DNA from: Escherichia coli | Lineage (GTDB): Bacteria > Pseudomonadota > Gammaproteobacteria > Enterobacterales > Enterobacteriaceae | Length of the DNA stretch: 64,000 bases | Assembly (NCBI RefSeq): GCF_041248615.1 | Contig: NZ_CP158426.1 | Direction: 5' to 3' (one strand) | Shown here: positions 1 through 64,000 of the stretch, piece by piece | How the letters are laid out: each line of letters starts with the position of its first letter | Numbering within the stretch: position 1 is the first letter of the stretch | Translations under genes and position numbers: made by a program | The notes under the pieces: generated by a model | Databases searched by the model: none | The model's input: the letters and a program-made list of their open reading frames with translations, nothing else | What the model was told of the DNA's origin: nothing

Positions 1-573
1 GGGCAGTTGAAAGAGCGCAAGATGGGCATTAAAGCCGAAGAGTTCAACCTGAAAAAAGGGCTGGTGCTGGCGGTGATGTGCGGCATTTTCTCTGCCGGGA
101 TGTCCTTTGCGATGAACGCCGCAAAACCGATGCATGAAGCCGCTGCCGCACTGGGCGTCGATCCACTGTATGTCGCTCTGCCAAGCTATGTTGTCATCAT
201 GGGAGGCGGCGCGATCATCAACCTCGGTTTCTGCTTCATTCGTCTGGCAAAAGTGAAGGATTTGTCGCTAAAAGCCGACTTCTCGCTGGCAAAACCGCTG
301 ATCATTCACAATGTGTTACTCTCAGCACTGGGCGGGTTGATGTGGTATCTGCAATTCTTTTTCTATGCCTGGGGCCACGCCCGCATTCCGGCGCAGTATG
401 ACTACATCAGTTGGATGCTGCATATGAGCTTCTATGTATTGTGCGGCGGTATCGTCGGGTTGGTGCTGAAAGAGTGGAACAATGCAGGTCGCCGTCCGGT
501 AACGGTGTTGAGCCTCGGTTGTGTAGTGATTATTGTCGCCGCTAACATCGTCGGCATCGGCATGGCGAATTAA
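1..573 (+). CDS. rhaT: L-rhamnose:H+ symporter RhaT, C-terminal portion (5' end lies before the window)
   Basis: Hydrophobic membrane-protein translation in frame from base 1 to the TAA at 571-573; sits next to rhaR/rhaS as in E. coli. The track start at base 7 is an internal TTG, not the true start. Confidence 0.85.
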
Positions 574-1418
574 TCTTTCTGCGAATTGAGATGACGCCAC
601 TGGCTGGGCGTCATCCCGGTTTCCCGGGTAAACACCACCGAAAAATAGTTACTATCTTCAAAGCCACATTCGGTTGAAATATCACTGATTAACAGGCGGC
701 TATGCTGGAGAAGATATTGCGCATGACATACTCTGACCTGCCGCAGATATTGATTGATGGTCATGCCAGTCTGCTGGCGAAATTGCTGACGCAAAACGCG
801 CTCACTGCACGATGCCTCATCACAAAATTCATCCAGCGCAAAGGGACTTTTCAGGCTGGCCGCCAGCCGGGTAATCAGCTTATCCAGCAACGTTTCGCTG
901 TATGTTGGCGGCAACGAATCACTGGTGTAACGATGGCGATTCAGCAACATCACCAACTGCCCGAACAGCAACTCAGCCATTTCGTTAGCAAACGGCACAT
1001 GCTGACTACTTTCATGCTCAAGCTGACCGATAATCTGCCGCGCCTGTGCCATCCCCACGCTACCTAAGCGCCAGTGTGGTTGCCCTGCGCTGGCACTAAA
1101 TCCCGGAATCGCCCCCTGCCAGTCAAGATTCAGCTTCAGCCGCTCCGGGCAATAAATAATATTCTGCAAAACCAGATCGTTAACGGAAGCGTAGGAGTGT
1201 TTATCGTCAGCATGAATGTAAAAGAGATCGCCACGGGTAATGCGATAAGGGCGATCGTTGAGTACATGCAGACCATTACCGCGCCAGACAATTACCAGCT
1301 CACAAAAATCATGTGTATGTTCGGCAAAGACATCTTGCGGATAACGATCAGCCACAGCGACTGCCTGCTGGTCGCTGGCAAAAAAATCATCTTTGAGAAG
1401 TTTTAACTGATGCGCCAC
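570..1418 (-). CDS. rhaR: AraC-family rhamnose regulator RhaR
   Basis: Translation matches the RhaR pattern ([13 protein letters not shown]... with C-terminal AraC HTH). The track ORF extends to 1529; I trimmed to a GTG giving 282 aa from memory of the K-12 length. Start uncertain (alternative 1508). Confidence 0.85.
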
Positions 1419-1491
1419 CGTGGCTACCTCGGCCAGAGAACGAAGTTGATTATTCGCAATATGGCGTACAAATACGTTGAGTAGATTCGCG

Positions 1492-2328
1492 TTATTGCAG
1501 AAAGCCATCCCGTCCCTGACGAATATCACGCGGTGACCAGTTAAACTCTCGGCGAAAAAGCGTCGAAAAGTGGTTACTGTCGCTAAATCCGCAGCGATAG
1601 GCGATGTCAGTAACGCTGGCTTCGCTGTGGCGTAGTAGATGTCGGGCTTTCATCAGTCGCAGGCGGTTCAGGTAACGCTGAGGCGTCAGTCCCGTTTGCT
1701 GCTTAAGCTGCCGATGTAGCGTACGCAGCGAAAGAGAAAATAGATCCGCCACGGCATCCCAATTCACCTCATCGGCAAAATGGTCCTCCAGCCAGGCCAG
1801 AAGCAAGTTGAGACGTGATGCGCTGTTTTCCAGGTTCTCCTGCAAACTGCTTTTACGCAGCAAGAGCAATAATTGCATAAACAAGATCTCGCGACTGGCG
1901 GTCGAGGGTAAATCATTTTCCCCTTCCTGCTGTTCCATCTGTGCAACCAGCTGTCGCACCTGCTGCAACACGCTGTGGTTAACGCGCCAGTGAGACGGAT
2001 ACTGCCCATCCTGCTCTTGTGGCAGCAACTGATTCAGCCCGGCGAGAAACTGAAATCGATCCGGCGAGCGATACAGCACATTGGTCAGACACAGATTATC
2101 GGTATGTTCATACAGATGCCGATCATGATCGCGGACGAAACAGACCGTCCCACCGGCGATGGTATAGGGCTGCCCATTAAACACATGAATACCCGTGCCA
2201 TGTTCGACAATCACAATTTCATGAAAATCATGATGATGTTCAGGAAAATCCGCCTGCGGGAGCCGGGGTTCTATCGCCACGGACGCGTTACCAGACGGAA
2301 AAAAATCCACACTATGTAATACGGTCAT
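1492..2328 (-). CDS. rhaS: AraC-family rhamnose activator RhaS
   Basis: 278 aa, [14 protein letters not shown]..., cupin N-terminal domain plus AraC HTH; divergent from rhaB. Confidence 0.92.
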
Positions 2329-5341
<3,013 letters not shown>

Positions 5342-5342
5342 A

Positions 5343-5400
5343 CACTGCCGGATGCGGCGCGAGCGCCTTATTCGGCCTACGGGTCGTGCATCCGACAACA
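5343..5400. repeat. REP (palindromic unit) element between rhaA and rhaD
   Basis: gccggatgcggcgcgagcgccttattcggcctac is a REP-type GC-rich imperfect palindrome. Confidence 0.6.
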
Positions 5401-5423
5401 CCGAATTTACAGGAACACAGAAC

Positions 5424-6254
5424 ATGCAAAACATTACCCAGTCCTGGTTTGTCCAGGGAATGATCAAAGCCACCACCGATGCCTGGCTGAAAGGCTGGGA
5501 CGAGCGCAACGGCGGCAACCTGACGCTGCGCCTGGATGACGCCGATATCGCGCTTTATCACGACAACTTCCACCCACAACCGCGCTATATTCCGCTCAGC
5601 CAACCCATGCCTTTACTGGCAAATACGCCGTTTATTGTCACCGGCTCCGGCAAATTCTTCCGTAACGTCCAGCTCGATCCTGCAGCTAACTTAGGCGTCG
5701 TAAAAGTCGACAGCGATGGCGCGGGCTACCATATTCTCTGGGGGTTAACCAACGAAGCCGTCCCCACTTCCGAACTTCCGGCTCACTTCCTTTCCCACTG
5801 CGAGCGCATTAAAGCCACCAACGGTAAAGATCGCGTGATCATGCACTGCCATGCCACCAACCTGATCGCCCTTACCTACGTACTGGAAAACGACACCGCG
5901 GTCTTCACTCGCCAGCTTTGGGAAGGCAGCACCGAGTGTCTGGTAGTGTTCCCGGATGGCGTCGGCATTTTGCCGTGGATGGTGCCCGGCACGGACGAAA
6001 TCGGCCAGGCGACCGCACAGGAAATGCAAAAACATTCGCTGGTGTTGTGGCCCTTCCACGGCGTCTTCGGCAGCGGTCCGACACTGGATGAAACATTCGG
6101 TTTAATCGACACCGCAGAAAAATCAGCACAAGTATTAGTGAAGGTTTATTCGATGGGCGGCATGAAACAGACCATCAGTCGTGAAGAGCTGATAGCGCTC
6201 GGCCAGCGTTTCGGCGTTACACCACTCGCCAGTGCGCTGGCGCTGGCGCTGTAA
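5424..6254 (+). CDS. rhaD: Rhamnulose-1-phosphate aldolase
   Basis: Starts [24 protein letters not shown]...; class II aldolase; track ORF extended upstream over the REP. C-terminus ends ASALALAL encoded by three GCGCTG units. Confidence 0.93.
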
Positions 6255-6263
6255 GGAGCAAAC

Positions 6264-6578
6264 ATGATCCGCAAAGCCTTTGTCATGCAGGTTAACCCCG
6301 ACGCCCACGAAGAGTATCAGCGTCGGCATAATCCAATCTGGCCGGAACTGGAAGCAGTGTTGAAATCTCACGGTGCGCATAACTACACCATTTACCTCGA
6401 CAAAGCGCGTAATCTGCTGTTTGCCACGGTAGAGATTGAATCTGAAGAACGGTGGAATGCGGTAGCCAGTACTGATGTTTGCCAACGTTGGTGGAAATAT
6501 ATGACCGACGTTATGCCAGCTAACCCGGATAACAGCCCAGTCAGTAGCGAGCTGCAAGAAGTGTTTTACCTGCCTTAA
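6264..6578 (+). CDS. rhaM: L-rhamnose mutarotase
   Basis: 104 aa [30 protein letters not shown]...; follows rhaD. Confidence 0.92.
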
Positions 6579-6618
6579 TGAGTTGCGGTGCCGGAAAATA
6601 TCCAGCACCGCGACTTCA

Positions 6619-8013
6619 TCAGAAGAAGTATTTAAAGCGAACGCGTGCGCCGTAACGGTCATCAGTATCATCACCGTGTTTTTTATCACCGTCGCTATCC
6701 AGAATGGAGTAATACGTCCCGAGGTAAATATTAAAGTTCTCCATATCCATCACATTAGCGAACTGATAAGACGCATGAATGGTGTGAATGGTGTACGTCC
6801 CTTCATCATCAATCCAGCAGTCGTTATCACAAACTACACCGCTGAATTCATCAATCTTATTGTGCGCGTAGATATAACCCAGCTCGAAACGTTTCCACAG
6901 CGCGTTAATCCCGGCAGTGAAATCTTTCTCATTATTAGCATCTAAATAGGCGGTATTAAGATTAACCACGACACCATTTTCCGGATCCGTTTTCAGGCCA
7001 TTCCAGGTCATGCTCATACCATAGCCGGTACGATCGGACTGATCGACAAAATTACCCTTGCTATCGGTATAACCATAAGCATTATTTACCACGTTCGCTT
7101 CCATCGCTGCGGAAACGGTGAATTCTTCCGTCGGCGACCAGGCAATTACCGGACGCAGATAAGCAACATTTTTCTGCTGCTCCATATCGCGTCCATGATA
7201 ATTACCGTCATTATATAAAGATGTTCCGTCTTCAAGTAACGTGTTTAATTCAAAATACCAGTTATCAAGTTGTTTGCTGACGAGGAAATTACCGCCAGCG
7301 TTAGAGCGCCCGCGGCCCTCTTTCATCATATAGATATAACCGCTGCCATCGTCATAAAGATCGTTCGCAGTATTACCGGAATGTTCAACAAAGGTATCCT
7401 GATTCAGCGGGAACATATCATAGGCTTCGAAACGACCGACTTTGACCTTCCAGTCATTCTCTTTGCCAAAGAAGAATACCGCATCATCGATATTTACTGA
7501 ACCGTGCATGTCCCCCAGCGGTTGTGCGGAGAACCCGGCGAAATAACCATTATCCAGTTTTCGCATACCATCAAAACCTAACAGAATACGACCATTGAGA
7601 TTCCACTGTTCATTAGTGGGATCGCTATTCACATCAGCGTTGGTCATTGCCAGCAAGCCATGATTACTTTCCGCATCCATATTAAATTCTACGTCGCCGT
7701 AGATTTTTAAATCGCCATAACCTGAGAGCAAAAGATTAGGTGAGGTGGCATTTTTCTTTGCAGATTCCGCCGTTGCCTGTCCATTTACCGGCGTATTGCC
7801 CTGAGCGGCCTTAATTTCGCGGATCTCAGCGGCTTGTTGTGTCTGCAACTGTTTAACCTGGCTCTCTGCTTTTGCCGCCCGCATTTCTGCCGCTTCCAGG
7901 CGTTCTTCCAGCAATGCCATGCGTTGTTCCAGCGTTAAATGCTGTGTTTTTGCCATACCGGTACTACATGCCAATAATAAACCGATGGCTAAAGATAATG
8001 TCGATTTTTTCAT
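6619..8013 (-). CDS. Outer-membrane carbohydrate-selective porin (OprB-like), with N-terminal coiled-coil region
   Basis: 464 aa; signal peptide MKKSTLSLAIGLLLACSTGMA; heptad-like charged stretch (LEQRMALLEERLEAAEMRAAKAESQVKQLQTQQAAEIREIKAAQ) reminiscent of the ScrY N-terminal extension; aromatic/Gly/Asn/Asp-rich beta-barrel body ending in the C-terminal Phe signature ...RFKYFF. Family call is from pattern only. Occupies the position where K-12 has the frv operon (from memory). Confidence 0.7.
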   Translation of the reverse strand: MKKSTLSLAIGLLLACSTGMAKTQHLTLEQRMALLEERLEAAEMRAAKAESQVKQLQTQQAAEIREIKAAQGNTPVNGQATAESAKKNATSPNLLLSGYGDLKIYGDVEFNMDAESNHGLLAMTNADVNSDPTNEQWNLNGRILLGFDGMRKLDNGYFAGFSAQPLGDMHGSVNIDDAVFFFGKENDWKVKVGRFEAYDMFPLNQDTFVEHSGNTANDLYDDGSGYIYMMKEGRGRSNAGGNFLVSKQLDNWYFELNTLLEDGTSLYNDGNYHGRDMEQQKNVAYLRPVIAWSPTEEFTVSAAMEANVVNNAYGYTDSKGNFVDQSDRTGYGMSMTWNGLKTDPENGVVVNLNTAYLDANNEKDFTAGINALWKRFELGYIYAHNKIDEFSGVVCDNDCWIDDEGTYTIHTIHASYQFANVMDMENFNIYLGTYYSILDSDGDKKHGDDTDDRYGARVRFKYFF

Positions 8014-8366
8014 TATTTACGTTCCCTGAAATAAAGGAGGCCCTACGCTTTCCAAAAGGAATACGTATATAGAGAAATATAAAGTGTGCACTTTCGAATT
8101 TTTAATCCAACTTCAGCAGGCCGATGGATAGTATCCCGCCGCATAATATGAGTAAATCCGCTGATTTCCTGGAACGTGAGGAATATAACAATAGTGCCGT
8201 TTTTAACCAAATATCGTAAAAAATATTAGATATAATTCACGCTGACTCATAAGCCACAAATATAAATAACGCTTAAACAAATTATCTGAGACATTTAAAC
8301 ATTCACAACATCATTAAATAATGATACTTTATTCACAAAATTTATCCTTCACTCTGCTTTATATTG

Positions 8367-9095
8367 TCACGACTTCGTGACATATCCGCGCTCATCACAA
8401 ACCCGCCCCGCGATTACAATTGACTGAAATATTTCATCGACCATTTCGTTGTACTCGCGTAACGCTCGCGGAAATGAGTCGTCGACCATCCAGCTTGTGT
8501 TTGCATCCTGAAGTTGCTCTTTATCCCAGTCAGAGTACGGAACTTTATCTCTGACGCGGCGAACATATTTTTTAGCCTCGAGTTGATACTGGTCTGCCGA
8601 ATTAATGAACGAGAAATTCATACCGCCTTTATCCGCTTCTTTGGCCTGCGCCACCAGCGTTTCCAGTTCAGAGACTTTCTTCATTGCCGCATCAACATCA
8701 AACTTCTCTTGCGATATCAGGTTATTAATTTGTTTCGCTGAAATCATGACTGCCAGAGAATAGTAGTGGAATGTTTTCCCTTCTCTTTCTTCAATATTTT
8801 TCAGTTCCGCAAGCTGACGCTTATCATTAATTTCCTGGATCGCCGCATGATAAGATTCGGCTACAGGTTCAAAGGCGTCCAGATTTTTTAAGAATGTCTG
8901 GTGCAGCGTTTTCCCTTTCGCAAACGCATCGTCTTTATAATTTTCCTGGGTGTAATATTTATCCATTTCGTTAATGGTATTACCCAACGCCACGGCAGCA
9001 TCAATATAACTCACCGCCACGCCATCAATAGGTTGCAGCGCAGGCGTTAACGCTACTACACGCGTTTTGTTTATAAATAAAATAATAAAATTCAC
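8367..9095 (-). CDS. yiiG: YiiG-like hypothetical protein (DUF3829-like), possibly truncated or divergent
   Basis: 242-aa ORF immediately downstream of fdhD, where K-12 has yiiG. Starts at a GTG abutting the fdhD terminator hairpin, with no signal peptide. I recall K-12 YiiG as longer, so this may be a fragment or a shorter allele. Confidence 0.5.
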   Translation of the reverse strand: MNFIILFINKTRVVALTPALQPIDGVAVSYIDAAVALGNTINEMDKYYTQENYKDDAFAKGKTLHQTFLKNLDAFEPVAESYHAAIQEINDKRQLAELKNIEEREGKTFHYYSLAVMISAKQINNLISQEKFDVDAAMKKVSELETLVAQAKEADKGGMNFSFINSADQYQLEAKKYVRRVRDKVPYSDWDKEQLQDANTSWMVDDSFPRALREYNEMVDEIFQSIVIAGRVCDERGYVTKS

Positions 9096-9099
9096 GAAA

Positions 9100-9140
9100 T
9101 GAATAAGTCCTGCAATTTAATATATATCGCAGGACTTATT
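9100..9140 (-). terminator. Hairpin terminator downstream of fdhD
   Basis: Inverted repeat aataagtcctgc ... gcaggacttatt in AT-rich context immediately after the fdhD stop. Confidence 0.55.
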
Positions 9141-9144
9141 TTAA

Positions 9145-9978
9145 TTAATTGCTCAAACGCTGTGGATGAGTATAAACCGTTGCCCGACCCGGTTTACAAA
9201 AGCCCACCAGCGTCAAATTACAGCGTTCAGCCACTTCTACAGCAAGTGTGGTCGCGGCAGACACCGCAAACAAAATCTCTACGCCACACATCGCCGACTT
9301 TTGCACCATTTCATAGCTGGCACGGCTGGAAACCAGCACCGCACCTTGCTGCCAGCTTTCCCCTTCTTGTGACCGGCGGCCTAACAGTTTGTCCAGCGCC
9401 ACATGGCGACCCACGTCTTCATGCCCGCCGACCAGTTCGCCAGATGGCAACATCCATGCAGCGGCGTGAGTACAACCGGTCAGTTGCCCCACTGGCTGGA
9501 AATCATTAAGATGACGTAATGCATCATCCAGTTTGTTGAGATCAAACGTCTGGGTGAACGGCAGCGGCTGCACCGGTTTTCCGATATCATTAAGTTGCTC
9601 CACGCCGCACACGCCGCAGCCTGTACGCCCGGCCAGCGCCCGGCGACGTTCCTTCAACCCCATAAAGCGGCGGCTGGAAAGCTCAATTTGAACTTCAAGA
9701 CCATTACAGGAAGGAACGACATCCATGCCGAAGATATCGCGCGGACTTTCTATTATCCCCTCGGAAAGCGAAAAACCGAGCGCAAAGTACTCAAGGTCTT
9801 TGGGCGACGCCATCATCACCACATGCGAAATGCCGTTGTAGACCAGCGCAACGGGAACTTCTTCCGCGACCTCATCTAACCGTGGGTGTTGTAAATCATC
9901 ACGCCGCCATAACTCAATTTGACGAACACCTGTGATATTTGTCACATTTTCGATTTCTTTTTGCTGTGTTTTTTTCAC
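9145..9978 (-). CDS. fdhD: Formate dehydrogenase accessory sulfurtransferase FdhD
   Basis: 277 aa [28 protein letters not shown]...; divergent from fdoG. Confidence 0.93.
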
Positions 9979-10171
9979 TTTCTCTTAACCAGATAAGAAC
10001 ACACACACCAACATTATGGTATTCTGTTACAAACCCTTCCTGGATGGAGGGAAATTGAGCCAATTCTGGACCTTTGCGGCCCCTTCCGCAAAGAAAAATA
10101 ACTCCCACTCCCTGCACACGCAGCAAGCGAATGTAAATGGGACGTGACAATGTCGAAACAAGGAGCAATCC

Positions 10172-13100
10172 ATGCAGGTCAGCAGAAGGCAGTTCTTTAA
10201 GATCTGCGCTGGCGGTATGGCAGGCACCACGGCAGCGGCACTGGGTTTTGCACCCAGCGTAGCACTCGCGGAAACCCGGCAGTATAAACTGCTGCGCACC
10301 CGCGAAACCCGTAATACCTGCACCTATTGTTCCGTAGGCTGTGGGCTGTTGATGTACAGCCTCGGTGACGGAGCAAAAAACGCCAAAGCATCTATCTTCC
10401 ATATCGAAGGCGATCCGGATCACCCGGTCAACCGCGGTGCACTTTGTCCGAAAGGCGCTGGCCTGGTGGATTTCATCCACTCCGAAAGCCGTCTGAAGTT
10501 TCCGGAATACCGTGCGCCAGGTTCTGATAAATGGCAGCAAATCAGTTGGGAAGAGGCGTTTGATCGCATCGCCAAACTGATGAAAGAAGACCGCGATGCT
10601 AACTACATTGCGCAAAACGCCGAAGGCGTGACTGTTAACCGCTGGCTCTCCACCGGGATGCTGTGTGCTTCCGCGTCGAGTAACGAAACCGGCTATTTAA
10701 CGCAAAAATTCTCCCGCGCGCTGGGTATGCTCGCGGTCGACAACCAGGCGCGTGTCTGACACGGACCAACGGTAGCAAGTCTTGCTCCAACATTTGGTCG
10801 CGGTGCGATGACCAACCACTGGGTCGACATCAAGAACGCCAACCTCGTCGTGGTGATGGGCGGTAACGCCGCTGAAGCTCACCCGGTCGGGTTCCGCTGG
10901 GCGATGGAAGCCAAAATTCACAACGGCGCGAAGCTGATTGTGATCGATCCTCGCTTTACGCGTACGGCGGCGGTGGCTGACTACTATGCCCCTATTCGTT
11001 CCGGTACTGACATTGCTTTCCTGTCAGGCGTATTGCTGTACCTGCTGAACAATGAAAAATTCAACCGCGAATACACCGAAGCCTATACCAACGCCAGCCT
11101 TATCGTGCGTGAGGATTACGGCTTTGAAGATGGCCTGTTCACCGGCTACGACGCGGAAAAACGCAAGTACGATAAATCCTCCTGGACTTACGAACTGGAC
11201 GAAAACGGCTTCGCCAAACGCGATACCACGCTGCAACATCCGCGCTGCGTGTGGAACTTGCTGAAACAGCACGTTTCCCGCTACACGCCAGATGTGGTTG
11301 AAAACATCTGTGGTACGCCAAAAGACGCGTTCCTGAAAGTCTGCGAATACATCGCCGAAACCAGTGCTCACGATAAAACTGCCTCGTTCCTGTATGCCCT
11401 CGGCTGGACGCAACACTCTGTTGGTGCGCAAAACATTCGTACGATGGCGATGATCCAGCTGCTGCTCGGCAATATGGGGATGGCAGGCGGCGGCGTTAAC
11501 GCCCTGCGCGGTCACTCCAATATTCAGGGGCTGACGGACCTGGGGCTGCTGTCGCAGAGCCTGCCGGGTTACATGACGTTGCCGAGCGAGAAGCAGACCG
11601 ATCTGCAAACCTACCTTACAGCCAACACGCCAAAACCGCTGCTGGAAGGTCAGGTAAACTACTGGGGCAACTACCCGAAATTCTTCGTCTCCATGATGAA
11701 GGCCTTCTTTGGTGATAAAGCGACGGCGGAAAATAGCTGGGGCTTTGACTGGTTGCCGAAGTGGGATAAAGGCTACGACGTCCTGCAATACTTCGAGATG
11801 ATGAAAGAAGGCAAGGTCAATGGCTATATCTGCCAGGGCTTTAACCCTGTTGCCTCATTCCCGAACAAAAACAAAGTGATCGGTTGTCTGTCGAAACTGA
11901 AGTTCCTCGTCACCATCGACCCGCTGAACACTGAAACCTCTAACTTCTGGCAGAACCACGGTGAGCTGAACGAAGTTGACTCGTCGAAGATCCAGACCGA
12001 AGTGTTCCGTCTGCCATCGACCTGCTTCGCGGAAGAGAACGGTTCTATCGTTAACTCCGGTCGCTGGTTGCAGTGGCACTGGAAAGGTGCGGACGCCCCG
12101 GGGATTGCGCTGACTGATGGCGAGATCCTCTCCGGTATCTTCCTGCGCTTGCGCAAGATGTATGCCGAACAGGGTGGCGCGAACCCGGACCAGGTGCTGA
12201 ACATGACCTGGAACTACGCCATCCCGCATGAGCCGAAGTCGGAAGAAGTGGCGATGGAGAGCAACGGTAAGGCGCTGGCCGATATTACCGATCCGGCAAC
12301 CGGGGCGGTTATCGTCAAGAAAGGCCAACAACTTAGCTCGTTCGCCCAACTGCGCGATGACGGTACCACCTCCTGTGGCTGCTGGATTTTCGCCGGTAGC
12401 TGGACGCCAGAGGGCAACCAGATGGCACGCCGTGATAACGCCGATCCGTCTGGCCTCGGTAACACGCTGGGCTGGGCATGGGCATGGCCGCTTAACCGCC
12501 GCATTCTGTATAACCGCGCCTCCGCAGATCCGCAGGGTAACCCGTGGGATCCGAAGCGTCAGTTGCTGAAATGGGACGGCACCAAATGGACCGGCTGGGA
12601 TATTCCGGACTACAGCGCAGCACCTCCGGGCAGTGGCGTCGGGCCGTTTATCATGCAGCAGGAAGGCATGGGACGTCTGTTTGCCCTTGATAAGATGGCG
12701 GAAGGTCCGTTCCCGGAACACTACGAGCCGTTTGAAACGCCGCTGGGAACTAACCCGCTGCATCCAAACGTTATCTCGAACCCGGCTGCGCGTATCTTTA
12801 AAGACGACGCCGAAGCGTTGGGTAAAGCCGATAAGTTCCCGTATGTCGGAACCACCTATCGTCTGACCGAGCACTTCCACTACTGGACCAAACACGCGCT
12901 GTTGAACGCGATTTTGCAACCAGAGCAGTTTGTGGAAATCGGGGAGTCGCTGGCGAATAAACTTGGCATTGCCCAGGGCGATACCGTGAAAGTCTCCTCC
13001 AACCGTGGCTATATCAAAGCCAAAGCGGTGGTGACCAAACGTATTCGCACGCTGAAAGCGAACGGCAAAGATATCGATACCATCGGTATTCCGATTCACT

Positions 13101-13222
13101 GGGGCTATGAAGGCGTAGCTAAAAAAGGCTTTATTGCCAATACGTTAACGCCATTCGTTGGTGATGCGAACACGCAGACGCCGGAGTTTAAGTCCTTCCT
13201 TGTGAATGTGGAAAAGGTGTAA
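10172..13222 (+). CDS. fdoG: Formate dehydrogenase-O major (alpha) subunit, selenocysteine-containing
   Basis: Track ORFs 10172..10759 and 10808..13222 are in the same frame, separated by one in-frame TGA at 10757-10759 (context ...ARV-TGA-HGPT...). Twin-arginine signal MQVSRRQFFK; Cys cluster CTYCSVGCG; molybdopterin oxidoreductase body. Total 1016 codons. Confidence 0.93.
10757..10800 (+). other. Selenocysteine UGA codon and downstream SECIS stem-loop in fdoG
   Basis: In-frame TGA followed by cacggaccaacggtagcaagtcttgctccaacatttggtcg, which can fold into a hairpin directly 3' of the UGA as expected for a bacterial SECIS. Confidence 0.75.
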
Positions 13223-13234
13223 CGGAGACGACAT

Positions 13235-14137
13235 ATGGCTTATCAATCTCAAGATATCATTCGTCGTTCCGCGACTAACGGTCTGACCCCCGCGCCTCAG
13301 GCGCGGGACTTCCAGGAAGAAGTGGCGAAACTTATCGACGTCACCACCTGTATCGGCTGTAAAGCCTGTCAGGTGGCGTGTTCAGAGTGGAACGACATTC
13401 GCGATACCGTCGGCAATAACATTGGGGTGTACGACAACCCCAATGATTTAAGCGCCAAATCGTGGACGGTAATGCGCTTCTCGGAAGTGGAGCAGAACGA
13501 CAAACTGGAATGGCTGATCCGCAAAGACGGCTGTATGCACTGTTCCGATCCAGGCTGCCTGAAAGCGTGCCCGGCGGAAGGTGCAATTATTCAGTATGCC
13601 AACGGTATCGTCGACTTCCAGTCCGAGCAGTGCATTGGCTGCGGTTATTGCATTGCGGGCTGTCCGTTCGACATTCCGCGCCTCAACCCGGAAGACAACC
13701 GCGTCTACAAATGTACGCTGTGCGTTGACCGCGTGGTGGTTGGGCAAGAACCAGCCTGCGTGAAGACCTGCCCAACGGGCGCGATTCACTTCGGTACGAA
13801 AGAGTCGATGAAAACGCTGGCGAGCGAGCGCGTTGCTGAGCTGAAAACCCGCGGTTACGACAATGCGGGTCTGTACGATCCGGCAGGCGTTGGTGGTACA
13901 CACGTCATGTACGTGCTGCACCATGCTGACAAGCCAAATCTGTATCATGGCTTGCCGGAGAACCCGGAAATCAGCGAAACCGTGAAATTCTGGAAAGGCA
14001 TCTGGAAACCGCTCGCAGCCGTTGGCTTTGCGGCTACCTTCGCAGCCAGTATCTTCCACTACGTGGGTGTCGGTCCGAACCGTGCGGATGAGGAAGAGAA
14101 TAATCTGCACGAAGAGAAAGACGAGGAGCGCAAATGA
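13235..14137 (+). CDS. fdoH: Formate dehydrogenase-O iron-sulfur (beta) subunit
   Basis: 300 aa with four ferredoxin-type Cys clusters ([39 protein letters not shown]) and a C-terminal transmembrane helix. Confidence 0.93.
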
Positions 14138-22738: not shown

Positions 22739-23172
22739 ACCTGCAACCAGAATGTCACGGGGCCATCATTGACCAGCGATACCTGCATATCCGCAGCGAA
22801 GCGTCCTGTTTGCGTGTTCATCTCTTGCTGACGGCAGCGTTCGACGAAATAGTCATATAACGCCTCTGCGCGATCCGGTGATGCACCTTTGGAGAAACTT
22901 GGACGCATCCCCCGTTCGGTATCTGCGGCGAGGGTAAACTGGGAAACCACCAGCACACTGCCGCCCGCCTGTTGCACGTTGAGGTTCATCTTGCCTTCGG
23001 CATCGCTAAAGATGCGATAGCCGAGCACACGCTCGCACAGACGGTTTGCTTTCTGTTCGTCGTCATCCTTTTCGACACCCAATAACACCAAAAGTCCCGC
23101 GCCAATTTCGCCCGTCACTTCTCCCTCCACGGTGACGCTGGCACGGGTTACGCGTTGAATTAATGCAATCAT
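22735..23172 (-). CDS. dtd: D-aminoacyl-tRNA deacylase
   Basis: 145 aa [37 protein letters not shown]...SQFTL... Confidence 0.93.
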
Positions 23173-24041
23173 GGTTCGTCGTCTTCTTCTTGTTCAGCTG
23201 CTTGTTTTAATTTGCGGTATTCCCCGAGAGTGACAGTAATTTCCGCGCCAAGCAAGACGATACACCATGTCCAGTAGACCCAAACAAAGAGAATGGGGAT
23301 CACCGCCAGCACGCCGTAAATGAGCTGATATGACGGGAACATGGTGATATAAAGCGCGAAACCTTTCTTTCCTGCTTCGAACAGGAGTGCAGCGACAAAC
23401 GCGCCGACAATCGCGTCGCGGTTAGGTACACGGATGGTAGGAACGATGCTGTACAGCAGCCAGAAGGAGATCCACGACAACAGCAGCGGAAAAATACGCA
23501 GCACGTTGTCGATGACAGTATTGAGATCGCTCGCCCAGCGCAGGGAGAGCAAATAGGAACTGATCGCCAGACTGGCCCCTGCCAGCAGCGGCCCCAGCGT
23601 TAAAATCATCCAGTACACGGCAAACGAGTAAATTTTTGGTCGCGCTCGTTTACTGCGCCAGATGGTATTCAACGCGCTATCGATGGAGTACATCAACAAT
23701 AACGCCGTGACGATCAGCCCGCACGCCCCAACGGCGGTCATCTTGTTGGAATTGGCAACAAATTGTTCGATATACCGCTGAATAACATCGCCAGTAGCAG
23801 GCAGAAAGTTGGCAAAAATAAAGTGACGCAACTGAATGCTGACGTCGGAAAACATGGGAAAAGCGGCGAAAAGCGCAAAAACAACGGCAACAAGCGGCAC
23901 TAATGAGAGCAACGAAACATAGGCAAGGTTACCTGCCAGGGTTGTCATGTTGTCCTCATCAATGCGTTGCCAGAGTAGTTTTAGCCAGGCCCATAGTGGA
24001 CGGGTACGGTGCCTGGCTTTGTCCTGAATGGTTTTTAGCAT
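23169..24041 (-). CDS. yihY: YihY/BrkB-family inner-membrane protein
   Basis: 290 aa polytopic membrane protein [26 protein letters not shown]... Confidence 0.88.
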
Positions 24042-24634
24042 AACACCTTCGCGAAATAGTCCGGGATGGTGGTTTTATCTTTCACCAGAATACTGGTAAT
24101 GCCTAGCTGATTAGCTCCTTCTATATTATCGGCGTTATCGTCGAAAAAGACCGTATCGCTGGGTGAAAAACCTTCCGCCTGCAAAACATGCTGGTAAATT
24201 CGTGCTTCGGGTTTGCGCATCCCCAGATCTTGCGACAGATAGATATGGTCAGCAGCATCACGAATTTCCGGATATTCTTCCGGCCAGAAGGTGGTATGCA
24301 GGCGGTTGGTATTGGAAAGCACCACCACGCGATGCCCCTGCTCACGCAGTTTATGCATGATGGCGATCACTTCCGGGCGCAGCGCGACAAACACCGCCTG
24401 CCAGCCGTGAGAGAACTGCTCGTAGCTTAGCGGCAGGGCCATCTCATGACACAGCGCCTCTGCGAACGCTTCGTCGCTAATTTCCCCACGCTCATGCTGA
24501 TGAAACGCCTCCCCCATGTGGAAACTCTTCTTAAGCGTAGCCAGTGGAACACGCGTTAAATCGCTCCAGGCTCCCAGCACACGGTTAAAGTCGATATCGA
24601 CAATCACATTACCTAAATCAAAGATATAGAGCAT
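24035..24634 (-). CDS. yihX: HAD-family alpha-D-glucose-1-phosphate phosphatase YihX
   Basis: 199 aa from [16 protein letters not shown] (HAD motif I DxG-type); track ORF extends 7 codons upstream. Confidence 0.88.
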
Positions 24635-24732
24635 TTTTGCCTCCTTTCGCGCCACAAGAAATTAACTGTAGCGGGAAAGGATGGGTTTGGCTATGTGGTC
24701 AGGTATGAAGCAAGGTCAACGGTCACAAAATT

Positions 24733-25518
24733 CTACGCGTCTTCCTGGGGAAGGATGATTTCAATTTGGCTGTCTTGTAAGCGTGATTTTAGCGCAGCGG
24801 GCGGCAGCTCGTCGGTAAAGAGCGCAGTGACCTGTGCCACGTTACCAATTTCAACCGCCGCCGAAGCATGATACTTAGTGTGATCGGCGACCAGCAGAAT
24901 ATTTCTCGCGTGCGCCATCATCGTTTTCACCACGTTAGCTTCGTTTACATCAAACTCCATCAACGCGCCATCGCTCTCAATCGCCCCAACGCTTGTTACC
25001 AGATAATCAGCACGAAAATCAGCCACAAAGGACGCCGCTGAAGGGCCAATGATCCCGCTATTATGAGAGCGCAACGTACCGCCGGGCACCATCACTTCAA
25101 AGCGCGGGTTGTGGTAAAGAATATGCGCCACACGCAGGCTGTTGGTGATTATCCGCAAATGATTGTGGTTAAGTAACGCCCGGGCGACATGTTCAACGGT
25201 CGTACCAATGGTGATAAATATTGTTGAACCATCAGGAATATAGTCTGCCACCGCTTCGGCAATCGCTTTTTTCTCTTCAGTTTGCGAAACCTCACGCTGC
25301 TCAAACGCCGTATTAACGACGCTGGAGGCCCGACCCGCGCCACCGTGATGGCGCGTGATCAGCCCTTGCTCGCTTAATTTACGAATATCCCGGCGGACCG
25401 TCTGCGTGGAGACATCCAGCAGATTTGCCAGCTCATCAATATTCATATACCCACGCTCGGCGATCAGCATGAGGAGTTGGTCGTGCCGCGGGTTACCGGT
25501 TAGTTCGGTAAGGCTCAT
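24733..25518 (-). CDS. csqR: DeoR-family repressor of the sulfoquinovose cluster
   Basis: 261 aa from MSLTELTGNPRHDQLLMLIAERGYMNIDELANLLDVSTQTVRRDIRKL (DeoR HTH plus sugar-binding domain); adjacent to yihV. Confidence 0.85.
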   Translation of the reverse strand: MSLTELTGNPRHDQLLMLIAERGYMNIDELANLLDVSTQTVRRDIRKLSEQGLITRHHGGAGRASSVVNTAFEQREVSQTEEKKAIAEAVADYIPDGSTIFITIGTTVEHVARALLNHNHLRIITNSLRVAHILYHNPRFEVMVPGGTLRSHNSGIIGPSAASFVADFRADYLVTSVGAIESDGALMEFDVNEANVVKTMMAHARNILLVADHTKYHASAAVEIGNVAQVTALFTDELPPAALKSRLQDSQIEIILPQEDA

Positions 25519-25551
25519 GAAAATTCCTCGAAAAACCATCACCCTGGCATT

Positions 25552-26448
25552 TTATACAAAAAGTGACAAAAAAGATCGGGTTTGATCACAGTCAGGGATC
25601 CCGGCTCGTCCACCGGGACGCGTGCATTTCAACGCCGCTACACCGCTGGCGAAGCGGACTGACTCCGCTAAATCCCCATCTGTTGCCAGCGCCACCGCCA
25701 ATGCGCCGTGAAAAACATCACCCGCACCGGTGGTATCTACCACATCAACTTTGAAGGCCGGTTGATGTTGACGTCCGCCATTTTCCAGCCAGTCACAGCC
25801 TGCGCTGCCCTGGGTCACATAGACATGACCATTTGTGAGCGTTTGTGCCTGTTTTAGCGCACTGGCCATCTCTTTCACGCCCGTTAAGCGCACCAGACCC
25901 GGTTCTGAAAAGGCCGCGTGATCGCTTAATGCCACCAGCTCGCTGATATCCTGCGGCGTAATGTCCCCGTCCAGAACGGTCATCACGCCCGCCTGCCGGG
26001 CCAGAGTGAAGGCTTTTTTAGCACCGTCGTGCCAGCGTACATCTGCCAGCACAACATCCCACTGAGAGAAATCAATTTCCTCCAACCACTCTGCGTCAGG
26101 CAGCAGGTCCGGGCTGGGGTAGTTAATGATTATCCGCTCGCCTTTGGCATCCACCATGATGGCGGATTGCGAGGATTTCGCCTGGTTATACCGTTTGGTG
26201 TAACGGGTGTTAACGCCCCAGGATTCCAGCTCTGCCAGCAGGCTGTTGCCCGTGTCGTCATCACCTACGCGACCAATAAAATCAACCTGCGCCCCCAGCC
26301 TTGCCGCCGCAACCGCTGCCGTCGCCGCTGGCCCGCCACCAACTTCCGTATAATTTCTCGCCACGTATTTACCGCTCTCCGTCGGTAATCCTTCCACGTA
26401 ATAAATACGATCCATCACGGTAATACCTACACAAGCAACACGAATCAT
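25552..26448 (-). CDS. yihV: Sulfofructose kinase (PfkB/ribokinase family)
   Basis: 298 aa from MIRVACVGITVMDRIYYV...; PfkB-family signature DTTGAGD. Confidence 0.85.
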   Translation of the reverse strand: MIRVACVGITVMDRIYYVEGLPTESGKYVARNYTEVGGGPAATAAVAAARLGAQVDFIGRVGDDDTGNSLLAELESWGVNTRYTKRYNQAKSSQSAIMVDAKGERIIINYPSPDLLPDAEWLEEIDFSQWDVVLADVRWHDGAKKAFTLARQAGVMTVLDGDITPQDISELVALSDHAAFSEPGLVRLTGVKEMASALKQAQTLTNGHVYVTQGSAGCDWLENGGRQHQPAFKVDVVDTTGAGDVFHGALAVALATDGDLAESVRFASGVAALKCTRPGGRAGIPDCDQTRSFLSLFV

Positions 26449-26615
26449 GGTCATTCCTTAAGCATTTTGGGATGCGTTCATTTTAATTTCACCAATTGTT
26501 TAAAAAGTGACGGCTGTCAATTTTTTGACGATAAATTACAAATACGATCAAAAAAAGACAAGCAAAGCATGTCATAAATGACAAAAAGTGACATCACTGT
26601 ATTCAGGAGAGGGTT

Positions 26616-27512
26616 ATGGCAGCAATCGCGTTTATCGGTTTAGGACAAATGGGTTCGCCAATGGCGAGCAATTTATTGCAGCAAGGGCATCAACTTCGCG
26701 TCTTTGATGTGAACGCCGAAGCTGTGCGGCATCTGGTAGACAAAGGTGCGACTCCCGCCGCCAACCCGGCGCAGGCCGCTAAAGATGCCGAATTTATCAT
26801 TACCATGTTGCCGAATGGCGATCTGGTGCGCAGCGTGTTGTTCGGTGAAAACGGCGTTTGCGAAAGCTTATCTACCGATGCGCTGGTCATCGATATGTCG
26901 ACCATCCATCCGCTGCAAACCGATAAATTGATTGCCGATATGCAAGCCAAAGGCTTCAGCATGATGGATGTTCCGGTAGGCCGTACTTCTGCAAATGCCA
27001 TTACCGGTACTCTGTTACTGCTGGCTGGCGGCACCGCTGAACAAGTTGAACGCGCCACACCGATCCTGATGGCGATGGGCAGTGAGTTGATCAACGCGGG
27101 CGGTCCGGGCATGGGGATCCGCGTTAAGCTCATCAACAACTACATGAGCATCGCGCTCAATGCGCTTTCGGCAGAAGCCGCTGTTTTGTGCGAAGCCCTG
27201 AATCTTCCCTTCGATGTTGCCGTCAAGGTGATGAGCGGCACCGCCGCCGGTAAAGGCCACTTCACCACTTCCTGGCCAAACAAAGTCCTCAGCGGGGATC
27301 TTTCTCCCGCCTTCATGATCGATCTTGCCCATAAGGATCTTGGTATCGCCCTTGATGTCGCCAACCAGCTGCATGTGCCAATGCCGCTGGGGGCCGCCTC
27401 ACGGGAGGTTTATAGCCAGGCGCGCGCAGCGGGTCGCGGTCGCCAGGACTGGTCCGCCATTCTGGAACAGGTCCGTGTCAGTGCCGGGATGACTGCCAAA
27501 GTAAAAATGTAA
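26616..27512 (+). CDS. yihU: 3-sulfolactaldehyde reductase (HIBADH family)
   Basis: 298 aa [21 protein letters not shown]... Rossmann GxGxxG dehydrogenase. Confidence 0.88.
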
Positions 27513-27535
27513 CGACTGGATAAAGGAATAAATGA

Positions 27536-28414
27536 ATGAATAAGTACACCATCAACGACATTACACGCGCATCGGGCGGTTTTGCCATGCTGGCGGTCGA
27601 TCAACGCGAAGCCATGCGCATGATGTTTGCCGCGGCTGGGGCACCCGCTCCAGTAGCCGATAGCGTTTTAACTGATTTCAAAGTTAACGCTGCAAAGGCC
27701 CTCTCGCCTTATGCCTCGGCGATTCTGGTGGATCAGCAATTCTGTTACCGCCAGGTGGTTGAGCAAAACGCGATTGCCAAAAGTTGCGCCATGATTGTCG
27801 CCGCCGATGAGTTCATTCCTGGCAACGGTATTCCGGTAGATAGCGTGGTCATTGACCGCAAAATCAATCCGCTACAAATCAAACAAGACGGTGGCAAAGC
27901 CTTAAAACTGCTGGTGCTGTGGCGTAGTGATGAAGATGCGCAGCAACGTCTGGATATGGTGAAAGAGTTTAACGAACTGTGCCACTCACACGGCCTGGTA
28001 AGCATTATTGAGCCAGTCGTCCGCCCACCACGTCGTGGCGATAAATTCGATCGCGAACAAGCGATCATCGATGCTGCCAAAGAGCTGGGCGACAGTGGCG
28101 CTGACCTCTACAAAGTTGAAATGCCGCTTTACGGTAAAGGTCCGCAACAAGAGCTTCTCAGTGCTTCACAACGTCTGAATGACCATATCAATATGCCGTG
28201 GGTGATACTTTCTTCCGGTGTCGACGAAAAACTGTTCCCGCGTGCCGTACGCGTGGCAATGACAGCGGGTGCATCGGGCTTCCTGGCTGGTCGTGCCGTC
28301 TGGGCATCGGTCGTCGGTTTACCAGACAACGAGCTGATGCTGCGTGACGTTTGCGCACCGAAATTACAACAACTTGGCGATATCGTCGACGAAATGATGG
28401 CTAAACGCCGCTAA
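27536..28414 (+). CDS. yihT: 6-deoxy-6-sulfofructose-1-phosphate aldolase
   Basis: 292 aa class I aldolase-like (LacD/tagatose-bisphosphate aldolase family), [28 protein letters not shown]... Confidence 0.88.
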
Positions 28415-28429
28415 GATGGGGATACAAAA

Positions 28430-29671
28430 ATGAAATGGTTTAACACCTTAAGTCACAACCGTTGGCTGGAACAGGAAACCGACCGCATCTTTGATTTTGG
28501 TAAAAATTCCGTAGTACCGACCGGATTTGGCTGGTTAGGCAATAAAGGGCAAATCAAAGAAGAGATGGGCACCCATCTGTGGATCACCGCTCGTATGTTG
28601 CACGTTTATTCCGTTGCTGCGGCGATGGGTCGACCTGGCGCTTACTCGTTGGTTGATCACGGTATCAAAGCCATGAACGGCGCACTGCGCGATAAAAAAT
28701 ATGGCGGTTGGTATGCCTGCGTGAATGACGAGGGCGTGGTGGATGCCTCCAAACAGGGCTATCAACACTTCTTTGCTCTGCTGGGTGCTGCCAGCGCCGT
28801 CACTACCGGTCACCCGGAAGCCCGTAAACTTCTCGATTACGCCATTGAAATTATTGAGAAATACTTCTGGAGCGAAGAAGAGCAGATGTGCCTGGAGTCC
28901 TGGGACGAAGCCTTCAGCAAAACCGAAGAGTACCGCGGCGGCAATGCCAACATGCACGCGGTGGAAGCCTTCCTGATTGTCTATGACGTCACCCATGACA
29001 AAAAATGGCTGGATCGCGCGATTCGCGTGGCTTCCGTGATTATCCACGACGTCGCCAGAAATAATCATTATCGCGTTAACGAGCACTTCGATACCCAGTG
29101 GAATCCGCTGCCGGATTACAACAAAGATAACCCGGCGCACCGCTTCCGCGCATTCGGTGGCACGCCGGGCCACTGGATCGAATGGGGCCGTTTAATGCTG
29201 CACATCCACGCGGCCCTGGAAGCCCGTTGTGAACAGCCGCCTGCCTGGCTGCTAGAAGATGCCAAAGGTCTATTTAACGCCACCGTGCGCGATGCCTGGG
29301 CACCCGATGGCGCGGACGGGATTGTTTATACCGTTGACTGGGAAGGCAAACCGGTGGTTCGCGAACGTGTGCGTTGGCCTATCGTCGAAGCGATGGGTAC
29401 GGCTTACGCGCTCTACACCGTCACCGGCGATCGCCAGTATGAAACCTGGTATCAGACATGGTGGGACTACTGCATTAAGTACCTGATGGACTATGAAAAT
29501 GGTTCCTGGTGGCAGGAGCTGGATGCGGACAATAAAGTCACCACCAAAGTCTGGGACGGCAAACAGGATATTTATCACCTGCTGCATTGCCTGGTGATCC
29601 CGCGTATCCCGTTAGCGCCAGGCCTGGCTCCGGCGGTTGCAGCGGGCCTGCTGGACATTAACGCGAAATAA
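28430..29671 (+). CDS. yihS: Sulfoquinovose isomerase (AGE/N-acyl-glucosamine epimerase-like)
   Basis: 413 aa [41 protein letters not shown]... Confidence 0.88.
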
Positions 29672-29729
29672 CTGAGCTGAAATAACGGCATATCAGGCTA
29701 CATGCCGGGTATGTCGTTATTCAATAAAG

Positions 29730-30641
29730 GTGCCTCGTATGCAAATCACCAACATGCATTGCAGTGGACAAACCGTTTCACTTGCCGCGGGGGATTATCA
29801 CGCGACTATCGTGACGGTTGGTGCTGGTCTGGCTGAATTAACTTTTCAGGGTTGTCATTTAGTCATCCCACACAAACCCGAAGAGATGCCGCTGGCGCAT
29901 CTGGGTAAAGTGCTTATTCCATGGCCGAACCGGATCGCCAACGGCTGTTATCGCTATCAGGGGCAGGACTATCAGTTACCCATTAATGAACATAGTTCAA
30001 AAGCCGCTATTCACGGGCTGCTTGCCTGGCGTGACTGGCAAATTAGCGAATTAACCGCCACCAGCGTTACCCTGACAGCTTTTCTGCCGCCCAGTTACGG
30101 CTATCCGTTTATGCTGGCTTCACAAGTTGTTTATTCGCTCAATGCACGCACGGGTCTTTCCGTTGAGATCGCAAGCCAGAATATTGGTACTGTGACCGCA
30201 CCTTATGGTGTGGGTATTCATCCTTATTTAACCTGCAACTTAACATCTGTTGATGACTATCTTTTCCAGCTTCCGGCAGAACAGGTTTATGCCGTCGATG
30301 AGCACGCAAATCCGACAACGCTTCACCACGTTGATGAGTTGGATTTAAATTTCACGCAGGCGAAAAAAATAGCCGCGACAAAAATCGACCACACCTTTAA
30401 AACCGCTAATGATCTGTGGGAAATGACCATTACCCATCCACAGCATTTGCTTTCGGTGAGCCTCTGTTCCGATCAACCCTGGGTGCAGGTTTATAGCGGT
30501 GAAAAATTACAGCGTCAGGGACTGGCAGTTGAACCTATGAGTTGCCCGCCTGATGCGTTTAATTCCGGCACCGATTTAATATTACTGCAACCCGGAAAAA
30601 CACACCGCCTGTTTTTTAATATTTACGGACAGAGAAAATAA
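29730..30641 (+). CDS. yihR: Aldose-1-epimerase family protein (sulfoquinovose mutarotase)
   Basis: About 300 aa, aldose epimerase-like; start codon uncertain. Confidence 0.85.
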   Translation: MPRMQITNMHCSGQTVSLAAGDYHATIVTVGAGLAELTFQGCHLVIPHKPEEMPLAHLGKVLIPWPNRIANGCYRYQGQDYQLPINEHSSKAAIHGLLAWRDWQISELTATSVTLTAFLPPSYGYPFMLASQVVYSLNARTGLSVEIASQNIGTVTAPYGVGIHPYLTCNLTSVDDYLFQLPAEQVYAVDEHANPTTLHHVDELDLNFTQAKKIAATKIDHTFKTANDLWEMTITHPQHLLSVSLCSDQPWVQVYSGEKLQRQGLAVEPMSCPPDAFNSGTDLILLQPGKTHRLFFNIYGQRK

Positions 30642-30845
30642 CTTGTATTGATTAGCAGTCAAAATCATTGAAGAACATTTCACTCGCTAAAGGCAACGTT
30701 ATGTATCATCAATTTATTAAGTTAAAAACAGCTCAGCTTCTTTAAAGTTTATATATATCAGTTTTATGAGAATCATTTTACATAAGCCTGTAATAACAAT
30801 AACAGGAAGGAAACAACCTCGTTCTCAACTCTATGGAGATTATTT

Positions 30846-32882
30846 ATGGATACGCCACGCCCACAGTTATTAGATTTTCAATTTCATCAGAATAACGACA
30901 GTCTTACCCTACGTTTTCAGGGCCGTCTTATTTTAACCCATAGTAAAGATAATCCTTGTTTATGGATTGGCTCAGGTATAGCGGATATCGATATGTTCCG
31001 CGGTAATTTCAGCATTAAAGATAAATTGCAGGAGAAGATTGCGCTCACCGACGCTACCGTCAGCCAGTCACCGGATGGCTGGTTAATCCATTTCAGCCGT
31101 GGTTCTGACATTAGCGCCACGCTGCGTATCTCTGCCGACGAACAGGGCCGTTTATTGCTGGAACTACAAAACGACAACCTTAACCACAACCGTATCTGGC
31201 TGCGCCTTGCCGCTCAACCAGAGGACCATATCTACGGCTGCGGTGAACAATTCTCCTACTTTGATCTGCGCGGCAAACCGTTCCCGCTATGGACCAGTGA
31301 ACAAGGCGTTGGTCGCAACAAGCAAACCTATGTCACCTGGCAGGCCGACTGCAAAGAGAACGCGGGCGGCGACTATTACTGGACTTTCTTCCCACAGCCT
31401 ACGTTTGTCAGCACGCAGAAGTATTACTGCCATGTTGATAACAGTTGCTACATGAACTTCGACTTTAGCGCCCCGGAATACCATGAACTGGCGCTGTGGG
31501 AAGACAAAGCAACGCTGCGTTTTGAATGTGCTGATACATACATCTCCCTGCTGGAAAAATTAACTGCCCTGCTGGGACGCCAGCCAGAACTGCCCGACTG
31601 GATTTATGACGGGGTAACGCTCGGCATTCAGGGCGGGACGGAAGTGTGTCAGAAGAAACTGGACACCATGCGTAACGCGGGTGTGAAGGTTAACGGCATC
31701 TGGGCGCAGGACTGGTCCGGGATCCGTATGACCTCTTTTGGCAAACGCGTAATGTGGAACTGGAAGTGGAACAGCGAAAACTATCCGCAACTGGACTCAC
31801 GTATTAAGCAGTGGAACAAAGAGGGCGTGCAGTTCCTGGCCTATATCAACCCGTATGTAGCCAGCGATAAAGATCTCTGCGAAGAGGCGGCAAAGCGCGG
31901 TTATCTGGCAAAAGATGCCTCTGGCGGCGACTATCTGGTGGAGTTTGGCGAGTTCTATGGCGGCGTTGTCGATCTCACCAATCCAGAAGCCTACGCCTGG
32001 TTCAAGGAAGTGATCAAAAAGAACATGATTGAACTTGGCTGCGGCGGCTGGATGGCTGACTTCGGCGAGTATCTGCCCACCGACACGTACCTGCATAACG
32101 GCGTCAGCGCGGAAATTATGCATAACGCCTGGCCCGCGCTGTGGGCGAAATGTAACTACGAAGCCCTTGAAGAAACGGGCAAGCTCGGCGAGATCCTCTT
32201 CTTTATGCGCGCCGGTTCTACCGGTAGCCAGAAATACTCCACCATGATGTGGGCGGGCGACCAGAACGTCGACTGGAGTCTCGACGATGGCCTGGCGTCG
32301 GTTGTCCCGGCGGCGCTGTCGCTGGCAATGACCGGACATGGCCTGCATCACAGCGACATTGGCGGTTACACCACCCTGTTTGAGATGAAGCGCAGCAAAG
32401 AGCTGCTGCTGCGCTGGTGCGATTTCAGCGCCTTCACGCCGATGATGCGCACCCACGAAGGTAACCGTCCTGGCGACAACTGGCAGTTTGACGGCGACGC
32501 GGAAACCATCGCCCATTTCGCCCGTATGACCACCGTCTTCACCACCCTGAAACCTTATCTGAAAGAGGCCGTCGCGCTGAATGCGAAGTCCGGTCTGCCG
32601 GTCATGCGCCCGCTGTTCCTGCATTACGAAGACGATGCGCACACTTACACCCTGAAATATCAGTACCTGTTAGGTCGCGACATTCTGGTCGCTCCGGTGC
32701 ATGAAGAAGGCCGTAGCGACTGGACGCTCTATCTGCCGGAGGATAACTGGCTTCACGTCTGGACGGGTGAAGCGTTCCGGGGCGGGGAAGTTACCGTTAA
32801 TGCGCCCATCGGCAAGCCGCCGGTCTTTTATCGCGCCGATAGCGAATGGGCGGCACTGTTCGCGTCGTTAAAAAGCATCTAA
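30846..32882 (+). CDS. yihQ: Sulfoquinovosidase (GH31 alpha-glycosidase)
   Basis: 678 aa; GH31-like catalytic region (...NGIWAQDWSG..., WMADFGEYLP...). Confidence 0.9.
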   Translation: MDTPRPQLLDFQFHQNNDSLTLRFQGRLILTHSKDNPCLWIGSGIADIDMFRGNFSIKDKLQEKIALTDATVSQSPDGWLIHFSRGSDISATLRISADEQGRLLLELQNDNLNHNRIWLRLAAQPEDHIYGCGEQFSYFDLRGKPFPLWTSEQGVGRNKQTYVTWQADCKENAGGDYYWTFFPQPTFVSTQKYYCHVDNSCYMNFDFSAPEYHELALWEDKATLRFECADTYISLLEKLTALLGRQPELPDWIYDGVTLGIQGGTEVCQKKLDTMRNAGVKVNGIWAQDWSGIRMTSFGKRVMWNWKWNSENYPQLDSRIKQWNKEGVQFLAYINPYVASDKDLCEEAAKRGYLAKDASGGDYLVEFGEFYGGVVDLTNPEAYAWFKEVIKKNMIELGCGGWMADFGEYLPTDTYLHNGVSAEIMHNAWPALWAKCNYEALEETGKLGEILFFMRAGSTGSQKYSTMMWAGDQNVDWSLDDGLASVVPAALSLAMTGHGLHHSDIGGYTTLFEMKRSKELLLRWCDFSAFTPMMRTHEGNRPGDNWQFDGDAETIAHFARMTTVFTTLKPYLKEAVALNAKSGLPVMRPLFLHYEDDAHTYTLKYQYLLGRDILVAPVHEEGRSDWTLYLPEDNWLHVWTGEAFRGGEVTVNAPIGKPPVFYRADSEWAALFASLKSI

Positions 32883-32906
32883 TCACATCCGCCCGTGGGG
32901 AAACTC

Positions 32907-34313
32907 ATGGGCAAAGGGAGAACATCGATGAGTCACATCACAACGGAAGATCCAGCAACTTTACGCCTGCCCTTTAAAGAGAAACTCTCTTACGGTATCG
33001 GCGATCTGGCCTCTAACATCCTGCTGGATATTGGTACGCTTTATCTTTTGAAGTTTTATACCGACGTTCTGGGGCTACCTGGTACCTATGGCGGCATTAT
33101 CTTTTTGATCTCGAAATTCTTTACCGCCTTTACCGATATGGGAACCGGCATCATGTTGGATTCCCGACGCAAGATCGGTCCAAAAGGTAAGTTCCGTCCT
33201 TTTATTCTGTATGCGTCATTCCCGGTCACCTTACTGGCGATCGCCAACTTTGTCGGCACACCGTTTGATGTCACCGGTAAAACGGTGATGGCCACTATTC
33301 TGTTTATGCTTTACGGACTGTTTTTCAGCATGATGAACTGCTCCTACGGCGCAATGGTCCCCGCTATCACCAAAAACCCCAACGAACGCGCCTCACTGGC
33401 GGCATGGCGTCAGGGCGGCGCTACGCTGGGCCTGCTGCTGTGCACGGTGGGATTCGTGCCGGTTATGAATCTTATCGAGGGGAATCAGCAACTTGGCTAT
33501 ATCTTCGCCGCCACGCTGTTTTCACTGTTCGGCCTGCTGTTTATGTGGATCTGCTACTCGGGCGTGAAAGAGCGTTATGTCGAAACCCAACCTGCTAATC
33601 CGGCGCAAAAGCCTGGCCTGTTGCAATCTTTCCGCGCAATTGCCGGTAACCGCCCGCTGTTCATTCTGTGTATTGCTAACCTCTGCACCTTAGGGGCGTT
33701 TAACGTCAAGCTCGCCATTCAGGTTTATTACACCCAGTACGTGCTTAACGATCCCATCCTGTTGTCATATATGGGATTTTTCAGCATGGGCTGTATTTTC
33801 ATCGGCGTGTTCCTGATGCCTGGCGCAGTCAGACGTTTTGGTAAGAAGAAGGTCTATATCGGCGGCCTGCTGATTTGGGTGCTTGGCGATCTGCTCAACT
33901 ATTTCTTTGGCGGCGGTTCGGTCAGCTTCGTGACGTTCTCCTGCCTGGCATTCTTCGGCTCAGCGTTTGTTAACAGCCTGAACTGGGCGCTGGTTTCCGA
34001 CACCGTGGAATATGGCGAATGGCGCACCGGCGTGCGTTCGGAAGGGACGGTCTACACCGGTTTCACCTTCTTTCGCAAAGTTTCTCAGGCGCTGGCTGGT
34101 TTCTTCCCCGGCTGGATGCTGACGCAAATCGGCTATGTGCCGAACGTCGCACAGGCTGACCACACCATTGAAGGGTTGCGCCAGCTGATCTTCATCTACC
34201 CAAGCGCACTGGCAGTAGTCACCATTGTGGCGATGGGTTGCTTCTACAGTCTGAACGAGAAGATGTACGTCCGCATTGTTGAAGAGATAGAAGCCCGTAA
34301 ACGCACGGCGTAA
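32907..34313 (+). CDS. yihP: GPH-family (glycoside-pentoside-hexuronide) cation symporter, sulfoquinovose-cluster transporter
   Basis: Polytopic membrane protein, paralogous to the next gene (shared LKFYTD...GGIIFL...KFFTAFTDM motifs); start chosen at an internal Met, uncertain. Confidence 0.85.
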   Translation: MGKGRTSMSHITTEDPATLRLPFKEKLSYGIGDLASNILLDIGTLYLLKFYTDVLGLPGTYGGIIFLISKFFTAFTDMGTGIMLDSRRKIGPKGKFRPFILYASFPVTLLAIANFVGTPFDVTGKTVMATILFMLYGLFFSMMNCSYGAMVPAITKNPNERASLAAWRQGGATLGLLLCTVGFVPVMNLIEGNQQLGYIFAATLFSLFGLLFMWICYSGVKERYVETQPANPAQKPGLLQSFRAIAGNRPLFILCIANLCTLGAFNVKLAIQVYYTQYVLNDPILLSYMGFFSMGCIFIGVFLMPGAVRRFGKKKVYIGGLLIWVLGDLLNYFFGGGSVSFVTFSCLAFFGSAFVNSLNWALVSDTVEYGEWRTGVRSEGTVYTGFTFFRKVSQALAGFFPGWMLTQIGYVPNVAQADHTIEGLRQLIFIYPSALAVVTIVAMGCFYSLNEKMYVRIVEEIEARKRTA

Positions 34314-34355
34314 TTATAATAAACAACGCCCTGCGGGGCGTTATAAGGAGTGATT

Positions 34356-35759
34356 ATGTCTGACCATAATCCACTGACATTAAGACTGAATCTGCGGGAA
34401 AAAATCGCCTATGGTATGGGCGACGTCGGTTCGAATTTAATGCTCTGCATCGGTACTCTGTATCTCCTCAAATTTTATACCGATGAATTAGGGATGCCTG
34501 CTTACTATGGCGGGATTATCTTTCTGGTGGCGAAGTTTTTTACCGCGTTTACCGATATGCTCACCGGATTTTTACTCGACTCGCGGAAAAATATTGGGCC
34601 TAAAGGCAAATTTCGTCCCTTTATTTTATATGCAGCGGTTCCGGCGGCGTTAATTGCAACGCTCCAGTTTATCGCCACCACCTTTAGTTTGCCGGTTAAA
34701 ACGACGATTGCCACCGCACTGTTTATGATGTTTGGACTTTCATACAGTCTGATGAACTGCTCGTATGGTGCGATGATCCCGGCAATTACCAAAAACCCGA
34801 ATGAGCGCGCGCAGCTCGCGGCTTACCGCCAGGGTGGTGCAACCATAGGGCTATTGATTTGTACCGTGGCGTTTATTCCGTTGCAGTCGCTTTTTTCTGA
34901 CTCCACCGTCGGTTATGCCTGCGCGGCACTGATGTTCTCCATTGGTGGCTTTATTTTTATGATGCTGTGCTACAGAGGCGTCAAAGAGCATTATGTGGAC
35001 ACGACGCCAACCGGACATAAAGCCAGTATTCTCAAATCTTTTTGCGCGATATTTCGTAATCCGCCATTGCTGGTTTTGTGCATTGCTAACCTGTGTACCC
35101 TGGCGGCATTTAATATCAAACTGGCGATTCAGGTCTATTACACCCAATATGTGCTGAATGATATTAATTTATTGTCGTGGATGGGATTTTTCAGTATGGG
35201 ATGTATCCTCGTCGGCGTATTACTGGTGCCATTAACTGTAAAATGTTTTGGTAAAAAACAGGTTTATTTAGCTGGCATGGTGCTATGGGCGGTTGGTGAT
35301 ATCCTGAATTATTTCTGGGGAAGTAACTCTTTCACTTTCGTCATGTTCTCTTGTGTCGCCTTTTTTGGCACGGCCTTTGTGAACAGCCTGAACTGGGCGC
35401 TGGTACCAGATACCGTAGATTACGGTGAATGGAAAACCGGTATTCGTGCCGAAGGTTCTGTTTATACCGGTTATACCTTCTTTCGTAAAATTTCTGCCGC
35501 ACTTGCTGGCTTCTTGCCAGGCATTATGCTGACGCAAATCGGTTATGTTCCCAACATCGCGCAAAGTGATGCGACATTACAGGGTTTGCGTCAGCTCATT
35601 TTTATCTGGCCTTGTGCGCTGGCAATTATTGCTGCATTGACGATGGGATTCTTTTACACACTCAATGAAAAACGGTTTGCATTGATTATTGAGGAAATCA
35701 ACCAACGCAAAAATAAAGAGATGGCGACAGAAGAAAAAACAGCTTCCGTAACGTTATAA
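34356..35759 (+). CDS. yihO: GPH-family sulfoquinovose transporter
   Basis: 467 aa from MSDHNPLTLRLNLREKIAYGMGD...; paralog of yihP. Confidence 0.87.
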   Translation: MSDHNPLTLRLNLREKIAYGMGDVGSNLMLCIGTLYLLKFYTDELGMPAYYGGIIFLVAKFFTAFTDMLTGFLLDSRKNIGPKGKFRPFILYAAVPAALIATLQFIATTFSLPVKTTIATALFMMFGLSYSLMNCSYGAMIPAITKNPNERAQLAAYRQGGATIGLLICTVAFIPLQSLFSDSTVGYACAALMFSIGGFIFMMLCYRGVKEHYVDTTPTGHKASILKSFCAIFRNPPLLVLCIANLCTLAAFNIKLAIQVYYTQYVLNDINLLSWMGFFSMGCILVGVLLVPLTVKCFGKKQVYLAGMVLWAVGDILNYFWGSNSFTFVMFSCVAFFGTAFVNSLNWALVPDTVDYGEWKTGIRAEGSVYTGYTFFRKISAALAGFLPGIMLTQIGYVPNIAQSDATLQGLRQLIFIWPCALAIIAALTMGFFYTLNEKRFALIIEEINQRKNKEMATEEKTASVTL

Positions 35760-35826
35760 ATGTCAATAGCCGCTATTTCCATCCTGGTGGGTGGCGGCCT
35801 CCCTACGTTTAAAAAATGGACTTATT

Positions 35827-36519
35827 ATGAAAAAGATTAATGCAATAATTTTATTATCTTCTCTGACCTCTGCCTCGGTATTTGCTGGCGCATACGTCGA
35901 AAACAGGGAGGCATATAATCTCGCCTCCGATCAGGGCGAGGTTATGCTACGTGTGGGTTATAACTTCGATATGGGCGCGGGTATTATGTTAACCAATACC
36001 TATAACTATCAGCGAGAAGATGAACTAAAACATGGATATAACGAAATCGAAGGTTGGTATCCTTTATTTAAACCAACCGATAAATTAACCATCCAGCCCG
36101 GTGGCTTAATTAATGATAAGAGTATCGGTTCGGGTGGTGCCGTTTATCTGGATGTTAACTACAAATTTACTCCGTGGTTTAACCTGACGGTGCGTAATCG
36201 CTATAACCATAATAATTACAGCTCTACAGATTTGAACGGCGAATTGGATAATAACGACACCTATGAAGTTGGCACCTACTGGAATTTTAAAATCACCGAG
36301 AAATTCTCCTATACATTTGAACCACATTACTTCATGCGAGTAAATGACTTTAATAGCAGCAATGGAAAAGATCATCACTGGGAAATCACTAACACCTTCC
36401 GTTATCGCATTAATGAACACTGGCTCCCTTATTTCGAATTACGCTGGTTAGATCGTAATGTCGAACCGTACCACCGCGAGCAAAACCAGATTCGTATCGG
36501 GACGAAGTATTTCTTCTGA
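35827..36519 (+). CDS. ompL: Outer-membrane porin OmpL
   Basis: 230 aa from MKKINAIILLSSLTSASVFA (signal peptide) ... C-terminal RIGTKYFF beta-barrel signature. Confidence 0.88.
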   Translation: MKKINAIILLSSLTSASVFAGAYVENREAYNLASDQGEVMLRVGYNFDMGAGIMLTNTYNYQREDELKHGYNEIEGWYPLFKPTDKLTIQPGGLINDKSIGSGGAVYLDVNYKFTPWFNLTVRNRYNHNNYSSTDLNGELDNNDTYEVGTYWNFKITEKFSYTFEPHYFMRVNDFNSSNGKDHHWEITNTFRYRINEHWLPYFELRWLDRNVEPYHREQNQIRIGTKYFF

Positions 36520-36524
36520 TGTAA

Positions 36525-36610
36525 AACTGCCGGATGCGGCGAAAACGCCTTATCCGGCCTACGGTTGATACGGTTTCCGTTGGCCGGATTAAGCCACATC
36601 CGGCCATTAA
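36525..36610. repeat. REP element(s) between ompL and yihN
   Basis: gccggatgcggcgaaaacgccttatccggcctac plus a partner palindrome ggccggattaagccacatccggcc. Confidence 0.65.
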
Positions 36611-37876
36611 TTAAGCTTCAGCCGCCAGCATCTCTTTCTTACGTTGGCTAATACGCTTAACCAGCATTACGGAAACCACCGCACCACAGAATGCGAAGCA
36701 GGCCATAATGCCAAACACGATTTTGTAGCCAATAATCCCCGGATTTAAATCCAGAATGTAGCCATACAGACTGAAGCAGAACATCGCCGGGGCGTAACCA
36801 ATAAAGCTACCCAACGCCATCGCCGCGCCTGTTTTATTTTCAGCAATTTTTGCTTCGCCGATAGGTGCAAAAAATACGGCTCGCTGTGTAAAGACTATAG
36901 CGCCAAAGCCCAGCGTACATGCCATCCCTAAATAAACCGGCATACTTTCGTGCGGCAGCATAATCAACAGTACGAGCGCAGCGGTACTGATGATAAAGGT
37001 GTAGCATAGATATTTACTCGGCGATTTCAGGATCTTATCTGAAATCATGCCACCAATCGGTCCACCAATCATTTTCAGACAGTATTGGTTAATGATGCCG
37101 TAAGCCCCCACCAGCGCAACGGGCAATAGATAGATGTTTTTCAGGAATGGAATGAAGAATGTCAGGCCACAGTAAACCGCGTAAACGAAGAAGACGTTGA
37201 AAGCGATAAGCCAGATAGTTTTGTCTTTCAGCACCGAGGTCATACTGGTGTTTTTCGATGCTCCGTCTTCTTTTTTCACCTCAACGGACGGTGCCTCTTC
37301 TTTGTCATTCAGAACAAAGAAAATGATAATGCCTACGGCAATCACAATAAGGGAATAGAACCAGATGCCTGCTTTAAAACCCAATAAGCCACTGCCAAAC
37401 CAGGTAAATACTGCCAACGCAGAAAATGCCACCACGGTATCGACAATGCCACGCCCTGTTTCGAAGAAGCCAAACAACCGACCTTGTTGTTCGCTATTGC
37501 CCAATCGACTTACCGACTTGAGCAAGACCGGCCAGTTCATCATGTCGCAAGTAACGCCAAATAGCGCCCAGACAAAGAGGATGCCCCAATACCCCGGCAT
37601 TGTCGTCAAATAAACACCCAGTAATCCTGTCGCAATGAGTGAGAATGACATGGTGTATCTGCGCGGTAGTTTATCGGCAAAATAAATAGACAGAAAAAAG
37701 CCCACTGTCGTGACAAATGAGTTTACCGACATAGCATTACCAATTTGACCATTGGTCAAATGGAAATATTCCTGCATCGGGATATAAAACGCATCTTTCA
37801 GCGACGGTAATTTATAAATTGTACCGCCACACAATGTTAATAGACTAAATAACGCCCATTTCTTTTTCGTGAGCAT
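36611..37876 (-). CDS. yihN: MFS transporter YihN
   Basis: 421 aa, about 12 transmembrane segments, MLTKKKWALFSLLTLCGGTIYKLPSLKDAFYIPMQEYF... Confidence 0.85.
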   Translation of the reverse strand: MLTKKKWALFSLLTLCGGTIYKLPSLKDAFYIPMQEYFHLTNGQIGNAMSVNSFVTTVGFFLSIYFADKLPRRYTMSFSLIATGLLGVYLTTMPGYWGILFVWALFGVTCDMMNWPVLLKSVSRLGNSEQQGRLFGFFETGRGIVDTVVAFSALAVFTWFGSGLLGFKAGIWFYSLIVIAVGIIIFFVLNDKEEAPSVEVKKEDGASKNTSMTSVLKDKTIWLIAFNVFFVYAVYCGLTFFIPFLKNIYLLPVALVGAYGIINQYCLKMIGGPIGGMISDKILKSPSKYLCYTFIISTAALVLLIMLPHESMPVYLGMACTLGFGAIVFTQRAVFFAPIGEAKIAENKTGAAMALGSFIGYAPAMFCFSLYGYILDLNPGIIGYKIVFGIMACFAFCGAVVSVMLVKRISQRKKEMLAAEA

Positions 37877-37977
37877 AACATCCCCTAAGCGATTTTTAAA
37901 ATCACTGTTTTAAAGGCAATAAGATACCGACCATTCATATGGAATGGTTTTATTAACTGCGTATGAGTTAAAACTTA

Positions 37978-38958
37978 TTAGTGGTTCAGAAGATGGTTTG
38001 CCTCTTGTTTGATTTGTTGTAGTACGTTACGCACATGATTTATCTGATTAATTGCATCTTCTTTTTCTTTACGTAACCGCGCATCCAGTAAATGATTTTC
38101 TGGCAATGGTGTTTCACTCATCTGGCGATAAGGGATCCACGGATTATCATCTTCGTCTTCAAAGCGGAACGCCGGCGCATAGTAATCAACCTCTTCTTCC
38201 AGGCCATATGCCGTCACCTGCGGCTCATCATCACCCAGGCAGATAAGGTGCGTTAATAACGCTTTGAACGGCATATCACCCTGACCTGAAATACAGGCTT
38301 TATGACCCAGGCCACCCTCTTCTTTAACGATCAAGGCATCTTTGATATGGACCTGGGTAATATGCGGTGCCATCGTTTTTAAAGCGTCGATGGGATGCTC
38401 ATTTGCATTGATCATGTTCGCAAAATCAAACAGTAAGGAAAGAGATTCCATCTTACTTTCTTTGACCAGCGACACCAGCTCATGGCTTTTTAAATCTTCA
38501 TGCTGTTCGATCGTAAAAGTCAGGCCGCTGTCCTGATACGTTTCCCGTACATAGGCAATGTCGTTAGCGATGATCGATAATACGTCGCGCAAATTACCTT
38601 CATAACGTGGATAAAAACGTACGGACGATGCCCCAGTTTTCAACGCAATGGCGACGGCTTCGTCAATAGATGCCTTATCTGAAGCGCTGGTTTCAATATG
38701 AATATCAAGGTTCAGACGGCGGGCTTTATCCCCAAAGGCAGAGAGTTCTTTATCGTCCATATTACCAAGAGAAAAACGCTCGCCATCTAGAACATGGATT
38801 TTGACGCCACGTAGATTATTTTCACTTGCGATATCAAGTAAATCAGCAGGCAACACTCTTTCCAGCCGCATATTTAAATGAAAGGCATAAGCATGTAAAT
38901 AAAGAGGAAGAGTGTCGACACGTTGTAGAATCTTTCTTGCGTTATTTATTGTCACCAT
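37978..38958 (-). CDS. yihM: Sugar-phosphate isomerase/epimerase (xylose-isomerase-like TIM barrel) YihM
   Basis: 326 aa MVTINNARKILQRVDTLPLYLHAYAFHLNMRLE... Confidence 0.82.
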   Translation of the reverse strand: MVTINNARKILQRVDTLPLYLHAYAFHLNMRLERVLPADLLDIASENNLRGVKIHVLDGERFSLGNMDDKELSAFGDKARRLNLDIHIETSASDKASIDEAVAIALKTGASSVRFYPRYEGNLRDVLSIIANDIAYVRETYQDSGLTFTIEQHEDLKSHELVSLVKESKMESLSLLFDFANMINANEHPIDALKTMAPHITQVHIKDALIVKEEGGLGHKACISGQGDMPFKALLTHLICLGDDEPQVTAYGLEEEVDYYAPAFRFEDEDDNPWIPYRQMSETPLPENHLLDARLRKEKEDAINQINHVRNVLQQIKQEANHLLNH

Positions 38959-38965
38959 AAAACAC

Positions 38966-39676
38966 CTACAGATTAATGATGAGGTCTACGGCCTCAAATC
39001 GCCAATATTCAATATCTATCTGGACAATATTGCCTTGCTGGTCGGCGCGATGCTTTTCAATTAAGATCGCTGGCATACCCGCAGAACCGCCAAGATACTT
39101 GCTGATATCGCCCGGCATTCTGACGGGTTTGAAAATCAATTTTTTTACTACCGTCTCTTTTTGGTAGCACTTTTCCCAGACTGCAGAAAATGAGTGGTTG
39201 TCAAGTTGTTCAATAAAACCCGGAGCAACTTCAGGATTAATATATGTTTCGTGATAGAAAACTTTATGTCCTTCCAGCGCCCCCCAGCCGGTGATGCGAT
39301 AGAGTTCAGTTGATGGTGTCACTGCAATCAGTGGCGCGAGCGTCTCGGGAATATCGCTGGTACGGTTTTTCTCGGTAAACCCCCAGGAAGGCTCTCGTCC
39401 TTGCTCAATTGCGGCCCGCTGAAAGCTCGCTGACAGCTCCGGACTGTAATTAAATCGCGGCTGGGTCACGAACCACCCCTTACGATCCTTACGGAAGATT
39501 TTGGATTCTGCCTCGAGGTTCAACAACGCCTGGCGCAGCGTCATACGTTTAATGCCCAGCAGTTCTCCCAGCTCTCTTTCTGAAGGGAGTTTTCCACCCG
39601 GCGTGGTGATGCCATCTTTCAACCACCGATCCAGTTTCTCTTTTGCATTTTCTACGGTGGATTGATTCTCCGCCAT
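38966..39676 (-). CDS. yihL: GntR-family transcriptional regulator YihL
   Basis: 236 aa, N-terminal winged HTH (SERELGELLGIKRMTLRQALLNLEAE) with UTRA-like C-terminal domain. Confidence 0.82.
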   Translation of the reverse strand: MAENQSTVENAKEKLDRWLKDGITTPGGKLPSERELGELLGIKRMTLRQALLNLEAESKIFRKDRKGWFVTQPRFNYSPELSASFQRAAIEQGREPSWGFTEKNRTSDIPETLAPLIAVTPSTELYRITGWGALEGHKVFYHETYINPEVAPGFIEQLDNHSFSAVWEKCYQKETVVKKLIFKPVRMPGDISKYLGGSAGMPAILIEKHRADQQGNIVQIDIEYWRFEAVDLIINL

Positions 39677-39845
39677 TGTTTAATCCTTTTGGTTTAAACC
39701 AGATGAAGCATCTTACGCTTACGCCAAAAAAGAAAGCAATTAACGGTGTATGACTTTGCAGATAATTGTGACAAAGCTCTCTATTGACGTAATCACAGAC
39801 TTATAAGGGAGATACTCGCATTGGTGTGCGCTCACGACAGGTAAA

Positions 39846-39878
39846 AAAAAACCTGCCAGCGATGGCAGGTTTTTTATA
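39846..39878 (-). terminator. Rho-independent terminator downstream of typA (bidirectional hairpin)
   Basis: aaaaaaaaacctgccagcgatggcaggttttttat: GC stem flanked by A-run and T-run, 15 bp past the typA stop. Confidence 0.75.
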
Positions 39879-39892
39879 ACTAAAAAACGAAA

Positions 39893-41716
39893 TTAATCGT
39901 CTTTCGGTGCGCGGTTGGCGCGACGACGATCGTTTTCCGTCAGGTGACGTTTACGAATACGGATAGAGGTCGGAGTCACTTCTACCAGTTCGTCATCATC
40001 GATGAACTCCAGAGCTTGTTCCAGAGTCATGCGGATAGGCGGAACCAGAACAACGGCTTCGTCAGTACCGGAAGCACGCATGTTGGTCAGTTTCTTACCG
40101 GTCAGGCAGTTTACAGTCAGGTCGTTAGAGCGGCTATGAATACCGATAATCTGACCTTCGTAAACTTCTGCACCGTGACCGAGGAACAGCTTACCGCGAT
40201 CCTGCAGACCGAACAGCGCGAACGCTACCGCTTTACCCTGACCGTTAGAGATCAGTACGCCGTTCTGACGCTGACCCACTTCACCCGGACGTACGTCGTC
40301 GTAGTGGCTGAAGGTGGAGTACAGCAGACCCGTACCAGAAGTCATGGTCATGAACTCAGAACGGAAGCCAATCAGACCACGGCTTGGGATCACGTAGTCG
40401 AGACGTACGCGGCCTTTACCGTCTGGATTCATGTTTTTCAGGTCGCCTTTACGTTCGCCCAGCGCCTGCATCACAGAACCCTGATGCTGTTCTTCAACGT
40501 CCAGCGTCACGTTTTCATACGGCTCTTGTTTACGACCGTCGATTTCACGGAAGATTACTTTCGGACGGGATACCGCCAGTTCGAAACCTTCACGACGCAT
40601 GTTTTCGATAAGAACAGACAGGTGCAGTTCGCCACGACCAGAAACGCGGAACGCATCGGCGTCTTCGGTTTCTTCTACGCGCAGCGCAACGTTGTGTACC
40701 AGTTCTTTGTTCAGACGATCCAGGATCTGACGAGACGTTACGAACTTACCTTCTTTACCGCAGAACGGCGAGGTGTTAACGCAAAAGAACATAGAAACGG
40801 TCGGCTCATCAACGGAGAGTGCCGGCAGCGCTTCAACGTTTTGCGTGTCGCAAACGGTGTCAGAAATGTTCAGTTCGCCCAGGCCCGTGATCGCCACGAT
40901 ATCGCCAGCTTCCGCCAGATCGGTTTCAATACGTTCCAGACCGAGGTGGCCCAGCACTTTACCGACTTTCGCGTTACGGGTTTTGCCTTCGCTATCGATG
41001 ATAGTGACCTGCTGGTTCGGCTTCACTTTACCGCGCTTGATGCGGCCAATGCCGATAACGCCAACATAGCTGTTGTAATCGAGCTGAGAAATCTGCATCT
41101 GGAACGGACCGTCAAGGTCAACGTCCGGCGCAGGAACGTGGTCAACAATCGCCTGATACAGCGGGGTCATGTCTTCCGCCATATCTTCGTGGTCCAGACC
41201 CGCGATACCGTTCAGCGCAGAAGCGTAAACGATCGGGAAGTCCAGCTGCTCGTCGGTCGCGTCGAGGTTAACGAACAGATCGAATACCTGATCCACAACC
41301 CAATCAGGACGCGCGCCAGGGCGGTCAACTTTGTTGATAACAACAATCGGCTTCAGGCCGTAAGCAAACGCTTTTTTGGTTACGAAGCGCGTTTGCGGCA
41401 TCGGGCCGTCAAATGCGTCAACCACCAGCAGCACTGAGTCTACCATGGACATTACACGTTCAACTTCACCACCGAAGTCGGCGTGCCCCGGGGTATCAAC
41501 GATGTTGATACGGTAATCATTCCATTTGATAGCGGTGTTTTTCGCGAGGATGGTAATCCCACGCTCTTTCTCCAAATCGTTGGAGTCCATCACGCGCTCT
41601 TGGGTTTCGGCACGAGAGTCGAACGTACCGGATTGTTGGAGCAGCTTGTCTACCAGGGTGGTTTTACCATGGTCTACGTGCGCGATGATGGCGATATTAC
41701 GCAATTTTTCGATCAC
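39893..41716 (-). CDS. typA: Ribosome-associated translational GTPase TypA/BipA
   Basis: 607 aa [26 protein letters not shown]..., G-motifs AHVDHGKTT / DTPGHADF / NKVD; divergent from glnA. Confidence 0.95.
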
Positions 41717-41864
41717 AACTTTGCCTCAGGCATTAGAAATAGCGCGTTATTGTACACGGATTAATCGCACTACAAAACAGGATCACAAACATCCTCCGCA
41801 AACAAGTATTGCAGAGTCCCTTTGTGATCGCTTTCACGGAGCATAAAAAGGGTTATCCAAAGGT

Positions 41865-42010
41865 CATTGCACCAATATGGTGCTTAATGTTTCCATTGAA
41901 GCACTATATTGGTGCAACATTCACATCATGGTGCAGCCCTTTTGCACGATGTTAAGCATGATAACGCCTTTTAGGGGCAATTTAAAAGTTGGCACAGTTT
42001 TCGCTTTATC
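41865..42010 (+). promoter_or_regulatory. glnA control region: NtrC binding sites and sigma-54 promoter glnAp2
   Basis: Dyad sites tgcaccaatatggtgc (about 41868-41883) and gcactatattggtgca (about 41901-41916); sigma-54 -24/-12 element TTGGCACagtttTCGCT at about 41989-42005, about 85 bp upstream of the glnA ATG. Confidence 0.8.
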
Positions 42011-42088
42011 TTTTTTACGGCGACACGGCCAAAATAATTGCAGATTTCGTTACCACGACGACAATGACCAATCCAGGAGAGTTAAAGT

Positions 42089-43498
42089 ATGTCCGCTGAA
42101 CACGTACTGACGATGCTGAACGAGCACGAAGTGAAGTTTGTTGATTTGCGCTTCACCGATACCAAAGGTAAAGAACAGCACGTCACTATCCCTGCTCATC
42201 AGGTGAATGCTGAATTCTTCGAAGAAGGCAAAATGTTTGACGGCTCCTCGATTGGCGGCTGGAAAGGCATTAACGAATCCGACATGGTGCTGATGCCAGA
42301 CGCATCCACCGCAGTGATTGACCCGTTCTTCGCCGATTCTACCCTGATTATCCGTTGCGACATCCTTGAACCTGGCACCCTGCAAGGCTATGACCGTGAC
42401 CCGCGCTCTATTGCGAAGCGCGCCGAAGATTACCTGCGTTCCACTGGCATTGCCGACACCGTACTGTTCGGGCCAGAACCTGAATTCTTCCTGTTCGATG
42501 ACATCCGTTTCGGATCTTCTATCTCCGGTTCCCACGTTGCTATCGACGATATCGAAGGCGCATGGAACTCCTCCACCCAATACGAAGGTGGTAACAAAGG
42601 TCACCGTCCGGCAGTGAAAGGCGGTTACTTCCCGGTTCCGCCGGTAGACTCTGCTCAGGATATTCGTTCTGAAATGTGTCTGGTGATGGAACAGATGGGT
42701 CTGGTGGTTGAAGCCCATCACCACGAAGTAGCGACTGCTGGTCAGAACGAAGTGGCTACCCGCTTCAATACCATGACCAAAAAAGCTGACGAAATTCAGA
42801 TCTACAAATATGTTGTGCACAACGTAGCGCACCGCTTCGGTAAAACTGCGACCTTTATGCCAAAACCGATGTTCGGTGATAACGGCTCCGGTATGCACTG
42901 CCACATGTCGCTGTCTAAAAACGGCGTCAACCTGTTCGCAGGCGACAAATACGCAGGTCTGTCTGAGCAGGCGCTGTACTATATTGGCGGCGTAATCAAA
43001 CACGCGAAAGCGATTAATGCCCTGGCAAACCCGACCACCAACTCTTACAAGCGTCTGGTCCCGGGCTACGAAGCACCGGTAATGCTGGCTTACTCTGCGC
43101 GTAACCGTTCTGCGTCTATCCGTATTCCGGTGGTTTCTTCTCCGAAAGCACGTCGTATCGAAGTACGTTTCCCGGACCCGGCGGCTAACCCGTACCTGTG
43201 CTTTGCTGCCCTGCTGATGGCCGGTCTTGACGGTATCAAGAACAAGATCCATCCGGGCGAAGCAATGGACAAAAACCTGTATGACCTGCCGCCGGAAGAA
43301 GCGAAAGAGATCCCACAGGTTGCTGGTTCTCTGGAAGAAGCACTGAACGAACTGGATCTGGACCGCGAGTTCCTGAAAGCCGGTGGCGTGTTCACGGATG
43401 AAGCGATCGATGCGTACATCGCTCTGCGTCGCGAAGAAGATGACCGCGTGCGTATGACTCCGCATCCGGTAGAGTTTGAGCTGTACTACAGCGTCTAA
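42089..43498 (+). CDS. glnA: Glutamine synthetase
   Basis: 469 aa [35 protein letters not shown]...; adenylylation-site region NLYDLP present. Confidence 0.97.
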
Positions 43499-43504
43499 TA
43501 GTTG

Positions 43505-43540
43505 AAGTTGTACTACCCGGCGCAACAACGCCGGGATTTA
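43505..43540 (+). terminator. Hairpin terminator / attenuator after glnA
   Basis: cccggcgcaacaacgccggg stem-loop followed by attt, just past the glnA stop. Confidence 0.55.
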
Positions 43541-43624
43541 GTTGCCGTGGAAACTTTCAGCCCATCTCTGCATGGGCTTTTTTCTCCGTCAATTCTCTGA
43601 TGCTACGCGCTTTTTATCCGTAAA

Positions 43625-43655
43625 AAGCTATAATGCACTAAAATGGTGCAACCTG
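43625..43655 (+). promoter_or_regulatory. glnL promoter with overlapping NtrC operator
   Basis: ctataat -10-like hexamer overlapped by NtrC-type dyad gcactaaaatggtgca at about 43635-43650, about 25 bp upstream of the glnL start. Confidence 0.6.
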
Positions 43656-43671
43656 TTCAGGAGACTGCTTT

Positions 43672-44721
43672 ATGGCAACAGGCACGCAGCCCGATGCTGG
43701 GCAGATCCTCAACTCGCTGATTAACAGTATTTTGTTAATCGATGACAACCTGGCGATCCATTACGCCAACCCCGCCGCGCAACAACTGCTCGCCCAAAGC
43801 TCCCGCAAATTGTTTGGTACGCCGTTACCGGAACTGTTGAGCTACTTCTCATTAAATATCGAGCTGATGCAAGAAAGTCTGGAGGCGGGGCAAGGCTTTA
43901 CCGATAACGAAGTGACGCTGGTCATCGACGGGCGCTCGCATATCCTTTCTGTGACGGCCCAGCGTATGCCGGACGGCATGATCCTGCTGGAGATGGCTCC
44001 GATGGATAACCAGCGCCGCTTAAGTCAGGAACAGCTACAGCACGCCCAGCAGGTTGCTGCCCGTGATTTAGTGCGCGGCCTGGCACATGAGATTAAAAAT
44101 CCGCTTGGCGGTTTACGTGGCGCGGCGCAGCTGCTCAGCAAAGCATTACCTGACCCGTCACTACTCGAATATACCAAAGTGATTATCGAACAGGCGGACC
44201 GGCTGCGAAATCTGGTCGACCGTCTGTTGGGACCGCAACTGCCCGGTACGCGCGTTACCGAAAGTATTCATAAAGTGGCTGAACGCGTAGTGACGCTGGT
44301 GTCGATGGAACTGCCGGACAACGTGCGGTTGATTCGTGATTACGATCCCAGCCTGCCGGAACTGGCGCACGACCCGGATCAAATTGAACAGGTCTTGCTG
44401 AATATTGTGCGCAATGCGCTACAGGCGCTGGGGCCGGAAGGCGGTGAAATCATTCTGCGTACCCGCACCGCGTTTCAACTGACCTTACACGGCGAGCGCT
44501 ATCGGCTGGCGGCGCGAATTGATGTGGAAGATAACGGGCCGGGCATTCCGCCTCATTTGCAGGATACGCTGTTTTACCCGATGGTCAGTGGCCGCGAAGG
44601 TGGCACCGGGCTTGGCTTATCCATCGCCCGTAATTTGATTGATCAGCATTCAGGCAAAATTGAATTTACCAGTTGGCCTGGTCATACCGAGTTCTCGGTT
44701 TACCTGCCTATCAGGAAATAA
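43672..44721 (+). CDS. glnL: Nitrogen-regulation sensor histidine kinase NtrB
   Basis: 349 aa; H-box [11 protein letters not shown], HATPase_c G-boxes (GTGLGL). Confidence 0.95.
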
Positions 44722-44732
44722 AGGTGACGTTT

Positions 44733-46142
44733 ATGCAACGAGGGATAGTCTGGGTAGTCGATGACGATAGTTCCATCCGTTGGGTGCTTGAACGTGCGCT
44801 CGCTGGAGCGGGTTTAACCTGTACGACATTTGAGAACGGCGCGGAGGTACTGGAGGCGCTGGCGAGCAAAACGCCGGATGTGCTGCTTTCAGATATCCGT
44901 ATGCCGGGAATGGACGGGCTGGCGCTGCTCAAGCAGATTAAACAGCGCCATCCGATGCTTCCGGTCATCATTATGACCGCACATTCCGATCTGGATGCTG
45001 CCGTCAGCGCCTATCAACAAGGGGCGTTTGATTATCTGCCCAAACCGTTTGATATCGACGAAGCCGTGGCGCTGGTTGAGCGCGCCATCAGCCATTATCA
45101 GGAACAGCAGCAGCCGCGTAATGTTCAGCTTAACGGCCCAACGACCGATATCATCGGCGAAGCGCCAGCCATGCAGGACGTGTTCCGTATTATCGGTCGG
45201 CTTTCGCGTTCTTCTATTAGCGTGCTGATTAACGGCGAATCCGGCACCGGTAAAGAACTGGTCGCTCATGCCCTGCATCGCCACAGTCCGAGAGCCAAAG
45301 CGCCATTTATCGCGCTGAATATGGCGGCTATCCCGAAGGATTTGATCGAATCAGAACTGTTTGGTCACGAGAAAGGCGCGTTTACCGGCGCGAATACCAT
45401 TCGTCAGGGGCGTTTTGAACAGGCCGATGGCGGCACGTTATTTCTCGACGAAATTGGTGATATGCCGCTGGATGTGCAGACGCGTTTGCTGCGCGTGCTG
45501 GCAGACGGTCAGTTTTATCGCGTTGGCGGCTATGCGCCGGTGAAAGTGGATGTGCGGATTATCGCTGCCACTCACCAGAATCTTGAACAGCGGGTGCAGG
45601 AAGGTAAGTTCCGTGAGGATCTGTTCCACCGCCTGAACGTCATCCGCGTTCATCTGCCACCACTGCGTGAGCGTCGGGAAGATATTCCCCGCCTGGCACG
45701 CCATTTTTTACAGGTTGCCGCGCGCGAACTGGGCGTAGAAGCGAAGTTACTGCATCCGGAAACCGAAGCCGCGCTGACGCGTCTGGCGTGGCCAGGCAAC
45801 GTGCGCCAGCTGGAAAACACCTGCCGCTGGCTAACGGTAATGGCTGCCGGACAGGAAGTGTTGATTCAGGATTTGCCTGGCGAACTGTTTGAATCAACGG
45901 TTGCGGAGAGTACTTCGCAAATGCAACCGGACAGTTGGGCGACGCTGTTAGCGCAGTGGGCAGACAGAGCGCTGCGTTCCGGTCATCAAAACCTGCTTTC
46001 CGAAGCGCAGCCTGAGCTGGAACGGACGTTACTGACCACCGCGCTGCGACATACGCAGGGGCATAAACAGGAAGCGGCGCGGCTACTCGGCTGGGGGCGT
46101 AACACTCTGACGCGGAAGTTAAAAGAGCTGGGGATGGAGTGA
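44733..46142 (+). CDS. glnG: Sigma-54-dependent response regulator NtrC
   Basis: 469 aa from [23 protein letters not shown] (receiver), AAA+ sigma-54 activator domain ([14 protein letters not shown]) and C-terminal HTH; track ORF starts 20 codons upstream inside glnL. Confidence 0.95.
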
Positions 46143-46253
46143 TTCACGGCTTGAGTGTAAAGATTGATTATTGAGCGCAAATTGCTGGTATTTTGCGCTT
46201 TACTGTTCCGATAAGTTCAGTATGATCTTGCCCGGAAAACGGGGAGAGTCATT

Positions 46254-46364
46254 ATGCTGGAATCAATAATTAATCTGGTATCGAGTGGCGCAGTTGACAG
46301 CCACACACCGCAAACTGCCGTTGCTGCCGTGCTGTGTGCCGCAATGATTGGGCTGTTTAGTTGA
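46254..46364 (+). CDS. yshB: Small membrane protein YshB (36 aa)
   Basis: ATG with GGGGAGAG ribosome-binding site 7 nt upstream; MLESIINLVSSGAVDSHTPQTAVAAVLCAAMIGLFS; below the length cut-off of the ORF track; position between glnG and hemN. Confidence 0.6.
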   Translation: MLESIINLVSSGAVDSHTPQTAVAAVLCAAMIGLFS

Positions 46365-46387
46365 GTTTCAGATTGCTGATGAAGTGC

Positions 46388-46475
46388 TCTTTGTTCATGC
46401 CGGATGCGGCGTGAACGCCTTATCCGGTCTACAAAAGCAATATTTTCAACAGGTTTTGTAGGCCTGATAAGCGTA
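46388..46475. repeat. REP elements between yshB and hemN
   Basis: gccggatgcggcgtgaacgccttatccggtctac and partner gtaggcctgataagcgtagcgcatcaggc. Confidence 0.7.
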
Positions 46476-46553
46476 GCGCATCAGGCAATCTTGTTCTCAG
46501 CACATTGATGGCGCTTTCGTTTTCTACTTTGTAAACGAAGCGCCATTCACTAT

Positions 46554-47927
46554 TTAAATCACCCGAGAGAACTGCTGCATCCGCGCTTTCTGGCGCAGAT
46601 AGGTATCAAAGCACATGCAAATGTTGCGGATCAGCAAGCGACCTTTCGCCGTCACCTGAATCCCCTTCTCATCCACATCCACCAGCCCATCTTTTGCTAA
46701 CGGGGCGAGCAGCTTGAGATCTTCCGCAAAGTAATCAGCGAAGTGCAAATCCCACTGTTGCTCAATGGGAGCGTAATCCAGACGGAAGTTGCAGATGAGC
46801 GACTTAATCACATCGCGGCGAATACAGTCATCACGCGTTAGCGCAATACCACGCCACAGCGCATTGCCTTGTTCATCCACTTGCTGATAGTAGTGCTTCA
46901 ACTCTTTCTGGTTCTGCGCATAGCAGTCGCCAATCATACTGATGGCGGAAACGCCCATCCCCAGCAGATCGGTATCGCCCTGAGTGGTGTAGCCCTGGAA
47001 GTTACGGTGCAGCACGCCTTCACGCTGGGCCACCGCCAGCTCGTCATCCGGACGGGCAAAGTGATCCATACCGATAAACTGATAGCCCGATTGCGTCAGG
47101 AAGGCGATGGTTTCCTGCAGGATATCGAGTTTTTGCTGCGGACTCGGCAGGTCAGCATCTTTGATTTTGCGCTGAGCAGCAAAAATGGTCGGCAGATGCG
47201 CATAGTTAAAGACGCTCAGACGATCGGGGTTCAGCTCCGCCACGCGTTTCAGGGTAAAAGCGAAACTCTCCGGCGTCTGTTTCGGCAGGCCGTAAATCAG
47301 GTCGATGTTGGTGGAGGTAAAACCAATCTCACGCGCATGGTTAAGCAGTGCAAAGATGAACTCTTCATCCTGCTCGCGGTTAACCAGACGTTGCACTTCT
47401 TTGTTGAAGTCCTGCACGCCCATGCTCAGGCGATTAAAGCCCTCGGCGCGTAAATGATCGAGTACATCCAGTTCGATTTCGCGCGGATCGACTTCGATCG
47501 AAATCTCCGCATCGGCATTGAACTGGAAGTTTTCGCGCAGCAGCTTCATCAGGCGGCTGATTTGCGCTTTGTTCAGATACGTCGGCGTACCACCGCCCCA
47601 GTGCAGCTGGCTCACCTTGCGCCCGGCAAAAAGCGGTGCACGATGGACGATTTCTTGCTCCAGCGCGTCCAGATACTGATCGGCCTTGTGCTGCTGGCGA
47701 GTAACAATCTTATTGCAACCGCAGAAGTAACAAAGCTTATGGCAGAACGGGATATGTACGTAGAGAGATAATGGACGCTCAGGATAGCGCGCCACGGCTT
47801 GTAAAAACGCCTGTTCGCCGAAGTCTTCTGAAAACTCCAGCGCGGTCGGGTACGAGGTGTATCGTGGCCCGGAATAGTTATATTTCTGGATCAGGGCCAG
47901 ATCCCAGTCGATTTGCTGTACAGACAT
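46554..47927 (-). CDS. hemN: Oxygen-independent coproporphyrinogen III oxidase (radical SAM)
   Basis: 457 aa from MSVQQIDWDLALIQKYNYSGPRYTSYPTALEF; radical-SAM Cys motif CHKLCYFCGC. Confidence 0.95.
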   Translation of the reverse strand: MSVQQIDWDLALIQKYNYSGPRYTSYPTALEFSEDFGEQAFLQAVARYPERPLSLYVHIPFCHKLCYFCGCNKIVTRQQHKADQYLDALEQEIVHRAPLFAGRKVSQLHWGGGTPTYLNKAQISRLMKLLRENFQFNADAEISIEVDPREIELDVLDHLRAEGFNRLSMGVQDFNKEVQRLVNREQDEEFIFALLNHAREIGFTSTNIDLIYGLPKQTPESFAFTLKRVAELNPDRLSVFNYAHLPTIFAAQRKIKDADLPSPQQKLDILQETIAFLTQSGYQFIGMDHFARPDDELAVAQREGVLHRNFQGYTTQGDTDLLGMGVSAISMIGDCYAQNQKELKHYYQQVDEQGNALWRGIALTRDDCIRRDVIKSLICNFRLDYAPIEQQWDLHFADYFAEDLKLLAPLAKDGLVDVDEKGIQVTAKGRLLIRNICMCFDTYLRQKARMQQFSRVI

Positions 47928-48115
47928 GCTCACTCCTTCCGATGGCGTCTCTGGCGGCTACGGCGTACCGGCGGATGCCCGTTTCGGGTCATCAGCCGGT
48001 TGCGCAGCCACTTTTGTCGCCGCGACAACCGCTGTAGTTTAACGAATAACCACACCAGATAACATATAACCGGAAGGGTTATCAGCAGAACGGGAAGGCC
48101 CACGGCGGCAATCCG

Positions 48116-48625
48116 TTAGTTGCCCCGCAGCAGACGCATCATATCTTCTTGCTTCTCGTCTTCTTCCTCTTCTTCGTCATCGTCATAAGAGAGGCCGAGT
48201 TTCTGCATCAACTCATCAATACGATCCAGTTTGGCATCCACCCAGGATTGCTCTTCGGCGCTCAGGGTTTCGCCTGCTTCCAGACGTTCCAGCAGCGCAT
48301 CCAGACGCTCATCCGTTTCCAGTAACTCCAACTCCGCCTGCGGTGAAAGCATAGGTTTCTCACTCTTCGGTTTGTGCTGTTTGGTGACTTTTTCAGTCAC
48401 GCCCAATGGAATAGGGGTTTTACTGCCAATACGTGGATCTTTCGGTGCGTTCTGGCCTTTGCTGCCTGACGTGGTGTTACCGCCCGCTGCGCGGCTGCCC
48501 GGCGCATGACCACGACGTTTTTTCTGACGCTTACGGTCACGAGCTTCCTGATCCAGCTCCTCGCGTGTTTTTCGACGCGCTTTTGCATGACCTTTGCTGC
48601 GTGAGTTTGAAGATGATGGTTTCAT
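48116..48625 (-). CDS. yihI: Der GTPase-activating protein YihI
   Basis: 169 aa from [34 protein letters not shown]..., highly charged, acidic C-terminus; track ORF extended 21 codons upstream. Confidence 0.88.
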
Positions 48626-48691
48626 AATGGTTCGTCTTTTAGCCGTTTTATTCAGTATAGATTTGCGGCGGAATCTAACAGAAAGCAAGCA

Positions 48692-48936
48692 AAGAAAAAA
48701 GGCGACAGATTACTCTGTCGCCTTTTTTCCTGACTCATAACCCTTAACGGGTCTTACAATCCTTGCAGGCCGCCAACACACCCTGTTTTTCCATTAGCCG
48801 GAACAATCCGTGTTGATTCCATTTCCGTTTAATTACGTCTCCGGACGTTTGTCTTCCTGACAATCCTCTGTCTTCGCCTCCTGGCGCTCCTGACCCTCAT
48901 CCTGAGTCATTGTTCCTGTTAGCGTCCTCGCTCTAT
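48692..48936 (-). ncRNA. csrC: CsrC small RNA (CsrA-sequestering)
   Basis: Minus-strand sequence begins ATAGAGCGAGGACGCTAACAGGAACAATGACTCAGGATGAGGGTCAGGAGCG..., carries many AGGA/GGA motifs, and ends in the hairpin GGCGACAGAGTAATCTGTCGCC plus T-run; matches the CsrC sequence as I remember it; located between yihI and engB. Confidence 0.85.
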
Positions 48937-49206
48937 GGGTGCTACTTTACGCCTTTGCTTTAAACAAACAATCAACCGCCATCAGTATTTGCACATTTTC
49001 AGAGTTTTATATAAAAGCAATTAACTGATTTATATAGCTTATTTGACATGCATCGCAGAATTTTCTCTGCTATTTCGCATAAAGACTATCGGCAATGTCT
49101 CACAAAGCGTATGGCTTTTACTTACAACGCTCACGCCGAAAAATCCGCCTTTTATTATGGTTCAGGTATAATCGCCGCAAAGCTTTGACTGACGGAGACG
49201 ACCGCT

Positions 49207-49839
49207 TTGACTAATTTGAATTATCAACAGACGCATTTTGTGATGAGTGCGCCTGATATTCGCCACCTACCTTCCGATACCGGAATTGAAGTGGCTTTTG
49301 CAGGCCGTTCCAACGCAGGTAAATCCAGCGCGCTGAACACGCTGACTAACCAGAAAAGCCTGGCGCGGACCTCAAAAACCCCAGGGCGCACCCAGCTTAT
49401 CAACCTGTTTGAAGTGGCTGACGGCAAGCGTCTGGTTGACCTGCCCGGCTATGGCTACGCGGAAGTCCCGGAAGAGATGAAGCGCAAATGGCAACGCGCG
49501 CTCGGCGAATACCTCGAAAAACGTCAGAGCCTGCAAGGTCTGGTGGTGCTAATGGATATTCGCCATCCGCTGAAAGATTTGGATCAGCAGATGATTGAGT
49601 GGGCGGTAGACAGCAATATCGCCGTGCTGGTGCTGCTGACCAAAGCGGACAAACTGGCAAGCGGCGCACGTAAAGCGCAATTGAATATGGTGCGTGAAGC
49701 GGTGCTGGCGTTTAACGGTGATGTGCAGGTTGAAACGTTCTCCTCACTGAAGAAACAAGGCGTGGACAAGCTGCGGCAGAAACTGGATACCTGGTTTAGC
49801 GAGATGCAGCCTGTAGAAGAAACGCAGGACGGCGAATAA
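49207..49839 (+). CDS. engB: Ribosome-biogenesis GTPase EngB (YihA)
   Basis: 210 aa, TTG start, ...[17 protein letters not shown]... (G1), DLPGYGY (G3), TKADK (G4). Confidence 0.92.
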
Positions 49840-49854
49840 TTTTCTTGCCTTAAT

Positions 49855-49955
49855 GCTTGTGCCGGATGTGGCGTATCCGGCCCGTAAATTCAATAGATTA
49901 CACTTCTACCGTTGGCCTGATAAACAGGGCGCATCAGGCATTACGGATCTTTTCT
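49855..49955. repeat. REP elements between engB and spf
   Basis: gccggatgtggcgtatccggcc and gcctgataaacagggcgcatcaggc palindromic units. Confidence 0.65.
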
Positions 49956-49961
49956 TTCGCC

Positions 49962-50073
49962 CAATAAAAAACGCCCCAGTCATTACTGACTGGGGCGGCT
50001 AAAATATTCAGCCAAATCCGATTACGTGAAGTAAAAGGTCTGAAAGATAGAACATCTTACCTCTGTACCCTAC
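49962..50073 (-). ncRNA. spf: Spot 42 small RNA
   Basis: Minus-strand sequence GTAGGGTACAGAGGTAAGATGTTCTATCTTTCAGACCTTTTACTTCACGTAATCGGATTTGGCTGAATATTTTAGCCGCCCCAGTCAGTAATGACTGGGGCGTTTTTTATTGG matches Spot 42 as I recall it, including the terminal hairpin and U-run; lies downstream of polA. Confidence 0.9.
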
Positions 50074-50220
50074 GCGACTAACTTTACTCTTTTTTGTTCA
50101 GTTCAGAAAGCATTTTTTGTAATTTTTTTTCAGTTGTTGCATAGGAATTTCTAATAGCCATCACAAAACGTGACAGCTTATGTTGCTTACTTACGAAAAA
50201 AGGGCATGTTCAGGCGAATC

Positions 50221-53007
50221 TTAGTGCGCCTGATCCCAGTTTTCGCCACTCCCCACTTCCACCAGCAACGGCACATCCAGACGGGTACAGTTTTCCATCA
50301 GTTGATGAATCTGCTTCGCGACGGCATCGACATCATCTTTATGAACTTCAAATACCAGTTCATCGTGTACCTGCATGATCATACGCACACGCGGTTGCTC
50401 AGCCTGTAGCCACGTATCAACGGCAATCATTGCCCGTTTGATAATGTCGGCGGCGGTTCCCTGCATTGGCGCGTTAATGGCTGCACGTTCAGCCGCTGCA
50501 CGACGAGCACCATTGCTGGATTTGATATCCGGCAGATACAGACGGCGTCCGTCCAGCGTTTCAACGTAGCCCTGCTCTTTCGCCTGAGCACGGGTGCGTT
50601 CCATATACTCCAGCACGCCAGGGTAGCGTTCGAAGTAAAGGTCCATGTACTTCTGCGCTTCTTTACGTGGAATGTTCAATTGCCGCGCCAGACCGAAAGC
50701 ACTCATGCCATAAATCAGACCAAAGTTGATCGCTTTCGCGCTACGGCGTTGCTCGCTGGTGACGGTTTCCAGTGGCAAACCAAACACTTCTGCCGCCGTT
50801 GCCCGGTGGATATCTTTTCCTTCCGCGAATGCGGTCAGCAAGCCTTTGTCACGCGAGAGATGCGCCATAATGCGCAGTTCAATCTGCGAGTAGTCCGCTG
50901 AGACAATCACATAATCCTCTGGCGCAATAAACGCCTGGCGGATACGACGACCTTCTTCGTTACGCACCGGAATGTTTTGCAGGTTAGGATCGGTTGACGA
51001 TAAACGTCCCGTTGCAGTTACTGCCTGGTGATAAGAGGTATGCACACGCCCGGTTTTCGGGTTGATCATCAGCGGCAGCTTGTCGGTGTAAGTCGATTTC
51101 AGCTTCGCCAGACCACGATACTCCAGAATCACTTTTGGCAACGGATAGTCCAGCGCCAGTTCTTCCAGTACCTCTTCCGACGTTGACGGCGCGCCACCTG
51201 GCGTTTTCTTCAGCGGTTTAATGCCCTGTTTTTCAAACAGAATGGTTTGTAACTGCTTGGTGGAAGAAAGGTTAAACTCCTCACCTGCAATTTCATGCGC
51301 TTTCTTTTCCAGCTCAGCCAGACGAAGAGTGAGCTCTTCAGAATGATTGTGCAGCACTTTCGGATCGATCTTCACACCGTTACGTTCAATGCGTGAAAGC
51401 ACCGGCACTAGCGGCATTTCGATATTCTCGAAGACGTTCAACGGCCCTTTGTGTTTTTGCAGATCCGGCCACATTTTCAGATGCAGCTGCAAGGTGACAT
51501 CTGCATCTTCGGCGGCGTAACGTCCGGCCTCTTCCAGGGCAATCTGGTTAAAGGTCAGTTGATTTTTACCTTTACCAGCAATCTCTTCAAAAGTGATGGT
51601 TTTGTGCTTCAACCAACGTTCCGCGAGGCTGTCCATATCGTGACGCCCGGCAACGCTATTGAGAATGTAGGACTCCAGCATGGTATCAAATGCAATCCCA
51701 CGCAGCTCAATGCCGTAATTCGCCAGAATACCGCGATCGTATTTCAGGTTTTGCCCAACCTTCAGCGCCTTTTCATCTTCCAGCAGCGGTTTTAGCAACT
51801 CGAGTGCACGCTCGCGAGAGATTTGATCGGGCGCATCAAGATAATCATGAGCAACCGGAATATATGCCGCTACGCCTGGCTCGATAGCAAAAGAAAGCCC
51901 GACCAGGTTAGCAGAGATGTTATCAAGGCTGTCGGTTTCGGTATCAAATGCAAATACCGGCGCTTTTTCCAGCTTCGCAATCCACGCTTTCAGTGTTTCT
52001 TCATCAAGGATGGTGACGTAGTTGTCATAAGAAATCACCGTTGCCGTCACCTCTGGCGCTTCGTCTGCAACACTGGTTTCCTGCGGCCTGGCTGCGGGTT
52101 TCGCCCCTTTAGCCTGTAACCATTTGCCCGCTTCGACATCAGCAGTCCAGCGTTTGAACTCATACTTTTTGAACAGCCCCAACAACTCTTCCGCCGCCGG
52201 TTGTTGCACTTCCAGTTGTTCACAGGTCAGCTCCAGTTCAACGTCGGTTTTAATCGTCGCCAGCTGGTATGAGAGATAAGCAACTTCTTTGTTTTGCTCG
52301 AGCTTCGCTGCCATTGTTTTCGCGCCACGGAAGCTCAACCCAGCAATTTTTTCTGGCTCGGCATATAGCGTATCCAGCCCGCCAAGACCTTGCAGCAATG
52401 CCTGCGCGGTTTTTTCACCGACGCCCGGTACGCCAGGGATGTTATCAGAGGAGTCACCCATCAGCGCCAGGAAGTCGATGATCAGTTCTGGCGGCACGCC
52501 GTACTTATTCACCACCTCTTCCGGGCCGAGGATGGTATTCGTCATGGTATTGATAAGCGTAATATTTGGCGTCACCAGCTGCGCCATATCTTTATCGCCA
52601 GTGCTGATCAGCACCGGACGCCCGGCTTTTTCGGCTTCCCGCGCCAGAGTACCGATAACGTCGTCCGCTTCTACGCCAGAAACCGCCAGCAGCGGCAGTC
52701 CCATCGCTTTAACCATCGCGTGTAAAGGTTCGATTTGTGCTCGCAGATCGTCCGGCATTGGCGGGCGATGTGATTTGTAATGTTCAAACAGTTCATCACG
52801 AAAGGTTTTTCCCTTGGCGTCAAATACCACCGCTGCATGCGTCGGTTTATATTGCATGATCAGACTGCGCAGCATGTTGAGGACACCATACATCGCACCG
52901 GTCGGCTCGCCTGCGCTGTTAGTCAGCGGGGGAAACGCGTGATATGCGCGATAAAGATAAGATGAACCATCTACAAGGATAAGTGGATTTTGGGGGATCT
53001 GAACCAT
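50221..53007 (-). CDS. polA: DNA polymerase I
   Basis: 928 aa [25 protein letters not shown]... (5'-3' exonuclease), 3'-5' exonuclease and polymerase domains ([23 protein letters not shown]). Confidence 0.97.
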
Positions 53008-53370
53008 AATGTCCGTGCCTGTTTATCAGATTATGGGTAAAGGATGCCACAGACAGGATGAAAACATGAGTTTTTCACCGCTTTTCGTGAAAATCTTTTG
53101 TAGATCTTCTGGATCGCTCGCAAATCGTCATGTGGATAACTTTGTGCATAAATTATTTACATCGCTTTTAATTTATTATCATGCTTTTTACAGCATGATG
53201 TTTGTCTTTGTTTTTCATGAAGTTAAAAATAAGACCATCCCTAATAATTGAGATAATGGGATTTTTTCTAATGTGGATAGATATGAATTATTTTTCTCCT
53301 TAAGGATCATCCGTTATTTGGGTCGTTTTCTGCTAAAATCTGCGCCTTGCGCTTCTTTAGCGCACTGTCT

Positions 53371-54303
53371 ATGGCTAACTTTTTGAATAAATTCATTATG
53401 ACGAGAATACTCGCTGCGATAACCCTTTTGCTGAGTATCGTATTGACCATTTTGGTCACTATTTTTTGCTCCGTCCCGATCATCATTGCCGGGATTGTAA
53501 AACTATTGCTTCCTGTGCCAGTCATTTGGCGAAAGGTTTCGCGTTTTTGTGATTTTATGATGTATTGCTGGTGCGAAGGTCTGGCGGTATTACTGCATCT
53601 GAACCCACACCTGCAATGGGAAGTTCACGGGCTGGAAGGGTTAAGTAAGAAGAACTGGTATCTGCTTATTTGTAACCACCGTAGTTGGGCAGATATTGTC
53701 GTACTGTGCGTGCTGTTTCGTAAGCACATTCCGATGAATAAATATTTCCTCAAGCAGCAGCTGGCCTGGGTGCCTTTTCTTGGCCTGGCATGCTGGGCGC
53801 TGGATATGCCGTTTATGAAGCGTTATTCCCGCGCTTATTTATTACGTCATCCGGAGCGACGTGGTAAAGATGTTGAAACCACTCGGCGTTCTTGTGAAAA
53901 GTTTCGCCTGCATCCCACCACCATTGTCAATTTCGTTGAAGGCTCCCGTTTCACGCAAGAAAAACATCAGCAAACCCACTCCACTTTTCAAAACTTGTTG
54001 CCACCAAAGGCGGCAGGCATTGCGATGGCGCTAAATGTACTGGGTAAACAATTCGATAAACTGCTTAATGTTACGCTGTGTTATCCGGACAATAACCGTC
54101 AGCCGTTCTTCGATATGTTAAGCGGTAAACTGACGCGGATTGTCGTACATGTGGATTTGCAGCCTATTTCCGATGAGTTACATGGCGACTACATCAATGA
54201 CAAAAGCTTTAAGCGCCATTTTCAGCAATGGCTGAACTCACTGTGGCAGGAAAAAGACCGACTTCTGACGTCGTTGATGTCATCACAGCGTCAGAATAAG
54301 TAA
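53371..54303 (+). CDS. yihG: PlsC-family acyltransferase YihG
   Basis: 310 aa from [21 protein letters not shown]...; acyltransferase H(X)4D-type motif NHRSWAD; N-terminal transmembrane helices. Confidence 0.85.
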
Positions 54304-54305
54304 GT

Positions 54306-54340
54306 TTTACTCGCCTCTGAATGAGCAGAGGCGAGTGAGT
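54306..54340. terminator. Bidirectional hairpin terminator between convergent yihG and yihF
   Basis: ttactcgcctctgaatgagcagaggcgagtgagtatttt: 10-bp GC-rich stem ctcgcctctg/cagaggcgag. Confidence 0.7.
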
Positions 54341-54343
54341 ATT

Positions 54344-55774
54344 TTAATGAACAATACGTCCGGCACGAGACATAAATTCTTCTTCGCTCATCTCCTGTCC
54401 GTTAAAAACAACTTTACCCGGTGTATAACGCAGTTGCAGCGAGGCGGTATTGTTGTCAATCGTGATTAACTGAAACATCTGACCTAAGGTCATCATCCCG
54501 CTGATTTGTTTATCAGCCTGCTTTTGCGCTTTTTCCGCATCCATTCCTTCAGATAAATTAAGCTGTTTTGCGATTTCTGTGGCGACATTAAGCGGTAATT
54601 TCACATCAAAATTGAGCGATTTAATATCTTTGTTTGTGGATGATGAAGATTTGGCTGGGTCGGCAATACTGATATCCAGATTGGCATTTAGTTCGCCGAG
54701 TGCATTCTTCCATCTTACCGGTTGTTTAATGGTCGGCTCACTTTTTTGTAATAACGGTAAATACTCTTTGAACAATGCAGTATTCACTTCTTGCAGAGCA
54801 ACTTCATCGTTTGCTAACTCAGGGTGTGCAGCAAGCTGCTTCTGCATCGCAATGTTATACTGGATGATAAATTGGCGCACCGCTGAGGGATCAATAGATT
54901 CAGCAATCAATGACCACTCACCACTACCGAGTTGCTGATTCCCTTTTGTTAACTTATCAAGTTCGTAGGTCAGATTGACATTGATATAATCTTTGTCTTT
55001 AACGCGATCCAGCCTGGTTTTTGCAACGAAAGCATCGATTTGGGCAACGTCTTCCCCGTGATTGATAATGTTAATCTGATTAAATTTCGACTCGCTTTCA
55101 CCAACCGGAAATTTCTTTTCTTCTAATCGCGCCAGAGAATCAATGGTAAAACTTTTCGCCGTTACTGTGTTCATTGGTGATAATTGCAGAACAATATCTT
55201 CGACTTTGCCTTCAATATCCAGGTTAGACAATGAACTACCATCACCATTAAAAGTAAACTGGCCCTCACCAAAAGAAAACTTTCCATACTCTGCAGGGGC
55301 AACATCTAATGTCGTAGAGAATGAGCCACCAAACGCGAATCGCAATGTCGCTTCCACGGGCGATTTATTTTTCGCGGCGATAAATAGCAGTTGTGTCAGT
55401 TCATTATTCACTAAGTTCACTTTTGCCGCTGCCAGTGCTGGGATGACATTACCACGCATTAACATTGTGATGGGCAACGGACCGTGCTCAACATCCACAT
55501 CAAATGCAACTTTCTGGCCTGGCTTGATATTGAGATCGGGTGCACCGTTATCGAATGTCATTTGCATTTGAAAACGGGAATTAAAAAAGCCTTTGTCAAA
55601 ATTTTGATAACTTAACGTCATATCGTAGGCATGTTCACCTTTCTTTTTAGCATCGTTAAAATCTTTAATAAATTTTTCGACACCAGGCTGAATTTGCGTA
55701 CCTGTGTACCATGTGCCACCACCCCAGATTACGGCTAACGCAACAATAACACCTGTAGCTGACTTACGTATCAT
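54344..55774 (-). CDS. yihF: DUF945-family periplasmic/membrane protein YihF
   Basis: 476 aa from MIRKSATGVIVALAVIWGGGTWYTG (N-terminal transmembrane segment); start trimmed from the track ORF. Confidence 0.82.
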   Translation of the reverse strand: MIRKSATGVIVALAVIWGGGTWYTGTQIQPGVEKFIKDFNDAKKKGEHAYDMTLSYQNFDKGFFNSRFQMQMTFDNGAPDLNIKPGQKVAFDVDVEHGPLPITMLMRGNVIPALAAAKVNLVNNELTQLLFIAAKNKSPVEATLRFAFGGSFSTTLDVAPAEYGKFSFGEGQFTFNGDGSSLSNLDIEGKVEDIVLQLSPMNTVTAKSFTIDSLARLEEKKFPVGESESKFNQINIINHGEDVAQIDAFVAKTRLDRVKDKDYINVNLTYELDKLTKGNQQLGSGEWSLIAESIDPSAVRQFIIQYNIAMQKQLAAHPELANDEVALQEVNTALFKEYLPLLQKSEPTIKQPVRWKNALGELNANLDISIADPAKSSSSTNKDIKSLNFDVKLPLNVATEIAKQLNLSEGMDAEKAQKQADKQISGMMTLGQMFQLITIDNNTASLQLRYTPGKVVFNGQEMSEEEFMSRAGRIVH

Positions 55775-55879
55775 ATAAATATTCCCTGATAAAACAGCAA
55801 AACTTTGAATATCCACTTATGCTGAAATAATGTCCAGCGGCAGGATGCATTATCAGAATGTATTTATATTTATTAAATA

Positions 55880-55912
55880 ATAAAAAAAGCCCGTGAATAT
55901 TCACGGGCTTTA
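55880..55912 (-). terminator. Rho-independent terminator downstream of dsbA
   Basis: aaaaaaagcccgtgaatattcacgggctttatg: stem gcccgtgaa/ttcacgggc with flanking A/T runs. Confidence 0.75.
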
Positions 55913-55928
55913 TGTAATTTACATTGAA

Positions 55929-56555
55929 TTATTTTTTCTCGGACAGATATTTTACTGTATCAGCATACTGCTGCACAAAAACATCCATATTGCTGGTATC
56001 CATACCCTGCGGATTCAGCTGATATTTACCGTTAACAAACATCGCCGGAACACCACGCAATTGCACGTCAGCTGCAGCTTTTTCCTGCTGAGCGACCAGG
56101 GATTTCACCACGAAGCTGTTCCATGCCGCGTCGTACTCTTCACCTTTAATACCTGCGTTGATAAATACATCGCGGATATCAGATGCTGAACGAATGGTCT
56201 GGGTTTTCTGTACGCCTTCAAACAGCGGAACAGTGACTTTGTCTTCCACGCCCAGCGCCATCGCCACTGCCCATGCCTGAGTCAGATCTTTGCCCAGGTC
56301 ACCCCCCATGAAGTTGACGTGGTATTTAGTCATCTTCACGCCTTCCGGCAGTTTTTTCTTCACGTTATCAGAAATATGCAGAACTTCTTCAAACTGATAG
56401 CAGTGCGGGCAGAAGAAAGAGAAAAACTCCAGCACTTGCGGCGCGCCAGCAACTGGTTTTTCCAGGGTAGTGTACTGTTTACCATCTTCATACTGCGCCG
56501 CCGATGCGCTAAACGCTAAAACTAAACCAGCCAGCGCCAGCCAAATCTTTTTCAT
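55929..56555 (-). CDS. dsbA: Periplasmic thiol:disulfide oxidoreductase DsbA
   Basis: 208 aa, signal peptide [19 protein letters not shown], active-site CPHC. Confidence 0.97.
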
Positions 56556-56571
56556 GATCTACTCTCTCCGA

Positions 56572-57558
56572 TTAATACATAGGTGTTAATTGCAAAGGGG
56601 GTTCTTGTAGAACTTTTGCCTGTTCTATAAAAGTCGCCGTCTGTCGCAGCCAGTAATCTTCCCCGGTTAACCACGGGAAATTTTTCGGGAACGCGGGATC
56701 AGCCCAACGCCGCATTAGCCAGGCAAGATAATAAACCAAACGCATGGCGCGTAAAGGTTCAATCAGTCCGATTTCAGCGGTGTCGAACTCGCTAAATTCT
56801 TCATAAGCTTCAATAATAGTTTCCAGTTGCATCCGCTGCTCGGCTTTATCGCCATTGAGCAACATCCACAAATCCTGAATAGCCGGACCATTACGTGCAT
56901 CATCCAGATCAACAAACATTGGACCATCGCGCCAGAGAATATTCCCAGCGTGGCAGTCTCCATGTAGCCGCAGAACGGTGAAATCTTCCCGCCAGTGTGC
57001 TGTAACGGCGGCGATCAGCTCATCTGTCGCTTTCAGAAATGCCGCTTTCAACCCGGAAGGTATCAGTGTAGCGTCCTCAAACAGCTTGCGAGGCTCAATG
57101 AGATATTCATTCAGACCGATGGTCGGGCGATGGATAAAAAGCTGTTTGCACCCCGTCTGGTGCATACGCCCTAAATAACGCCCAACCGCTTCCATCTGAT
57201 CGATATTATCAGCTTCGAACTGGCGACCACCGACGCTTGGAAAAACAGCGAAATAAAATCCCTGATGATTCAATAAAGTCTGACCGTTAAAGGCCACAGG
57301 TGCTGCGACCGGAACTTCATCATTTACCAACTGCAACGCAAATTGATGTTCTTCGAGGATTTGATCGGGTGTCCAACGTTCAGGACGATAAAATTTGACG
57401 ACAAAACGTCGACGATCTTCGTCCTGAAATTGATAGACACGGTTTTCATAGCTGTTAAGCGGGGTAAGACCGGAATCCACCCGGATCCCTTGCTCAAACA
57501 GAGCATCCATGATGGTATCCGGGTGTAGTGTCTGGAAAGTAAAAGCGCTGTTGTTCAT
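56572..57558 (-). CDS. srkA: Stress-response Ser/Thr kinase SrkA (YihE)
   Basis: 328 aa MNNSAFTFQTLHPDTIMDALFEQGIRVDSGLTPLNSYENRVYQF...; kinase-like catalytic region HGDCHAGNILW. Confidence 0.9.
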   Translation of the reverse strand: MNNSAFTFQTLHPDTIMDALFEQGIRVDSGLTPLNSYENRVYQFQDEDRRRFVVKFYRPERWTPDQILEEHQFALQLVNDEVPVAAPVAFNGQTLLNHQGFYFAVFPSVGGRQFEADNIDQMEAVGRYLGRMHQTGCKQLFIHRPTIGLNEYLIEPRKLFEDATLIPSGLKAAFLKATDELIAAVTAHWREDFTVLRLHGDCHAGNILWRDGPMFVDLDDARNGPAIQDLWMLLNGDKAEQRMQLETIIEAYEEFSEFDTAEIGLIEPLRAMRLVYYLAWLMRRWADPAFPKNFPWLTGEDYWLRQTATFIEQAKVLQEPPLQLTPMY

Positions 57559-57634
57559 CCCATCATCCGGAAAACATTACGAATGATGAAGGATATCATT
57601 TCACGATGATTTTGGTGGCGCCGCTTACAAGCTT

Positions 57635-57904
57635 TTACTCTTTAATTACGCCGCGAGCGCGTAACAGCGCCGTTTTGAAATCTTCTTCATAATCTTTTTG
57701 CAAACCCGGGATCACCGCATCTTTCGCGGAATCACGCATTTTCAGGTGATAGATCAGAATGTCATCCGTCAAATCCGCCAGTTCGCCGTCAAAACCTGAC
57801 TCTTTCGCCAGTTTCTGCAAAAATTGCAGCAGGTTAAGGTCTGGCTCTTTTTGCCAGGCTGGCTGGAGGAGTTCAATAACTTCATTCAGACGTTTACATT
57901 TCAT
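57635..57904 (-). CDS. yihD: Small protein YihD (DUF1040)
   Basis: 89 aa from [32 protein letters not shown]...; start trimmed. Confidence 0.85.
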
Positions 57905-57973
57905 AGTAATGCTCCTTACTCTTGAGACAGACACGTTAGCAGGGTCAATCCCACAATAAAAGAGGCGATATCG

Positions 57974-58558
57974 GTGAATCTGATGACGACGATAACAGGC
58001 GTTGTGCTGGCGGGCGGTAAAGCCAGACGAATGGGCGGCGTAGATAAAGGATTGCTTGAATTAAACGGCAAACCATTATGGCAACATGTCGCTGACGCGC
58101 TTATGACGCAGCTTTCTCACGTCGTGGTTAATGCTAATCGTCATCAGGAAATCTATCAGGCAAGCGGTCTGAAAGTGATTGAAGATTCACTGGCGGATTA
58201 CCCAGGCCCTCTGGCAGGAATGCTTTCAGTAATGCAGCAGGAAGCTGGTGAGTGGTTTTTGTTTTGTCCGTGCGATACGCCTTACATTCCCCCTGATTTA
58301 GCCGCCCGGCTTAATCATCAGCGCAAAGATGCGCCTGTCGTGTGGGTCCATGACGGTGAACGCGATCACCCGACTATTGCTCTGGTAAACCGCGCTATTG
58401 AGCCTTTATTACTAGAATATCTGCAAGCAGGAGAACGCCGGGTAATGGCATTTATGCGTCTGGCTGGCGGGCATGCGGTTGATTTCAGCGATAATAAAGA
58501 TGCATTTATTAACGTGAATACGCCAGAGGAGCTTGCCCGATGGCAGGAAAAACGATGA
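57974..58558 (+). CDS. mobA: Molybdenum cofactor guanylyltransferase
   Basis: 194 aa, GTG start, [22 protein letters not shown] (nucleotide-binding loop). Confidence 0.93.
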
Positions 58559-59067
58559 TACCGTTACTCGCCTTTGCCGCGTGGAGTGGCACTGGAAAAA
58601 CTACGCTGCTGAAAAAACTGATCCCGGCATTATGCGCCAGAGGGATCCGTCCAGGGCTGATTAAGCATACGCACCATGATATGGATGTTGATAAACCGGG
58701 CAAAGATAGCTATGAGCTGCGCAAGGCTGGCGCGGCACAAACCATCGTTGCCAGCCAGCAGCGATGGGCCTTGATGACGGAAACACCAGACGAAGAAGAG
58801 CTGGATCTACATTTTCTCGCAAGTCGAATGGATACCTCAAAGCTGGATTTGATTCTGGTCGAAGGGTTTAAGCATGAAGAGATCGCAAAGATTGTGCTGT
58901 TTCGCGATGGAGCCGGACATCGACCTGAAGAATTAGTGATAGACAGGCATGTTATTGCTGTAGCCAGTGATGTGCCGCTTAATCTTGATGTCGCATTACT
59001 GGATATTAATGATGTTGAGGGGCTGGCTGATTTTGTGGTGGAGTGGATGCAAAAGCAGAACGGATAA
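58540..59067 (+). CDS. mobB: Molybdopterin-guanine dinucleotide biosynthesis adapter MobB
   Basis: 175 aa with P-loop GTGKTT; overlaps the mobA 3' end. Confidence 0.9.
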
Positions 59068-59137
59068 GCAAGAGTAGGCTGGATAAGACGCGCCATGAAC
59101 TGCACCCCAAATGTTGGACATAATCTGACATCTGAAG

Positions 59138-59644
59138 GTGCAGTTTATGAAACATTCATTTGAAGTAAAACTTGCCGCTGTAAATCATTACCTGGCTGGT
59201 CAGGCAGGCATCATTTCTACGGCAAAACTCTTTCAACTTTCTCACACCAGCCTCTCACACTGGATTAATCTTTTTCTTCTTCACGGTCCTCGGGCACTGG
59301 ATTGCAGACACAAGCGTAGCTATTCTCCTGAAGATAAACTTTGCGTGGTTCTTTATGCTCTCGGGCATTCTGAGTCTCTACCCCGGGTAGCTGCCCGGTT
59401 TAACATTCCCAGCCACAACACGGTTAAAAACTGGATAAAAGGCTACCGCAAATCTGGTAATGAGGCCTTTATCAGGCGCAGGAAGGAGAAAAGCATGACC
59501 CGTTCTGATGATACCCATGAAAACGAGGCAAACATGACGCCGGAAGAGATGAAGAATGAGCTGCGTTATCTTCGCGCAGAAAATGCATATCTGAAAGCCA
59601 TGCAGGAGCATCTCCTGGAAAAAAAGCGCCAGGAGCTGGAGAAA

Positions 59645-59668
<24 letters not shown>
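59138..59668 (+). CDS. IS3-family transposase OrfA (HTH DNA-binding subunit)
   Basis: 176 aa ...MKHSFEVKLAAVNHYLAGQAGIISTAKLFQLSHTSLSHWINLF... with C-terminal leucine-zipper-like region; ends just after the A6 slippery run. Confidence 0.85.
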
Positions 59669-60527
<859 letters not shown>

Positions 60528-60559
60528 GCCAGCGTCGCATCCGGCATTTTTTTCACCAA

Positions 60560-60595
60560 CGCAAAAAGGCCATCCGTCAGGATGGCCTTCTGCTT
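60560..60595 (-). terminator. rrn operon terminator downstream of 5S rRNA
   Basis: Minus-strand hairpin aggccatcctgacggatggcct followed by T-run (plus strand gcaaaaaggccatccgtcaggatggccttctgctt). Confidence 0.8.
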
Positions 60596-60601
60596 AATTT
60601 G

Positions 60602-60721
60602 ATGCCTGGCAGTTCCCTACTCTCGCATGGGGAGACCCCACACTACCATCGGCGCTACGGCGTTTCACTTCTGAGTTCGGCATGGGGTCAGGTGGGACCA
60701 CCGCGCTAAGGCCGCCAGGCA
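60602..60721 (-). rRNA. rrf: 5S ribosomal RNA
   Basis: Reverse complement reads TGCCTGGCGGCCTTAGCGCGGTGGTCCCACCTGACCCCATGCCGAACTCAGAAGTGAAACGCCGTAGCGCCGATGGTAGTGTGGGGTCTCCCCATGCGAGAGTAGGGAACTGCCAGGCAT (120 nt). Confidence 0.97.
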
Positions 60722-60814
60722 AATTCTGTTTTATCAGACCGCTTCTGCGTTCTGATTTAATCTGTATCAGGCTGAAAATCTTTCTCTCATCCGCCAAAAC
60801 ATCTTCGGCGTTGT

Positions 60815-63719
<2,905 letters not shown>

Positions 63720-63902
63720 TCACAACCCGAAGATGTTTCTTTCGATTCATCATCGTGTTGCGAAAATTTGAGAGACTCACGAACAACTTTCATTGTTCAG
63801 TGTTTCAATTTTCAGCTTGATCCAGATTTTTAAAGAGCAAAACTTCGCAGTGAACCTTTGCAGGTACACTCTGAAGTATTTTTTATTTAATCACTACAGA
63901 GA

Positions 63903-63978
63903 TGGTGGAGCTATGCGGGATCGAACCGCAGACCTCCTGCGTGCAAAGCAGGCGCTCTCCCAGCTGAGCTATAGCCCC
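63903..63978 (-). tRNA. alaT: tRNA-Ala (anticodon UGC), in the 16S-23S spacer
   Basis: Reverse complement GGGGCTATAGCTCAGCTGGGAGAGCGCCTGCTTTGCACGCAGGAGGTCTGCGGTTCGATCCCGCATAGCTCCACCA; G3:U70 wobble pair in the acceptor stem and TGC anticodon. The specific rrn operon (rrnA by synteny with mobB) is inferred. Confidence 0.93.
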
Positions 63979-64000
63979 ATAACATGTAGTTAAAACCTCT

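Follow-up and report, generated by a model that had tools for sequence, protein, structure and literature searches.

Whether the rhaD gene of an Escherichia coli strain ends with one more hexanucleotide unit than that of other strains, how such a unit would have been gained, and whether it matters for RhaD or for the downstream gene rhaM are the questions raised by the locus described here. They were addressed in a 64-kb stretch of E. coli DNA, analysed as a whole and referred to below as the window.

The tandem repeat at the 3' end of rhaD

The features of the window on which the analysis is centred are the following.

5424..6254, plus strand: rhaD, rhamnulose-1-phosphate aldolase (class II aldolase), 276 aa (open reading frame list; PDB match; RefSeq WP_001590965.1)
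6234..6251, plus strand: (GCGCTG)x3 tandem repeat (Tandem Repeats Finder; 18-mer unique in the window; 6-bp gap in K-12 and strain N3)
6252..6263, plus strand: rhaD stop codon TAA, then GGAG (likely rhaM Shine-Dalgarno) and the spacer to the ATG at 6264 (sequence reading)
6264..6578, plus strand: rhaM, L-rhamnose mutarotase, downstream gene of the operon (open reading frame list; RefSeq annotation)

The repeat tract reads GCGCTGGCGCTGGCGCTG on the plus strand (6234-6251), a perfect (GCGCTG)x3 directly followed by the rhaD stop codon TAA (6252-6254), and was described by Tandem Repeats Finder as having a period of 6, 3.0 copies and 100% matches. Read in frame, positions 6225-6254 consist of CTC GCC AGT, the pair GCG CTG three times, and TAA, the tract thus being the last six rhaD codons (Ala-Leu three times). 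An initial annotation of this DNA had recognised (GCGCTG)x3 as the end of rhaD, within a range (6225-6257) that corresponds to the repeat plus nine bases upstream and six downstream, and had deduced a SALALAL tail and a 276-aa product from the MQNITQ start. All of this is confirmed by the sequence, the open reading frame starting at 5424 being 831 bp long. Made of perfect head-to-tail short units, the tract is the sole perfect period-6 repeat with at least three copies in the 64 kb. No second copy of the 18-mer was found elsewhere in the window with up to one mismatch, nor did it occur in any of 100 dinucleotide-preserving shuffles.

The gene carrying the tract is an ordinary rhaD. Over its residues 1-274, the protein matches the PDB entry of RhuA, 1gt7 (E = 1.5e-187), and the Pfam domain PF00596 (Aldolase_II) is present in RhaD homologues. 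The same coding sequence, 5424..6254 (WP_001590965.1), is found in the RefSeq annotation of NZ_LT599825.1, in which rhaT, rhaR, rhaS, rhaB, rhaA, rhaD and rhaM are annotated over the part corresponding to window positions 1-6578. The residues H141, H143 and H212, the zinc-binding histidines of RhuA in published structure work, are invariant columns in an alignment of 28 enterobacterial sequences that includes the window protein. Compared to K-12 RhaD/RhuA (PDB 1GT7, 1OJR; 274 aa), the window protein matches over residues 1-274 and has the same rhaBAD-rhaM context and the same three histidines, but differs by four substitutions (P44L, Q51P, I92V and K261Q) and by a C-terminal Ala-Leu insertion, two residues that bring it to 276 aa. 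An AlphaFold2 model of RhaD, built from the 28-sequence alignment, was discarded for locating the tail (mean pLDDT of 58, below 50 in the tail).

As for the reference state, the K-12 length of 274 aa, as given in the initial annotation, proved correct: rhaD of an MG1655 derivative is 825 bp long and codes for 274 aa, the RHAD_ECOLI sequence has 274 aa, and so have 11 of the 12 RhuA sequences of the PDB, the twelfth (2v9i, an engineered variant) having 273. The K-12 tail is SALAL, i.e. two GCGCTG units, and SALAL also ends the 1gt7 alignment, the one PDB alignment printed. When 3' ends were aligned, both K-12 and strain N3, the closest two-unit complete genome over the 301-base probe described below, displayed a clean 6-bp gap located exactly inside the repeat, so the suggestion of one extra GCGCTG unit with respect to K-12 also holds. 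The downstream junction, TAAGGAGCAAACATG, is the same in alleles of one, two, three and four units.

Copy number among complete E. coli genomes

Among the 5,426 complete E. coli genomes, 5,402 were matched by a 301-base probe spanning the rhaD-rhaM junction. The match covered 80% or more of the probe in 5,224 genomes, and was confined to its rhaM part in the remaining 178. Full-length matches without the 6-bp gap were limited to two genomes. The units were then counted with short probes, one per copy number, and the sum of the genomes with one to four units equals the 5,224 with the junction.

1 unit: 2 genomes (O121 strain 201805972 and VL7S7)
2 units: 5,218 genomes (5,222 matches, from which the four 3-unit genomes, aligned with a gap, were subtracted)
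3 units: 4 genomes (NRZ14408, isolate 362, 1919D62 and CEA106S)
4 units: 0 genomes

With a probe made of AGT, two units and the 20 bases downstream, 5,084 genomes gave matches of at least 99% identity, and another 140 differed by one mismatch. The mismatches to the longer probe were situated in the left flank in both genomes in which they were examined. As a whole, about 99.9% of the complete genomes have two units and about 0.1% have another number. The four-unit allele is absent from the complete genomes with the junction (0/5,224) and was found only in draft and metagenome assemblies. Such a count of units at rhaD 3' ends across E. coli had been proposed in the initial annotation, whose reading depended on three units not being the state of all strains, K-12 included; with 5,218 of the 5,224 genomes at two units, four at three and two at one, this is clearly the case.

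Among the 178 genomes in which only the rhaM part was matched, one was examined, E. coli O26:H11 FWSEC0001. It has a lactaldehyde reductase gene (annotated fucO) between rhaD and rhaM (locus L011, 2856-4004), and its rhaD is a divergent allele ending in GCGCTGGCACTTTAA, where a SALAL tail is coded by an imperfect DNA repeat.

Beyond E. coli, the RhaD proteins of Citrobacter and Klebsiella aerogenes have 274 aa and also end in SALAL. On this comparison, made at the protein level, and given the near-universality of two units in E. coli, the two-unit state is taken as ancestral. The tail beyond residue 270 or so is the most variable part of RhaD among orthologues, in both length and sequence: the proteins have 273 to 280 aa, the longest being in Rouxiella, and their endings include SAVALY (Salmonella), SALALYN (Pluralibacter), SALDLYP (K. 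pneumoniae) and ALHLDKRHVA.

The window lineage and the allelic series

The first 24 kb of the window are 100% identical to NZ_LT599825.1 (E. coli NRZ14408), onto which the window maps one-to-one from position 5123546, and nearly identical to NZ_OW967178.1 (isolate 362, from Madrid, Spain). The next best complete genomes display 98.0-98.5% identity over the same 24 kb. Likewise, the rhaD core of the window (the 806 bp preceding the repeat) is the same as in NRZ14408 and isolate 362, and differs from that of K-12 at 39 sites. In the window, the extra unit is the mark of a small and fairly divergent lineage. It could be used, in a minor way, to recognise the NRZ14408 / isolate 362 clade.

The other two three-unit genomes, 1919D62 and CEA106S, as well as both one-unit genomes, have a rhaD core identical to that of K-12. 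Since the cores differ (39 sites from K-12 in one case, none in the other), the expansions in the window lineage and in the K-12-type background are separate events.

The series was extended by exact-sequence look-ups in a collection of 15 billion proteins. Contigs were counted, and these counts reflect the sampling of clones rather than mutation rates.

Window protein: 1 unit, absent; 2 units, 510 contigs; 3 units, 393 contigs; 4 units, 10 contigs
K-12 protein: 0 units, absent; 1 unit, 170 contigs; 2 units, at least 1,000 contigs; 3 units, 38 contigs; 4 units, 2 contigs

For the four-unit alleles of both the window and the K-12 backgrounds, GCGCTGx4 was confirmed in the DNA. One of them (L012) has no SNP with respect to the window across rhaD and 3 kb of flanks, which indicates a further step from three to four units within the window lineage. 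Alleles of one, two, three and four units therefore exist on a core identical to that of K-12 (0/806 SNPs), and alleles of three and four units on the window core, 0 SNPs apart; the two-unit allele nearest to the window core (L019) is distant by 7 SNPs out of 806.

The K-12-type three-unit allele was found in at least five haplotypes among ten loci. These haplotypes differ in the length of the rhaA-rhaD spacer (82, 241, 266 or 450 bp), in sequence (0-22 SNPs per 2,385 bp) and in the genes further downstream, where rhaM may or may not be followed by a porin gene. As for the one-unit allele, it occurs in at least two haplotypes. The expansion is consequently present in unrelated backgrounds, that of the window and at least five haplotypes of K-12 type. 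Some of this diversity could be explained by short-patch recombination spreading one and the same three-unit tract, and for this reason the events are estimated as a minimum rather than counted. The 272-aa RhaD of Shigella sonnei, a member of the same protein cluster, was considered as a one-unit allele and rejected, its tail (...NSCA) being different in sequence.

Origin of the third unit

Very probably, the third unit was derived from the two-unit state when one unit was duplicated in frame by replication slippage, with an effect that is likely neutral or nearly so. Four observations, together the classical signature of slippage at a short tandem repeat, point to this: gains and losses concern whole units, the flanks are identical, the change is recurrent, and the alleles form a step series from one to four. 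The slipped-strand length polymorphism envisaged in the initial annotation is in this way supported by unit-sized variants (one, three and four units) on otherwise identical cores and in several haplotypes. On a two-unit tract, the nascent strand would have moved backwards by a single 6-base unit and paired again in a shifted register. As methyl-directed mismatch repair in E. coli deals with loops of no more than about 4 nt, a 6-nt loop would be expected to escape it. The outcome would be an Ala-Leu insertion, from ...SALAL to ...SALALAL, with no change in reading frame, stop codon, terminal residues or rhaM initiation region. Clonal inheritance in the NRZ14408 / isolate 362 lineage would have followed, together with a later slip to four units, and the same tract would have gained and lost units independently on other E. 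coli backgrounds. A hairpin-assisted variant of slippage, based on a stem-loop at the start of the tract (GCCAG-TGCG-CTGGC), was rejected: in DNA folding energies, calculated for either strand and for two or three units, folding was no better than in shuffles (z = -0.7 to -1.4).

Import of the third unit by homologous recombination, as part of a divergent rha allele coming from a different Escherichia lineage, would account for the divergence of the region, where the rhaD core differs from that of K-12 at 39 of 806 positions, where the 24 kb are at most 98.5% identical to any complete genome outside the window's own lineage, and where the architecture is unlike that of K-12, with a porin gene instead of frvABXR after rhaM. 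However, the same protein with two units is common (510 contigs) and a two-unit allele lies only 7 SNPs away; the divergent background is thus normally a two-unit one, to which the extra unit was added as a later event. Moreover, import would still require a unit duplication in some donor, and not one of the 27 orthologues inspected in other genera has an ALALAL ending. Import is accordingly considered quite improbable. That the third unit would be a sequencing or assembly artefact, as the rarity of the allele (just 4 of 5,224 complete genomes) might suggest, rare indels being sometimes errors, is effectively refuted by the identical allele in two independently assembled complete genomes (isolate 362 and NRZ14408), by the exact 276-aa protein on 393 contigs from several sources, and by the same expansion in unrelated backgrounds with four-unit derivatives; also, sequencing errors typically do not take the form of a complete 6-base unit.

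Consequences for RhaD and rhaM

With a unit of 6 nt, every allele stays in frame and uses one and the same stop codon, and the alleles of two to four units all end in ...ALAL. The repeat lies upstream of the rhaM Shine-Dalgarno, so that the spacing of the latter to the ATG is independent of copy number. In a partition-function folding of the RNA of synthetic versions with zero to five units, the predicted unpaired probability of the Shine-Dalgarno remained between 0.27 and 0.31, and that of the AUG was also unchanged. An effect of copy number on rhaM translation was therefore rejected on the basis of this flat predicted accessibility.

At the protein level, judging from sequence comparison, the extra Ala-Leu most likely makes little or no difference to the enzyme. 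Because the tails of orthologues vary in length and sequence, an extension by two residues is plausibly tolerated, and the persistence of the three-unit allele in the sampled lineage, over hundreds of contigs, agrees with near-neutrality.

The opposite reading would make the repeat a functional and selected tuning or contingency locus, modulating the activity, stability or assembly of RhaD, or the expression of rhaM. Its copy number does vary from one to four, and recurrently, and the C-terminal region of RhaD matters for at least one assayed property: in a published screen, deletion of 15-20 C-terminal residues of RhaD reportedly abolished its transfer via the F-type secretion system (PMC11288057). 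This paper on F-plasmid protein translocation is silent on RhaD enzyme function and on tail length. A 6-nt unit, however, is always in frame and offers no on/off switching, and neither a frame shift nor a change in promoter or RBS spacing was found among the alleles, which share the stop codon, the terminal ALAL, the rhaM Shine-Dalgarno spacing and the downstream junction. Nor is the tract a long, hypermutable one with a broad distribution of lengths: unlike hypermutable contingency loci, it is very short (one to four units), with 99.9% of the genomes at two. The predicted Shine-Dalgarno accessibility is flat from zero to five units, orthologue tails vary freely, and the carriers, which include isolates from swine, a human biopsy and clinical isolates, show no evident link to a particular host or source. 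Such a tuning or contingency role is thus very unlikely, and slightly less likely still is the version in which the Ala-Leu tail is a weakly selected tuning element whose gains and losses reflect selection by niche and not drift. If tuning were true, RhaD proteins of different tail length (272, 274, 276 or 278 aa in total) would differ measurably in tetramer stability, turnover, activity or another property dependent on the C-terminus.

Comparison with known repeat loci

With the hexanucleotide VNTR/SSR loci used in the MLVA typing of E. coli, the rhaD tract shares perfect head-to-tail units, allele differences of whole units on identical backgrounds, recurrent gains and losses across lineages, and a unit multiple of three that preserves the frame. 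It differs in being far shorter (one to four units, with a mode of two) and far less variable (about 0.1% non-modal), and in covering the final codons of a catabolic housekeeping gene. With phase-variable contingency loci, it has in common a simple-repeat copy number that changes by slippage inside a gene, but the frame is kept, no promoter or RBS spacing is affected, the tract is too short for hypermutability, and it is nearly fixed at two units.

No relevant report of a tandem-repeat polymorphism in rhaD was found in the searchable literature. The kind of event is nevertheless a textbook one, and public databases already contain the variant proteins, normally annotated. The variant is an ordinary polymorphism, with nothing pointing to phase variation or to a functional effect. 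It matters little, other than as a clean and small example of recurrent slippage at a two-unit hexanucleotide tract of a housekeeping gene, with a series of one to four units, and as an explanation for the coexistence of RhaD proteins of 272, 274, 276 and 278 aa in databases. As RhuA is widely used as a scaffold in protein engineering, it may also be useful that natural variants, to judge from their persistence, tolerate two or four extra C-terminal residues.

Other features of the window

The rhaA-rhaD spacer of the window (5342-5423) is 82 bp long, and those of other E. coli are 241, 266 or 450 bp long (e.g. L003, 2084-2324, and L004, 1875-2324). The window spacer contains a REP-like palindrome (gccggatgcggcg...cgccttattcggcctac), which makes the length classes look like differing numbers of REP/BIME elements. 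Downstream of rhaM, the minus strand (6619-9056) carries a gene for a 464-aa carbohydrate porin (Pfam Porin_8) and a truncated pseudogene of the YiiG family; K-12 has frvABXR at this position, and other strains have either the porin gene together with frv, or frv alone.

Further along, the large formate dehydrogenase subunit gene at 10172-13222, next to fdoH and fdoI, is labelled fdnG in RefSeq and is probably fdoG, by its position in the fdoGHI-fdhE cluster; it contains a SECIS element at 10754-10812 (Rfam SECIS_3, 84 bits). Between an alpha/beta hydrolase gene and fabY, a transposase gene adjoins a truncated hypothetical gene (19520-21334, minus strand), and this region may be an insertion specific to some lineages. 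An imperfect (TCT)n tract of about 10.7 copies with 77% matches is located at 48144-48175, inside yihI (minus strand), where it would encode a run of GAA/AGA-type codons. Finally, the sRNA CsrC was detected at 48683-48936 on the minus strand (Rfam, 278 bits), and what RefSeq lists on that strand as a pseudogene ('hypothetical protein, frameshifted; internal stop'; 48744..48910) is probably the mis-annotated CsrC sRNA gene.

Follow-up and report, generated by a model that had tools for sequence, protein, structure and literature searches.

A RafY-family glycoporin gene between rhaM and fdhD in an Escherichia coli chromosome, and the probable loss of the adjoining frv operon and yiiG by deletion

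The interval between rhaM and fdhD was analysed in a 64,000-nucleotide stretch of an E. coli chromosome (contig NZ_CP158426.1), referred to here as the window. Judged from its sequence, the 464-codon gene in this interval is the chromosomal RafY-family glycoporin gene of E. coli (rafY2), which is already annotated. We consider it very probable that the gene has long occupied this site and that the frv operon and yiiG beside it were lost by two deletions. The arrangement is ordinary and already known, being found in about one fifth of complete E. coli genomes. A first-pass annotation of the same DNA had described an OprB-like porin that replaced the frv operon of K-12, and both parts of that description are revised below.

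The porin gene and its predicted product

The porin gene (6619-8013, minus strand) is an intact ORF whose product begins with MKKSTLSLAIGLLLACSTGMA, followed after the putative cleavage site by KTQ, and ends in RFKYFF. The signal peptide, charged helix and RFKYFF end that the first-pass annotation had read in this 464-aa ORF are all present, while its OprB-like label did not hold. The protein belongs to PF16966 (Porin_8; E 3.7e-154), with residues 104-464 aligned on model positions 1-372 of 372, and the same profile is matched by all 29 aligned homologues. The OprB family (PF04966) was missing from the Pfam matches even at E <= 10, and an NCBIfam scan of the porin and the neighbouring yiiG-like ORF matched no family. 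RefSeq calls the product 'carbohydrate porin' (100% identical record NZ_LT599825.1), and rafY2 is the name given to the O157:H7 copy in PMC4809568. The label of the gene should read RafY-family rather than OprB-like, which is a useful correction.

The comparison with plasmid RafY (pRSD2; PF16966; TCDB 1.B.15) was made through the porin of plasmid pMB9245_1, which lies in a LacI, GH36, MFS, GH32 and porin cluster, that is, a rafR-rafA-rafB-rafD-porin operon. The two proteins share 79% identity over 450 aa, have the same length (464 aa) and the same Pfam family throughout, and the layout of signal peptide, coiled coil, barrel and RFKYFF end is also that of RafY. Unlike plasmid RafY, the window porin is chromosomal, occupies a fixed site beside rhaM and has no adjoining rafRABD in E. 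coli. An orphan rafY without rafABD is also mentioned in a study of chicken-gut E. coli (PMC12987596).

The signal peptide (residues 1-21, MKKSTLSLAIGLLLACSTGMA; 7951-8013, minus strand) reads as a classical one, with MKK, a hydrophobic core and GMA before K22, where cleavage is predicted. The boundary A/K(T/S) is kept in the alignment with 28 homologues. The Cys of the signal peptide varies among homologues, which makes a lipobox improbable. At the other end of the protein a C-terminal aromatic beta-signal is present, and its final F does not vary among the 29 aligned sequences. AlphaFold2 predicts a single long helix at residues 28-70, with pLDDT of about 90 for residues 31-60. This corresponds to a putative periplasmic coiled-coil extension of ScrY type (residues 27-70, LEQRMALLEERLEAAEMRAAKAE...; 7804-7935, minus strand). 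Sugarporin_N (PF11471) matches the porin itself at E 0.06, and reaches E <= 1e-3 in 12 of the 29 homologues and E <= 0.1 in 28 of them (best value 6.9e-07). Residues 101-464 (6622-7713, minus strand) are predicted to form a 16-stranded beta-barrel closing on the C-terminal Phe. A long, strongly conserved loop at residues 195-240 joins strands 5 and 6 and is predicted to face inward. The model used was built with 57 diverse sequences; an earlier run with 29 close homologues gave a pLDDT of 50 and was discarded. Sequence searches against PDB chains with the porin, its N-terminal 95 aa and the 57-sequence profile returned nothing meaningful, and we know of no solved structure for the RafY family.

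The model thus indicates a general-porin barrel of 16 strands fused to a ScrY-type coiled coil. The number of strands equals that predicted for RafY by TCDB, as given in PMC4827864. ScrY and LamB resemble the porin in their link to oligosaccharide use, and the N-terminal periplasmic coiled coil corresponds to the Sugarporin_N of ScrY; the porin differs from both in having no 18-stranded, LamB-homologous barrel. OprB is likewise a 16-stranded outer-membrane barrel of similar size tied to sugar uptake, and Foldseek aligned the model with Pseudomonas putida OprB at E 1.6e-11, although OprB is not its best structural neighbour. Another 16-stranded porin, DcaP of Acinetobacter baumannii (6eus), shares 12% identity with the porin and no homology at the sequence level. 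The substrates of DcaP are dicarboxylates rather than sugars.

Deletion junctions and the yiiG remnant

On the left the interval is bounded by rhaM (6264-6578, plus strand; TIGR02625 equivalog, E 2.1e-57; RefSeq), which encodes L-rhamnose mutarotase, is the last gene of rhaBADM and converges with the porin gene. The right boundary of the variable interval is fdhD (9145-9978, minus strand; TIGR00129 equivalog, E 6.4e-102; RefSeq), encoding the formate dehydrogenase sulfurtransferase. An imperfect hairpin (GCGGTGCCGG-N7-CCAGCACCGC; 6585-6611) lies in the 40-bp gap between rhaM and the porin gene and is possibly a bidirectional terminator; it has a T-run on neither side and was not reported by the terminator scan. 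A second hairpin, read from the sequence as the fdhD terminator (AAGTCCTGC...GCAGGACTT; 9105-9137, minus strand), immediately precedes the GTG start of the yiiG-like ORF.

The order in MG1655 is rhaM-frvA-frvB-frvX-frvR-yiiG-fdhD with no porin, as the first-pass annotation had stated. Other strains carry both the porin and the frv genes, and the window is collinear with one such O157-like locus (L004) except for gaps of 4,791 bp and 473 bp. At the first junction (8434/8435) positions 3527-8317 of L004 are absent, with a 4-bp microhomology (TCAT); the lost segment comprises frvA, frvB, frvX and frvR together with the final codons of yiiG, stop codon included. At the second (9049-9056) positions 8938-9410 are absent at an 8-bp direct repeat (AACGCCAC), both copies of which are visible in the intact locus, and codons 1-137 of yiiG, its start codon and 56 bp upstream have gone. 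The promoter/operator region of frvA persists as a remnant (8336-8434, plus strand) that abuts the 3' end of what is left of yiiG. It is 96% identical to positions 3428-3526 of L004, which lie immediately upstream of frvA and are conserved upstream of a frvA-like gene in Enterobacter. The first junction is contiguous in 1,164 of 5,426 complete E. coli genomes. Strain AR_0089 has both junctions as in the window, and Nissle 1917, a phylogroup B2 strain, shows the same arrangement of porin, yiiG remnant and no frv. A literature search on frvA, frvB and frvX gave nothing bearing on the rhaM-fdhD locus.

The yiiG-like ORF (8367-9095, minus strand) has 242 codons and starts at a GTG (9095) located 49 bp from the fdhD stop codon, right after the terminator hairpin. 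This agrees with the first-pass annotation, which had also noted that the ORF lacks a signal peptide and had suspected truncation. In BLASTP, residues 13-221 correspond to residues 138-346 of K-12 YiiG at 95% identity, and the alignment places the gaps at both ends. The true remnant therefore covers codons 138-346 of 351 (8435-9053, minus strand). Of the further residues in the ORF, 12 at the N-terminus are encoded by intergenic DNA, and a 21-aa tail, translated from the frvA promoter region, stands in place of the last 5 aa of YiiG. Full-length YiiG is a DUF3829 lipoprotein with the signal MKRNLLSSAIIVAIMSLGLTGC...; the remnant lacks this signal with the rest of the N-terminal 137 aa, as well as the start codon and promoter. 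RefSeq marks it as a pseudogene, 'missing N-terminus'. On this alignment, yiiG in the window is a pseudogene truncated at both ends, and treating it as such is a further useful correction. Its codons carry residues of O157 type and not of K-12 type.

The ORF might instead encode a new, shortened cytoplasmic protein derived from YiiG and still expressed. No stop codon interrupts its frame in the window or in AR_0089 or Nissle 1917, and a further 135-bp deletion inside the remnant of the latter two strains, from which the window is free, is in frame. The dN/dS of the remnant against intact alleles is 0.12-0.27, below 1, but most of the differences predate the deletions, so these values cannot separate neutral decay from constraint. 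Between AR_0089 and Nissle 1917 the remnant has accumulated 3 nonsynonymous and 0 synonymous changes. With a GTG straight after the fdhD terminator, no Shine-Dalgarno sequence or promoter, the lipoprotein signal and 137 N-terminal residues gone, a tail made from promoter DNA and the RefSeq pseudogene flag, we regard such a protein as extremely improbable.

History of the rhaM-fdhD interval

The porin gene was found in 2,559 complete E. coli genomes; subtraction of the 1,164 without frv leaves about 1,400 with both porin and frv. The two lie side by side in the O157-like strain, in BL21(DE3) and in Escherichia sp. MOD1-EC7003, and the arrangement also occurs in Trabulsiella. Orthologous porins (at least 67% identity) occupy the same site by rhaM in Citrobacter, Kluyvera, Klebsiella, Raoultella and others. 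The 80 loci listed, of 202 found, represent 34 enterobacterial species besides E. coli; they include none from E. albertii, E. fergusonii or Salmonella. Of these 34 species-level loci, 23 have a convergent rhaM no more than 400 bp from the porin gene, and the count rises to 30 for a distance of up to 10 kb. Since rhaM lies downstream of the porin gene in 30 of the 34 species listed, the porin looks ancestral at this site, and by parsimony its absence from K-12 is most likely due to loss and not to an original lack of the gene. The 167-bp rhaM-frvA segment of K-12, which stands in place of the 1,778-bp porin segment, contains no remnant of the latter, with only chance 8-10-mers in common.

The order in ancestral Escherichia was then probably rhaM, the porin gene divergent from frvABXR, yiiG and fdhD, the porin being an old resident of this interval in Enterobacteriaceae. 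In the lineage of the window, two old microhomology-mediated deletions would have struck this arrangement. The larger would have taken away frvABXR with the extreme 3' end of yiiG. The other would have deprived yiiG of its promoter, its start codon and its first 137 codons with the lipoprotein signal, leaving an orphan but functional porin gene and a dead yiiG remnant. K-12 would have kept frv and yiiG instead, the porin segment most likely being lost. The first-pass annotation was right that the locus differs from that of K-12, frv being absent and yiiG truncated, but replacement does not describe how the difference arose.

An insertion by horizontal transfer, in which a foreign OprB-like porin cassette replaced the frv operon, would account for several observations. 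K-12 has frvABXR without the porin and the window has the porin without frv; the porin and its upstream DNA are richer in AT than the flanks; the K-12 and porin-type segments beside rhaM show no detectable similarity; and close paralogues with about 86% nucleotide identity are found on plasmids with raf genes. However, the coexistence of porin and frv in so many complete genomes and the derivation of the window from that arrangement by two deletions speak against a swap, as does the presence of orthologues at this position in over 20 further species. The synonymous divergence between the chromosomal porin and plasmid rafY is high (about 0.9), and the OprB match that the cassette would call for is missing from Pfam. 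This origin is very unlikely, and residence of the porin at the site before the two deletions is the reading we retain. For the porin, the K-12 map probably represents a derived state and not the reference state. Beyond such bookkeeping the importance of the locus is slight, the gene being annotated and named, and the arrangement being present also in the probiotic Nissle 1917.

Upstream region, selection and possible role of the porin

The upstream region of the porin gene (8014-8434, minus strand) is the former divergent intergenic region between porin and frvA. It is collinear with positions 3068-3526 of L004 save for a 28-bp indel and is preserved up to a point 18 bp ahead of the former start codon of frvA. 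The AT-rich DNA noticed by the first-pass annotation was borne out, 8014-8366 having 34-37% GC whereas the flanking genes have about 55%. A CRP-like box (TGTTATATTCCTCACG; 8175-8190, minus strand) is located 177 nt upstream of the porin ATG, with invariant columns in a cross-genus alignment (A3). Downstream of it is a candidate promoter (-35 TTTACT at about 8150-8155, -10 TACTAT at about 8128-8133, minus strand). Among 33 upstream regions compared (that of the window and those of 32 species-level loci), 29 contain the motif TGT[TG]A-N6-TCAC[GA] at a distance of 177-242 nt from the ATG, independently of which gene lies next upstream. Consensus and conservation make it probable that the porin gene is transcribed from a cAMP-CRP-dependent promoter of its own within the retained AT-rich DNA. 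A generic promoter and terminator scan of 6500-9250 gave sites no more numerous than in shuffled sequence. A putative small hairpin in the 5' leader (CGTATTCC-TTTT-GGAAAGCG; 8046-8065, minus strand) appears in single-sequence folds of the window, O157-like and three Citrobacter leaders, one of the latter with a compensatory change, and Kluyvera has an equivalent. RNAalifold found no consensus structure in the unrefined leader alignment.

The porin would be exported by its Sec signal peptide and then inserted in the outer membrane, with the predicted ScrY-type stalk projecting into the periplasm. By analogy with plasmid RafY, from which its channel properties are extrapolated, it may act as a passive, wide diffusion channel that speeds the entry of di- and trisaccharides (raffinose, sucrose, maltose), and inner-membrane permeases would then take up the sugars. 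Both PMC4827864 and PMC12987596 cite the original work on plasmid RafY (Ulmke 1997, Andersen 1998). Our literature search returned no experimental work on the chromosomal copy.

Against other E. coli alleles, including frv-less lineages, the dN/dS of the porin gene is 0.04-0.05 at synonymous divergence of up to 0.25, and by this measure the gene is under strong purifying selection. The first-pass annotation had named disruption of the ORF in related strains as evidence against its reading. Each of the five E. coli genomes inspected has an intact ORF, and the sole length change seen is exactly one coiled-coil heptad, in frame, in Nissle 1917. Shortened products do occur in some E. coli (a 342-aa cluster with 496 members, and variants of 435 aa and 367 aa), so the gene appears dispensable in some lineages. 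Such truncations, the lack of partner genes in the window and the absence of the gene from about half of E. coli genomes would fit a decaying relic whose raf or frv partners were lost and which, now without a role, drifts toward the pseudogene state as in K-12. A mouse study, in which sera of Klebsiella-infected animals scarcely recognised RafY, points the same way (PMC13410258). The low dN/dS, the intact and in-frame ORFs and the conserved promoter-region motif and ribosome-binding region argue against decay, and the adjoining yiiG remnant, in contrast, gathers more deletions. We consider a relic unlikely. That the porin is strongly conserved though all neighbouring sugar genes were lost or exchanged argues that it is used.

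A more speculative suggestion, which we hold only as an outside chance, is that orphan RafY2 is a CRP-controlled, general-purpose oligosaccharide gate under strong selection of its own and not a leftover of a raf cluster, and that its tail-to-tail position with rhaM reflects a functional tie. Such a tie may involve the entry of plant oligosaccharides containing rhamnose or alpha-galactosides, or a common regulation in which the conserved upstream box and the leader hairpin take part. If so, the loss of the porin from K-12 would have hidden a normal part of the gut carbohydrate physiology of E. coli.

The first-pass annotation had left the substrate open, pointing to the lack of a kinase, PTS or hydrolase partner. 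Indeed, the rhaM-fdhD interval contains no such gene and no rafR, rafA, rafB or rafD, nor does the window encode an alpha-galactosidase, an invertase or a dedicated permease. Related genera are more informative: in 4 of the 34 loci listed (Klebsiella, Raoultella and Enterobacter) rafR, rafA and rafB immediately precede the orthologue on its own strand, and raf genes are within 10 kb of it in 9. The raf-gene neighbourhood is a feature of context and does not define the RafY family.

Gene content of the rhaM-fdhD interval

The ORF listing and family scans placed rhaB, rhaA and rhaD upstream of rhaM in window order, followed by rhaM (6264-6578, plus strand), a 464-aa porin ORF (6619-8013, minus strand) and fdhD (9145-9978, minus strand), with fdoG next. 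A 242-aa yiiG-like ORF (8367-9095, minus strand), initiated by GTG, was also listed; 353 bp of low-GC DNA (34-37% GC) separate it from the porin. Positions 6200-9200 are 100% identical to E. coli NRZ14408 (NZ_LT599825.1), for which RefSeq lists a 'carbohydrate porin' and then a 'YiiG family protein, pseudogene, missing N-terminus'. This locus feature is already annotated and common. In K-12 MG1655 the order is rhaM-frvA-frvB-frvX-frvR-yiiG-fdhD, and the porin is absent. Each element seen in the first-pass annotation is therefore real, and it correctly placed frvA-frvB-frvX-frvR-yiiG at this position in K-12.

Because of an in-frame TGA (10757-10759), fdoG shows up as two separate mechanical ORFs, one at 10172-10759 and one at 10808-13222. 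The surrounding residues, ARV-U-HGPTVASLAP, mark this TGA as the selenocysteine codon of the formate dehydrogenase alpha subunit. In the identical record the gene is named fdnG/formate dehydrogenase-N by RefSeq, despite its fdoGHI position.

Family and structure of the porin

The porin, first labelled OprB-like, belongs to the RafY family. Its residues 104-464 align over the full length of Pfam's Porin_8 ('RafY glycoporin') profile (E 3.7e-154), and neither OprB nor LamB was among the Pfam matches. A plasmid homologue, also 464 aa long and 79% identical, lies in a cluster of LacI-repressor, GH36 alpha-galactosidase, MFS permease, GH32 invertase and porin genes, which corresponds to the classical rafR-A-B-D-Y layout of raf clusters. 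The chromosomal gene was named rafY2 in an O157:H7 paper, where rafRABD was noted as absent (PMC4809568), and a 2026 study found the full rafABD operon in only 23 of 45 rafY-positive isolates (PMC12987596). The protein is most likely a RafY-type channel for the passive diffusion of oligosaccharides, with putative pore properties and substrates.

The porin begins with a standard signal peptide; a lipobox at Cys 16 is unlikely, as this residue is not conserved among homologues. There follows a conserved LEQRL..LE.RL.AAE.RA..AE segment, matching the Sugarporin_N domain known from ScrY weakly in the window porin (E 0.06) and clearly family-wide (E <= 1e-3 in 12 of 29 homologues, best 6.9e-07). No PDB chain matched the porin by sequence, profile search included. 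A first AlphaFold2 model was poor; a second, built with 57 diverse family members (pLDDT 82, pTM 0.72), gave the fold class: residues 28-70 are modelled as a helix, and the strands number 16. Residues 195-240, where conservation across the family peaks, form a long loop between modelled strands 5 and 6, a predicted position that matches the constriction loop of classical porins. The Nissle 1917 allele (4001-5374 of its locus, L016) encodes 457 aa and lacks codons 31-37 (window equivalent 7903-7923). The missing stretch is exactly one heptad of the coiled coil at the N-terminus, which leaves the register intact.

Synteny of the porin and deletions at the frv operon

The locus was at first read as a replacement of frv by the porin. 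Alignment with an O157-like locus (L004, rhaM-porin-frvABXR-yiiG-fdhD) and synteny across species show instead that frv was deleted beside a resident porin. The window is collinear with L004 apart from two gaps. One deletion, of 4,791 bp, starts 18 bp upstream of the frvA ATG and stops just within the 3' end of yiiG, with TCAT microhomology at the junction. The other, of 473 bp, took out yiiG codons 1-137 plus the preceding 56 bp, with a copy of AACGCCAC on either side.

The suspected truncation of yiiG was borne out, and at both ends: residues 13-221 of the 242-aa ORF correspond to K-12 YiiG 138-346 (95% identity), the only part matched. Intergenic DNA supplies the ORF's first 12 aa, and the frvA promoter region its last 21. 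The dN/dS of the remnant (8435-9053, minus strand) is 0.12-0.27 and uninformative. Its structure argues for a pseudogene, because it has no start context and no signal, lies directly behind the fdhD terminator and shows further decay elsewhere. Both junctions are also found in strain AR_0089, which additionally carries a 135-bp deletion that is in frame and flanked by a repeat (GTTTTCCCTT), and Nissle 1917 has the window's arrangement and the same 135-bp deletion. The remnant carries O157-type residues in the window and K-12-type residues in AR_0089 (L009) and Nissle 1917; these different residue types within a shared arrangement suggest intra-locus recombination that postdates the deletions. 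The frvA promoter/operator remnant (8336-8434, plus strand) outlived the deletion and now points antisense into the yiiG remnant and on towards the end of fdhD.

Orthologues in Citrobacter and Kluyvera (81-85% identity) occupy the same site, tail to tail with rhaM. The species scan took one genome per bacterial species, and 80 of the 202 loci found were listed and annotated by tblastn with 17 reference proteins. Neighbours were counted at the 34 loci among these listed matches whose porin is 67% or more identical to that of the window. Convergent rhaM lies within 400 bp downstream at 23 of the 34, and rhaM lies within 10 kb downstream at 30. The nearest upstream panel gene is a same-strand HTH-cupin regulator at 16 loci and a divergent frvA at 5 (Escherichia, Trabulsiella, Enterobacter); same-strand rafR-rafA-rafB are nearest at 4, and raf genes lie within 10 kb at 9. 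Distant RafY-family paralogues (57-62% identity) among the matches listed are directly downstream of MFS permease and GH32 hydrolase genes. These neighbourhoods indicate that the porin has long been resident between fdhD and rhaM. Its far-side neighbours are sugar-utilisation modules that have been repeatedly exchanged, and the porin plus frv arrangement is older than E. coli.

The distant paralogue loci (L078, L079, L081, L083, L088, L092, L094, L097 and L098, from Raoultella, Klebsiella, Rahnella, Erwinia and Cedecea) form a second conserved porin-with-sugar-operon context, in which the permease is about 40% identical to RafB and the GH32 protein about 55% to RafD. One record titled 'Chryseobacterium sp. 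18061' (L043, CACSKA010000012.1) holds an fdhD-frv-azlC-HTH-porin...rhaM locus typical of enterobacteria, in which the porin is 71% identical, and is probably mislabelled or contaminated.

Selection, upstream region and distribution in E. coli

Selection on the porin is evident between E. coli alleles, with dN/dS of 0.04-0.05 at synonymous divergence up to 0.25, in comparisons that took in pairs with and between frv-less lineages. Nissle 1917 has the single length variant seen. The upstream region is kept in the window. It contains a CRP-like box, TGTTA-N6-TCACG (8175-8190, minus strand), and a plausible candidate -35/-10 pair. Of 33 orthologous upstream regions (the window and 32 species-level loci, handles L021-L059 and L074), 29 have the box, at 177-242 nt from the ATG. 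The porin is probably catabolite-controlled, putatively through CRP. The box is kept whether the upstream neighbour is frvA, the HTH-cupin regulator or rafB; it is absent from four Klebsiella/Raoultella loci, in three of which rafB is the nearest upstream gene. A small putative regulatory hairpin in the 5' leader (8046-8065, minus strand) lies some 30 nt upstream of the start codon. Citrobacter and Kluyvera leaders are predicted to form it too, and one Citrobacter locus, L020, shows a compensatory pair change (CGTCTTCC/GGAAGACG); the hairpin was not recovered by RNAalifold.

Among 5,426 complete E. coli genomes, 2,559 have a full-length porin gene, 1,164 the contiguous frv-less junction, and 1,166 a single match covering window positions 6200-9200. 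By subtraction, porin and frv occur together in about 1,400, including BL21(DE3), and about half of the genomes are K-12-like, with frv and no porin. K-12, which most likely lost the porin, has 167 unrelated bp in place of the 1,778-bp porin segment. The rha locus shows another polymorphism: in some E. coli, namely UTAK-22 (L003, 1444-2592) and E69 (L022), a gene for a fucO-like lactaldehyde reductase separates rhaD from rhaM. It is also present in Citrobacter and Kluyvera and absent from the window, K-12 and the O157-like strain. Between rhaA and rhaD, multiple BLAST matches indicate several tandem copies of a repeat of about 137 bp in K-12 (L007) and one in L004.

Follow-up and report, generated by a model that had tools for sequence, protein, structure and literature searches.

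Does the TGA that interrupts an Escherichia coli formate dehydrogenase locus separate two genes, disable one, or encode selenocysteine? The question arises at positions 10172..13222 of the window, the whole 64,000-nucleotide stretch of contig NZ_CP158426.1 analyzed here, for which the open reading frame list of the plus strand gives two entries, 10172..10759 (195 aa) and 10808..13222 (804 aa). The two starts lie 636 nucleotides apart (10808 − 10172 = 212 × 3), so both ORFs share one frame, and translation of 10172..13222 yielded 1017 codons with a sole internal stop at codon 196, followed by the terminal TAA. An earlier sequence-only reading had described two in-frame ORFs split solely by the TGA at 10757-10759, as this translation confirmed. 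With a probability of roughly 97%, the region is a single intact E. coli gene, fdoG, in which the apparent splitting stop is a selenocysteine codon accompanied by its insertion hairpin. The locus is composed as follows.

10172..13222, plus strand: fdoG, formate dehydrogenase-O catalytic (alpha) subunit; 1016-residue selenoprotein gene, ATG to TAA
10160..10165, plus strand: Shine-Dalgarno-like AAGGAG, 6 nt 5' of the fdoG ATG; read off the sequence, putative function
10181..10201, plus strand: Tat (twin-arginine) motif S-R-R-Q-F-F-K, residues 4-10, from the translation
13235..14137, plus strand: fdoH, Fe-S beta subunit (TIGR01582, 478.7 bits; RefSeq annotation)
14134..14769, plus strand: fdoI, cytochrome b556 gamma subunit (NF007924, 453 bits; cut-off 341)
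14766..15695, plus strand: fdhE, formate dehydrogenase accessory protein (NF002925, 604 bits)
9145..9978, minus strand: fdhD, sulfurtransferase, divergently transcribed (TIGR00129, 340 bits)

The fdoG product matched the NCBIfam model TIGR01553 at 1574 bits (cut-off 814.2), residues 2-1015 covering profile positions 1-1009, and one chain carried, in order, the Pfam domains PF04879 (Fe4S4; residues 44-103), PF00384 (Molybdopterin; 107-589), and PF01568 (Molydop_binding; 894-1009). Residues 1-33 aligned to the signal region of FdnG in the crystal structure 1kqf_A, and residues 4-10 are named a twin-arginine motif after the Tat consensus. Against K-12 FdoG, 1016 of 1017 aligned positions were identical (the TGA and the terminal stop being scored as matches), as compared to 75% nucleotide and 77% amino acid identity between the window gene and K-12 fdnG. 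The gene order fdhD<>fdoG-fdoH-fdoI-fdhE is the arrangement of the FDH-O locus, and FdoI scored below the cut-off of the FDH-N gamma (FdnI) model (243.6 versus 339). These comparisons identify the window gene as the ortholog of K-12 FdoG rather than of FdnG. RefSeq carries the gene as a single 3051-nt CDS without a pseudogene flag; the gene name that RefSeq/PGAP attaches to it, "fdnG", is a mislabel. The neighboring fdhD encodes a sulfurtransferase required for FDH maturation (PMC6239281). Consensus scans of 9900..16200 returned two promoter sites (4.4 in shuffles) and six terminator sites (6.9 in shuffles), in each case fewer than in shuffled sequence.

The interrupting codon and its protein context were then as follows.

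10757..10759, plus strand: UGA codon 196, predicted to be read as selenocysteine (Mo ligand); context VDNQARV*HGPTVASL; aligns with the Sec of structures

When the fdoG product was compared with known structures, using Cys as a placeholder for Sec, the window TGA aligned with the Sec (X196) of the FdnG crystal structure 1kqf_A and with the Sec of Desulfovibrio FdhA structures including 6sdr_A, so that the ...ARV-U-HGPT... context proposed from sequence held up. The U-H-G-P at codon 196 fits the UHxP family motif listed in PMC13188914 (Table 1), and TGA also occupies the corresponding codon in K-12 fdoG, fdnG, and fdhF. PF00384 spans the TGA, with ORF 1 accounting for profile positions 1-67 and ORF 2 for 99-300. 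The 16 codons from the TGA to ATG 10808 (HGPTVASLAPTFGRGA) are conserved protein sequence, and that ATG is a conserved internal Met (Met213) of the GRGAMTNHW motif. The 820 codons 3' of the TGA are open and differ from K-12 by one amino acid.

Directly at the TGA, the coding sequence contains a hairpin with the following limits.

10754..10812, plus strand: SECIS element, limits of Rfam SECIS_3 (RF01989); inside the coding sequence, model positions 1-59 of 59
10771..10788, plus strand: upper stem-loop GGUAGCAAGUCUUGCUCC, 7 bp; nt 15-32 when the U of UGA is nt 1; the putative SelB-binding part

The SECIS_3 match scored 84.3 bits against a gathering threshold of 63 (E = 1.4e-18 for the whole window), far beyond chance, with the UGA at model positions 4-6, and the SECIS suspected after the TGA was thereby confirmed. 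The upper stem carries a bulged U at 10773 and a 3-nt apical loop, GUC, at 10779..10781; the loop opens with G23-U24 (window 10779-10780), 19 nt from the UGA. The numbering G23, U24, and U17 is that of the fdhF literature, and PMC4605307 does not use it. The bSECIS model of PMC13188914 (Fig. 2A) describes an apical loop of 3-9 nt on an upper stem of 4-16 bp, a G at the first or second loop position with G or U as the next nucleotide, 16-37 nt from UGA to apical loop, and a minimum free energy (MFE) of −7.5 kcal/mol or lower, and the fdoG hairpin lies within all four of these published criteria (loop/stem size, loop start, spacing, and MFE). It likewise conforms to the wider rule that the stem has 6-8 bp and that a conserved G lies ∼20 nt past the UGA (PMC4605307). 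Folding of the 49 nt from the UGA onward gave an MFE of −14.6 kcal/mol, and that of the 18-nt upper stem-loop by itself −4.5 kcal/mol. This stability is not unusual for the composition (z = −1.45; 19 of 200 shuffles fold equally well), as is also the case for the validated fdhF element (z = −0.49). Stability is thus uninformative for the fdoG SECIS, and the case rests on the covariance model together with the comparative data. Membership of the fdhF-type family SECIS_2 was considered and rejected at 28.1 bits (threshold 70). The proposal to fold the downstream sequence and compare it with the fdhF SECIS is borne out as to the hairpin, which folds, with one refinement: the element belongs with those of fdnG and fdoG (SECIS_3) rather than with that of fdhF.

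Homologues were sampled without regard to the codon at position 196, by taking the first 120 matches listed and requiring an exact GRGAMTNHW with a CGN Arg codon. Among 116 homologues so sampled, 113 carried TGA, three a Cys codon, and none any other codon, proportions that describe motif-retaining homologues rather than all formate dehydrogenases. The sequence-only reading had named Cys or other sense codons in homologues without a SECIS-like structure, together with absent sel genes, as the pattern that would speak against it, and a different one was observed. SECIS cells were paired in 92.4% of cases, as compared to 26-50% in slid controls, and the upper helix was 99.7% paired over 46 distinct sequences. 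In two of its pairs both partners change: pair 21-33 was GC in 34, AU in 10, and GU in 2, and pair 24-30 was AU in 35 and CG in 11. These compensatory G-C/A-U and A-U/C-G switches fall at synonymous third positions. Cells changed on both sides numbered 25, versus 5.9 in shuffles, and none of 500 shuffles reached the observed value. The lower helix was weaker, with 86.7% paired in the Rfam register and 83.5% in the window MFE register, similar support that leaves the register ambiguous; the lower stem is dispensable for a minimal SECIS. Invariance in alignment columns 43-59 is partly ascertainment, because the search pattern overlaps them, while the upper helix is unaffected.

Of the 113 TGA homologues, 84 have a loop of GUC or GUU as far from the UGA as in fdoG. 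As a discriminator between Sec and Cys loci, a home-made bSECIS hairpin criterion (≥5 bp, a G at loop position 1 or 2, and 16-37 nt of spacing) was tried and set aside, since it passes 113/113 TGA loci but also 3/3 Cys loci and so does not discriminate. Loci of the two kinds are told apart by the position-specific G-U loop and by the covariance model. Across Enterobacterales the SECIS core was 100% identical, third positions included, in the 16 evaluated Enterobacterales-type loci that share the 59-nt core exactly (others of the type differ slightly), as compared to 32-88% identity at flanking third positions.

The 64-kb window itself contains no sel genes. Of 5426 E. coli genomes, 5424 have selC, 5425 have selAB and 5425 have selD, and a tRNA-Sec lies at 68192..68286 of NZ_OW967178.1, a genome 99.97% identical to the window over 64 kb. 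The expectation of sel genes elsewhere in the genome is borne out to this extent, and by this proxy, a near-identical genome plus species-wide counts, the host appears to have the Sec-decoding trait selA/selB/selC/selD. PMC6239281 describes all three E. coli FDHs as containing Sec, and FdoG as Sec-ligated. The stem-loop of fdnG is essential for decoding of UGA as Sec by experiment, as the work of Berg, Baron and Stewart (1991) is cited (ref. 46 in PMC13188914), and by analogy with this nucleotide-identical element we infer SelB binding and Sec insertion at the fdoG UGA.

On established knowledge of such systems, decoding would proceed as follows. The mRNA just 3' of the UGA would fold, in frame, into the bacterial SECIS hairpin, placing the apical loop (G23, U24) and the bulged U17 ∼20 nt after the codon; Sec-tRNA(Sec) would be brought to the A-site UGA, for which release factor 2 would compete; and the hairpin would then be melted by the ribosome and translated as residues 197-214. 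Codon 196 would thus be translated as selenocysteine, a ligand of molybdenum, and the product would be the Tat-exported catalytic subunit of respiratory formate dehydrogenase-O, with molybdenum bis-MGD and [4Fe-4S].

Three other accounts of the TGA were weighed against the same observations. If the TGA were a true nonsense mutation, fdoG would be a pseudogene in this strain with the 195-residue fragment as its sole product, as might be read from the two listed ORFs and from the many public records that list both fragments as separate proteins. RF2 competes at UGA, so some termination there is expected as a side reaction. However, the same TGA is common to K-12 fdoG, fdnG, and fdhF, to nearly all E. 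coli genomes, and to the great majority of sampled homologues, the downstream codons are not decaying, a SECIS stands 3' of the TGA, and RefSeq sets no pseudogene flag; we consider the pseudogene reading, already refuted by conservation of the TGA, extremely improbable. The listed ORFs and the fragment entries in databases would equally suit two separate genes whose polypeptides assemble into the enzyme, but the TGA cuts a single Pfam domain, the solved homologue 1kqf_A is one unbroken chain through this position, and the supposed second start is an internal Met preceded by 16 codons of conserved protein, and the chance of this arrangement is next to nil. Reading of the UGA mainly by an ordinary tRNA in place of Sec-tRNA(Sec), for instance through near-cognate suppression by a Trp or Cys tRNA, would accord with the low-level misreading of UGA that is known in general, and the Cys codon in three homologues indicates that a sulfur ligand is chemically viable at residue 196. 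Against it stand a SECIS whose type, that of fdnG, has been validated by experiment, the strong purifying selection acting on its synonymous sites, near-universal sel machinery in E. coli, and the Sec ligation of FdoG described in the literature (PMC6239281), and it is very unlikely. Selenocysteine insertion at codon 196 remains the best reading. Comparison with the paralogue gave a side observation.

10754..10824, plus strand: 71-nt stretch identical to the K-12 paralogue fdnG, from codon 195 through the SECIS

In the codon alignment of fdoG with fdnG no other exact run is as long (runner-up 37 nt); within this stretch, 19 of 19 synonymous codons are identical, versus a background of 58%. Of 5426 complete E. 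coli genomes, 5425 contain the 71 nt, at 10,830 sites in all, two per genome, and 100% identity between the two paralogues extends over the entire 59-nt core, with its unpaired linker and third-codon positions. Recent gene conversion between fdoG and fdnG, instead of selection at the RNA level, would produce a tract of this appearance, an exact run twice any other in a 75%-identical pair. However, loci with the exact core include Photorhabdus, Providencia, Citrobacter, and Enterobacter, among others, in which flanking synonymous sites are near saturation, the run takes in the SECIS, starting from codon 195, and other clades alter the stem by compensatory pairs only. Conversion within a genome cannot explain such order-wide invariance, though it could contribute, and recent conversion as the cause is doubtful. 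Because the core seems more frozen than upkeep of the hairpin alone requires, an additional sequence-specific constraint in Enterobacterales (lower stem or linker contacts with SelB or the ribosome) or recurrent fdnG-fdoG conversion confined to the tract was also considered, and this too is an unlikely, tentative proposal.

fdoG belongs to the classic trio of E. coli selenoprotein genes; taken as a stop, its UGA yields either a spurious pair of genes or a spurious pseudogene. Sequences identical to the 195-aa and 804-aa fragments have been called as proteins in their own right on at least 1000 contigs apiece, and they fall in clusters of 3382 and 6687 members. The warning that automated annotation would miscall the gene is justified by these fragments, which circulate as separate "proteins" in public collections; it does not extend to RefSeq/PGAP, which has one intact CDS. 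Public collections label some of the N-terminal fragments "sulfate ABC transporter substrate-binding protein". The locus had also been called known biology, and it is indeed the textbook fdoG selenocysteine case: its Sec codon and SECIS are already known, and understanding of selenocysteine decoding is unchanged. The finding matters only as an annotation safeguard against an error that is real and widespread.

Among known systems, the closest is K-12 fdoG (b3894, Sec196), with 98.7% nucleotide identity over 3051 nt, one amino acid difference (S689K), TGA at codon 196, an identical SECIS, and the same fdhD<>fdoGHI-fdhE neighborhood. The window gene differs from it by 40 substitutions, most of them synonymous and all outside gene nt 560-660, and by its strain background, the window being nearest to NZ_OW967178.1 (99.97% over 64 kb). 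E. coli fdnG (FDH-N alpha; PDB 1KQF) shares the architecture, Sec at residue 196, and a SECIS_3 match, but is a paralogue at another locus (fdnGHI, at 1.55 Mb in K-12); FDH-N is nitrate-induced, whereas FDH-O is present aerobically as well (PMC6239281). The fdhF SECIS (SECIS_2), the reference bacterial SECIS, resembles the fdoG element in UGA followed by CACGG..CGGU.GCA.GUCU, in bulged U17, and in loop G23 and U24 equidistant from the UGA, with 22 of the first 26 nt identical. In contrast, the fdhF upper stem has 6 bp and a 4-nt GGUC loop as compared to 7 bp and GUC in fdoG, the 3' half diverges, and FdhF is a 715-aa cytoplasmic enzyme with Sec140. Cys-containing FdhA (e.g., that of Shewanella xiamenensis L028) belongs to the same family and has GRGAMTNHW 13 codons downstream, but TGT or TGC replaces TGA, the TVA(S/G)LA peptide encoding the upper stem is altered, and there is no SECIS_3 match.

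Translation of window positions 10172..13222 (+) gave 1017 codons ending in TAA, the only internal stop being a TGA at codon 196 (10757..10759; context VDNQARV*HGPTVASL). The mechanical ORF list enters this stretch as two features:

10172..10759, + strand: ORF 1, 195 aa
10808..13222, + strand: ORF 2, 804 aa

The two starts are offset by 636 nt (212 x 3) and thus share a frame, exactly as described in the sequence-only reading, which attributed the split to a selenocysteine codon of fdoG. The stretch encodes one protein, not two, because PF00384 (Molybdopterin, Pfam) runs across the TGA as a single domain (residues 107-589 of the read-through product; profile positions 1-67 in ORF 1 alone and 99-300 in ORF 2 alone), because the nearest available structure, that of FdnG (1kqf_A), shows an unbroken chain here, and because the ATG of ORF 2 is the conserved internal Met of GRGAMTNHW. 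The selenocysteine of 1kqf_A, printed X, aligned with the TGA, as did the Sec of Desulfovibrio "selenocysteine-containing" FdhA structures, and the local motif U-H-G-P is compatible with the UHxP Sec motif given for this formate dehydrogenase family (PMC13188914). The two-ORF observation is confirmed, and its selenocysteine interpretation is supported by homologues, structure alignment and a SECIS_3 match.

The read-through product matched the NCBIfam model TIGR01553 over its full length (1574 bits; cut-off 814). Compared with K-12 FdoG (b3894), it has a single amino-acid change, S689K, and 40 nt differences (98.7% nucleotide identity), whereas the paralogue FdnG is more distant, at 75% (nt) and 77% (aa) identity. 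Downstream lie fdoH, fdoI and fdhE, with fdhD upstream and divergent, and the gamma subunit scored above the FdoI model cut-off and below that of FdnI. Near-identity to K-12 FdoG, these neighbors and the FdoI-type gamma subunit therefore identify the gene as fdoG, encoding the catalytic subunit of formate dehydrogenase-O. Consistent with an E. coli origin, the 3.2-kb region was matched in 5425 of 5426 complete genomes, and NZ_OW967178.1 is 99.97% identical to the whole window (16 mismatches, 3 gaps).

The interval between rhaM and fdhD holds a gene for a "carbohydrate porin" (6619..8013, -) and a yiiG remnant (8367..9056) that the annotation shows without its N terminus; in K-12, by contrast, yiiG is intact and adjoins fdhD. 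An alpha/beta hydrolase gene and fabY flank a transposase gene with an adjoining truncated hypothetical gene (19520..21334), and several small hypothetical genes (16975..18214) occupy the same stretch. The products of mobA and mobB (57974..59067), about 45 kb from fdoG, convert the molybdenum cofactor into the guanine dinucleotide form that FdoG needs. In the annotation of the near-identical genome, mobB is separated from the 5S rRNA gene by an IS3-family element (59147..60495) whose IS1397 transposase has an annotated programmed frameshift; counting the fdoG Sec, the window has two translational recoding events. Further RNA features reached Rfam gathering scores:

39840..39908, - strand: STnc370
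41798..41905, - strand: ES222
48683..48936, - strand: CsrC
49965..50083, - strand: Spot 42
60604..63978, - strand: 3' part of an rrn operon (5S, 23S, StyR-44, tRNA-Ala)

The warning that automated annotation would miscall the gene held in part and is still warranted. RefSeq/PGAP gives a single 3051-nt CDS without a pseudogene flag, so a Sec-aware pipeline copes with fdoG, but exact copies of the 195-aa and 804-aa fragments are recorded too, each on 1000 contigs or more, and their clusters hold 3382 and 6687 members, respectively. Two proteins in the cluster of the 195-aa fragment (10172..10756), P0003 and P0004 from Cronobacter and Hafnia, carry the name "sulfate ABC transporter substrate-binding protein", evidently a misannotation inherited from the split gene. 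In every record listed, the RefSeq label of 10172..13222 is "fdnG / formate dehydrogenase-N subunit alpha" despite the adjoining fdoH/fdoI; the label was evidently taken from the TIGR01553 model name, and two genes per genome are therefore named fdnG.

The hairpin suspected 3' of the TGA was recovered as a full-length match to Rfam SECIS_3 (RF01989) at 10754..10812 (84.3 bits; gathering score 63), while the fdhF-type model, SECIS_2, gave only 28.1 bits on the same element against a threshold of 70. A less regular lower stem lengthens the hairpin below the following upper part:

10771..10788, + strand: upper stem-loop GGUAGCAAGUCUUGCUCC, nt 15-32 from the U of UGA; 7-bp stem, bulged U17, GUC loop (G23, U24)

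With a spacing of 19 nt and an MFE of -14.6, the hairpin agrees throughout with a bacterial SECIS model (loop of 3-9 nt starting with G then G/U, stem of 4-16 bp, UGA-loop spacing of 16-37 nt, MFE of -7.5 or lower; PMC13188914 Fig. 2A), and likewise with the rule of a 6-8-bp stem and a conserved G about 20 nt past the UGA (PMC4605307). Stability alone is no evidence for a SECIS, since z against shuffled sequences was -1.45 for the fdoG hairpin and -0.49 for that of fdhF, a validated SECIS.

Homologues with Cys or another sense codon and no SECIS, together with missing sel genes, had been named as the finding that would count against selenocysteine. Loci were sampled blind to the Sec codon by back-translated GRGAMTNHW, 13 codons downstream, with one genome per species (120 loci, the first among the matches listed). 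The Sec-equivalent codon among these was TGA in 113, TGT in 2 and TGC in 1, with 5 not evaluable and no other sense codon among evaluated loci. The three Cys-codon loci have an altered peptide at the stem site and no SECIS_3 match; a generic hairpin criterion did not tell them from TGA loci. Hairpins of five TGA-bearing FdhA loci outside the FdnG/FdoG clade (L010, L012, L015, L019 and L048; Desulfovibrionales, Dehalococcoidales, Bacillales and Geobacterales), often with a GGC loop and a spacing of 23, fell below the gathering score of every Rfam SECIS family, and Rfam therefore seems to cover the SECIS types of bacterial FdhA incompletely. Within the clade, 69 loci plus the window sequence gave 46 distinct 59-mers, on which the SECIS_3 structure was 92.4% paired, compared with 26-50% for slid partners. 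The upper helix was 99.7% paired, with two pairs switching on both sides (G-C 34, A-U 10, G-U 2; and A-U 35, C-G 11). Because the switching columns are third positions of Val/Ala and Ala/Leu codons, synonymous sites covary in a manner that keeps the stem. The lower helix was weaker (83-87% paired), with two registers similarly supported.

The longest exact fdoG/fdnG identity, 71 nt from codon 195 (10754..10824), includes the SECIS; no other run exceeds 37 nt. Within the 71 nt, the 19 synonymous codons are all identical, versus 58% elsewhere, a result reached by 41 of 5000 permutations, and several of them are GGA, CCA, ACG, GTA, AGT and CTT, non-preferred codons in E. coli. Matches to the 71 nt across E. 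coli number 10,830, spread over 5425 genomes (median two per genome), and in 5432 of 5433 records the best of them is at least 99% identical. Recent gene conversion alone cannot explain this identity, because the 59-nt core is 100% identical, third positions included, in 16 evaluated Enterobacterales-type loci (Photorhabdus, Providencia, Citrobacter, Enterobacter, E. albertii and others), while flanking third positions are only 32-88% identical, near saturation; other loci of this type depart slightly from the core. Combined protein and RNA constraint most simply explains the invariance, whose order-wide extent in both paralogues is the only mildly unusual point; the UGA and SECIS of fdoG are, as the sequence-only reading stated, already known biology.

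No tRNA-Sec or sel genes were found within the 64-kb window; those of K-12 lie at least 250 kb away, and tRNA-Sec is annotated at 68192..68286 of NZ_OW967178.1. Their expected presence elsewhere in the genome was borne out by proxy, with selC in 5424 and selAB, selD and fdoG each in 5425 of 5426 E. coli genomes. In Candidatus Burkholderia verschuerenii (L014), a tRNA-Sec gene and the Sec-containing fdh gene are about 10.5 kb apart, with a group II intron fragment at the locus end (tRNA-Sec and intron features at L014:492-583 and L014:14897-14989). Beside the observed UGA, hairpin, SECIS family membership, conservation, covariation and sel genes of the species, decoding itself would proceed with SelB-GTP-Sec-tRNA(Sec) docking on the apical part of the hairpin at the mRNA entrance, the C-terminal winged-helix domains of SelB making the contact, and competing with RF2 as it supplies Sec-tRNA(Sec) to the UGA in the A site (PMC4605307). 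The hairpin would then be unwound and translated as residues 197-214, and Sec196 would become the Mo ligand of the Tat-exported enzyme.

All three E. coli formate dehydrogenases coordinate bis-MGD through selenocysteine and are matured by FdhD (PMC6239281). The stem-loop of fdnG, which Berg, Baron and Stewart (1991, cited in PMC13188914) showed to be indispensable for decoding UGA as Sec, is nucleotide-identical to that of fdoG. The fdhF SECIS shares 22 of its first 26 nt with fdoG, with U17, G23 and U24 equally far from the UGA, but has a 6-bp stem and 4-nt loop in place of the 7 bp and GUC of fdoG.

Follow-up and report, generated by a model that had tools for sequence, protein, structure and literature searches.

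The yih genes of Escherichia coli raised two questions in the window, the whole 64,000-nt stretch of DNA analyzed here. Do they make up a complete sulfoquinovose (SQ) degradation pathway, as stated in the preliminary description, and do they belong to the conserved core of the species, as it also assumed? The pathway enables E. coli in the gut and the environment to exploit the head group of the plant sulfolipid, an abundant substrate, and supplies dihydroxypropanesulfonate (DHPS) to sulfite-respiring bacteria. It has been described together with its regulation (PMC9594981, PMC8006165, PMC12608037), and the sulfo-EMP cluster of K-12 is credited to Denger et al. 2014 (Nature 507:114) in the account relayed by PMC9594981. 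In the window, the cluster spans 24733-35759, coordinates that coincide exactly with the stop codons of csqR and yihO. The csqR and yihV genes are on the minus strand, yihU-T-S-R-Q-P-O on the plus strand, and ompL comes after yihO:

24733-25518, minus strand: csqR (yihW), DeoR-family repressor of the cluster, 261 aa, named csqR by RefSeq in the identical record
25552-26448, minus strand: yihV, sulfofructose kinase of the PfkB/ribokinase family, 298 aa
26449-26615, no strand: divergent regulatory yihV/yihU spacer, 167 nt, main CsqR target
26616-27512, plus strand: yihU, NADH-dependent sulfolactaldehyde 3-reductase
27536-28414, plus strand: yihT, class I sulfofructose-1-phosphate aldolase
28430-29671, plus strand: yihS, sulfoquinovose isomerase
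29739-30641, plus strand: yihR, sulfoquinovose mutarotase of the aldose 1-epimerase family, 300 aa
30642-30845, no strand: AT-rich yihR-yihQ spacer, 204 nt, the site of a TauE/SafE gene in about 1297 other genomes
30846-32882, plus strand: yihQ, GH31 sulfoquinovosidase, 678 aa
32928-34313, plus strand: yihP, GPH-family transporter, proposed DHPS exporter
34356-35759, plus strand: yihO, GPH-family transporter, proposed importer of SQ and SQ-glycerol
35827-36519, plus strand: ompL, porin of the outer membrane and final gene of the long cassette

The ORF listing gave uninterrupted reading frames with K-12-equivalent starts for all ten genes. Their content, order, and orientation are those of ompL-yihOPQRSTUVW (b3875-b3884) in K-12 MG1655, and the flanks also agree, with yihX on one side and yihN-yihM-yihL-typA on the other. 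Positions 24000-37000 are 100% identical to strain NRZ14408 (NZ_LT599825.1), in which RefSeq names the same ten genes and marks none of them as a pseudogene. When the ten K-12 MG1655 proteins were aligned with the window by tblastn, every alignment was full-length and gap-free, the identities ranged from 95.1% (YihR) to 100% (CsqR), and no frameshift or internal stop was found in any of the ten genes. At the nucleotide level, the window and K-12 are about 96.7% identical with uneven synonymous divergence, and dN/dS lies between 0.00 and 0.14 for every gene. The NCBIfam equivalog models for YihU, YihR, YihQ, and OmpL exceeded their cut-offs, as did the GPH model for YihP and YihO. The preliminary description had pointed to frameshifts or low identity to the K-12 YihO-YihW proteins as evidence against an intact cluster; both were sought and neither was seen. 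Its gene identities, order, intactness, and placement of ompL are thus borne out by the RefSeq annotation, the K-12 alignments, the family models, and the inspection of functional residues.

This inspection covered 26 catalytic or sulfonate-pocket residues in five enzymes (YihV, YihU, YihT, YihS, and YihQ), all of which are unchanged. YihV is 99.0% identical to its K-12 counterpart, with the substitutions T101A, A186V, and S257D, none of them at a listed functional site; it keeps the pocket residues K27, N109, and R138, the catalytic base D244, and D13, S95, and D162. YihU (99.3%; 603 bits against the "sulfolactaldehyde 3-reductase" equivalog NF012005, cut-off 348) retains the pocket residues N174, S178, and R123 as well as the functional residue K171. 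YihT (99.7%) differs from K-12 only by C209S and keeps the Schiff-base lysine K193 together with R253, S226, S227, and A26, and YihS (99.3%) keeps both the catalytic H248/H383 and the R55-Q362-Q379 pocket. YihQ (98.4%; NF007746, 1242 bits) matches the E. coli sulfoquinovosidase structures 5aed, 5aee, 5aeg, and 5oht in the PDB from end to end and has the sulfonate pocket R301-W304-Y508 in addition to D405 and D472. These two aspartates are reported to be the catalytic Asp pair (Speciale et al. 2016). Most of the list was taken from PMC8006165, which reports the pocket residues of YihQ and YihU and the pocket and catalytic residues of YihS, YihV, and YihT and establishes, by structures and kinetics, strict sulfosugar selectivity with dedicated sulfonate pockets for YihS, YihV, and YihT.

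These selective pockets also bear on a different function that has been proposed for the genes. Salmonella enterica carries yihUTSRQPO and yihVW operons which, going by their published description, have the same divergent two-operon layout and the YihW repressor. They were first described in the context of the O-antigen capsule and reported as controlling its biosynthesis (PMC7922415), and a report from the group studying CsqR holds that the cassette may be regulated by lactose (PMC10991401). The genes could accordingly serve mainly capsule assembly or a lactose-linked pathway. However, a 100-fold derepression of yihU in Salmonella did not raise the capsule yield (PMC7922415), and every residue of the sulfosugar-selective pockets of YihS, YihV, and YihT (PMC8006165) is kept in the window. 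We consider such a main function improbable in the extreme; a capsule or lactose role, if there is any, would add to sulfoglycolysis and not replace it.

The three membrane proteins of the cluster, whose genes share one direction of transcription, are similarly close to K-12. YihP (99.3%; 536 bits) and YihO (99.4%; 529 bits) are paralogues with 64.7% identity to each other, both matching TIGR00792, the GPH symporter family. OmpL is 97.8% identical (NF007434, 471 bits), and its gene has the highest synonymous divergence from K-12 in the cluster (dS 0.33). Even the K-12 annotation labels the roles of the three proteins as putative, YihO appearing there as a "putative sulfoquinovose transporter"; the export of DHPS by YihP is proposed by that annotation and by PMC12890257.

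We are almost certain, judging from the sequence, in which nothing points the other way, that the locus is the canonical E. coli sulfo-EMP (sulfoglycolysis) cluster, orthologous to K-12 yihO-yihW plus ompL and apparently functional. The steps of the pathway can be assigned by orthology to the characterized proteins of K-12 and Salmonella, from which YihS and YihT were used for the sulfoglycolysis structures (PMC8006165). OmpL would probably pass sulfoquinovose or sulfoquinovosyl-glycerol across the outer membrane, and YihO would import SQ or SQ-glycerol. YihQ is expected to hydrolyze the glycoside to alpha-SQ, with YihR making anomerization faster, and YihS to isomerize SQ to sulfofructose. 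After ATP-dependent phosphorylation of sulfofructose by YihV, YihT would split sulfofructose-1-phosphate into sulfolactaldehyde and DHAP, with DHAP feeding into glycolysis; YihU would then reduce sulfolactaldehyde with NADH to dihydroxypropanesulfonate for export by YihP. The source strain thus appears to hold a full sulfoglycolysis pathway. The cluster is already known and there is nothing new in the window's own copy, the value of which is for annotation only.

Regulation is likely to follow K-12, where CsqR binds the yihU/V spacer and the yihV/W region and is released by SQ (PMC12608037). CsqR would repress the two divergent units, yihV-csqR and yihU...ompL, until SQ and related sulfosugars release it. 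The window has the divergent arrangement and the conserved target spacers of this DeoR-family regulator, compared as whole spacers: 164 of 167 nt in the yihV/yihU spacer and all 33 nt in the csqR-yihV spacer (25519-25551) are as in K-12. CsqR itself, identical to the K-12 protein, keeps the predicted ligand residues and Met25, the alternative start of a short isoform. Scans for consensus elements over 24000-40000 did not exceed the background, as 16 promoter-like sites were found against 20.0 expected from shuffled sequence, and 24 terminator-like sites against 18.9, no better than shuffled sequence. An Rfam scan of 21000-41000 gave nothing within the cluster; its sole match was STnc370 at 39840-39908, on the typA terminator.

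A complete cluster might still lie silent or have no physiological relevance, a state described for the "short" cassette of Nissle 1917. According to Kaznadzey et al. 2025 (PMC12608037), carrying yih genes does not ensure induction by SQ, the short cassette being transcriptionally unresponsive. This silence was, however, a property of the short cassette, whereas the long cassette of K-12 was induced by SQ (PMC12608037). The window has the long form, with its invariant CsqR and near-identical operator spacers, and all its genes are under strong purifying selection (dN/dS no higher than 0.14, with dS reaching 0.33), which speaks against a locus in decay or out of use. A silent cluster is very improbable here, and the canonical pathway is probably active and regulated in the source strain.

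Two long antisense ORFs, within yihS (28535-29173) and yihQ (31797-32642), were regarded as frames that arise by chance, as is common on the strand opposite a real gene.

The second question received a different answer. The preliminary description had treated the cluster as conserved core, but yihQ occurs in only about 72% of the complete E. coli genomes (3909 of 5426), and about a quarter of all the genomes (about 1386, including Nissle 1917) have another cassette in the yihX-typA interval. Homology to a locus with this alternative cassette (L003) ends at 24698 and restarts at 39843. In the window, the block that is swapped thus covers 24699-39842, reaching beyond ompL to include three further genes:

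36611-39676, minus strand: yihN, yihM, and yihL, inside the swapped block, not assigned a function in SQ degradation

YihN, YihM, and YihL are 99.4-99.8% identical to their K-12 counterparts (dS 0.03), and all three genes are missing from the genomes with the alternative cassette. E. coli has three alternative forms of this locus; the yih cluster is one of them and not fixed core DNA. Because the block 24699-39842 is a polymorphic cassette, the cluster is unfit as a "conserved core" baseline. The long/short polymorphism itself was already published in 2025, with the short form as "short yihTUVW" (Kaznadzey et al., PMC12608037).

A repeat search found no direct repeats or att-like sites at either swap boundary, where there are just terminator-like hairpins of yihX (24642-24681) and typA (39841-39880). 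Finding neither kind of site, we abandoned a site-specific mobile element as the explanation and prefer homologous recombination within the conserved flanks.

The third version of the locus differs from the window between yihR and yihQ. About 1297 genomes with yihQ (about 24% of the genomes) carry an extra TauE/SafE gene at this position. This TauE/SafE long cassette, as in Survcare321 and O157:H7 Sakai, contains the same ten genes as the window, and positions 26000-30500 and 31500-32500 of the window are 99-100% identical to it, nearer than to K-12. Instead of the TauE/SafE gene, however, the window has an AT-rich spacer of the K-12 type, about 200 nt in length; 191 of its 204 nt are identical to the K-12 counterpart (198 nt). 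The spacer contains no TauE/SafE remnants and is unrelated to the approximately 1-kb TauE-bearing segment of the corresponding locus (L007). The window thus combines TauE-type flanks with a K-12-type yihR-yihQ junction, which suggests that its allele arose by recombination between the two long types.

The gene next to this junction encodes the most diverged protein of the cluster. YihR differs from K-12 by 15 substitutions (dN/dS 0.13), which are clustered towards the C-terminus, although it scores 613 bits against the equivalog NF011719 (cut-off 251) over residues 1-300 of 300. A structure search found no solved structure of a close YihR relative. We set the start at the ATG at 29739 from the RefSeq annotation and the family model, giving 300 aa as opposed to 308 aa in the K-12 annotation. 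The upstream yihS-yihR spacer is only 67 nt in the window compared with 137 nt in K-12, where it holds a GC-rich palindromic repeat insertion that the window lacks. YihR has 300 and not 308 residues because the K-12 start codon sits inside this K-12-specific insertion.

The short cassette, found in Nissle 1917 and many ExPEC strains (PMC12608037), occupies the same yihX-typA slot as the long form. Its homologues of CsqR, YihV, YihU, and YihT are 66-72% identical to the window proteins, and the kinase, aldolase, and reductase retain all catalytic and sulfonate-pocket residues. The cassette is inverted in orientation and lacks yihQ, yihS, yihO, yihP, ompL, yihN, yihM, and yihL, having instead a Zn-dependent dehydrogenase, two MFS transporters outside the GPH family, and a distant epimerase-like protein. 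In the one copy that we read, there are eight genes as opposed to the four of the published yihTUVW. The window, with all ten genes of the long cassette, is not of this Nissle-type form.

These comparisons led us to a tentative reading, which we think possible but rather doubtful. The yihX-typA interval might be a "sulfosugar slot" with three alleles swapped by recombination (long, long with TauE/SafE, and "short"), in which the short allele, published as truncated and probably non-functional, would encode with its eight genes a full pathway for some sulfonated substrate that is not an SQ glycoside, and the window would be a recombinant without TauE/SafE. The kinase, aldolase, and reductase of the short allele, with their intact sulfonate pockets, would work with a Zn-dependent dehydrogenase of polyol type and with other MFS transporters, which take the places of YihQ, YihS, YihO, and YihP. 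A literature search gave no match for sulfonated polyols as candidate substrates of the short-cassette Zn-dependent dehydrogenase. If the slot does have three such alleles, the TauE/SafE gene would have been lost from the window's allele or never gained by it.

The TauE/SafE long allele and the eight-gene short allele both lie outside the window's sequence and are of possible interest for sulfosugar metabolism.

The mechanical ORF list gives open reading frames without interruption over positions 24733-36519, two of them minus-strand and eight plus-strand. The translated annotated K-12 coding sequences were used as queries in tblastn against the window, and all ten proteins aligned without gaps from the first to the last residue, with the identities given below.

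Identity of the cluster proteins to their K-12 counterparts
CsqR (YihW), minus strand, stop codon ending at 24733: 100%
YihV, minus strand: 99.0%
YihU, plus strand: 99.3%
YihT, plus strand: 99.7%
YihS, plus strand: 99.3%
YihR, plus strand: 95.1%
YihQ, plus strand: 98.4%
YihP, plus strand: 99.3%
YihO, plus strand, gene ending at 35759: 99.4%
OmpL, plus strand: 97.8%

Among 5426 complete E. coli genomes compared by megablast, E. coli NRZ14408 (NZ_LT599825.1) was 100% identical to window 24000-37000. The RefSeq annotation of this identical stretch lists yihX, csqR, yihV, yihU, yihT, yihS, yihR, yihQ, yihP, yihO, ompL and yihN, with zero pseudogene flags, and K-12 MG1655 has the same gene set, order and relative orientation. 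The ORF list, the RefSeq annotation and the tblastn comparison all bear out the preliminary description of a complete and intact sulfoquinovose (SQ) cluster followed by ompL. Its limits are exact: the csqR stop codon ends at 24733, and yihO at 35759. The comparison with the K-12 YihO-YihW proteins, proposed there as a check, gave end-to-end alignments at 95.1-100% identity, and tblastn detected neither frameshifts or premature stops in the cluster nor low identity. The finding is correct, and it is textbook E. coli biology that was already known.

The family assignments agree with this reading. YihU (sulfolactaldehyde 3-reductase), YihR, YihQ and OmpL scored far over the cut-offs of their NCBIfam equivalog models, and YihQ matched solved structures of the E. 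coli sulfoquinovosidase (5aed, 5aee, 5aeg and 5oht) over its full length. YihP and YihO, with a mutual identity of 64.7%, both matched the GPH symporter model. Three further functional residues, YihQ D405 and D472 and YihU K171, were included with the published ones. The published catalytic and sulfonate-pocket residues are H248, H383, R55, Q362 and Q379 in YihS, K27, N109, R138, D244, D13, S95 and D162 in YihV, K193, R253, S226, S227 and A26 in YihT, R301, W304 and Y508 in YihQ, and N174, S178 and R123 in YihU (PMC8006165). Every listed residue, including the three additions, is the same as the reference in the five window proteins, and Met25 of CsqR is unchanged.

By orthology to the reviewed pathway (PMC9594981; PMC8006165), SQ-glycerol or SQ would be taken up, putatively through OmpL and YihO, YihQ would free alpha-SQ and YihR would anomerise it. 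YihS would then produce sulfofructose, to be phosphorylated by YihV, and YihT would split sulfofructose-1-phosphate into DHAP and sulfolactaldehyde. YihU would reduce the latter to dihydroxypropanesulfonate (DHPS), for whose export YihP is thought to be responsible. CsqR would repress both transcription units until a sulfosugar is bound. The divergent yihV/yihU spacer (26449-26615) is identical to K-12 at 164 of 167 positions and the csqR/yihV spacer at 33 of 33; both regions are reported to be bound by CsqR and released by SQ (PMC12608037). Scans for consensus promoters and terminators performed no better than on shuffled sequence. Two other roles proposed in the literature may exist in addition, namely assembly of the O-antigen capsule in Salmonella (PMC7922415) and a connection with lactose (PMC10991401). 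Neither matches the strictness with which the enzymes select sulfosugars, and the Salmonella study itself saw no increase in capsule yield when yihU was derepressed 100-fold (PMC7922415).

The label of conserved core, which the preliminary description had given to the cluster, did not hold: yihQ is present in 3909 of the 5426 complete genomes, and the block is replaceable. In genomes without yihQ, homology to the window ends at 24698, just beyond the yihX terminator hairpin, and restarts at 39843; the typA terminator hairpin located there is the Rfam STnc370 match. This places the swapped block at 24699-39842, with yihN, yihM and yihL inside it, three genes outside the published 'long cassette'. 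All of the DNA from the yihX terminator to the typA terminator is a replaceable cassette. Both boundaries lie on terminator-like hairpins, and no direct repeats flank them. The STnc370 match (39840-39908, minus strand; an enterobacterial sRNA) scored 54.9 bits against a gathering score of 54, and overlaps a hairpin with 18-nt arms downstream of typA, exactly at the right-hand boundary.

About one quarter of the complete genomes carry an inverted 8.7-kb alternative in this interval (L003:9700-18391, the locus of E. coli 382634_2f). The long/short polymorphism, its common location and the inverted orientation were published by Kaznadzey et al. 2025 (PMC12608037) and are therefore already known. 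The one copy of the published 'short yihTUVW' cassette that was analysed (L003:9776-18334) is inverted relative to the window and has eight genes, co-oriented or divergent, encoding an epimerase-like protein, two non-GPH MFS transporters, a Zn-dependent polyol-type dehydrogenase, and homologues of YihT, YihU, YihV and the DeoR regulator CsqR that are 66-72% identical to the window proteins. About 1386 genomes, Nissle 1917 among them, carry the four additional genes (L003:9700-14640). None of the catalytic and sulfonate-pocket residues is lost in the short-cassette kinase, aldolase and reductase. This suggests that the cassette may still be a working route for a sulfonated substrate of some kind, not a truncated remnant. 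Term searches of the main text of PMC12608037 returned neither the four genes nor the pocket retention, and we found no literature on the short cassette as an eight-gene sulfonated-substrate route.

The long cassette itself varies. A TauE/SafE-family gene (at L007:6643-7685 in the locus compared with the window) lies between yihR and yihQ in about 1297 of the 5426 genomes, including O157:H7 Sakai, and this TauE/SafE-bearing long cassette is a third allele of the locus. At the same site, the window (30642-30845) and K-12 share an AT-rich spacer of about 200 nt that is unrelated to the TauE/SafE segment; about 2633 genomes have this spacer. The gene went unmentioned in the searched text of the E. 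coli yih papers, including the long/short cassette paper (PMC12608037). These observations on allelic diversity are relevant to work on sulfosugar metabolism, and they concern other genomes rather than the window. IS200C lies between ompL and yihN (L006:12521-13322) in pig ETEC/O139 strains, whose alleles are the closest to the window after two 100% matches (99.5-99.6% identity); IS1, IS1397 or IS903B insertions occur in or near the cassette in other strains.

In a sliding comparison, 26000-30500 and 31500-32500 were 99-100% identical to a TauE-bearing allele (L007), as against a K-12 identity of only 95-98% across most of the yihV-yihR stretch and the central part of yihQ. The yihR-yihQ junction has the K-12-type spacer despite these flanks, so that the window allele looks like a recombinant of the two long types. 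Synonymous divergence from K-12 is very uneven (dS 0.03-0.04 in yihL, yihM and yihN, 0.22 in yihS and 0.33 in ompL), which points to a mosaic history. Judging by Nei-Gojobori counts against K-12, which gave dN/dS of 0.00-0.14 in 14 of 14 genes from yihX to yihL, these genes are under purifying selection.

YihR is the most diverged cluster protein, with changes grouped near the C-terminus and dN/dS still at 0.13. The yihS-yihR spacer (29672-29738) measures 67 nt in the window versus 137 nt in K-12, where it contains a GC-rich palindromic repeat of about 70 nt that the window lacks. Since the ATG of the annotated 308-residue K-12 YihR sits in this K-12-specific sequence, the ATG corresponding to window 29739 is probably the conserved start. 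This is the first in-frame ATG of the window yihR and gives 300 residues, all of them (1-300/300) covered by the family model.

Elsewhere in the window, the 'yiiE-yiiD island' between yiiE and fabY (yiiD) at 16975-21334 holds several small hypothetical genes, a NadS-family gene with an adjoining small hypothetical gene, an alpha/beta hydrolase, a transposase and a truncated pseudogene; its NadS and hydrolase genes were also found in the unrelated strain 382634_2f. The genes rhaM and fdhD are separated by a gene for a carbohydrate porin and a truncated pseudogene of yiiG (6619-9056). Downstream of mobB, the IS3-family element IS1397, with a programmed frameshift (about 59147-60495), directly adjoins the end of an rRNA operon (60604-63978; 5S, 23S and tRNA-Ala).

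Follow-up and report, generated by a model that had tools for sequence, protein, structure and literature searches.

The glnA control region of an Escherichia coli chromosome segment: canonical glnALG architecture with small natural base changes relative to K-12

Judged from its sequence, the region at positions 41865–42010 of the window (the whole 64,000-nucleotide stretch of DNA analysed here) is almost certainly the classical glnAp2 regulatory region of Escherichia coli, that is, the canonical control region of glnALG. This glnA control region is already known, intact and ordinary, and it departs from K-12 by a small number of common natural substitutions, of which three fall within a single weak NtrC site. 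No evidence contradicting the canonical glnALG reading was found. Given that loose motif counts in the window equal chance, the case for the glnA enhancer rests on the strength, clustering, position and orthology of its sites.

Locus and strong NtrC dyads

The wider neighbourhood is standard for E. coli, comprising the yih sulfoquinovose genes, typA, glnALG, yshB, hemN, polA and an rRNA operon. In the list of open reading frames, typA occupies 39893–41716 on the minus strand. On the plus strand, glnA (glutamine synthetase, 469 aa; 42089–43498), glnL (ntrB, the sensor kinase NRII, 349 aa; 43672–44721) and glnG (ntrC, the response regulator and enhancer-binding protein NRI, 469 aa; 44733–46142) are arranged in operon order, with all three reading frames intact. 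The GlnA protein is identical to K-12 WP_001271717.1, and GlnL and the translation of glnG are likewise identical to those of K-12. The initial annotation had concluded that nitrogen regulation is intact. This holds for the contents of the window, where GlnA, GlnL and GlnG equal their K-12 counterparts, but it does not extend to the whole Ntr circuit, which is unreadable from a window outside of which rpoN, glnB, glnD and glnK lie.

The gene order typA(−)/glnA/glnL/glnG is the same as in K-12, whose typA–glnA intergenic region is orthologous to this one. The stretch 41700–42100 was present in one copy in 5425 of 5426 complete E. coli genomes, with flanking annotation of typA and glnA throughout. 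Its alignment with the K-12 glnAp1/glnAp2 region was gapless, with 394 of 401 bases identical (98.3%), and the seven SNPs lie at 41876, 41928, 41952, 41954, 41955, 41998 and 42063, the last of these in the 5′ UTR. The CRP site, NtrC sites I, II, III and V and the −24/−12 element were found at the same positions in both sequences, site II being identical. A lack of alignment between the motifs and the K-12 glnA region, which the initial annotation had named as fatal to its reading, was thus not observed. Its description of a textbook architecture in the expected orientation is supported both by orthology to the K-12 region and by the reproduction of the published site coordinates. Compared with the O157:H7-type glnALG locus, including that of strain PV15-279, the identity over 41700–42100 was 100%, and no difference was detected in the stretches compared.

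The inferred transcription start of glnAp2 was placed at 42016 on the plus strand, 73 nt before the glnA ATG, because this is the single position that puts sites I and II both at their published locations of −140 and −108. A previous study located the glnAp2 enhancers at these two positions and low-affinity sites at −89, −66 and −45 (PMC5159524). The two strong TGCACCA-type dyads that had been noted upstream of glnA are indeed present, at 41868–41884 and 41900–41916. The former, high-affinity site I of the enhancer (TGCACCAATATGGTGCT), has one mismatch to TGCACC-N5-GGTGCA and scores 25.5 bits; its centre (41876) lies at −140 from this start, and it overlaps the −35 region of glnAp1. The central spacer base of this site, likewise 41876, is T here and C in K-12, T being the commoner base in other genera. 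The latter, high-affinity site II (AGCACTATATTGGTGCA), has two mismatches to the dyad consensus and scores 24.9 bits, with its centre (41908) at −108 and 32 bp from that of site I, a spacing that fits a shared helical face.

Counting matches to a loose consensus was dropped as a test, since the counts equalled chance: three dyads with at most two mismatches were observed in the window, compared with 3.0 expected from shuffling. It was replaced by strength, clustering and an independent weight matrix. Two dyads with at most one mismatch were observed against 0.19 expected (P about 0.017), and of 300 first-order Markov random sequences matched in dinucleotide frequency, 0.7% contained a dyad pair within 60 bp (P about 0.007). 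The NtrC weight matrix was trained only on orthologues of sites I and II from genomes outside Escherichia. When the 64 kb were scanned with it (about 64,000 positions), a check proposed in the initial annotation, three dyads ranked at the top with 24.9–26.1 bits, and the next best score was 10.2. This fourth-best sequence (GGCACTGGAAAGGTGCG, 12075–12091, 10.2 bits) looks like a chance match.

Promoters of glnA and glnL

The sigma-54 promoter glnAp2, which had been described as a TTGGCAC-N5-TCGCT −24/−12 element upstream of glnA, was recovered at 41989–42005 on the plus strand as TTGGCAC-AGTTT-TCGCT, on the basis of sequence, a consensus scan and the K-12 alignment. Its GG (41991–41992, at −25/−24) and GC (42003–42004, at −13/−12) are exactly 10 bp apart, and the element ends 84 nt before the glnA ATG at 42089. 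With a loose consensus, two sigma-54-like matches were observed in the window against 3.7 expected; the sole other match (TGGCAGGTGCATTGCA, 19236–19251, minus strand) looks like chance. Position 41998 (−18), in the non-consensus spacer of the element, is T here and A in K-12, with T in 16 of the 101 aligned sequences described below. A 76-mer containing the window's sigma-54 element was identical in 765 of 5424 E. coli genomes.

The second glnA promoter, glnAp1, has been described as a weak sigma-70 promoter, located 115 bp upstream of glnAp2 and preceded by a classical CRP site, with CRP as its activator and NtrC-P blocking it (PMC1865078). Applying the published 115-bp offset, we infer an approximate start for this CRP-dependent promoter at 41901 on the plus strand, inside site II. 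A CRP site, TGTGA-N6-TCACG, was identified at 41823–41838 in a stretch identical to that of K-12, and its centre (41830.5) corresponds to about −70.5 from the inferred glnAp1 start. No register of −35/−10 hexamers matched convincingly for glnAp1. With their poor −35 boxes, glnAp1 and glnLp both went undetected in a generic sigma-70 scan over 2.1 kb.

At the glnL promoter (glnLp; 43629–43650, plus strand), identified from sequence and the weight matrix, the −10 hexamer TATAAT (43629–43634) is joined to an NtrC operator dyad, TGCACTAAAATGGTGCA (43634–43650), which begins on the last T of TATAAT. The initial annotation had reported a dyad overlapping this promoter; the dyad is present, while the coordinate given for it, 43635–43650, is one base off. 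Scoring 26.1 bits, it is the best match in the window, and because it was absent from the training set of the matrix, it provides independent confirmation. NtrC has been reported to repress glnAp1 and glnLp and to activate glnAp2 (PMC9731577). At 43605, in the −35 region of glnLp, whose match is poor, there is a single T>A difference from K-12, 24 bp upstream of TATAAT.

The glnA 3′ UTR (43499–43583, plus strand) was assigned by its seed and terminator to the 85-nt "O157-type" GlnZ sRNA, a type with the seed next to the terminator that has already been described (PMC9731577). The O157:H7-type locus has the same 85-nt GlnZ 3′ UTR, again with the seed next to the terminator. In the window the seed (TTGCCGTGGAAA) is located at 43542–43553 and the terminator stem at 43559–43578, followed by a T run. 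The glnA–glnL spacer is 112 bp shorter than that of K-12, which holds about 112 bp of extra sequence. Just after the glnA stop and upstream of the GlnZ seed, a hairpin without a T run, CCCGGCG-CAACAA-CGCCGGG (seven GC pairs), occupies 43516–43535; lying inside the O157-type GlnZ, this GC-rich hairpin probably contributes to the structure of the sRNA. In an Rfam search over the GlnZ region (E-value 1), no family of the library searched reached threshold, and matches to Ysr49, anti-hemB, naRNA4 and rliD, all below their gathering scores, were rejected as chance or terminator-like.

Conservation and the site IV allele

A cross-species search using one genome per species and 21 specified bases around the sigma-54 promoter recovered the exact bases in 108 stretches, all but a couple of them from Enterobacterales, across more than 30 genera. 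The 100 stretches with enough flanking sequence were aligned with the window to give 101 Enterobacterales sequences. The sigma-54 element served as the search anchor; its invariance in this alignment is by construction and was given no weight. Mean column conservation was 0.94 for the CRP site (41821–41842), 0.92 for site I, 0.92 for site II, 0.86 for site IV and 0.82 for site V. Site III was split between its right half (0.92) and its left half (0.68), and the spacers between the CRP site, site I and site II reached 0.67–0.68. Salmonella, Klebsiella, Citrobacter and Enterobacter showed the same order and spacing of the CRP site, sites I and II, the weak sites and the sigma-54 promoter, and in these genera glnLp also has a dyad overlapping its −10. 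Among the 75 Enterobacterales loci long enough to be tested, 67 had TATAAT or TATACT directly abutting an NtrC-type dyad between glnA and glnL. On the strength of these footprint blocks and of the glnLp arrangement, the glnA/glnLp architecture is, by sequence comparison, conserved and not merely orthologous.

Of the low-affinity NtrC sites, site III (41919–41935; centre 41927, at −89; five mismatches to the dyad) is consensus-like only in its right half, TGGTGCA, and has one SNP relative to K-12 at 41928, where the window carries A. Site V (41963–41979; centre 41971, at −45; four mismatches) is identical to that of K-12. Both of these lie at the published positions. Site IV (41943–41959; centre about 41950.5, at about −66) keeps its left half, TGCAC, whereas AAGCA replaces the GCGCA of K-12 in its right half. 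The substitutions relative to K-12 are 41952 G>T, 41954 G>A and 41955 C>A, which convert GGTGCG to GTTAAG; the published experiments were carried out on the K-12 version of the site. Across genera the site reads TGCAC-(G/T)AT-NNN-G(C/T)GCA, compared with TGCAC-GAT-GTT-AAGCA in the window; in most of the Salmonella, Klebsiella, Citrobacter and Enterobacter genera it is of the GGTGCGCA type, whereas the window has GTTAAGCA, and the spacers and 5′ UTR diverge. The cross-genus form of site IV consists of two NtrC half-sites placed one base too close together, which is consistent with low affinity. With the full 17-mer NtrC matrix, sites III–V score below 0 in both alleles and are recognised only by position and published footprints, so the matrix gives no measure of what the site IV substitutions do.

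At 41954, 87 of the 101 aligned Enterobacterales sequences have G and three have A, and the 17-mer of the window's site IV is shared with only one other sequence among the 101, also from E. coli; the site IV allele is accordingly derived within E. coli. The K-12-like state is found in nearly all other Enterobacteriaceae. The change in site IV is linked to the SNP at 41928 in site III. When 5418 complete E. coli genomes were surveyed with a 76-bp probe over sites III–V, the window haplotype was found in 2066 (about 38%), including O157:H7 strains and Nissle 1917. The K-12 haplotype, distinguished by four differences, was found in 3190 (about 59%), including K-12 and BL21, and intermediates numbered only 162. 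No report of a natural glnAp2 or site IV polymorphism was found in the openly accessible literature, which included a paper on glnA regulation in UTI89 versus W3110.

These observations allow the same region to be read as a natural variant, in which GTTAAG would weaken the right half of site IV and relax its "governor" effect, such that the ceiling of glnAp2 at high NtrC-P would lie above that of K-12 in O157:H7- and Nissle-type strains. The three substitutions are clustered within site IV, G strongly outnumbers A at 41954 (87 against 3 of 101), and two haplotypes divide E. coli (2066 of the window type versus 3190 of the K-12 type). In addition, the part of PMC5159524 that summarises Atkinson et al. 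2002 states that mutation of site III and/or IV caused no change at low NtrC and gave higher activity above about 20 nM. However, site IV is a poor dyad already in K-12, its half-sites being 1 bp too close, and any extra loss may be immeasurable; moreover, sites III and V are intact save for one SNP. We therefore regard a relaxed ceiling as possible but doubtful. The wider proposal, that the site III/IV haplotype constitutes a species-wide "governor" dimorphism which may give a measurably higher glnA–glnLG ceiling under severe nitrogen limitation, is more tentative still.

The opposite strand and the regulatory model

On the minus strand, which is that of typA, an Rfam match to ES222 (RF02755) extends from 41905 to 41798 with 133 bits, compared with a gathering score of 62. 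The CRP site and NtrC site I fall within this match, which also takes in the beginning of site II and ends at a stem-loop (41816–41794). ES222 is a real family match and a separate feature on the other strand, and it is probably the divergent ncRNA G0-10705, which has been described as antisense to the glnA 5′ region (PMC7967276); a literature search on ES222 found nothing relevant. On the same strand, a sigma-70-like TTTAAA-17-TATCAT (41986–41958) is oriented towards typA; its two hexamers fall in blocks that are conserved between genera (ATGATAACGCC and TTTAAA) and overlap site V and the edge of site IV. This candidate promoter may add to the conservation of that stretch.

An alternative reading attributes the conservation of the blocks between −90 and −30, in part or mainly, to the opposite strand, where they would act as a divergent sigma-70 promoter or as a leader of typA and the ES222 sRNA instead of serving as weak NtrC sites. 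Although the ES222 score, the report of G0-10705 and the location of both hexamers in conserved blocks are in its favour, it appears improbable. In 2.1 kb, 1.9 promoter-like matches are expected by chance and a single one was observed, and ES222 begins at 41905, not near 41951, where the TATCAT promoter would fire. Such a role would also be compatible with the use of the same bases by NtrC, and it leaves sites I and II and the sigma-54 promoter untouched. The reading of the motifs as chance matches without regulatory meaning, prompted by loose consensus counts equal to the shuffle expectation, is refuted by the matrix gap (25–26 versus 10 bits), the clustering (P about 0.007), orthology to the experimentally defined K-12 region and conservation of the elements in more than 30 genera, and its likelihood is negligible.

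For the canonical glnAp2 region, a regulatory model can be outlined in which the sequence, position, distinctness and conservation of the elements and the intactness of the genes come from the present analysis, and binding, looping, activation, repression and the transcription starts are carried over from published work on K-12. Under nitrogen limitation, NtrB would phosphorylate NtrC, whose dimers would occupy the dyads at −140 and −108 and build hexamers. Through DNA looping, these hexamers would reach the closed complex of sigma-54 RNA polymerase at glnAp2 and open it in an ATP-driven manner. The glnAp1 promoter would be activated by CRP from about −70.5, and because both strong dyads, sites I and II, overlap this promoter, bound NtrC would be expected to shut it off. 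The weak sites at −89, −66 and −45 would aid activation when NtrC-P is scarce and restrain it when NtrC-P is abundant, as in the published "governor" effect. The third strong dyad, over the −10/start region of glnLp, would mediate negative autoregulation of glnLG.

Beyond annotation, the region has little significance in itself: the chromosome segment is an ordinary one for E. coli, its glnALG is intact, and the strand and coordinates of the classical region are now fixed. The two natural alleles of a weak "governor" site provide existing material for testing what low-affinity activator sites contribute, and quantitative models of glnAp2 based on K-12 may be inexact for O157:H7- or B2-type strains.

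Follow-up and report, generated by a model that had tools for sequence, protein, structure and literature searches.

The 36-codon open reading frame (ORF) between glnG and hemN in the analysed 64,000-nt stretch of Escherichia coli DNA (referred to here as the window) is almost certainly yshB, a known, independently transcribed gene that encodes a 36-residue inner-membrane protein of the Enterobacteriaceae and Erwiniaceae. The gene has already been described and annotated, and its occurrence in the window is ordinary. Three other readings of the locus were weighed, namely a chance frame, a small regulatory RNA, and a terminal gene in the glnALG operon; each is taken up below with the evidence that bears on it.

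Identity of the ORF between glnG and hemN

The ORF occupies positions 46254-46364 on the plus strand (111 nt). It begins with the ATG at 46254 and ends, after 36 codons, with a TGA whose last base is 46364. The predicted product is MLESIINLVSSGAVDSHTPQTAVAAVLCAAMIGLFS. An initial annotation of this DNA had described an ATG-started ORF of 36 codons at these positions, lying between glnG and hemN, preceded by a ribosome-binding site, and encoding a hydrophobic C-terminal segment. Its coordinates and description agree with the sequence. The flanking stop codons are those of glnG (46142, plus strand) and hemN (46554, minus strand), the quoted hydrophobic segment AVAAVLCAAMIGLFS is found in the 36-residue product, and the ribosome-binding site GGGGAGAG is found at 46241-46248. 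The neighboring hemN ORF (46554-47933, minus strand), as called mechanically, begins at a GTG and comprises 459 codons for amino acids. In reference annotations the gene measures 1374 nt (457 aa), so translation of hemN probably begins at the ATG that lies two codons inside the mechanical ORF.

The same annotation had judged the ORF to be consistent with yshB, and this assignment was borne out. The window protein is identical at 36/36 residues to the annotated yshB product of the K-12 derivative TG1 (WP_000893994.1), and its exact sequence carries the name YSHB_ECOLI in UniRef. A search of NCBIfam returned a sole match, the equivalog model NF033841 (small_YshB), with a score of 72.1 bits against a curated cutoff of 34 (E = 2.4e-20); the match spans residues 1-36 of the protein and positions 1-40 of the 40-position profile. 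The family signature of NF033841, M-x-E ... H-T-P-Q-T-A ... C-A ... F-S, is complete in the window protein. Thus, similarity to K-12 YshB (b4686; YSHB_ECOLI; WP_000893994.1; NF033841; PF28018), the lack of which had been named as evidence against the assignment, is 100%. In our local copy of Pfam-A, no family was matched by the window protein, even at E <= 1; PF28018:YshB is entered in the precomputed tables for the orthologues from Salmonella, the Erwiniaceae, and a Klebsiella-type locus.

The surroundings of the ORF lead to the same name. When a 501-nt query around the ORF was compared with complete E. coli genomes, the matched feature was annotated "yshB: YshB family small membrane protein" and was flanked by glnG and hemN. 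The product in a strain that is 100% identical across the 501 nt bears the same accession, WP_000893994.1. K-12 yshB and the ORF in the window have in common the upstream glnG, the convergent downstream hemN, the start codon, the Shine-Dalgarno sequence, and the promoter-like site, and they differ by a single synonymous change (AGT/AGC) in the final sense codon.

The length of the ORF by itself does not exceed chance. ATG-started ORFs of 30-50 aa number 181 in the window when both strands are counted, and the case for a gene therefore rests on comparison across genomes. Just 6 of these 181 ORFs have a Shine-Dalgarno-like motif 5-10 nt upstream. The abundance of short ORFs, together with the lack of a match in the local Pfam-A copy, is what might be expected if the ORF were a chance, untranslated frame in the glnG-hemN intergenic region. 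Against this stand the complete identity of the product to a named, annotated protein and its passing of the NCBIfam equivalog model, as well as the conservation described next.

Conservation of the reading frame and selection on the protein

Of 5426 complete E. coli genomes, 5425 had the 111-nt ORF in a single copy. Nucleotide identity was at least 90% for every match, and the yshB annotation was present in all sampled rows of the genome matches. One of the 5426 genomes gave no yshB match, and 2 of the 5425 matches were on records labelled as plasmids. The most divergent allele among the matches listed (93.7% identity, 7 nucleotide differences) encodes a protein with the identical accession, as does another allele with 96.4% identity; all of the nucleotide differences in these two alleles are therefore synonymous.

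A similar pattern was seen across genera. YshB of Salmonella enterica has the same length as the window protein and is identical to it at 33/36 residues (92%), the three conservative substitutions (V23L, M31L, and I32V) all falling in the hydrophobic helix. At the nucleotide level, 18 of the 36 codons differ, 15 of them synonymously and 3 by conservative nonsynonymous changes, and the changes are distributed over the first, second, and third codon positions as 5, 0, and 16. Such a pattern indicates that the yshB reading frame is under purifying selection on the protein. Loss of the frame in other strains had been named, too, as evidence against the assignment; instead, the frame was found in 5425 of 5426 genomes with mostly synonymous changes, and it is also kept in Salmonella, Klebsiella, Enterobacter, and the Erwiniaceae. 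Judged from these comparisons, conservation across strains and genera raises the ORF above chance. The predominance of synonymous changes relative to Salmonella, the 7 changes within E. coli that leave the protein unaltered, and the conservation of the frame, ATG, and Shine-Dalgarno sequence out to the Erwiniaceae all speak against a chance frame, as does the observation of intact YshB by top-down mass spectrometry (MS) reported in PMC12529367. On the strength of the codon-position pattern and the published detection of the protein, we rejected the chance-ORF reading, whose probability we consider negligible.

Only 15 clusters were obtained at E <= 0.001 when 1.84 billion representative proteins were searched. 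The taxonomic range was read from the source names in the cluster tables, according to which the true members come from Escherichia/Shigella, Salmonella, Klebsiella, Enterobacter, and the Erwiniaceae. Among the representatives were frameshifted, truncated, or overextended gene calls (P0017 and P0020-P0023, and P0016 with an N-terminal extension). For the family alignment, which comprised 10 diverse members, such calls were left out or, in the case of P0016 and P0019, trimmed to the 36-residue core. M1, E3, H17, Q20, T21, A22, C28, A29, and F35 were invariant in this alignment, and all of them are present in the window protein; I5, S10, T18, P19, A25, L27, L34, and S36 were nearly invariant.

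One of the faulty calls has a recognizable origin. P0022 (60 aa) joins the first 24 residues of YshB to the translation of an out-of-frame plus-strand ORF at 46348-46461 (37 aa), which suggests that some genome carries an allele with a deletion or a frameshift, or else contains an assembly error. P0017, P0020, P0021, and P0023 are frameshifted calls that resemble it.

Promoter, RNA structures, and genomic context

The ribosome-binding site is a Shine-Dalgarno sequence, GGGGAGAG (46241-46248, plus strand), whose GGAG stops 7 nt short of the ATG. Its core (GGGG/GGGA) is aligned and conserved in Salmonella, in the Klebsiella-type locus L009, and in the Erwiniaceae loci. Further upstream, a promoter scan of positions 46050-46650 found a single sigma-70-type site, TTTACT-16 nt-TATGAT, at 46199-46226 on the plus strand. 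This site is identical to that of Salmonella at 27/28 positions. In the six aligned loci, which extend out to the Erwiniaceae, TTTAC and GTATnAT are invariant at a fixed spacing (6/6), and the yshB ATG is likewise aligned and invariant. The scan and the conservation make this site the probable yshB promoter, and according to PMC9731577, yshB is transcribed from a promoter of its own. Transcription would then start at about position 46233, leaving a 5' untranslated region of about 20 nt.

An inverted-repeat search combined with folding of the strand identified the hairpins at the locus. One of them (46173-46200, plus strand; inverted repeat I4) has the form GAGCGCAAA-(10 nt)-UUUGCGCUC-like, with UUU after it; its folding energy is -11.4 kcal/mol (z = -2.07), and its arms are conserved in Salmonella. 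It is located between the glnG stop codon and the yshB -35 hexamer, which it abuts. A terminator scan of positions 46050-46650 found no canonical intrinsic terminator and did not call this hairpin. From its position and conservation, the hairpin is a plausible candidate for terminating the glnALG transcript or for forming the structure at its 3' end. Since it abuts the -35 hexamer, termination of glnALG and initiation of yshB may physically overlap.

These elements bear on whether yshB could be the last cistron of glnALG and, as such, an accessory of NtrBC under nitrogen regulation. In Salmonella, in a Klebsiella-type metagenome contig, and in two Erwiniaceae genomes, the gene follows glnG on the same strand at a distance of about 100-110 nt, and K-12 yshB is also directly downstream of glnG on the same strand. 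The order glnL-glnG-yshB-hemN-yihI and the promoter hexamers are common to the window and Salmonella, and in the compared genomes, the convergent hemN followed by yihI is usually next after yshB. In Erwinia tracheiphila the following gene is not hemN, yet the link between glnG and yshB is retained. A spacing and orientation this constant would suit a glnALG cistron, but between glnG and yshB there are first a conserved hairpin and then a sigma-70-type promoter that is likewise conserved. The literature also contradicts such an arrangement, as PMC9731577 assigns yshB its own promoter and a published statement has it that the gene is not induced by nitrogen limitation, the opposite of what a nitrogen link would imply. 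We therefore regard membership in glnALG as very improbable and independent transcription of yshB as the better account.

There is a slim chance that the close association between yshB and the 3' end of glnLG, which is seen across the order, is functional rather than historical. Synteny and the conservation of noncoding DNA are the basis for supposing that YshB might be a membrane-embedded modulator tied to nitrogen/NtrBC physiology. The yshB promoter might also be governed by read-through or termination of glnALG through transcriptional interference, or, by analogy with the Pseudomonas small RNA (sRNA) NrsZ encoded after ntrBC, yshB might be a dual-function mRNA.

The 100 nt upstream of the ATG (46154-46253) is 90% identical to Salmonella, compared with 81% for the coding sequence. 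Noncoding DNA more conserved than the adjacent coding sequence is one of several features that would suit a locus acting mainly as a small regulatory RNA, either alone or with a dual function in which the peptide is secondary. The transcript would be short (about 130-300 nt), with its own promoter and strong REP or hairpin structures at its end, and the Salmonella study of yshB reportedly arrived at the gene from an sRNA screen. In Pseudomonas, NrsZ occupies the corresponding position after ntrBC (PMC9731577). The conserved upstream block, however, consists mostly of promoter and hairpin DNA that precedes the likely transcription start, and the concentration of substitutions at third positions, with none at second positions, argues for selection on the protein rather than on RNA pairing. 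Moreover, with a threshold of E <= 1, an Rfam scan of positions 45800-46900 placed no family on the yshB coding sequence or on the leader. The sole match in that scan was downstream, a subthreshold match to naRNA4, which is REP derived, in the yshB 3' region. A primarily regulatory RNA is thus highly improbable and an RNA-only function is unlikely, although the transcript may have a dual role.

Rfam matches were obtained elsewhere in the window. Those to sRNAs at gathering level are CsrC (48683-48936), Spot 42 (49965-50083), and ES222 (41798-41905), all on the minus strand; an STnc370 match (39840-39908, minus strand) is barely above threshold, at 54.9 against 54 bits. A SECIS_3 selenocysteine insertion element lies at 10754-10812 on the plus strand (84.3 bits), and the end of the window (60604-63978, minus strand) is a segment of an rRNA operon with 5S, 23S, a StyR-44 match in the spacer, and a tRNA.

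Downstream of yshB, REP/BIME palindromic elements (46393-46480; inverted repeats I1 and I2) occupy the space before hemN and fold at -41 kcal/mol (z = -5.6). They are responsible for the many additional matching places obtained with the 501-nt query, the median being 39 per E. coli genome versus 1 for the ORF alone. The number of REP copies downstream of yshB depends on the strain: immediately after the yshB stop codon, K-12 TG1 carries about 50 nt of REP sequence beyond that of the window, and Salmonella has a shorter version. The REP/BIME elements are a probable 3' stabilizer or transcript end for yshB. A second structure, the strong hairpin ATGGCGCTTTCGTTT...AAACGAAGCGCCAT (46507-46547; inverted repeat I3), is located beside the hemN stop codon and folds at -20.5 kcal/mol (z = -5.1); it cannot be aligned in the Salmonella locus. 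Its position suggests that it is probably the hemN terminator, and it is possibly bidirectional, also ending yshB transcripts.

Protein architecture, published behavior, and a proposed mechanism

YshB contains no lysine or arginine and two acidic residues, and it has a GRAVY score of 1.12. The mean Kyte-Doolittle hydropathy in a 15-residue window climbs to 2.37 at the C terminus. An AlphaFold2 model of moderate confidence (10-sequence alignment, mean pLDDT of 70) contains helices at residues 2-14 and 19-34, broken at D15-T18. The N-terminal helix is amphipathic, with a hydrophobic moment of 0.37 that was attained by 2.9% of shuffled sequences. The second helix is apolar throughout; its hydrophobic stretch of about 16-18 residues, with an uninterrupted apolar run of about 16, is short for a membrane span. 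Between the helices, the model has a conserved polar hinge around SHTPQT (residues 16-21), with the invariant HTPQTA at the helix junction. On one face of the second helix, the invariant C28 and A29, the nearly invariant A25, and a mostly small residue at position 33 form an AxxxAxxxG-like pattern; small-xxx-small motifs of this kind can serve as helix-packing surfaces. With no lysine or arginine flanking the helix, the positive-inside rule gives no cue to topology. PMC10470546 reports that TMHMM and TOPCONS predict a single transmembrane segment for its set of small membrane proteins.

Published work indicates that YshB is made, and made in quantity. The protein lacks tryptic sites and is hence missed by bottom-up proteomics, according to PMC12529367, the study that detected it intact by top-down MS. 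Both PMC7549839 and PMC10502375 quote from Li et al. 2014 an estimate, derived from ribosome profiling, of more than 11,000 YshB copies per stationary-phase cell. Ribo-seq data had been proposed initially as a check on the ORF, and the estimate quoted in PMC7549839 provides that check through the literature. A C-terminally His-tagged YshB was undetectable in one study, as described in PMC7549839.

The turnover of the protein has also been described. In PMC10470546, N-terminally tagged YshB was a class I substrate of the intramembrane site-2 protease (S2P) RseP and was cleaved in all four assays; both plasmid-borne and chromosomal RseP cleaved it in vivo, and purified RseP cleaved it in vitro. 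Cleavage by such a protease is indirect evidence that YshB is associated with the membrane. The tagged protein was cut as well by periplasmic proteases. All of the RseP cleavage data in that study come from N-terminally tagged constructs, and its authors warn that tags can alter topology.

YshB can be compared with other single-pass small membrane proteins of E. coli that are summarized in PMC10470546 and act on larger ones: MgrB on PhoQ, Blr on the divisome, and CydX on cytochrome bd. Like YshB, these proteins belong to that size class, have one hydrophobic helix, are induced by stress or in stationary phase, and proved susceptible to RseP in the screen that included YshB. YshB has no sequence similarity to them and no known partner of its own. 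For Salmonella, Bomjan et al. [quoted passage not shown]

The predicted architecture and the published data can be accommodated by the following mechanism. Being too short for cotranslational targeting, YshB would insert into the membrane posttranslationally. Its C-terminal helix (about residues 19-36) is predicted to span the inner membrane, and the amphipathic N-terminal helix (residues 2-14) is predicted to stay on the cytoplasmic side, giving the N-in/C-out topology that RseP normally cleaves. A helix-packing surface would be made up of the invariant HTPQTA hinge, Cys28, and the small-residue face A25-xxx-A29-xxx-G33, and YshB may use it to bind and modulate a larger membrane protein, as MgrB and similar proteins do, or to oligomerize. 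The abundance of YshB would depend on the gene's own promoter, which would not be under nitrogen control, and on RseP-dependent degradation. The weak points of this mechanism are the short hydrophobic span, the lack of flanking positive charges, the moderate confidence of the AlphaFold2 model, the reliance of the RseP data on tagged constructs, and the lack of a known partner.

yshB is already represented in RefSeq, UniProt, NCBIfam, and Pfam, and the window gives nothing new on the mechanism of its product. The case illustrates that ORF tracks with a length threshold overlook real genes. As by-products, the analysis yields a conserved promoter and a compact list of invariant YshB residues, comprising the HTPQTA hinge, Cys28, and the AxxxAxxxG face. 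They belong to a protein of 36 residues that has no known molecular partner and yet is conserved, abundant, and, in Salmonella, reported to have a virulence phenotype.

Follow-up and report, generated by a model that had tools for sequence, protein, structure and literature searches.

The small RNA CsrC of Escherichia coli has been characterised since 2003. The RNA of K-12 (Weilbacher et al., 2003, as cited in PMC7652899) is an in vivo antagonist of CsrA, several dimers of which it binds, and it has a short half-life owing to CsrD-dependent decay by RNase E (PMC7652899). CsrB (Rfam RF00018, clan CL00106) resembles CsrC in sequestering CsrA by many GGA-containing hairpins, in being activated by the BarA–UvrY system and in decaying via CsrD and RNase E (PMC7652899; PMC4682653), and the two RNAs compensate each other by feedback (PMC7652899; PMC4682653). 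RsmY, RsmZ and RsmX of Pseudomonas and CsrB1-3 of Vibrio are likewise GGA-repeat decoys for CsrA or RsmA, and their transcription is driven by GacA or VarA, which are UvrY orthologues (PMC1488887; PMC4682653). These RNAs belong to different sequence families, lie in different genomic contexts and are without detectable sequence homology to CsrC.

The location and the upstream regulatory DNA of csrC have also been described. Its homologues always adjoin yihI and yihA (Kulkarni et al., 2006; PMC1488887). Binding of UvrY at csrC was mapped by ChIP-exo to the region from -223 to -143, and the inverted repeat TGTGAGACATTGCCGATA lies at the centre of this upstream region (Zere et al., 2015; PMC4682653). 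DNase I footprinting showed that UvrY binds the upstream site specifically, and a TGTAAG half-site precedes the inverted repeat by 16 bp (PMC4682653).

Here, a stretch of 64,000 nucleotides from E. coli contig NZ_CP158426.1 (the window) was analysed, in which an initial annotation, made by reading the letters alone, had proposed a CsrC gene in the minus-strand segment between yihI and engB (Table 1). Several lines of evidence, with none of the results speaking against them, make it almost certain that the segment represents E. coli csrC, the product of which is, according to the literature, a decoy RNA sequestering CsrA. A covariance-model scan of the whole window (cmscan) detected the Rfam CsrC family (RF00084) on the minus strand at 48683-48936, over model positions 1-255 of 255, with a score of 277.9 bits (E = 1.2e-87), more than four times the gathering score of 61. 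This match extends 9 nt beyond the 3' end first proposed because the Rfam model takes in post-terminator bases. The possibility of CsrB at this locus was rejected, as the CsrC model was the best one in the competition within clan CL00106 and the neighbouring genes are yihA and yihI, not syd, which is the gene that CsrB adjoins. CsrB is also longer and bears 22 GGA motifs, in contrast to 14 in this CsrC; in addition, CsrB requires IHF and has a UvrY inverted repeat that is nearly a perfect palindrome.

Table 1. Features of the csrC locus in coordinates of the 64,000-nt window (nt, nucleotide of the RNA).
Feature	Position	Strand	Remarks
yihI (Der GTPase-activating protein)	48116..48625	-	co-directional, downstream, 66 nt past the CsrC 3' end
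csrC gene (CsrC sRNA, 245 nt)	48692..48936	-	+1 = 48936; Rfam RF00084; K-12 b4457
Hairpin 1 (nt 5-16), loop AGGA	48921..48932	-	closing pair G-C to A-U compensatory, 25/68 sequences
Hairpin 2 (nt 28-46), loop AGGAUGA	48891..48909	-	GGA kept in 64/68, same column
Hairpin 3 (nt 51-62), CGCC-AGGA-GGCG	48875..48886	-	invariant in 68/68
Hairpin 4 (nt 65-78), loop GAGGAU	48859..48872	-	Rfam consensus structure
Hairpin 5 (nt 89-102), loop CGGA	48835..48848	-	U-A to C-G compensatory, 19/64 sequences
Long interrupted stem (nt 122-163), GGA at nt 128 and 145	48774..48815	-	helix 6 C-G to A-U, 18 sequences, one pair
Two short 3' hairpins: nt 171-181, loop CAAGGAU; nt 185-197, CCCG-UUAAG-GGGU region	48740..48766	-
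Rho-independent terminator (nt 208-243)	48692..48731	-	16-18-bp stem, 4-nt loop, U-tract
Pseudo-CDS (nt 27-193)	48744-48910	-	equivalent to 1801-1967 of locus L002 and 427-593 of locus L123
Likely -10 TAAAGT	48944..48949	-	-13 to -8; assigned from conservation, no mapped promoter
Likely -35 TTGTTT	48966..48971	-	-35 to -30; 16-nt spacer; assigned from conservation
UvrY (SirA) inverted repeat TGTGAGACATTGCCGATA	49087..49104	-	-168 to -151; exact match to the published site
TGTAAG half-site	49121..49126	-	16 bp upstream of the inverted repeat
yihA/engB (ribosome-biogenesis GTPase)	49207..49839	+	divergent, upstream, 270 bp from csrC +1

Pairwise alignment places the curated K-12 csrC gene (b4457; NC_000913.3, 4051036-4051281) at 48691-48936 of the window, which runs in reverse of the K-12 map. 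The segment is identical to the K-12 gene at 244 of 245 positions, with the same 5' end and a 3' end that differs by 1 nt. The two loci share the +1 position, the terminator, the flanking yihA and yihI genes and the upstream UvrY inverted repeat, and differ at RNA nt 144 and at two further sites in promoter-proximal intergenic DNA. At nt 144 (window 48793), the only difference within CsrC, U is found here and A in K-12. This base is directly 5' of the GGA at nt 145, the 12th GGA, which therefore reads UGGA here and AGGA in K-12. All four bases occur in this column of the homologues: U is present in other Escherichia representatives as well (L015, L097 and L065), whereas other genera have G, A or C. 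csrC here is an already known gene, and nothing new about its biology is claimed. The locus serves as a positive control, in that a tool-free reading recovered a real non-coding gene with the exact 5' end and a 3' end 1 nt short of that of K-12.

Of 5426 complete E. coli genomes, 5424 contain the 245-nt segment at 98.4-100% identity and two lack a match. The window is therefore part of an E. coli chromosome other than that of K-12. A few genomes contain two csrC-like places, the highest number per genome, and two of the matches are on plasmids.

In the window, csrC lies within a 581-bp gap extending from the yihI ATG (48625, minus strand) to the yihA/engB start (49207, plus strand), and the flanking genes are those of K-12 csrC, in agreement with the location first proposed. 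Starting from yihI, the gap consists of the 66-nt spacer, csrC itself (245 nt) and about 270 bp with divergent promoter sequences and regulatory DNA that includes the UvrY site. The sRNA had been thought to explain a long 'empty' intergenic region; it does lie inside this region, but fills only 245 of the 581 bases.

For comparison among species, a collection of species-representative genomes was scanned with the hairpin 3 pattern GCGCCAGGAGGCGAA-N(3-8)-AGGA, which yielded 120 loci, and an nhmmer search with the CsrC sequence of the window retained 67 distinct sense-strand homologues, giving an alignment of 68 rows. About 50 pattern loci in Actinobacteria, Planctomycetes and others were chance matches and were removed by nhmmer; three weak antisense matches were dropped, as they came from Citrobacter loci that already had a sense-strand match. 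The homologues represent about 17 genera, namely Escherichia, Salmonella, Citrobacter, Enterobacter, Klebsiella, Kosakonia, Leclercia, Lelliottia, Pluralibacter, Pseudocitrobacter, Superficieibacter, Silvania, Phytobacter, Trabulsiella, Yokenella, Kluyvera and Huaxiibacter.

The gene order is conserved throughout this set. A divergent yihA and a co-directional yihI surround csrC in all 61 loci that contain both flanks. yihI is co-directional and downstream in 66 of 67 loci, the remaining locus ending before the yihI side. Divergent yihA was found in 61 of 67 loci, at an upstream distance of 258-386 bp or, with two loci excepted, of 259-283 bp, and in the other six the yihA side is at or beyond the end of the sequence examined. 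One contig (L116, CACSKA010000012.1) is labelled Chryseobacterium sp. 18061 and has a typical enterobacterial yihA-csrC-yihI locus with 90% identity in YihA; this contig is probably from a contaminated or mislabelled assembly.

The upstream DNA also corresponds to that described for K-12. The 18-mer TGTGAGACATTGCCGATA occurs once in the window, with no other site within two mismatches. By its exact sequence and its published distance from csrC, this site is predicted to be the UvrY-binding site. Of the 66 upstream regions of homologues, 39 have TGTRAG at both half-site positions. In a scan of 48500-49300 with the sigma-70 consensus, no promoter was found, and the -10 and -35 hexamers in Table 1 were therefore assigned from cross-genus conservation. 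Among the 66 upstream regions, GTAAAGT (-14 to -8) is at least 95% conserved at six of seven columns and at least 80% at the seventh, and TTGT (-35 to -32) is at least 95% conserved. A csrC -10 element too weak for a consensus scan fits dependence on an activator. On the plus strand, a perfect TATAAT is located at 49167-49172, about 35 bp before the TTG start of yihA/engB, within sequence that shows at least 95% conservation in about 17 genera, and is likely the -10 element of a yihA promoter divergent from csrC.

CsrC is predicted to fold at -87.4 kcal/mol, as compared with -58.7 +/- 4.2 for shuffled sequences (z = -6.8). The layout of elements in Table 1 is the Rfam consensus structure mapped onto the window sequence. 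In the 68-row alignment, this structure is paired in 86.8% of cells, as opposed to 39-50% after displacement of the 3' partners by 1-3 columns, and compensatory changes were found in helices 1, 5 and 6 and in the terminator. The invariance of hairpin 3 is circular and gives no independent support, because hairpin 3 was in the search pattern. Hairpin 2 has the loop closest to CAGGAUG, the SELEX-type motif of CsrA. The apparent pairing of helices 2 and 6-7 is only 67-74% because MAFFT shifts the register between the Escherichia/Citrobacter and Enterobacter groups; similarly, 68% of cells are paired in the long interrupted stem of the MAFFT alignment, which is partly an effect of alignment register. 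The alignment was used as made, since the conclusion is independent of the register shift.

The intrinsic terminator noted in the first reading is present at 48731-48692 on the minus strand, with a stem of 18 pairs, 7 of which are G-C, followed by a U-tract. Across the 68 sequences, 98.8% of its cells are paired, and A-U is exchanged for U-A in four of them. This element bears on the idea that the segment is mainly a cis-acting structured 5' leader of yihI, in which case transcripts from the csrC promoter would pass the terminator and the CsrC-type hairpins would govern the expression of yihI. The two genes are co-directional and 66 nt apart, no promoter-like site was found between them, and the close spacing is conserved: the yihI protein match starts 50-98 nt, typically 53-63 nt, past the 254-nt Rfam span in 66 loci of about 17 genera. 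However, a terminator that is long (16-18 bp, with a G+C-rich core and a U-tract) and nearly invariant argues for efficient termination, the K-12 annotation and the literature describe a discrete, short-lived, trans-acting RNA, and even partial read-through would leave the trans function in place. We thus consider a mainly cis-acting leader very improbable, and a separate trans-acting CsrC RNA remains the preferred reading.

More limited roles for these features can be envisaged. The co-directional order of csrC, terminator and yihI, with about 55-65 nt before yihI, recurs in every locus that covers the downstream flank; csrC and yihI might accordingly be functionally coupled through regulated read-through of the terminator and, separately, the U/A difference at nt 144 might slightly alter CsrA stoichiometry between lineages; we regard this as unlikely. 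Were it true, read-through would supply part of yihI transcription, and BarA–UvrY/Csr signalling would be linked to the Der GTPase-activating protein and hence to 50S ribosome assembly.

The annotation of this locus in public records differs from its identity as an sRNA gene. csrC is named only in the curated K-12 record, as an ncRNA. In all of 60 E. coli records, taken at regular intervals from the ranked list of the 5424 E. coli matches, a 'hypothetical protein' is the only feature placed by RefSeq automatic annotation under the csrC match. In the records of strains 7/2 and O157:H7 PV15-279, the feature inside csrC is a CDS described as 'hypothetical protein; frameshifted; internal stop', and no ncRNA is given. 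The equivalent pseudo-CDS in the window fuses a 25-aa ORF starting with ATG (48833-48910) to a 39-aa ORF starting with TTG (48744-48863) across a frameshift. The initial annotation had held the RNA to be invisible to ORF-based annotation; the absence of an ncRNA in the two opened records bears this out, but the statement was too mild, as a spurious pseudogene CDS occupies the place. Pipelines using RefSeq automatic annotation would miss CsrC and count a spurious pseudogene instead, and the practical value of the present analysis is as a data-quality note on csrC annotation in the sampled RefSeq E. coli genomes.

Taken at face value, this annotation would mean that the segment is a decayed protein-coding gene, and the recurrence of the 'hypothetical protein' in every sampled record is in favour of such a view. 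The annotation itself, however, requires both a frameshift and an internal stop. The sense ORFs within csrC are only 22-39 aa long, and no conserved reading frame was found among the 68 sequences: only 7 of the 68 retain the ATG of nt 27, and their longest sense ORFs span 12 to 63 codons in inconsistent frames. Moreover, the substitutions in stems are compensatory and not codon-patterned, and the curated K-12 record describes an ncRNA. For the lack of a conserved frame and the compensatory stem changes, a small protein or a pseudogene was rejected, and we give such a reading next to no credence relative to that of a non-coding CsrC RNA.

The repeated GGA and AGGA motifs had been put forward as the mark of CsrC, and their number and placement bear this out. 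The sense (minus) strand of the segment carries 14 GGA and 9 AGGA, in contrast to 2 and 0 on the antisense strand; the minus-strand means per 245 nt over the window are 3.3 GGA (sd 1.8) and 0.67 AGGA (sd 0.88). In a strand-specific sliding window of 245 nt, the csrC locus is the maximum of the whole 64 kb for both motifs. The AGGA signal is visible only in this way and not in a window-wide count, in which 330 AGGA were observed and 361 expected, figures that are uninformative alone. Shuffles of the RNA that preserve dinucleotides retain its GG and GA content and provide a conservative test: the observed 14 GGA compare with 8.9 +/- 2.0 and the 9 AGGA with 2.9 +/- 1.6, nine being the top count in any of 2000 shuffles. 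The shuffled average of 8.9 indicates that part of the GGA excess is due to composition.

When the motifs are counted in the Rfam consensus structure, six GGA are in hairpin loops (nt 10, 35, 56, 71, 95 and 175) and five in single-stranded linkers (nt 21, 47, 80, 111 and 117); of the remainder, the one at nt 128 straddles an internal bulge, that at nt 145 is in a stem and that at nt 207 is at the base of the terminator. Ensemble thermodynamics of the single sequence give GGA bases a mean unpaired probability of 0.61, as compared with 0.40 for all bases. The single-sequence MFE fold pairs four to five of the motifs (nt 10, 111, 175 and 207) and disagrees with the Rfam consensus at nt 10 and 175, which are paired in the former and in loops in the latter. 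With a tolerance of +/-4 columns in the alignment, 13 of the 14 GGA sites are kept in 64 or more of the 68 sequences, that at nt 175 being invariant (68/68), and the homologues carry 12-17 GGA with a median of 14. That this GGA richness is a functionless accident of a purine-rich intergenic stretch, which the compositional part of the excess might suggest, is ruled out by the strand asymmetry (14 versus 2), the window-wide maximum at the locus, the conservation of single motifs across genera while flanking bases vary, and the score of the full covariance-model match.

On the basis of its 244/245 identity to the reference gene, the CsrC of this strain is expected to share the CsrA binding, sequestration, UvrY activation and turnover of the K-12 RNA (PMC7652899; PMC4682653). 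Transcription on the minus strand from 48936 would end at the intrinsic terminator near 48692, producing a non-coding RNA of about 245 nt that would expose some 14 GGA motifs, most of them in short-hairpin loops or in the single-stranded linkers joining the hairpins. As each CsrA dimer binds GGA-containing sites, one CsrC would tie up several dimers, drawing them off lower-affinity mRNA leaders, and this sequestration would relieve control of glycogen synthesis, biofilm formation (pgaABCD), motility and central carbon metabolism. Phosphorylated UvrY, the product of BarA–UvrY two-component signalling, would activate csrC transcription from the site at -168 to -151, ppGpp and DksA would also be stimulatory, and the RNA would probably be removed by CsrD-dependent RNase E decay.

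A second sRNA gene is located near csrC. Spot 42 raises CsrC levels in Salmonella (PMC7591399). In the window, Spot 42 (spf; RF00021, 122.8 bits) occupies minus-strand positions 49965-50083, beyond yihA and about 1 kb away from csrC. UvrY/SirA crosslinks near spf, a gene that in K-12 also encodes the small protein SpfP. The up-regulation of CsrC by Spot 42, together with this crosslinking, suggests that two functionally linked sRNA genes flank yihA.

Other non-coding elements were also detected in the window. ES222 (RF02755) is at 41798-41905 on the minus strand as a full-length Rfam match of 133 bits (gathering score, 62), and STnc370 (RF02064), at 39840-39908 on the same strand, is a borderline match of 54.9 bits (gathering score, 54). 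A selenocysteine insertion element, SECIS_3 (RF01989), is at 10754-10812 on the plus strand with 84.3 bits, implying a selenoprotein gene there, which from its usual map position is presumably that of a formate dehydrogenase subunit. A partial rRNA operon occupies 60604-63978 on the minus strand, with 5S rRNA at 60604-60719, 23S rRNA at 60815-63719, the StyR-44 spacer element at 63727-63835 and a tRNA at 63906-63978.

Follow-up and report, generated by a model that had tools for sequence, protein, structure and literature searches.

The chromosomal spf gene for the small RNA Spot 42 downstream of polA in an Escherichia coli genome

The 64,000-nucleotide stretch of Escherichia coli DNA analysed here (contig NZ_CP158426.1, referred to as the window) carries on its minus strand, at 49965-50073, a sequence that is almost certainly the chromosomal spf gene, which lies 147 nt downstream of polA and has its own promoter for the 109-nt Spot 42 RNA. 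The original prediction, made from the letters alone, had placed Spot 42 on this strand downstream of polA, and named an Rfam/Infernal scan as the check and the absence of a hit as the contrary outcome. Scanning the whole window against Rfam 15 recovered Spot_42 (RF00021) far above its gathering score (122.8 bits compared to 80, E = 3.6e-24), which confirms the prediction. The single match (49965-50083, minus strand) takes in all 115 model positions (1-115) without truncation; its span is wider than the RNA because the Rfam model begins 10 nt upstream of the mature 5′ end. The mature RNA extends from a 5′ G at 50073 to a 3′ A at 49965, and the minus strand from 50073 to 49965 reads GUAGGGUACAGAGGUAAGAUGUUCUAUCUUUCAGACCUUUUACUUCACGUAAUCGGAUUUGGCUGAAUAUUUUAGCCGCCCCAGUCAGUAAUGACUGGGGCGUUUUUUA. 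All 109 nt are identical to spf (b3864) of K-12 MG1655 (109/109), and all RNA columns are invariant in a three-way alignment of the window, K-12 and strain 2009C-3133. The predicted span of 49962-50073 thus began exactly on the 5′ G but overshot the 3′ end of the 109-nt RNA by 3 nt; K-12 annotates spf at 111 nt, which would move the 3′ end to 49963. No open reading frame of at least 80 aa was found within 49840-50220, in line with the prediction that the gene is missing from the ORF track and consistent with an embedded ORF of only 15 codons.

The 109-nt RNA occurs at 99% identity or more, in one copy, in 5424 of 5426 complete E. coli genomes, and the 411 bases around spf likewise have one occurrence each in 5424 of the 5426. 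The spf region had no match in two genomes and lay on a plasmid-labelled record in two. Isolate NRZ14408 (NZ_LT599825.1) matches the window at 100% identity over 25 kb. Judged by its sequence, this copy of spf is wild type, an already known feature with nothing new in it.

The gene order polA-spf-yihA/engB, with csrC beyond yihA, is that of K-12 MG1655, which has the same neighbours. We recognised polA as a 928-codon ORF on the same strand as spf (50221-53007, minus), so that the Spot 42 RNA begins 147 nt past the polA stop codon, as the original prediction had it on the downstream side of this gene. The convergent gene yihA/engB occupies 49207-49839 on the plus strand. The 125-nt spacer between spf and the yihA/engB stop (49840-49964) contains two REP-like hairpins, at 49915-49939 and 49861-49881 (inverted repeats I2 and I3), and the motif GCCKGATGCG is found 21 times in the window compared to 11.1 expected. 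Neither a terminator scan nor a search for inverted repeats revealed a canonical terminator between the polA stop and spf. A 7-bp hairpin, TCAGGCG/CGCCTGA, lies over the polA stop and is enclosed by a CGAAAA/UUUUCG pairing (−20.7 kcal/mol, z = −2.75, for window positions 50170-50245, minus strand), with a U-run displaced by ~9 nt. Since this hairpin is not a canonical terminator, polA transcription may enter the spf promoter region.

The Spot 42 RNA folds at −40.6 kcal/mol (z = −5.08), and none of 200 dinucleotide shuffles folds as well. The fold comprises three hairpins (nt 1-48, 61-77 and 78-101), a 12-nt single-stranded linker (nt 49-60) and a U-tail, and agrees with the Rfam consensus structure except at two pairs of the model that involve bases before +1. 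Hairpin 1 (50026-50073, minus strand), a long imperfect stem-loop for which the minimum-free-energy fold equals the Rfam consensus, holds seed regions I and II as well as the ribosome-binding site and start codon of the peptide SpfP (see below). Hairpin 2 (49997-50013, minus strand), GGCUGAA-UAU-UUUAGCC, holds the SpfP stop codon. The Rho-independent terminator (49965-49997, minus strand), identified by the terminator scan and as inverted repeat I1, has a GC-rich stem of 10-11 bp, a GUAA loop and a U6 tail; its arms CGCCCCAGTCA and TGACTGGGGCG, at 49997-49987 and 49982-49972, are 100% complementary over 11 bp and separated by a 4-nt loop, followed by TTTTTT. The terminator hairpin and U-run of the original prediction are therefore present, but the first two bases (GC) of the arm it quoted, GCCGCCCC, are mostly part of the middle hairpin, in its 3′ arm. 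A terminator with a U-tail is the usual Hfq-binding 3′ end of a small RNA. The terminator U-tail and the U/A-rich linker are the Hfq-associated features of this RNA, from which Hfq binding would be predicted.

To collect orthologues, we scanned 298 Gb of sequence, with one genome per species, for the exact 20-mer at RNA nt 18-37. At least 120 loci with this 20-mer were found, distributed among Enterobacterales, Vibrionales, Aeromonadales and Shewanella-type Alteromonadales; for the 3′ ends, a U-rich stretch was accepted only with a hairpin before it. An exact match in a Muribaculaceae MAG (Bacteroidota, JAFLTQ010000010.1, 1010-1029) was rejected as a chance match, having no similarity outside the 20-mer and neither polA nor engB nearby; false positives are thus possible when 298 Gb are scanned with an exact 20-mer. 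Among the matches listed, 102 loci have polA upstream on the strand of spf and 103 have a convergent engB downstream; 11 loci with enough room, named Aeromonas species included, have no polA upstream. The Shewanella-type loci among all the matches listed (L004, L018, L037, L044, L049, L062, L069, L082, L100, L109, L111 and L112), which are named Shewanella or Parashewanella where a name is shown, retain the 5′ 38 nt and the terminator and differ in the central part, which is sometimes longer.

We scored 82 distinct orthologues among the matches listed, from the four gammaproteobacterial groups, on the E. coli minimum-free-energy structure. Standard pairs made up 97.3% of the pair cells compared to 36-51% when partners were slid by 1-3 columns, and none of 500 shuffles reached any of the observed structure measures. 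Compensatory changes affected 10 pairs, nine in the terminator and one in hairpin 2. In the terminator 9 of 10 pairs are compensatory and 99.4% of cells are paired; in hairpin 2, 87.8% of cells are paired and the closing pair changes from G-C to A-U in nine of the listed sequences. The three helices of hairpin 1 are paired in 98.7-99.8% of cells and nearly invariant, with no covariation, so that covariation is silent on this hairpin precisely because it does not vary. The invariance of the nt 18-37 columns arises by construction, as the 20-mer was the search pattern; nt 1-17, outside the pattern, are likewise nearly invariant among the listed orthologues, which fits several joint constraints (seed pairing, structure, ribosome-binding site and start codon). 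A structure computed with RNAalifold, which had a different and shorter 5′ hairpin and no hairpin 2, was set aside in favor of the E. coli/Rfam-type structure; we attribute this misprediction to the invariance of the 5′ 38 nt, and pairs were therefore counted on the E. coli minimum-free-energy structure.

Three exposed regions of Spot 42 are described as pairing with targets (review PMC12612679), and all three were located here and compared with the K-12 galT-galK junction. Seed region I (nt 1-8, GUAGGGUA, at 50066-50073, minus strand) pairs with galK +49 to +56 over 8 bp, one of them G.U. Seed region II (nt 27-36, UCUUUCAGAC, at 50038-50047, minus strand) forms 10 perfect Watson-Crick pairs with galK +5 to +14, in agreement with the register of PMC8577784, which places the end of region II two nucleotides past the galK start codon. 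Seed region III (nt 53-61, UCGGAUUUG, at 50013-50021, minus strand) forms 9 bp, two of them G.U, with gal mRNA −19 to −11; it is located in the single-stranded linker (nt 49-60), is unpaired in the fold, and its target partly covers the galK Shine-Dalgarno sequence. The pairings of regions I and III are also described in PMC8577784, and the three regions pair colinearly and antiparallel in the registers of that study. PMC8577784 attributes Rho-dependent termination to the pairing of region II and RNase E cleavage to that of region I. A GGA within seed region III is reported as a CsrA site (review PMC12612679). With G.U pairs allowed, we counted seven complementary stretches compared to 3.1 ± 1.9 in shuffles, of which 23 out of 500 also reached seven. 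The complementarity to galK is thus weakly better than in shuffles, and its worth lies in the reproduction of the published registers, not in the statistics. This count of contiguous stretches replaced a whole-RNA RNAduplex comparison with 200 nt of gal mRNA, which returned a meaningless global duplex (−65.3 compared to −51.6 ± 5.2 kcal/mol).

A generic sigma-70 promoter scan of 49600-50500 called no promoter because the −35 element is weak, and the promoter was placed instead by conservation anchored at +1. Its likely −10 hexamer, TAAAGT (50081-50086, minus strand; −13 to −8), is assigned from its position and conservation, being kept as TA(A/G/C)A(G/T)T across orders in the orthologues among the matches listed. 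A putative weak −35-like element, TTTCTG (50104-50109, minus strand), precedes it with a 17-bp spacer, and the TTT at −36 to −34, with a column conservation of at least 0.9, is the most conserved upstream triplet in those same listed orthologues. Further upstream lies an A-rich block, AAAAAAAATTACAAAAAA (50113-50130, minus strand; −57 to −40), in the position of an UP element; the A-rich stretch AAAAAAAATTACAAAAA is conserved in Enterobacterales, Vibrionales and Aeromonadales, among the matches listed, at a fixed distance from +1. This block is probably an UP element. A limited literature search found no discussion of an A-rich block upstream of spf. At −40 (50113) K-12 has G and the window has A, a difference that falls at the promoter-proximal end of the block.

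The predicted cAMP-CRP site, TTTTGTGATGGCTATTAGAAAT (50147-50168, minus strand), is centred at −84.5 and matches verbatim a 22-mer that PMC3295665, with reference to Polayes et al. 1988, reports as the CRP site of E. coli spf. This 22-mer has one exact match in the window, where none is expected by chance. Searching the whole window with the CRP consensus at two mismatches gave no enrichment (29 hits compared to 25.5 expected), and the spf site was therefore trusted only after it had been matched to the published 22-mer. Repression of spf by cAMP-CRP, and abundance of the RNA in glucose, are reported in PMC8916003 and PMC7591399; at −84.5, the site lies far upstream for simple occlusion.

Spot 42 also contains the reading frame of the 15-residue peptide SpfP (50008-50055, minus strand), consisting of 15 codons translating to MFYLSDLLLHVIGFG followed by UGA, with the AUG at nt 19-21 and the TGA at nt 64-66. 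The frame, ATG TTC ... GGC TGA, is intact, and a GAGG at nt 11-14 (50060-50063) lies 4 nt upstream of it. K-12 lists the gene as spfP (b4837), and NZ_CP013025 and NZ_LT599825 annotate its product as WP_071892919.1; the K-12 peptide (b4837, WP_071892919.1) has the same 15 residues and the same coding DNA, without any difference. SpfP is reported to be translated, more so at 42-45°C, and to bind CRP and block its activation of promoters such as galE P1 (PMC8916003). Of 113 orthologue loci among the matches listed, 98 keep the 15-codon frame intact. Nine DNA versions of it occur, and they differ only in codons 8-15, by three synonymous substitutions at third positions, five replacements of an amino acid and swaps between UGA and UAA stops. 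The frame is exactly 15 codons long in Enterobacterales, Vibrionales and Aeromonadales and lost in Shewanella-type RNAs. This pattern is suggestive of a peptide-level constraint beyond E. coli, although it reflects few independent events and is confounded by RNA-level constraint. The main text of the SpfP paper (PMC8916003) contained none of the conservation-related terms that we looked for. If the SpfP frame is under selection beyond E. coli, the function of the peptide would be old and not a peculiarity of E. coli. We consider it possible, if rather doubtful, that the SpfP frame has been selected well beyond E. coli and, at the same time, that the A-rich block is an UP element that sets a high output tuned by the A/G difference at −40.

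Each hallmark of spf and Spot 42 that lends itself to computation is present at this locus: the identity, structure, covariation, synteny, presence of the CRP site, intact ORF and galK complementarity all come from this analysis. Two other readings each have slight support and face strong contrary evidence. Spot 42 could be a processed 3′ UTR or a read-through product of polA instead of an independent gene, given that polA lies on the same strand merely 147 nt upstream and that the gap offers, in place of a canonical terminator, only the 7-bp hairpin over the stop with its displaced U-run. Such an origin is difficult to reconcile with the −10 hexamer, the TTT and the A-rich block, all of which are conserved at a fixed distance from +1 in several orders, and with the 11 loci among the matches listed, named Aeromonas included, in which the RNA persists in the absence of an upstream polA. 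It also conflicts with the literature, in which a CRP-repressed spf promoter and spf-lacZ transcriptional fusions are described (PMC8916003, PMC7591399 and PMC3295665), and we therefore hold it to be extremely improbable.

The locus could also be essentially a small-protein gene, spfP, to which the RNA structure and base-pairing would be incidental. The intact ORF with its GAGG site, its retention in 98 of the 113 listed loci, the confinement of three variable sites to synonymous third positions, the preservation of the stop as UGA or UAA, and the reported translation and activity of SpfP (PMC8916003) would all be expected of such a gene. Yet near-invariance extends to nt 1-17, a segment covered neither by the ORF nor by the search pattern, the covariation of the terminator helix is that of an RNA structure, and Shewanella-type RNAs keep the 5′ half and the terminator but not the frame and length of the ORF. 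Base-pairing mutants moreover have defined phenotypes (PMC8577784), leaving hardly any probability for a locus that serves the peptide alone, and the published recoded and STOP derivatives of spf indicate that both activities exist. An spf gene with its own promoter, producing a base-pairing RNA that also encodes a peptide, is thus the reading we retain, with no observation against it.

As the Spot 42 RNA is identical to that of K-12, experiments carried out in K-12 apply to it directly; CRP repression, Hfq dependence, target regulation, and the translation and activity of SpfP, established in the literature for that identical sequence, would thus be expected here. Under glucose scarcity, cAMP-CRP would occupy the upstream site and repress spf, and in glucose Spot 42 would be abundant. 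With Hfq, nt 1-8, 27-36 and 53-61 would then pair with the translation-initiation regions of mRNAs for the uptake and catabolism of secondary carbon sources, the classic target being galK within galETKM, and this pairing would block translation and trigger Rho termination or RNase E cleavage. Since the target genes need CRP for their activation, the circuit would form a coherent feed-forward loop and sharpen catabolite repression. Spot 42 would also act as a tiny mRNA, whose product SpfP, by binding CRP and blocking the activation of some promoters, mainly at higher temperature, would reinforce the same loop.

The relevance of spf in this genome is a point of annotation, the gene itself being a biologically well-understood node of catabolite repression. 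Most of the E. coli RefSeq records among the matches listed lack any feature under Spot 42 RNA, and NZ_LT599825.1, the 100% match, names the product of the SpfP CDS 'spot 42 RNA, inhibition of DNA synthesis' and carries no spf ncRNA feature. The product name of the SpfP CDS in some E. coli records is misleading. As automated annotations often omit the spf ncRNA, a scan that recovers Spot 42 from raw sequence behaves correctly. Just past yihA, the CsrC small RNA (RF00084, 277.9 bits) lies at 48683-48936 on the minus strand; NZ_CP013025 and NZ_LT599825 place over it a pseudo-CDS at 48744-48910, labelled 'hypothetical protein, frameshifted; internal stop' and apparently a spurious call on a small RNA gene. 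Up-regulation of CsrC by Spot 42 has been reported in Salmonella (PMC7591399), and the two small RNA genes, ~1 kb apart, are therefore functionally linked.

Other features were observed elsewhere in the window. Rfam matches to ES222 (133 bits; 41798-41905, minus strand), in the leader upstream of the typA start (41716), and to STnc370 (54.9 bits, just at the gathering score of 54; 39840-39908, minus strand), overlapping the typA stop (39893), appear to derive from the UTRs of typA/bipA. Between mobB and the 5S rRNA gene that ends an rrn operon lies a transposase of IS1397 (IS3 family) with a programmed frameshift (59147-60495, plus strand); K-12 is not known to have an insertion sequence in this interval. 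The stretch between yiiE and fabY (16975-21334) resembles a strain-variable islet. It contains small hypotheticals, an alpha/beta hydrolase, a transposase, a truncated gene, and a NadS-family gene paired with a 103-aa hypothetical, which together may form a toxin-antitoxin-like pair. After rhaM, a carbohydrate porin gene and a truncated yiiG occupy 6619-9056, where K-12 presumably has the frv operon, and this segment looks like a replacement relative to K-12. Finally, the gene at 10172-13222 (plus strand) beside fdoH/fdoI, which RefSeq labels 'fdnG, formate dehydrogenase-N subunit alpha', is fdoG by position and contains a SECIS_3 element (84.3 bits, 10754-10812) for its selenocysteine codon.

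Compared to spf of K-12 MG1655, the locus has the same RNA, neighbours, CRP site, terminator and spfP, and differs in the flanks only. Besides the change at −40, the window has one extra C at ~50204, just after the polA stop, and three substitutions at ~49903-49928 in the downstream spacer, two of which fall in the loop of the first REP-like hairpin; these flank variants recur in at least 12 further E. coli genomes, in which the 411-bp region is 100% identical. The Spot 42 RNAs of Vibrionaceae, Aeromonas and Shewanella have essentially the 5′ 38 nt of E. coli, the three-part architecture and the covarying terminator and, among the matches listed, mostly keep the polA-spf-engB order, but their second half has diverged and their lengths range from 102 to 117 nt. 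Unlike in E. coli, the Aeromonas loci have no polA upstream, and Shewanella-type RNAs carry an additional base in the bulge of hairpin 1 and lack a conserved 15-codon ORF. Beyond these relatives, CyaR and other CRP-controlled Hfq small RNAs share with Spot 42 the control by cAMP-CRP and a role in the choice of carbon source, and the dual-function RNAs SgrS/SgrT, AzuCR and VcdRP follow the same logic, some of them also encoding a small protein (PMC12612679). CyaR, SgrS/SgrT, AzuCR and VcdRP are unrelated to Spot 42 in sequence, and CRP activates CyaR but represses Spot 42 (PMC7591399).
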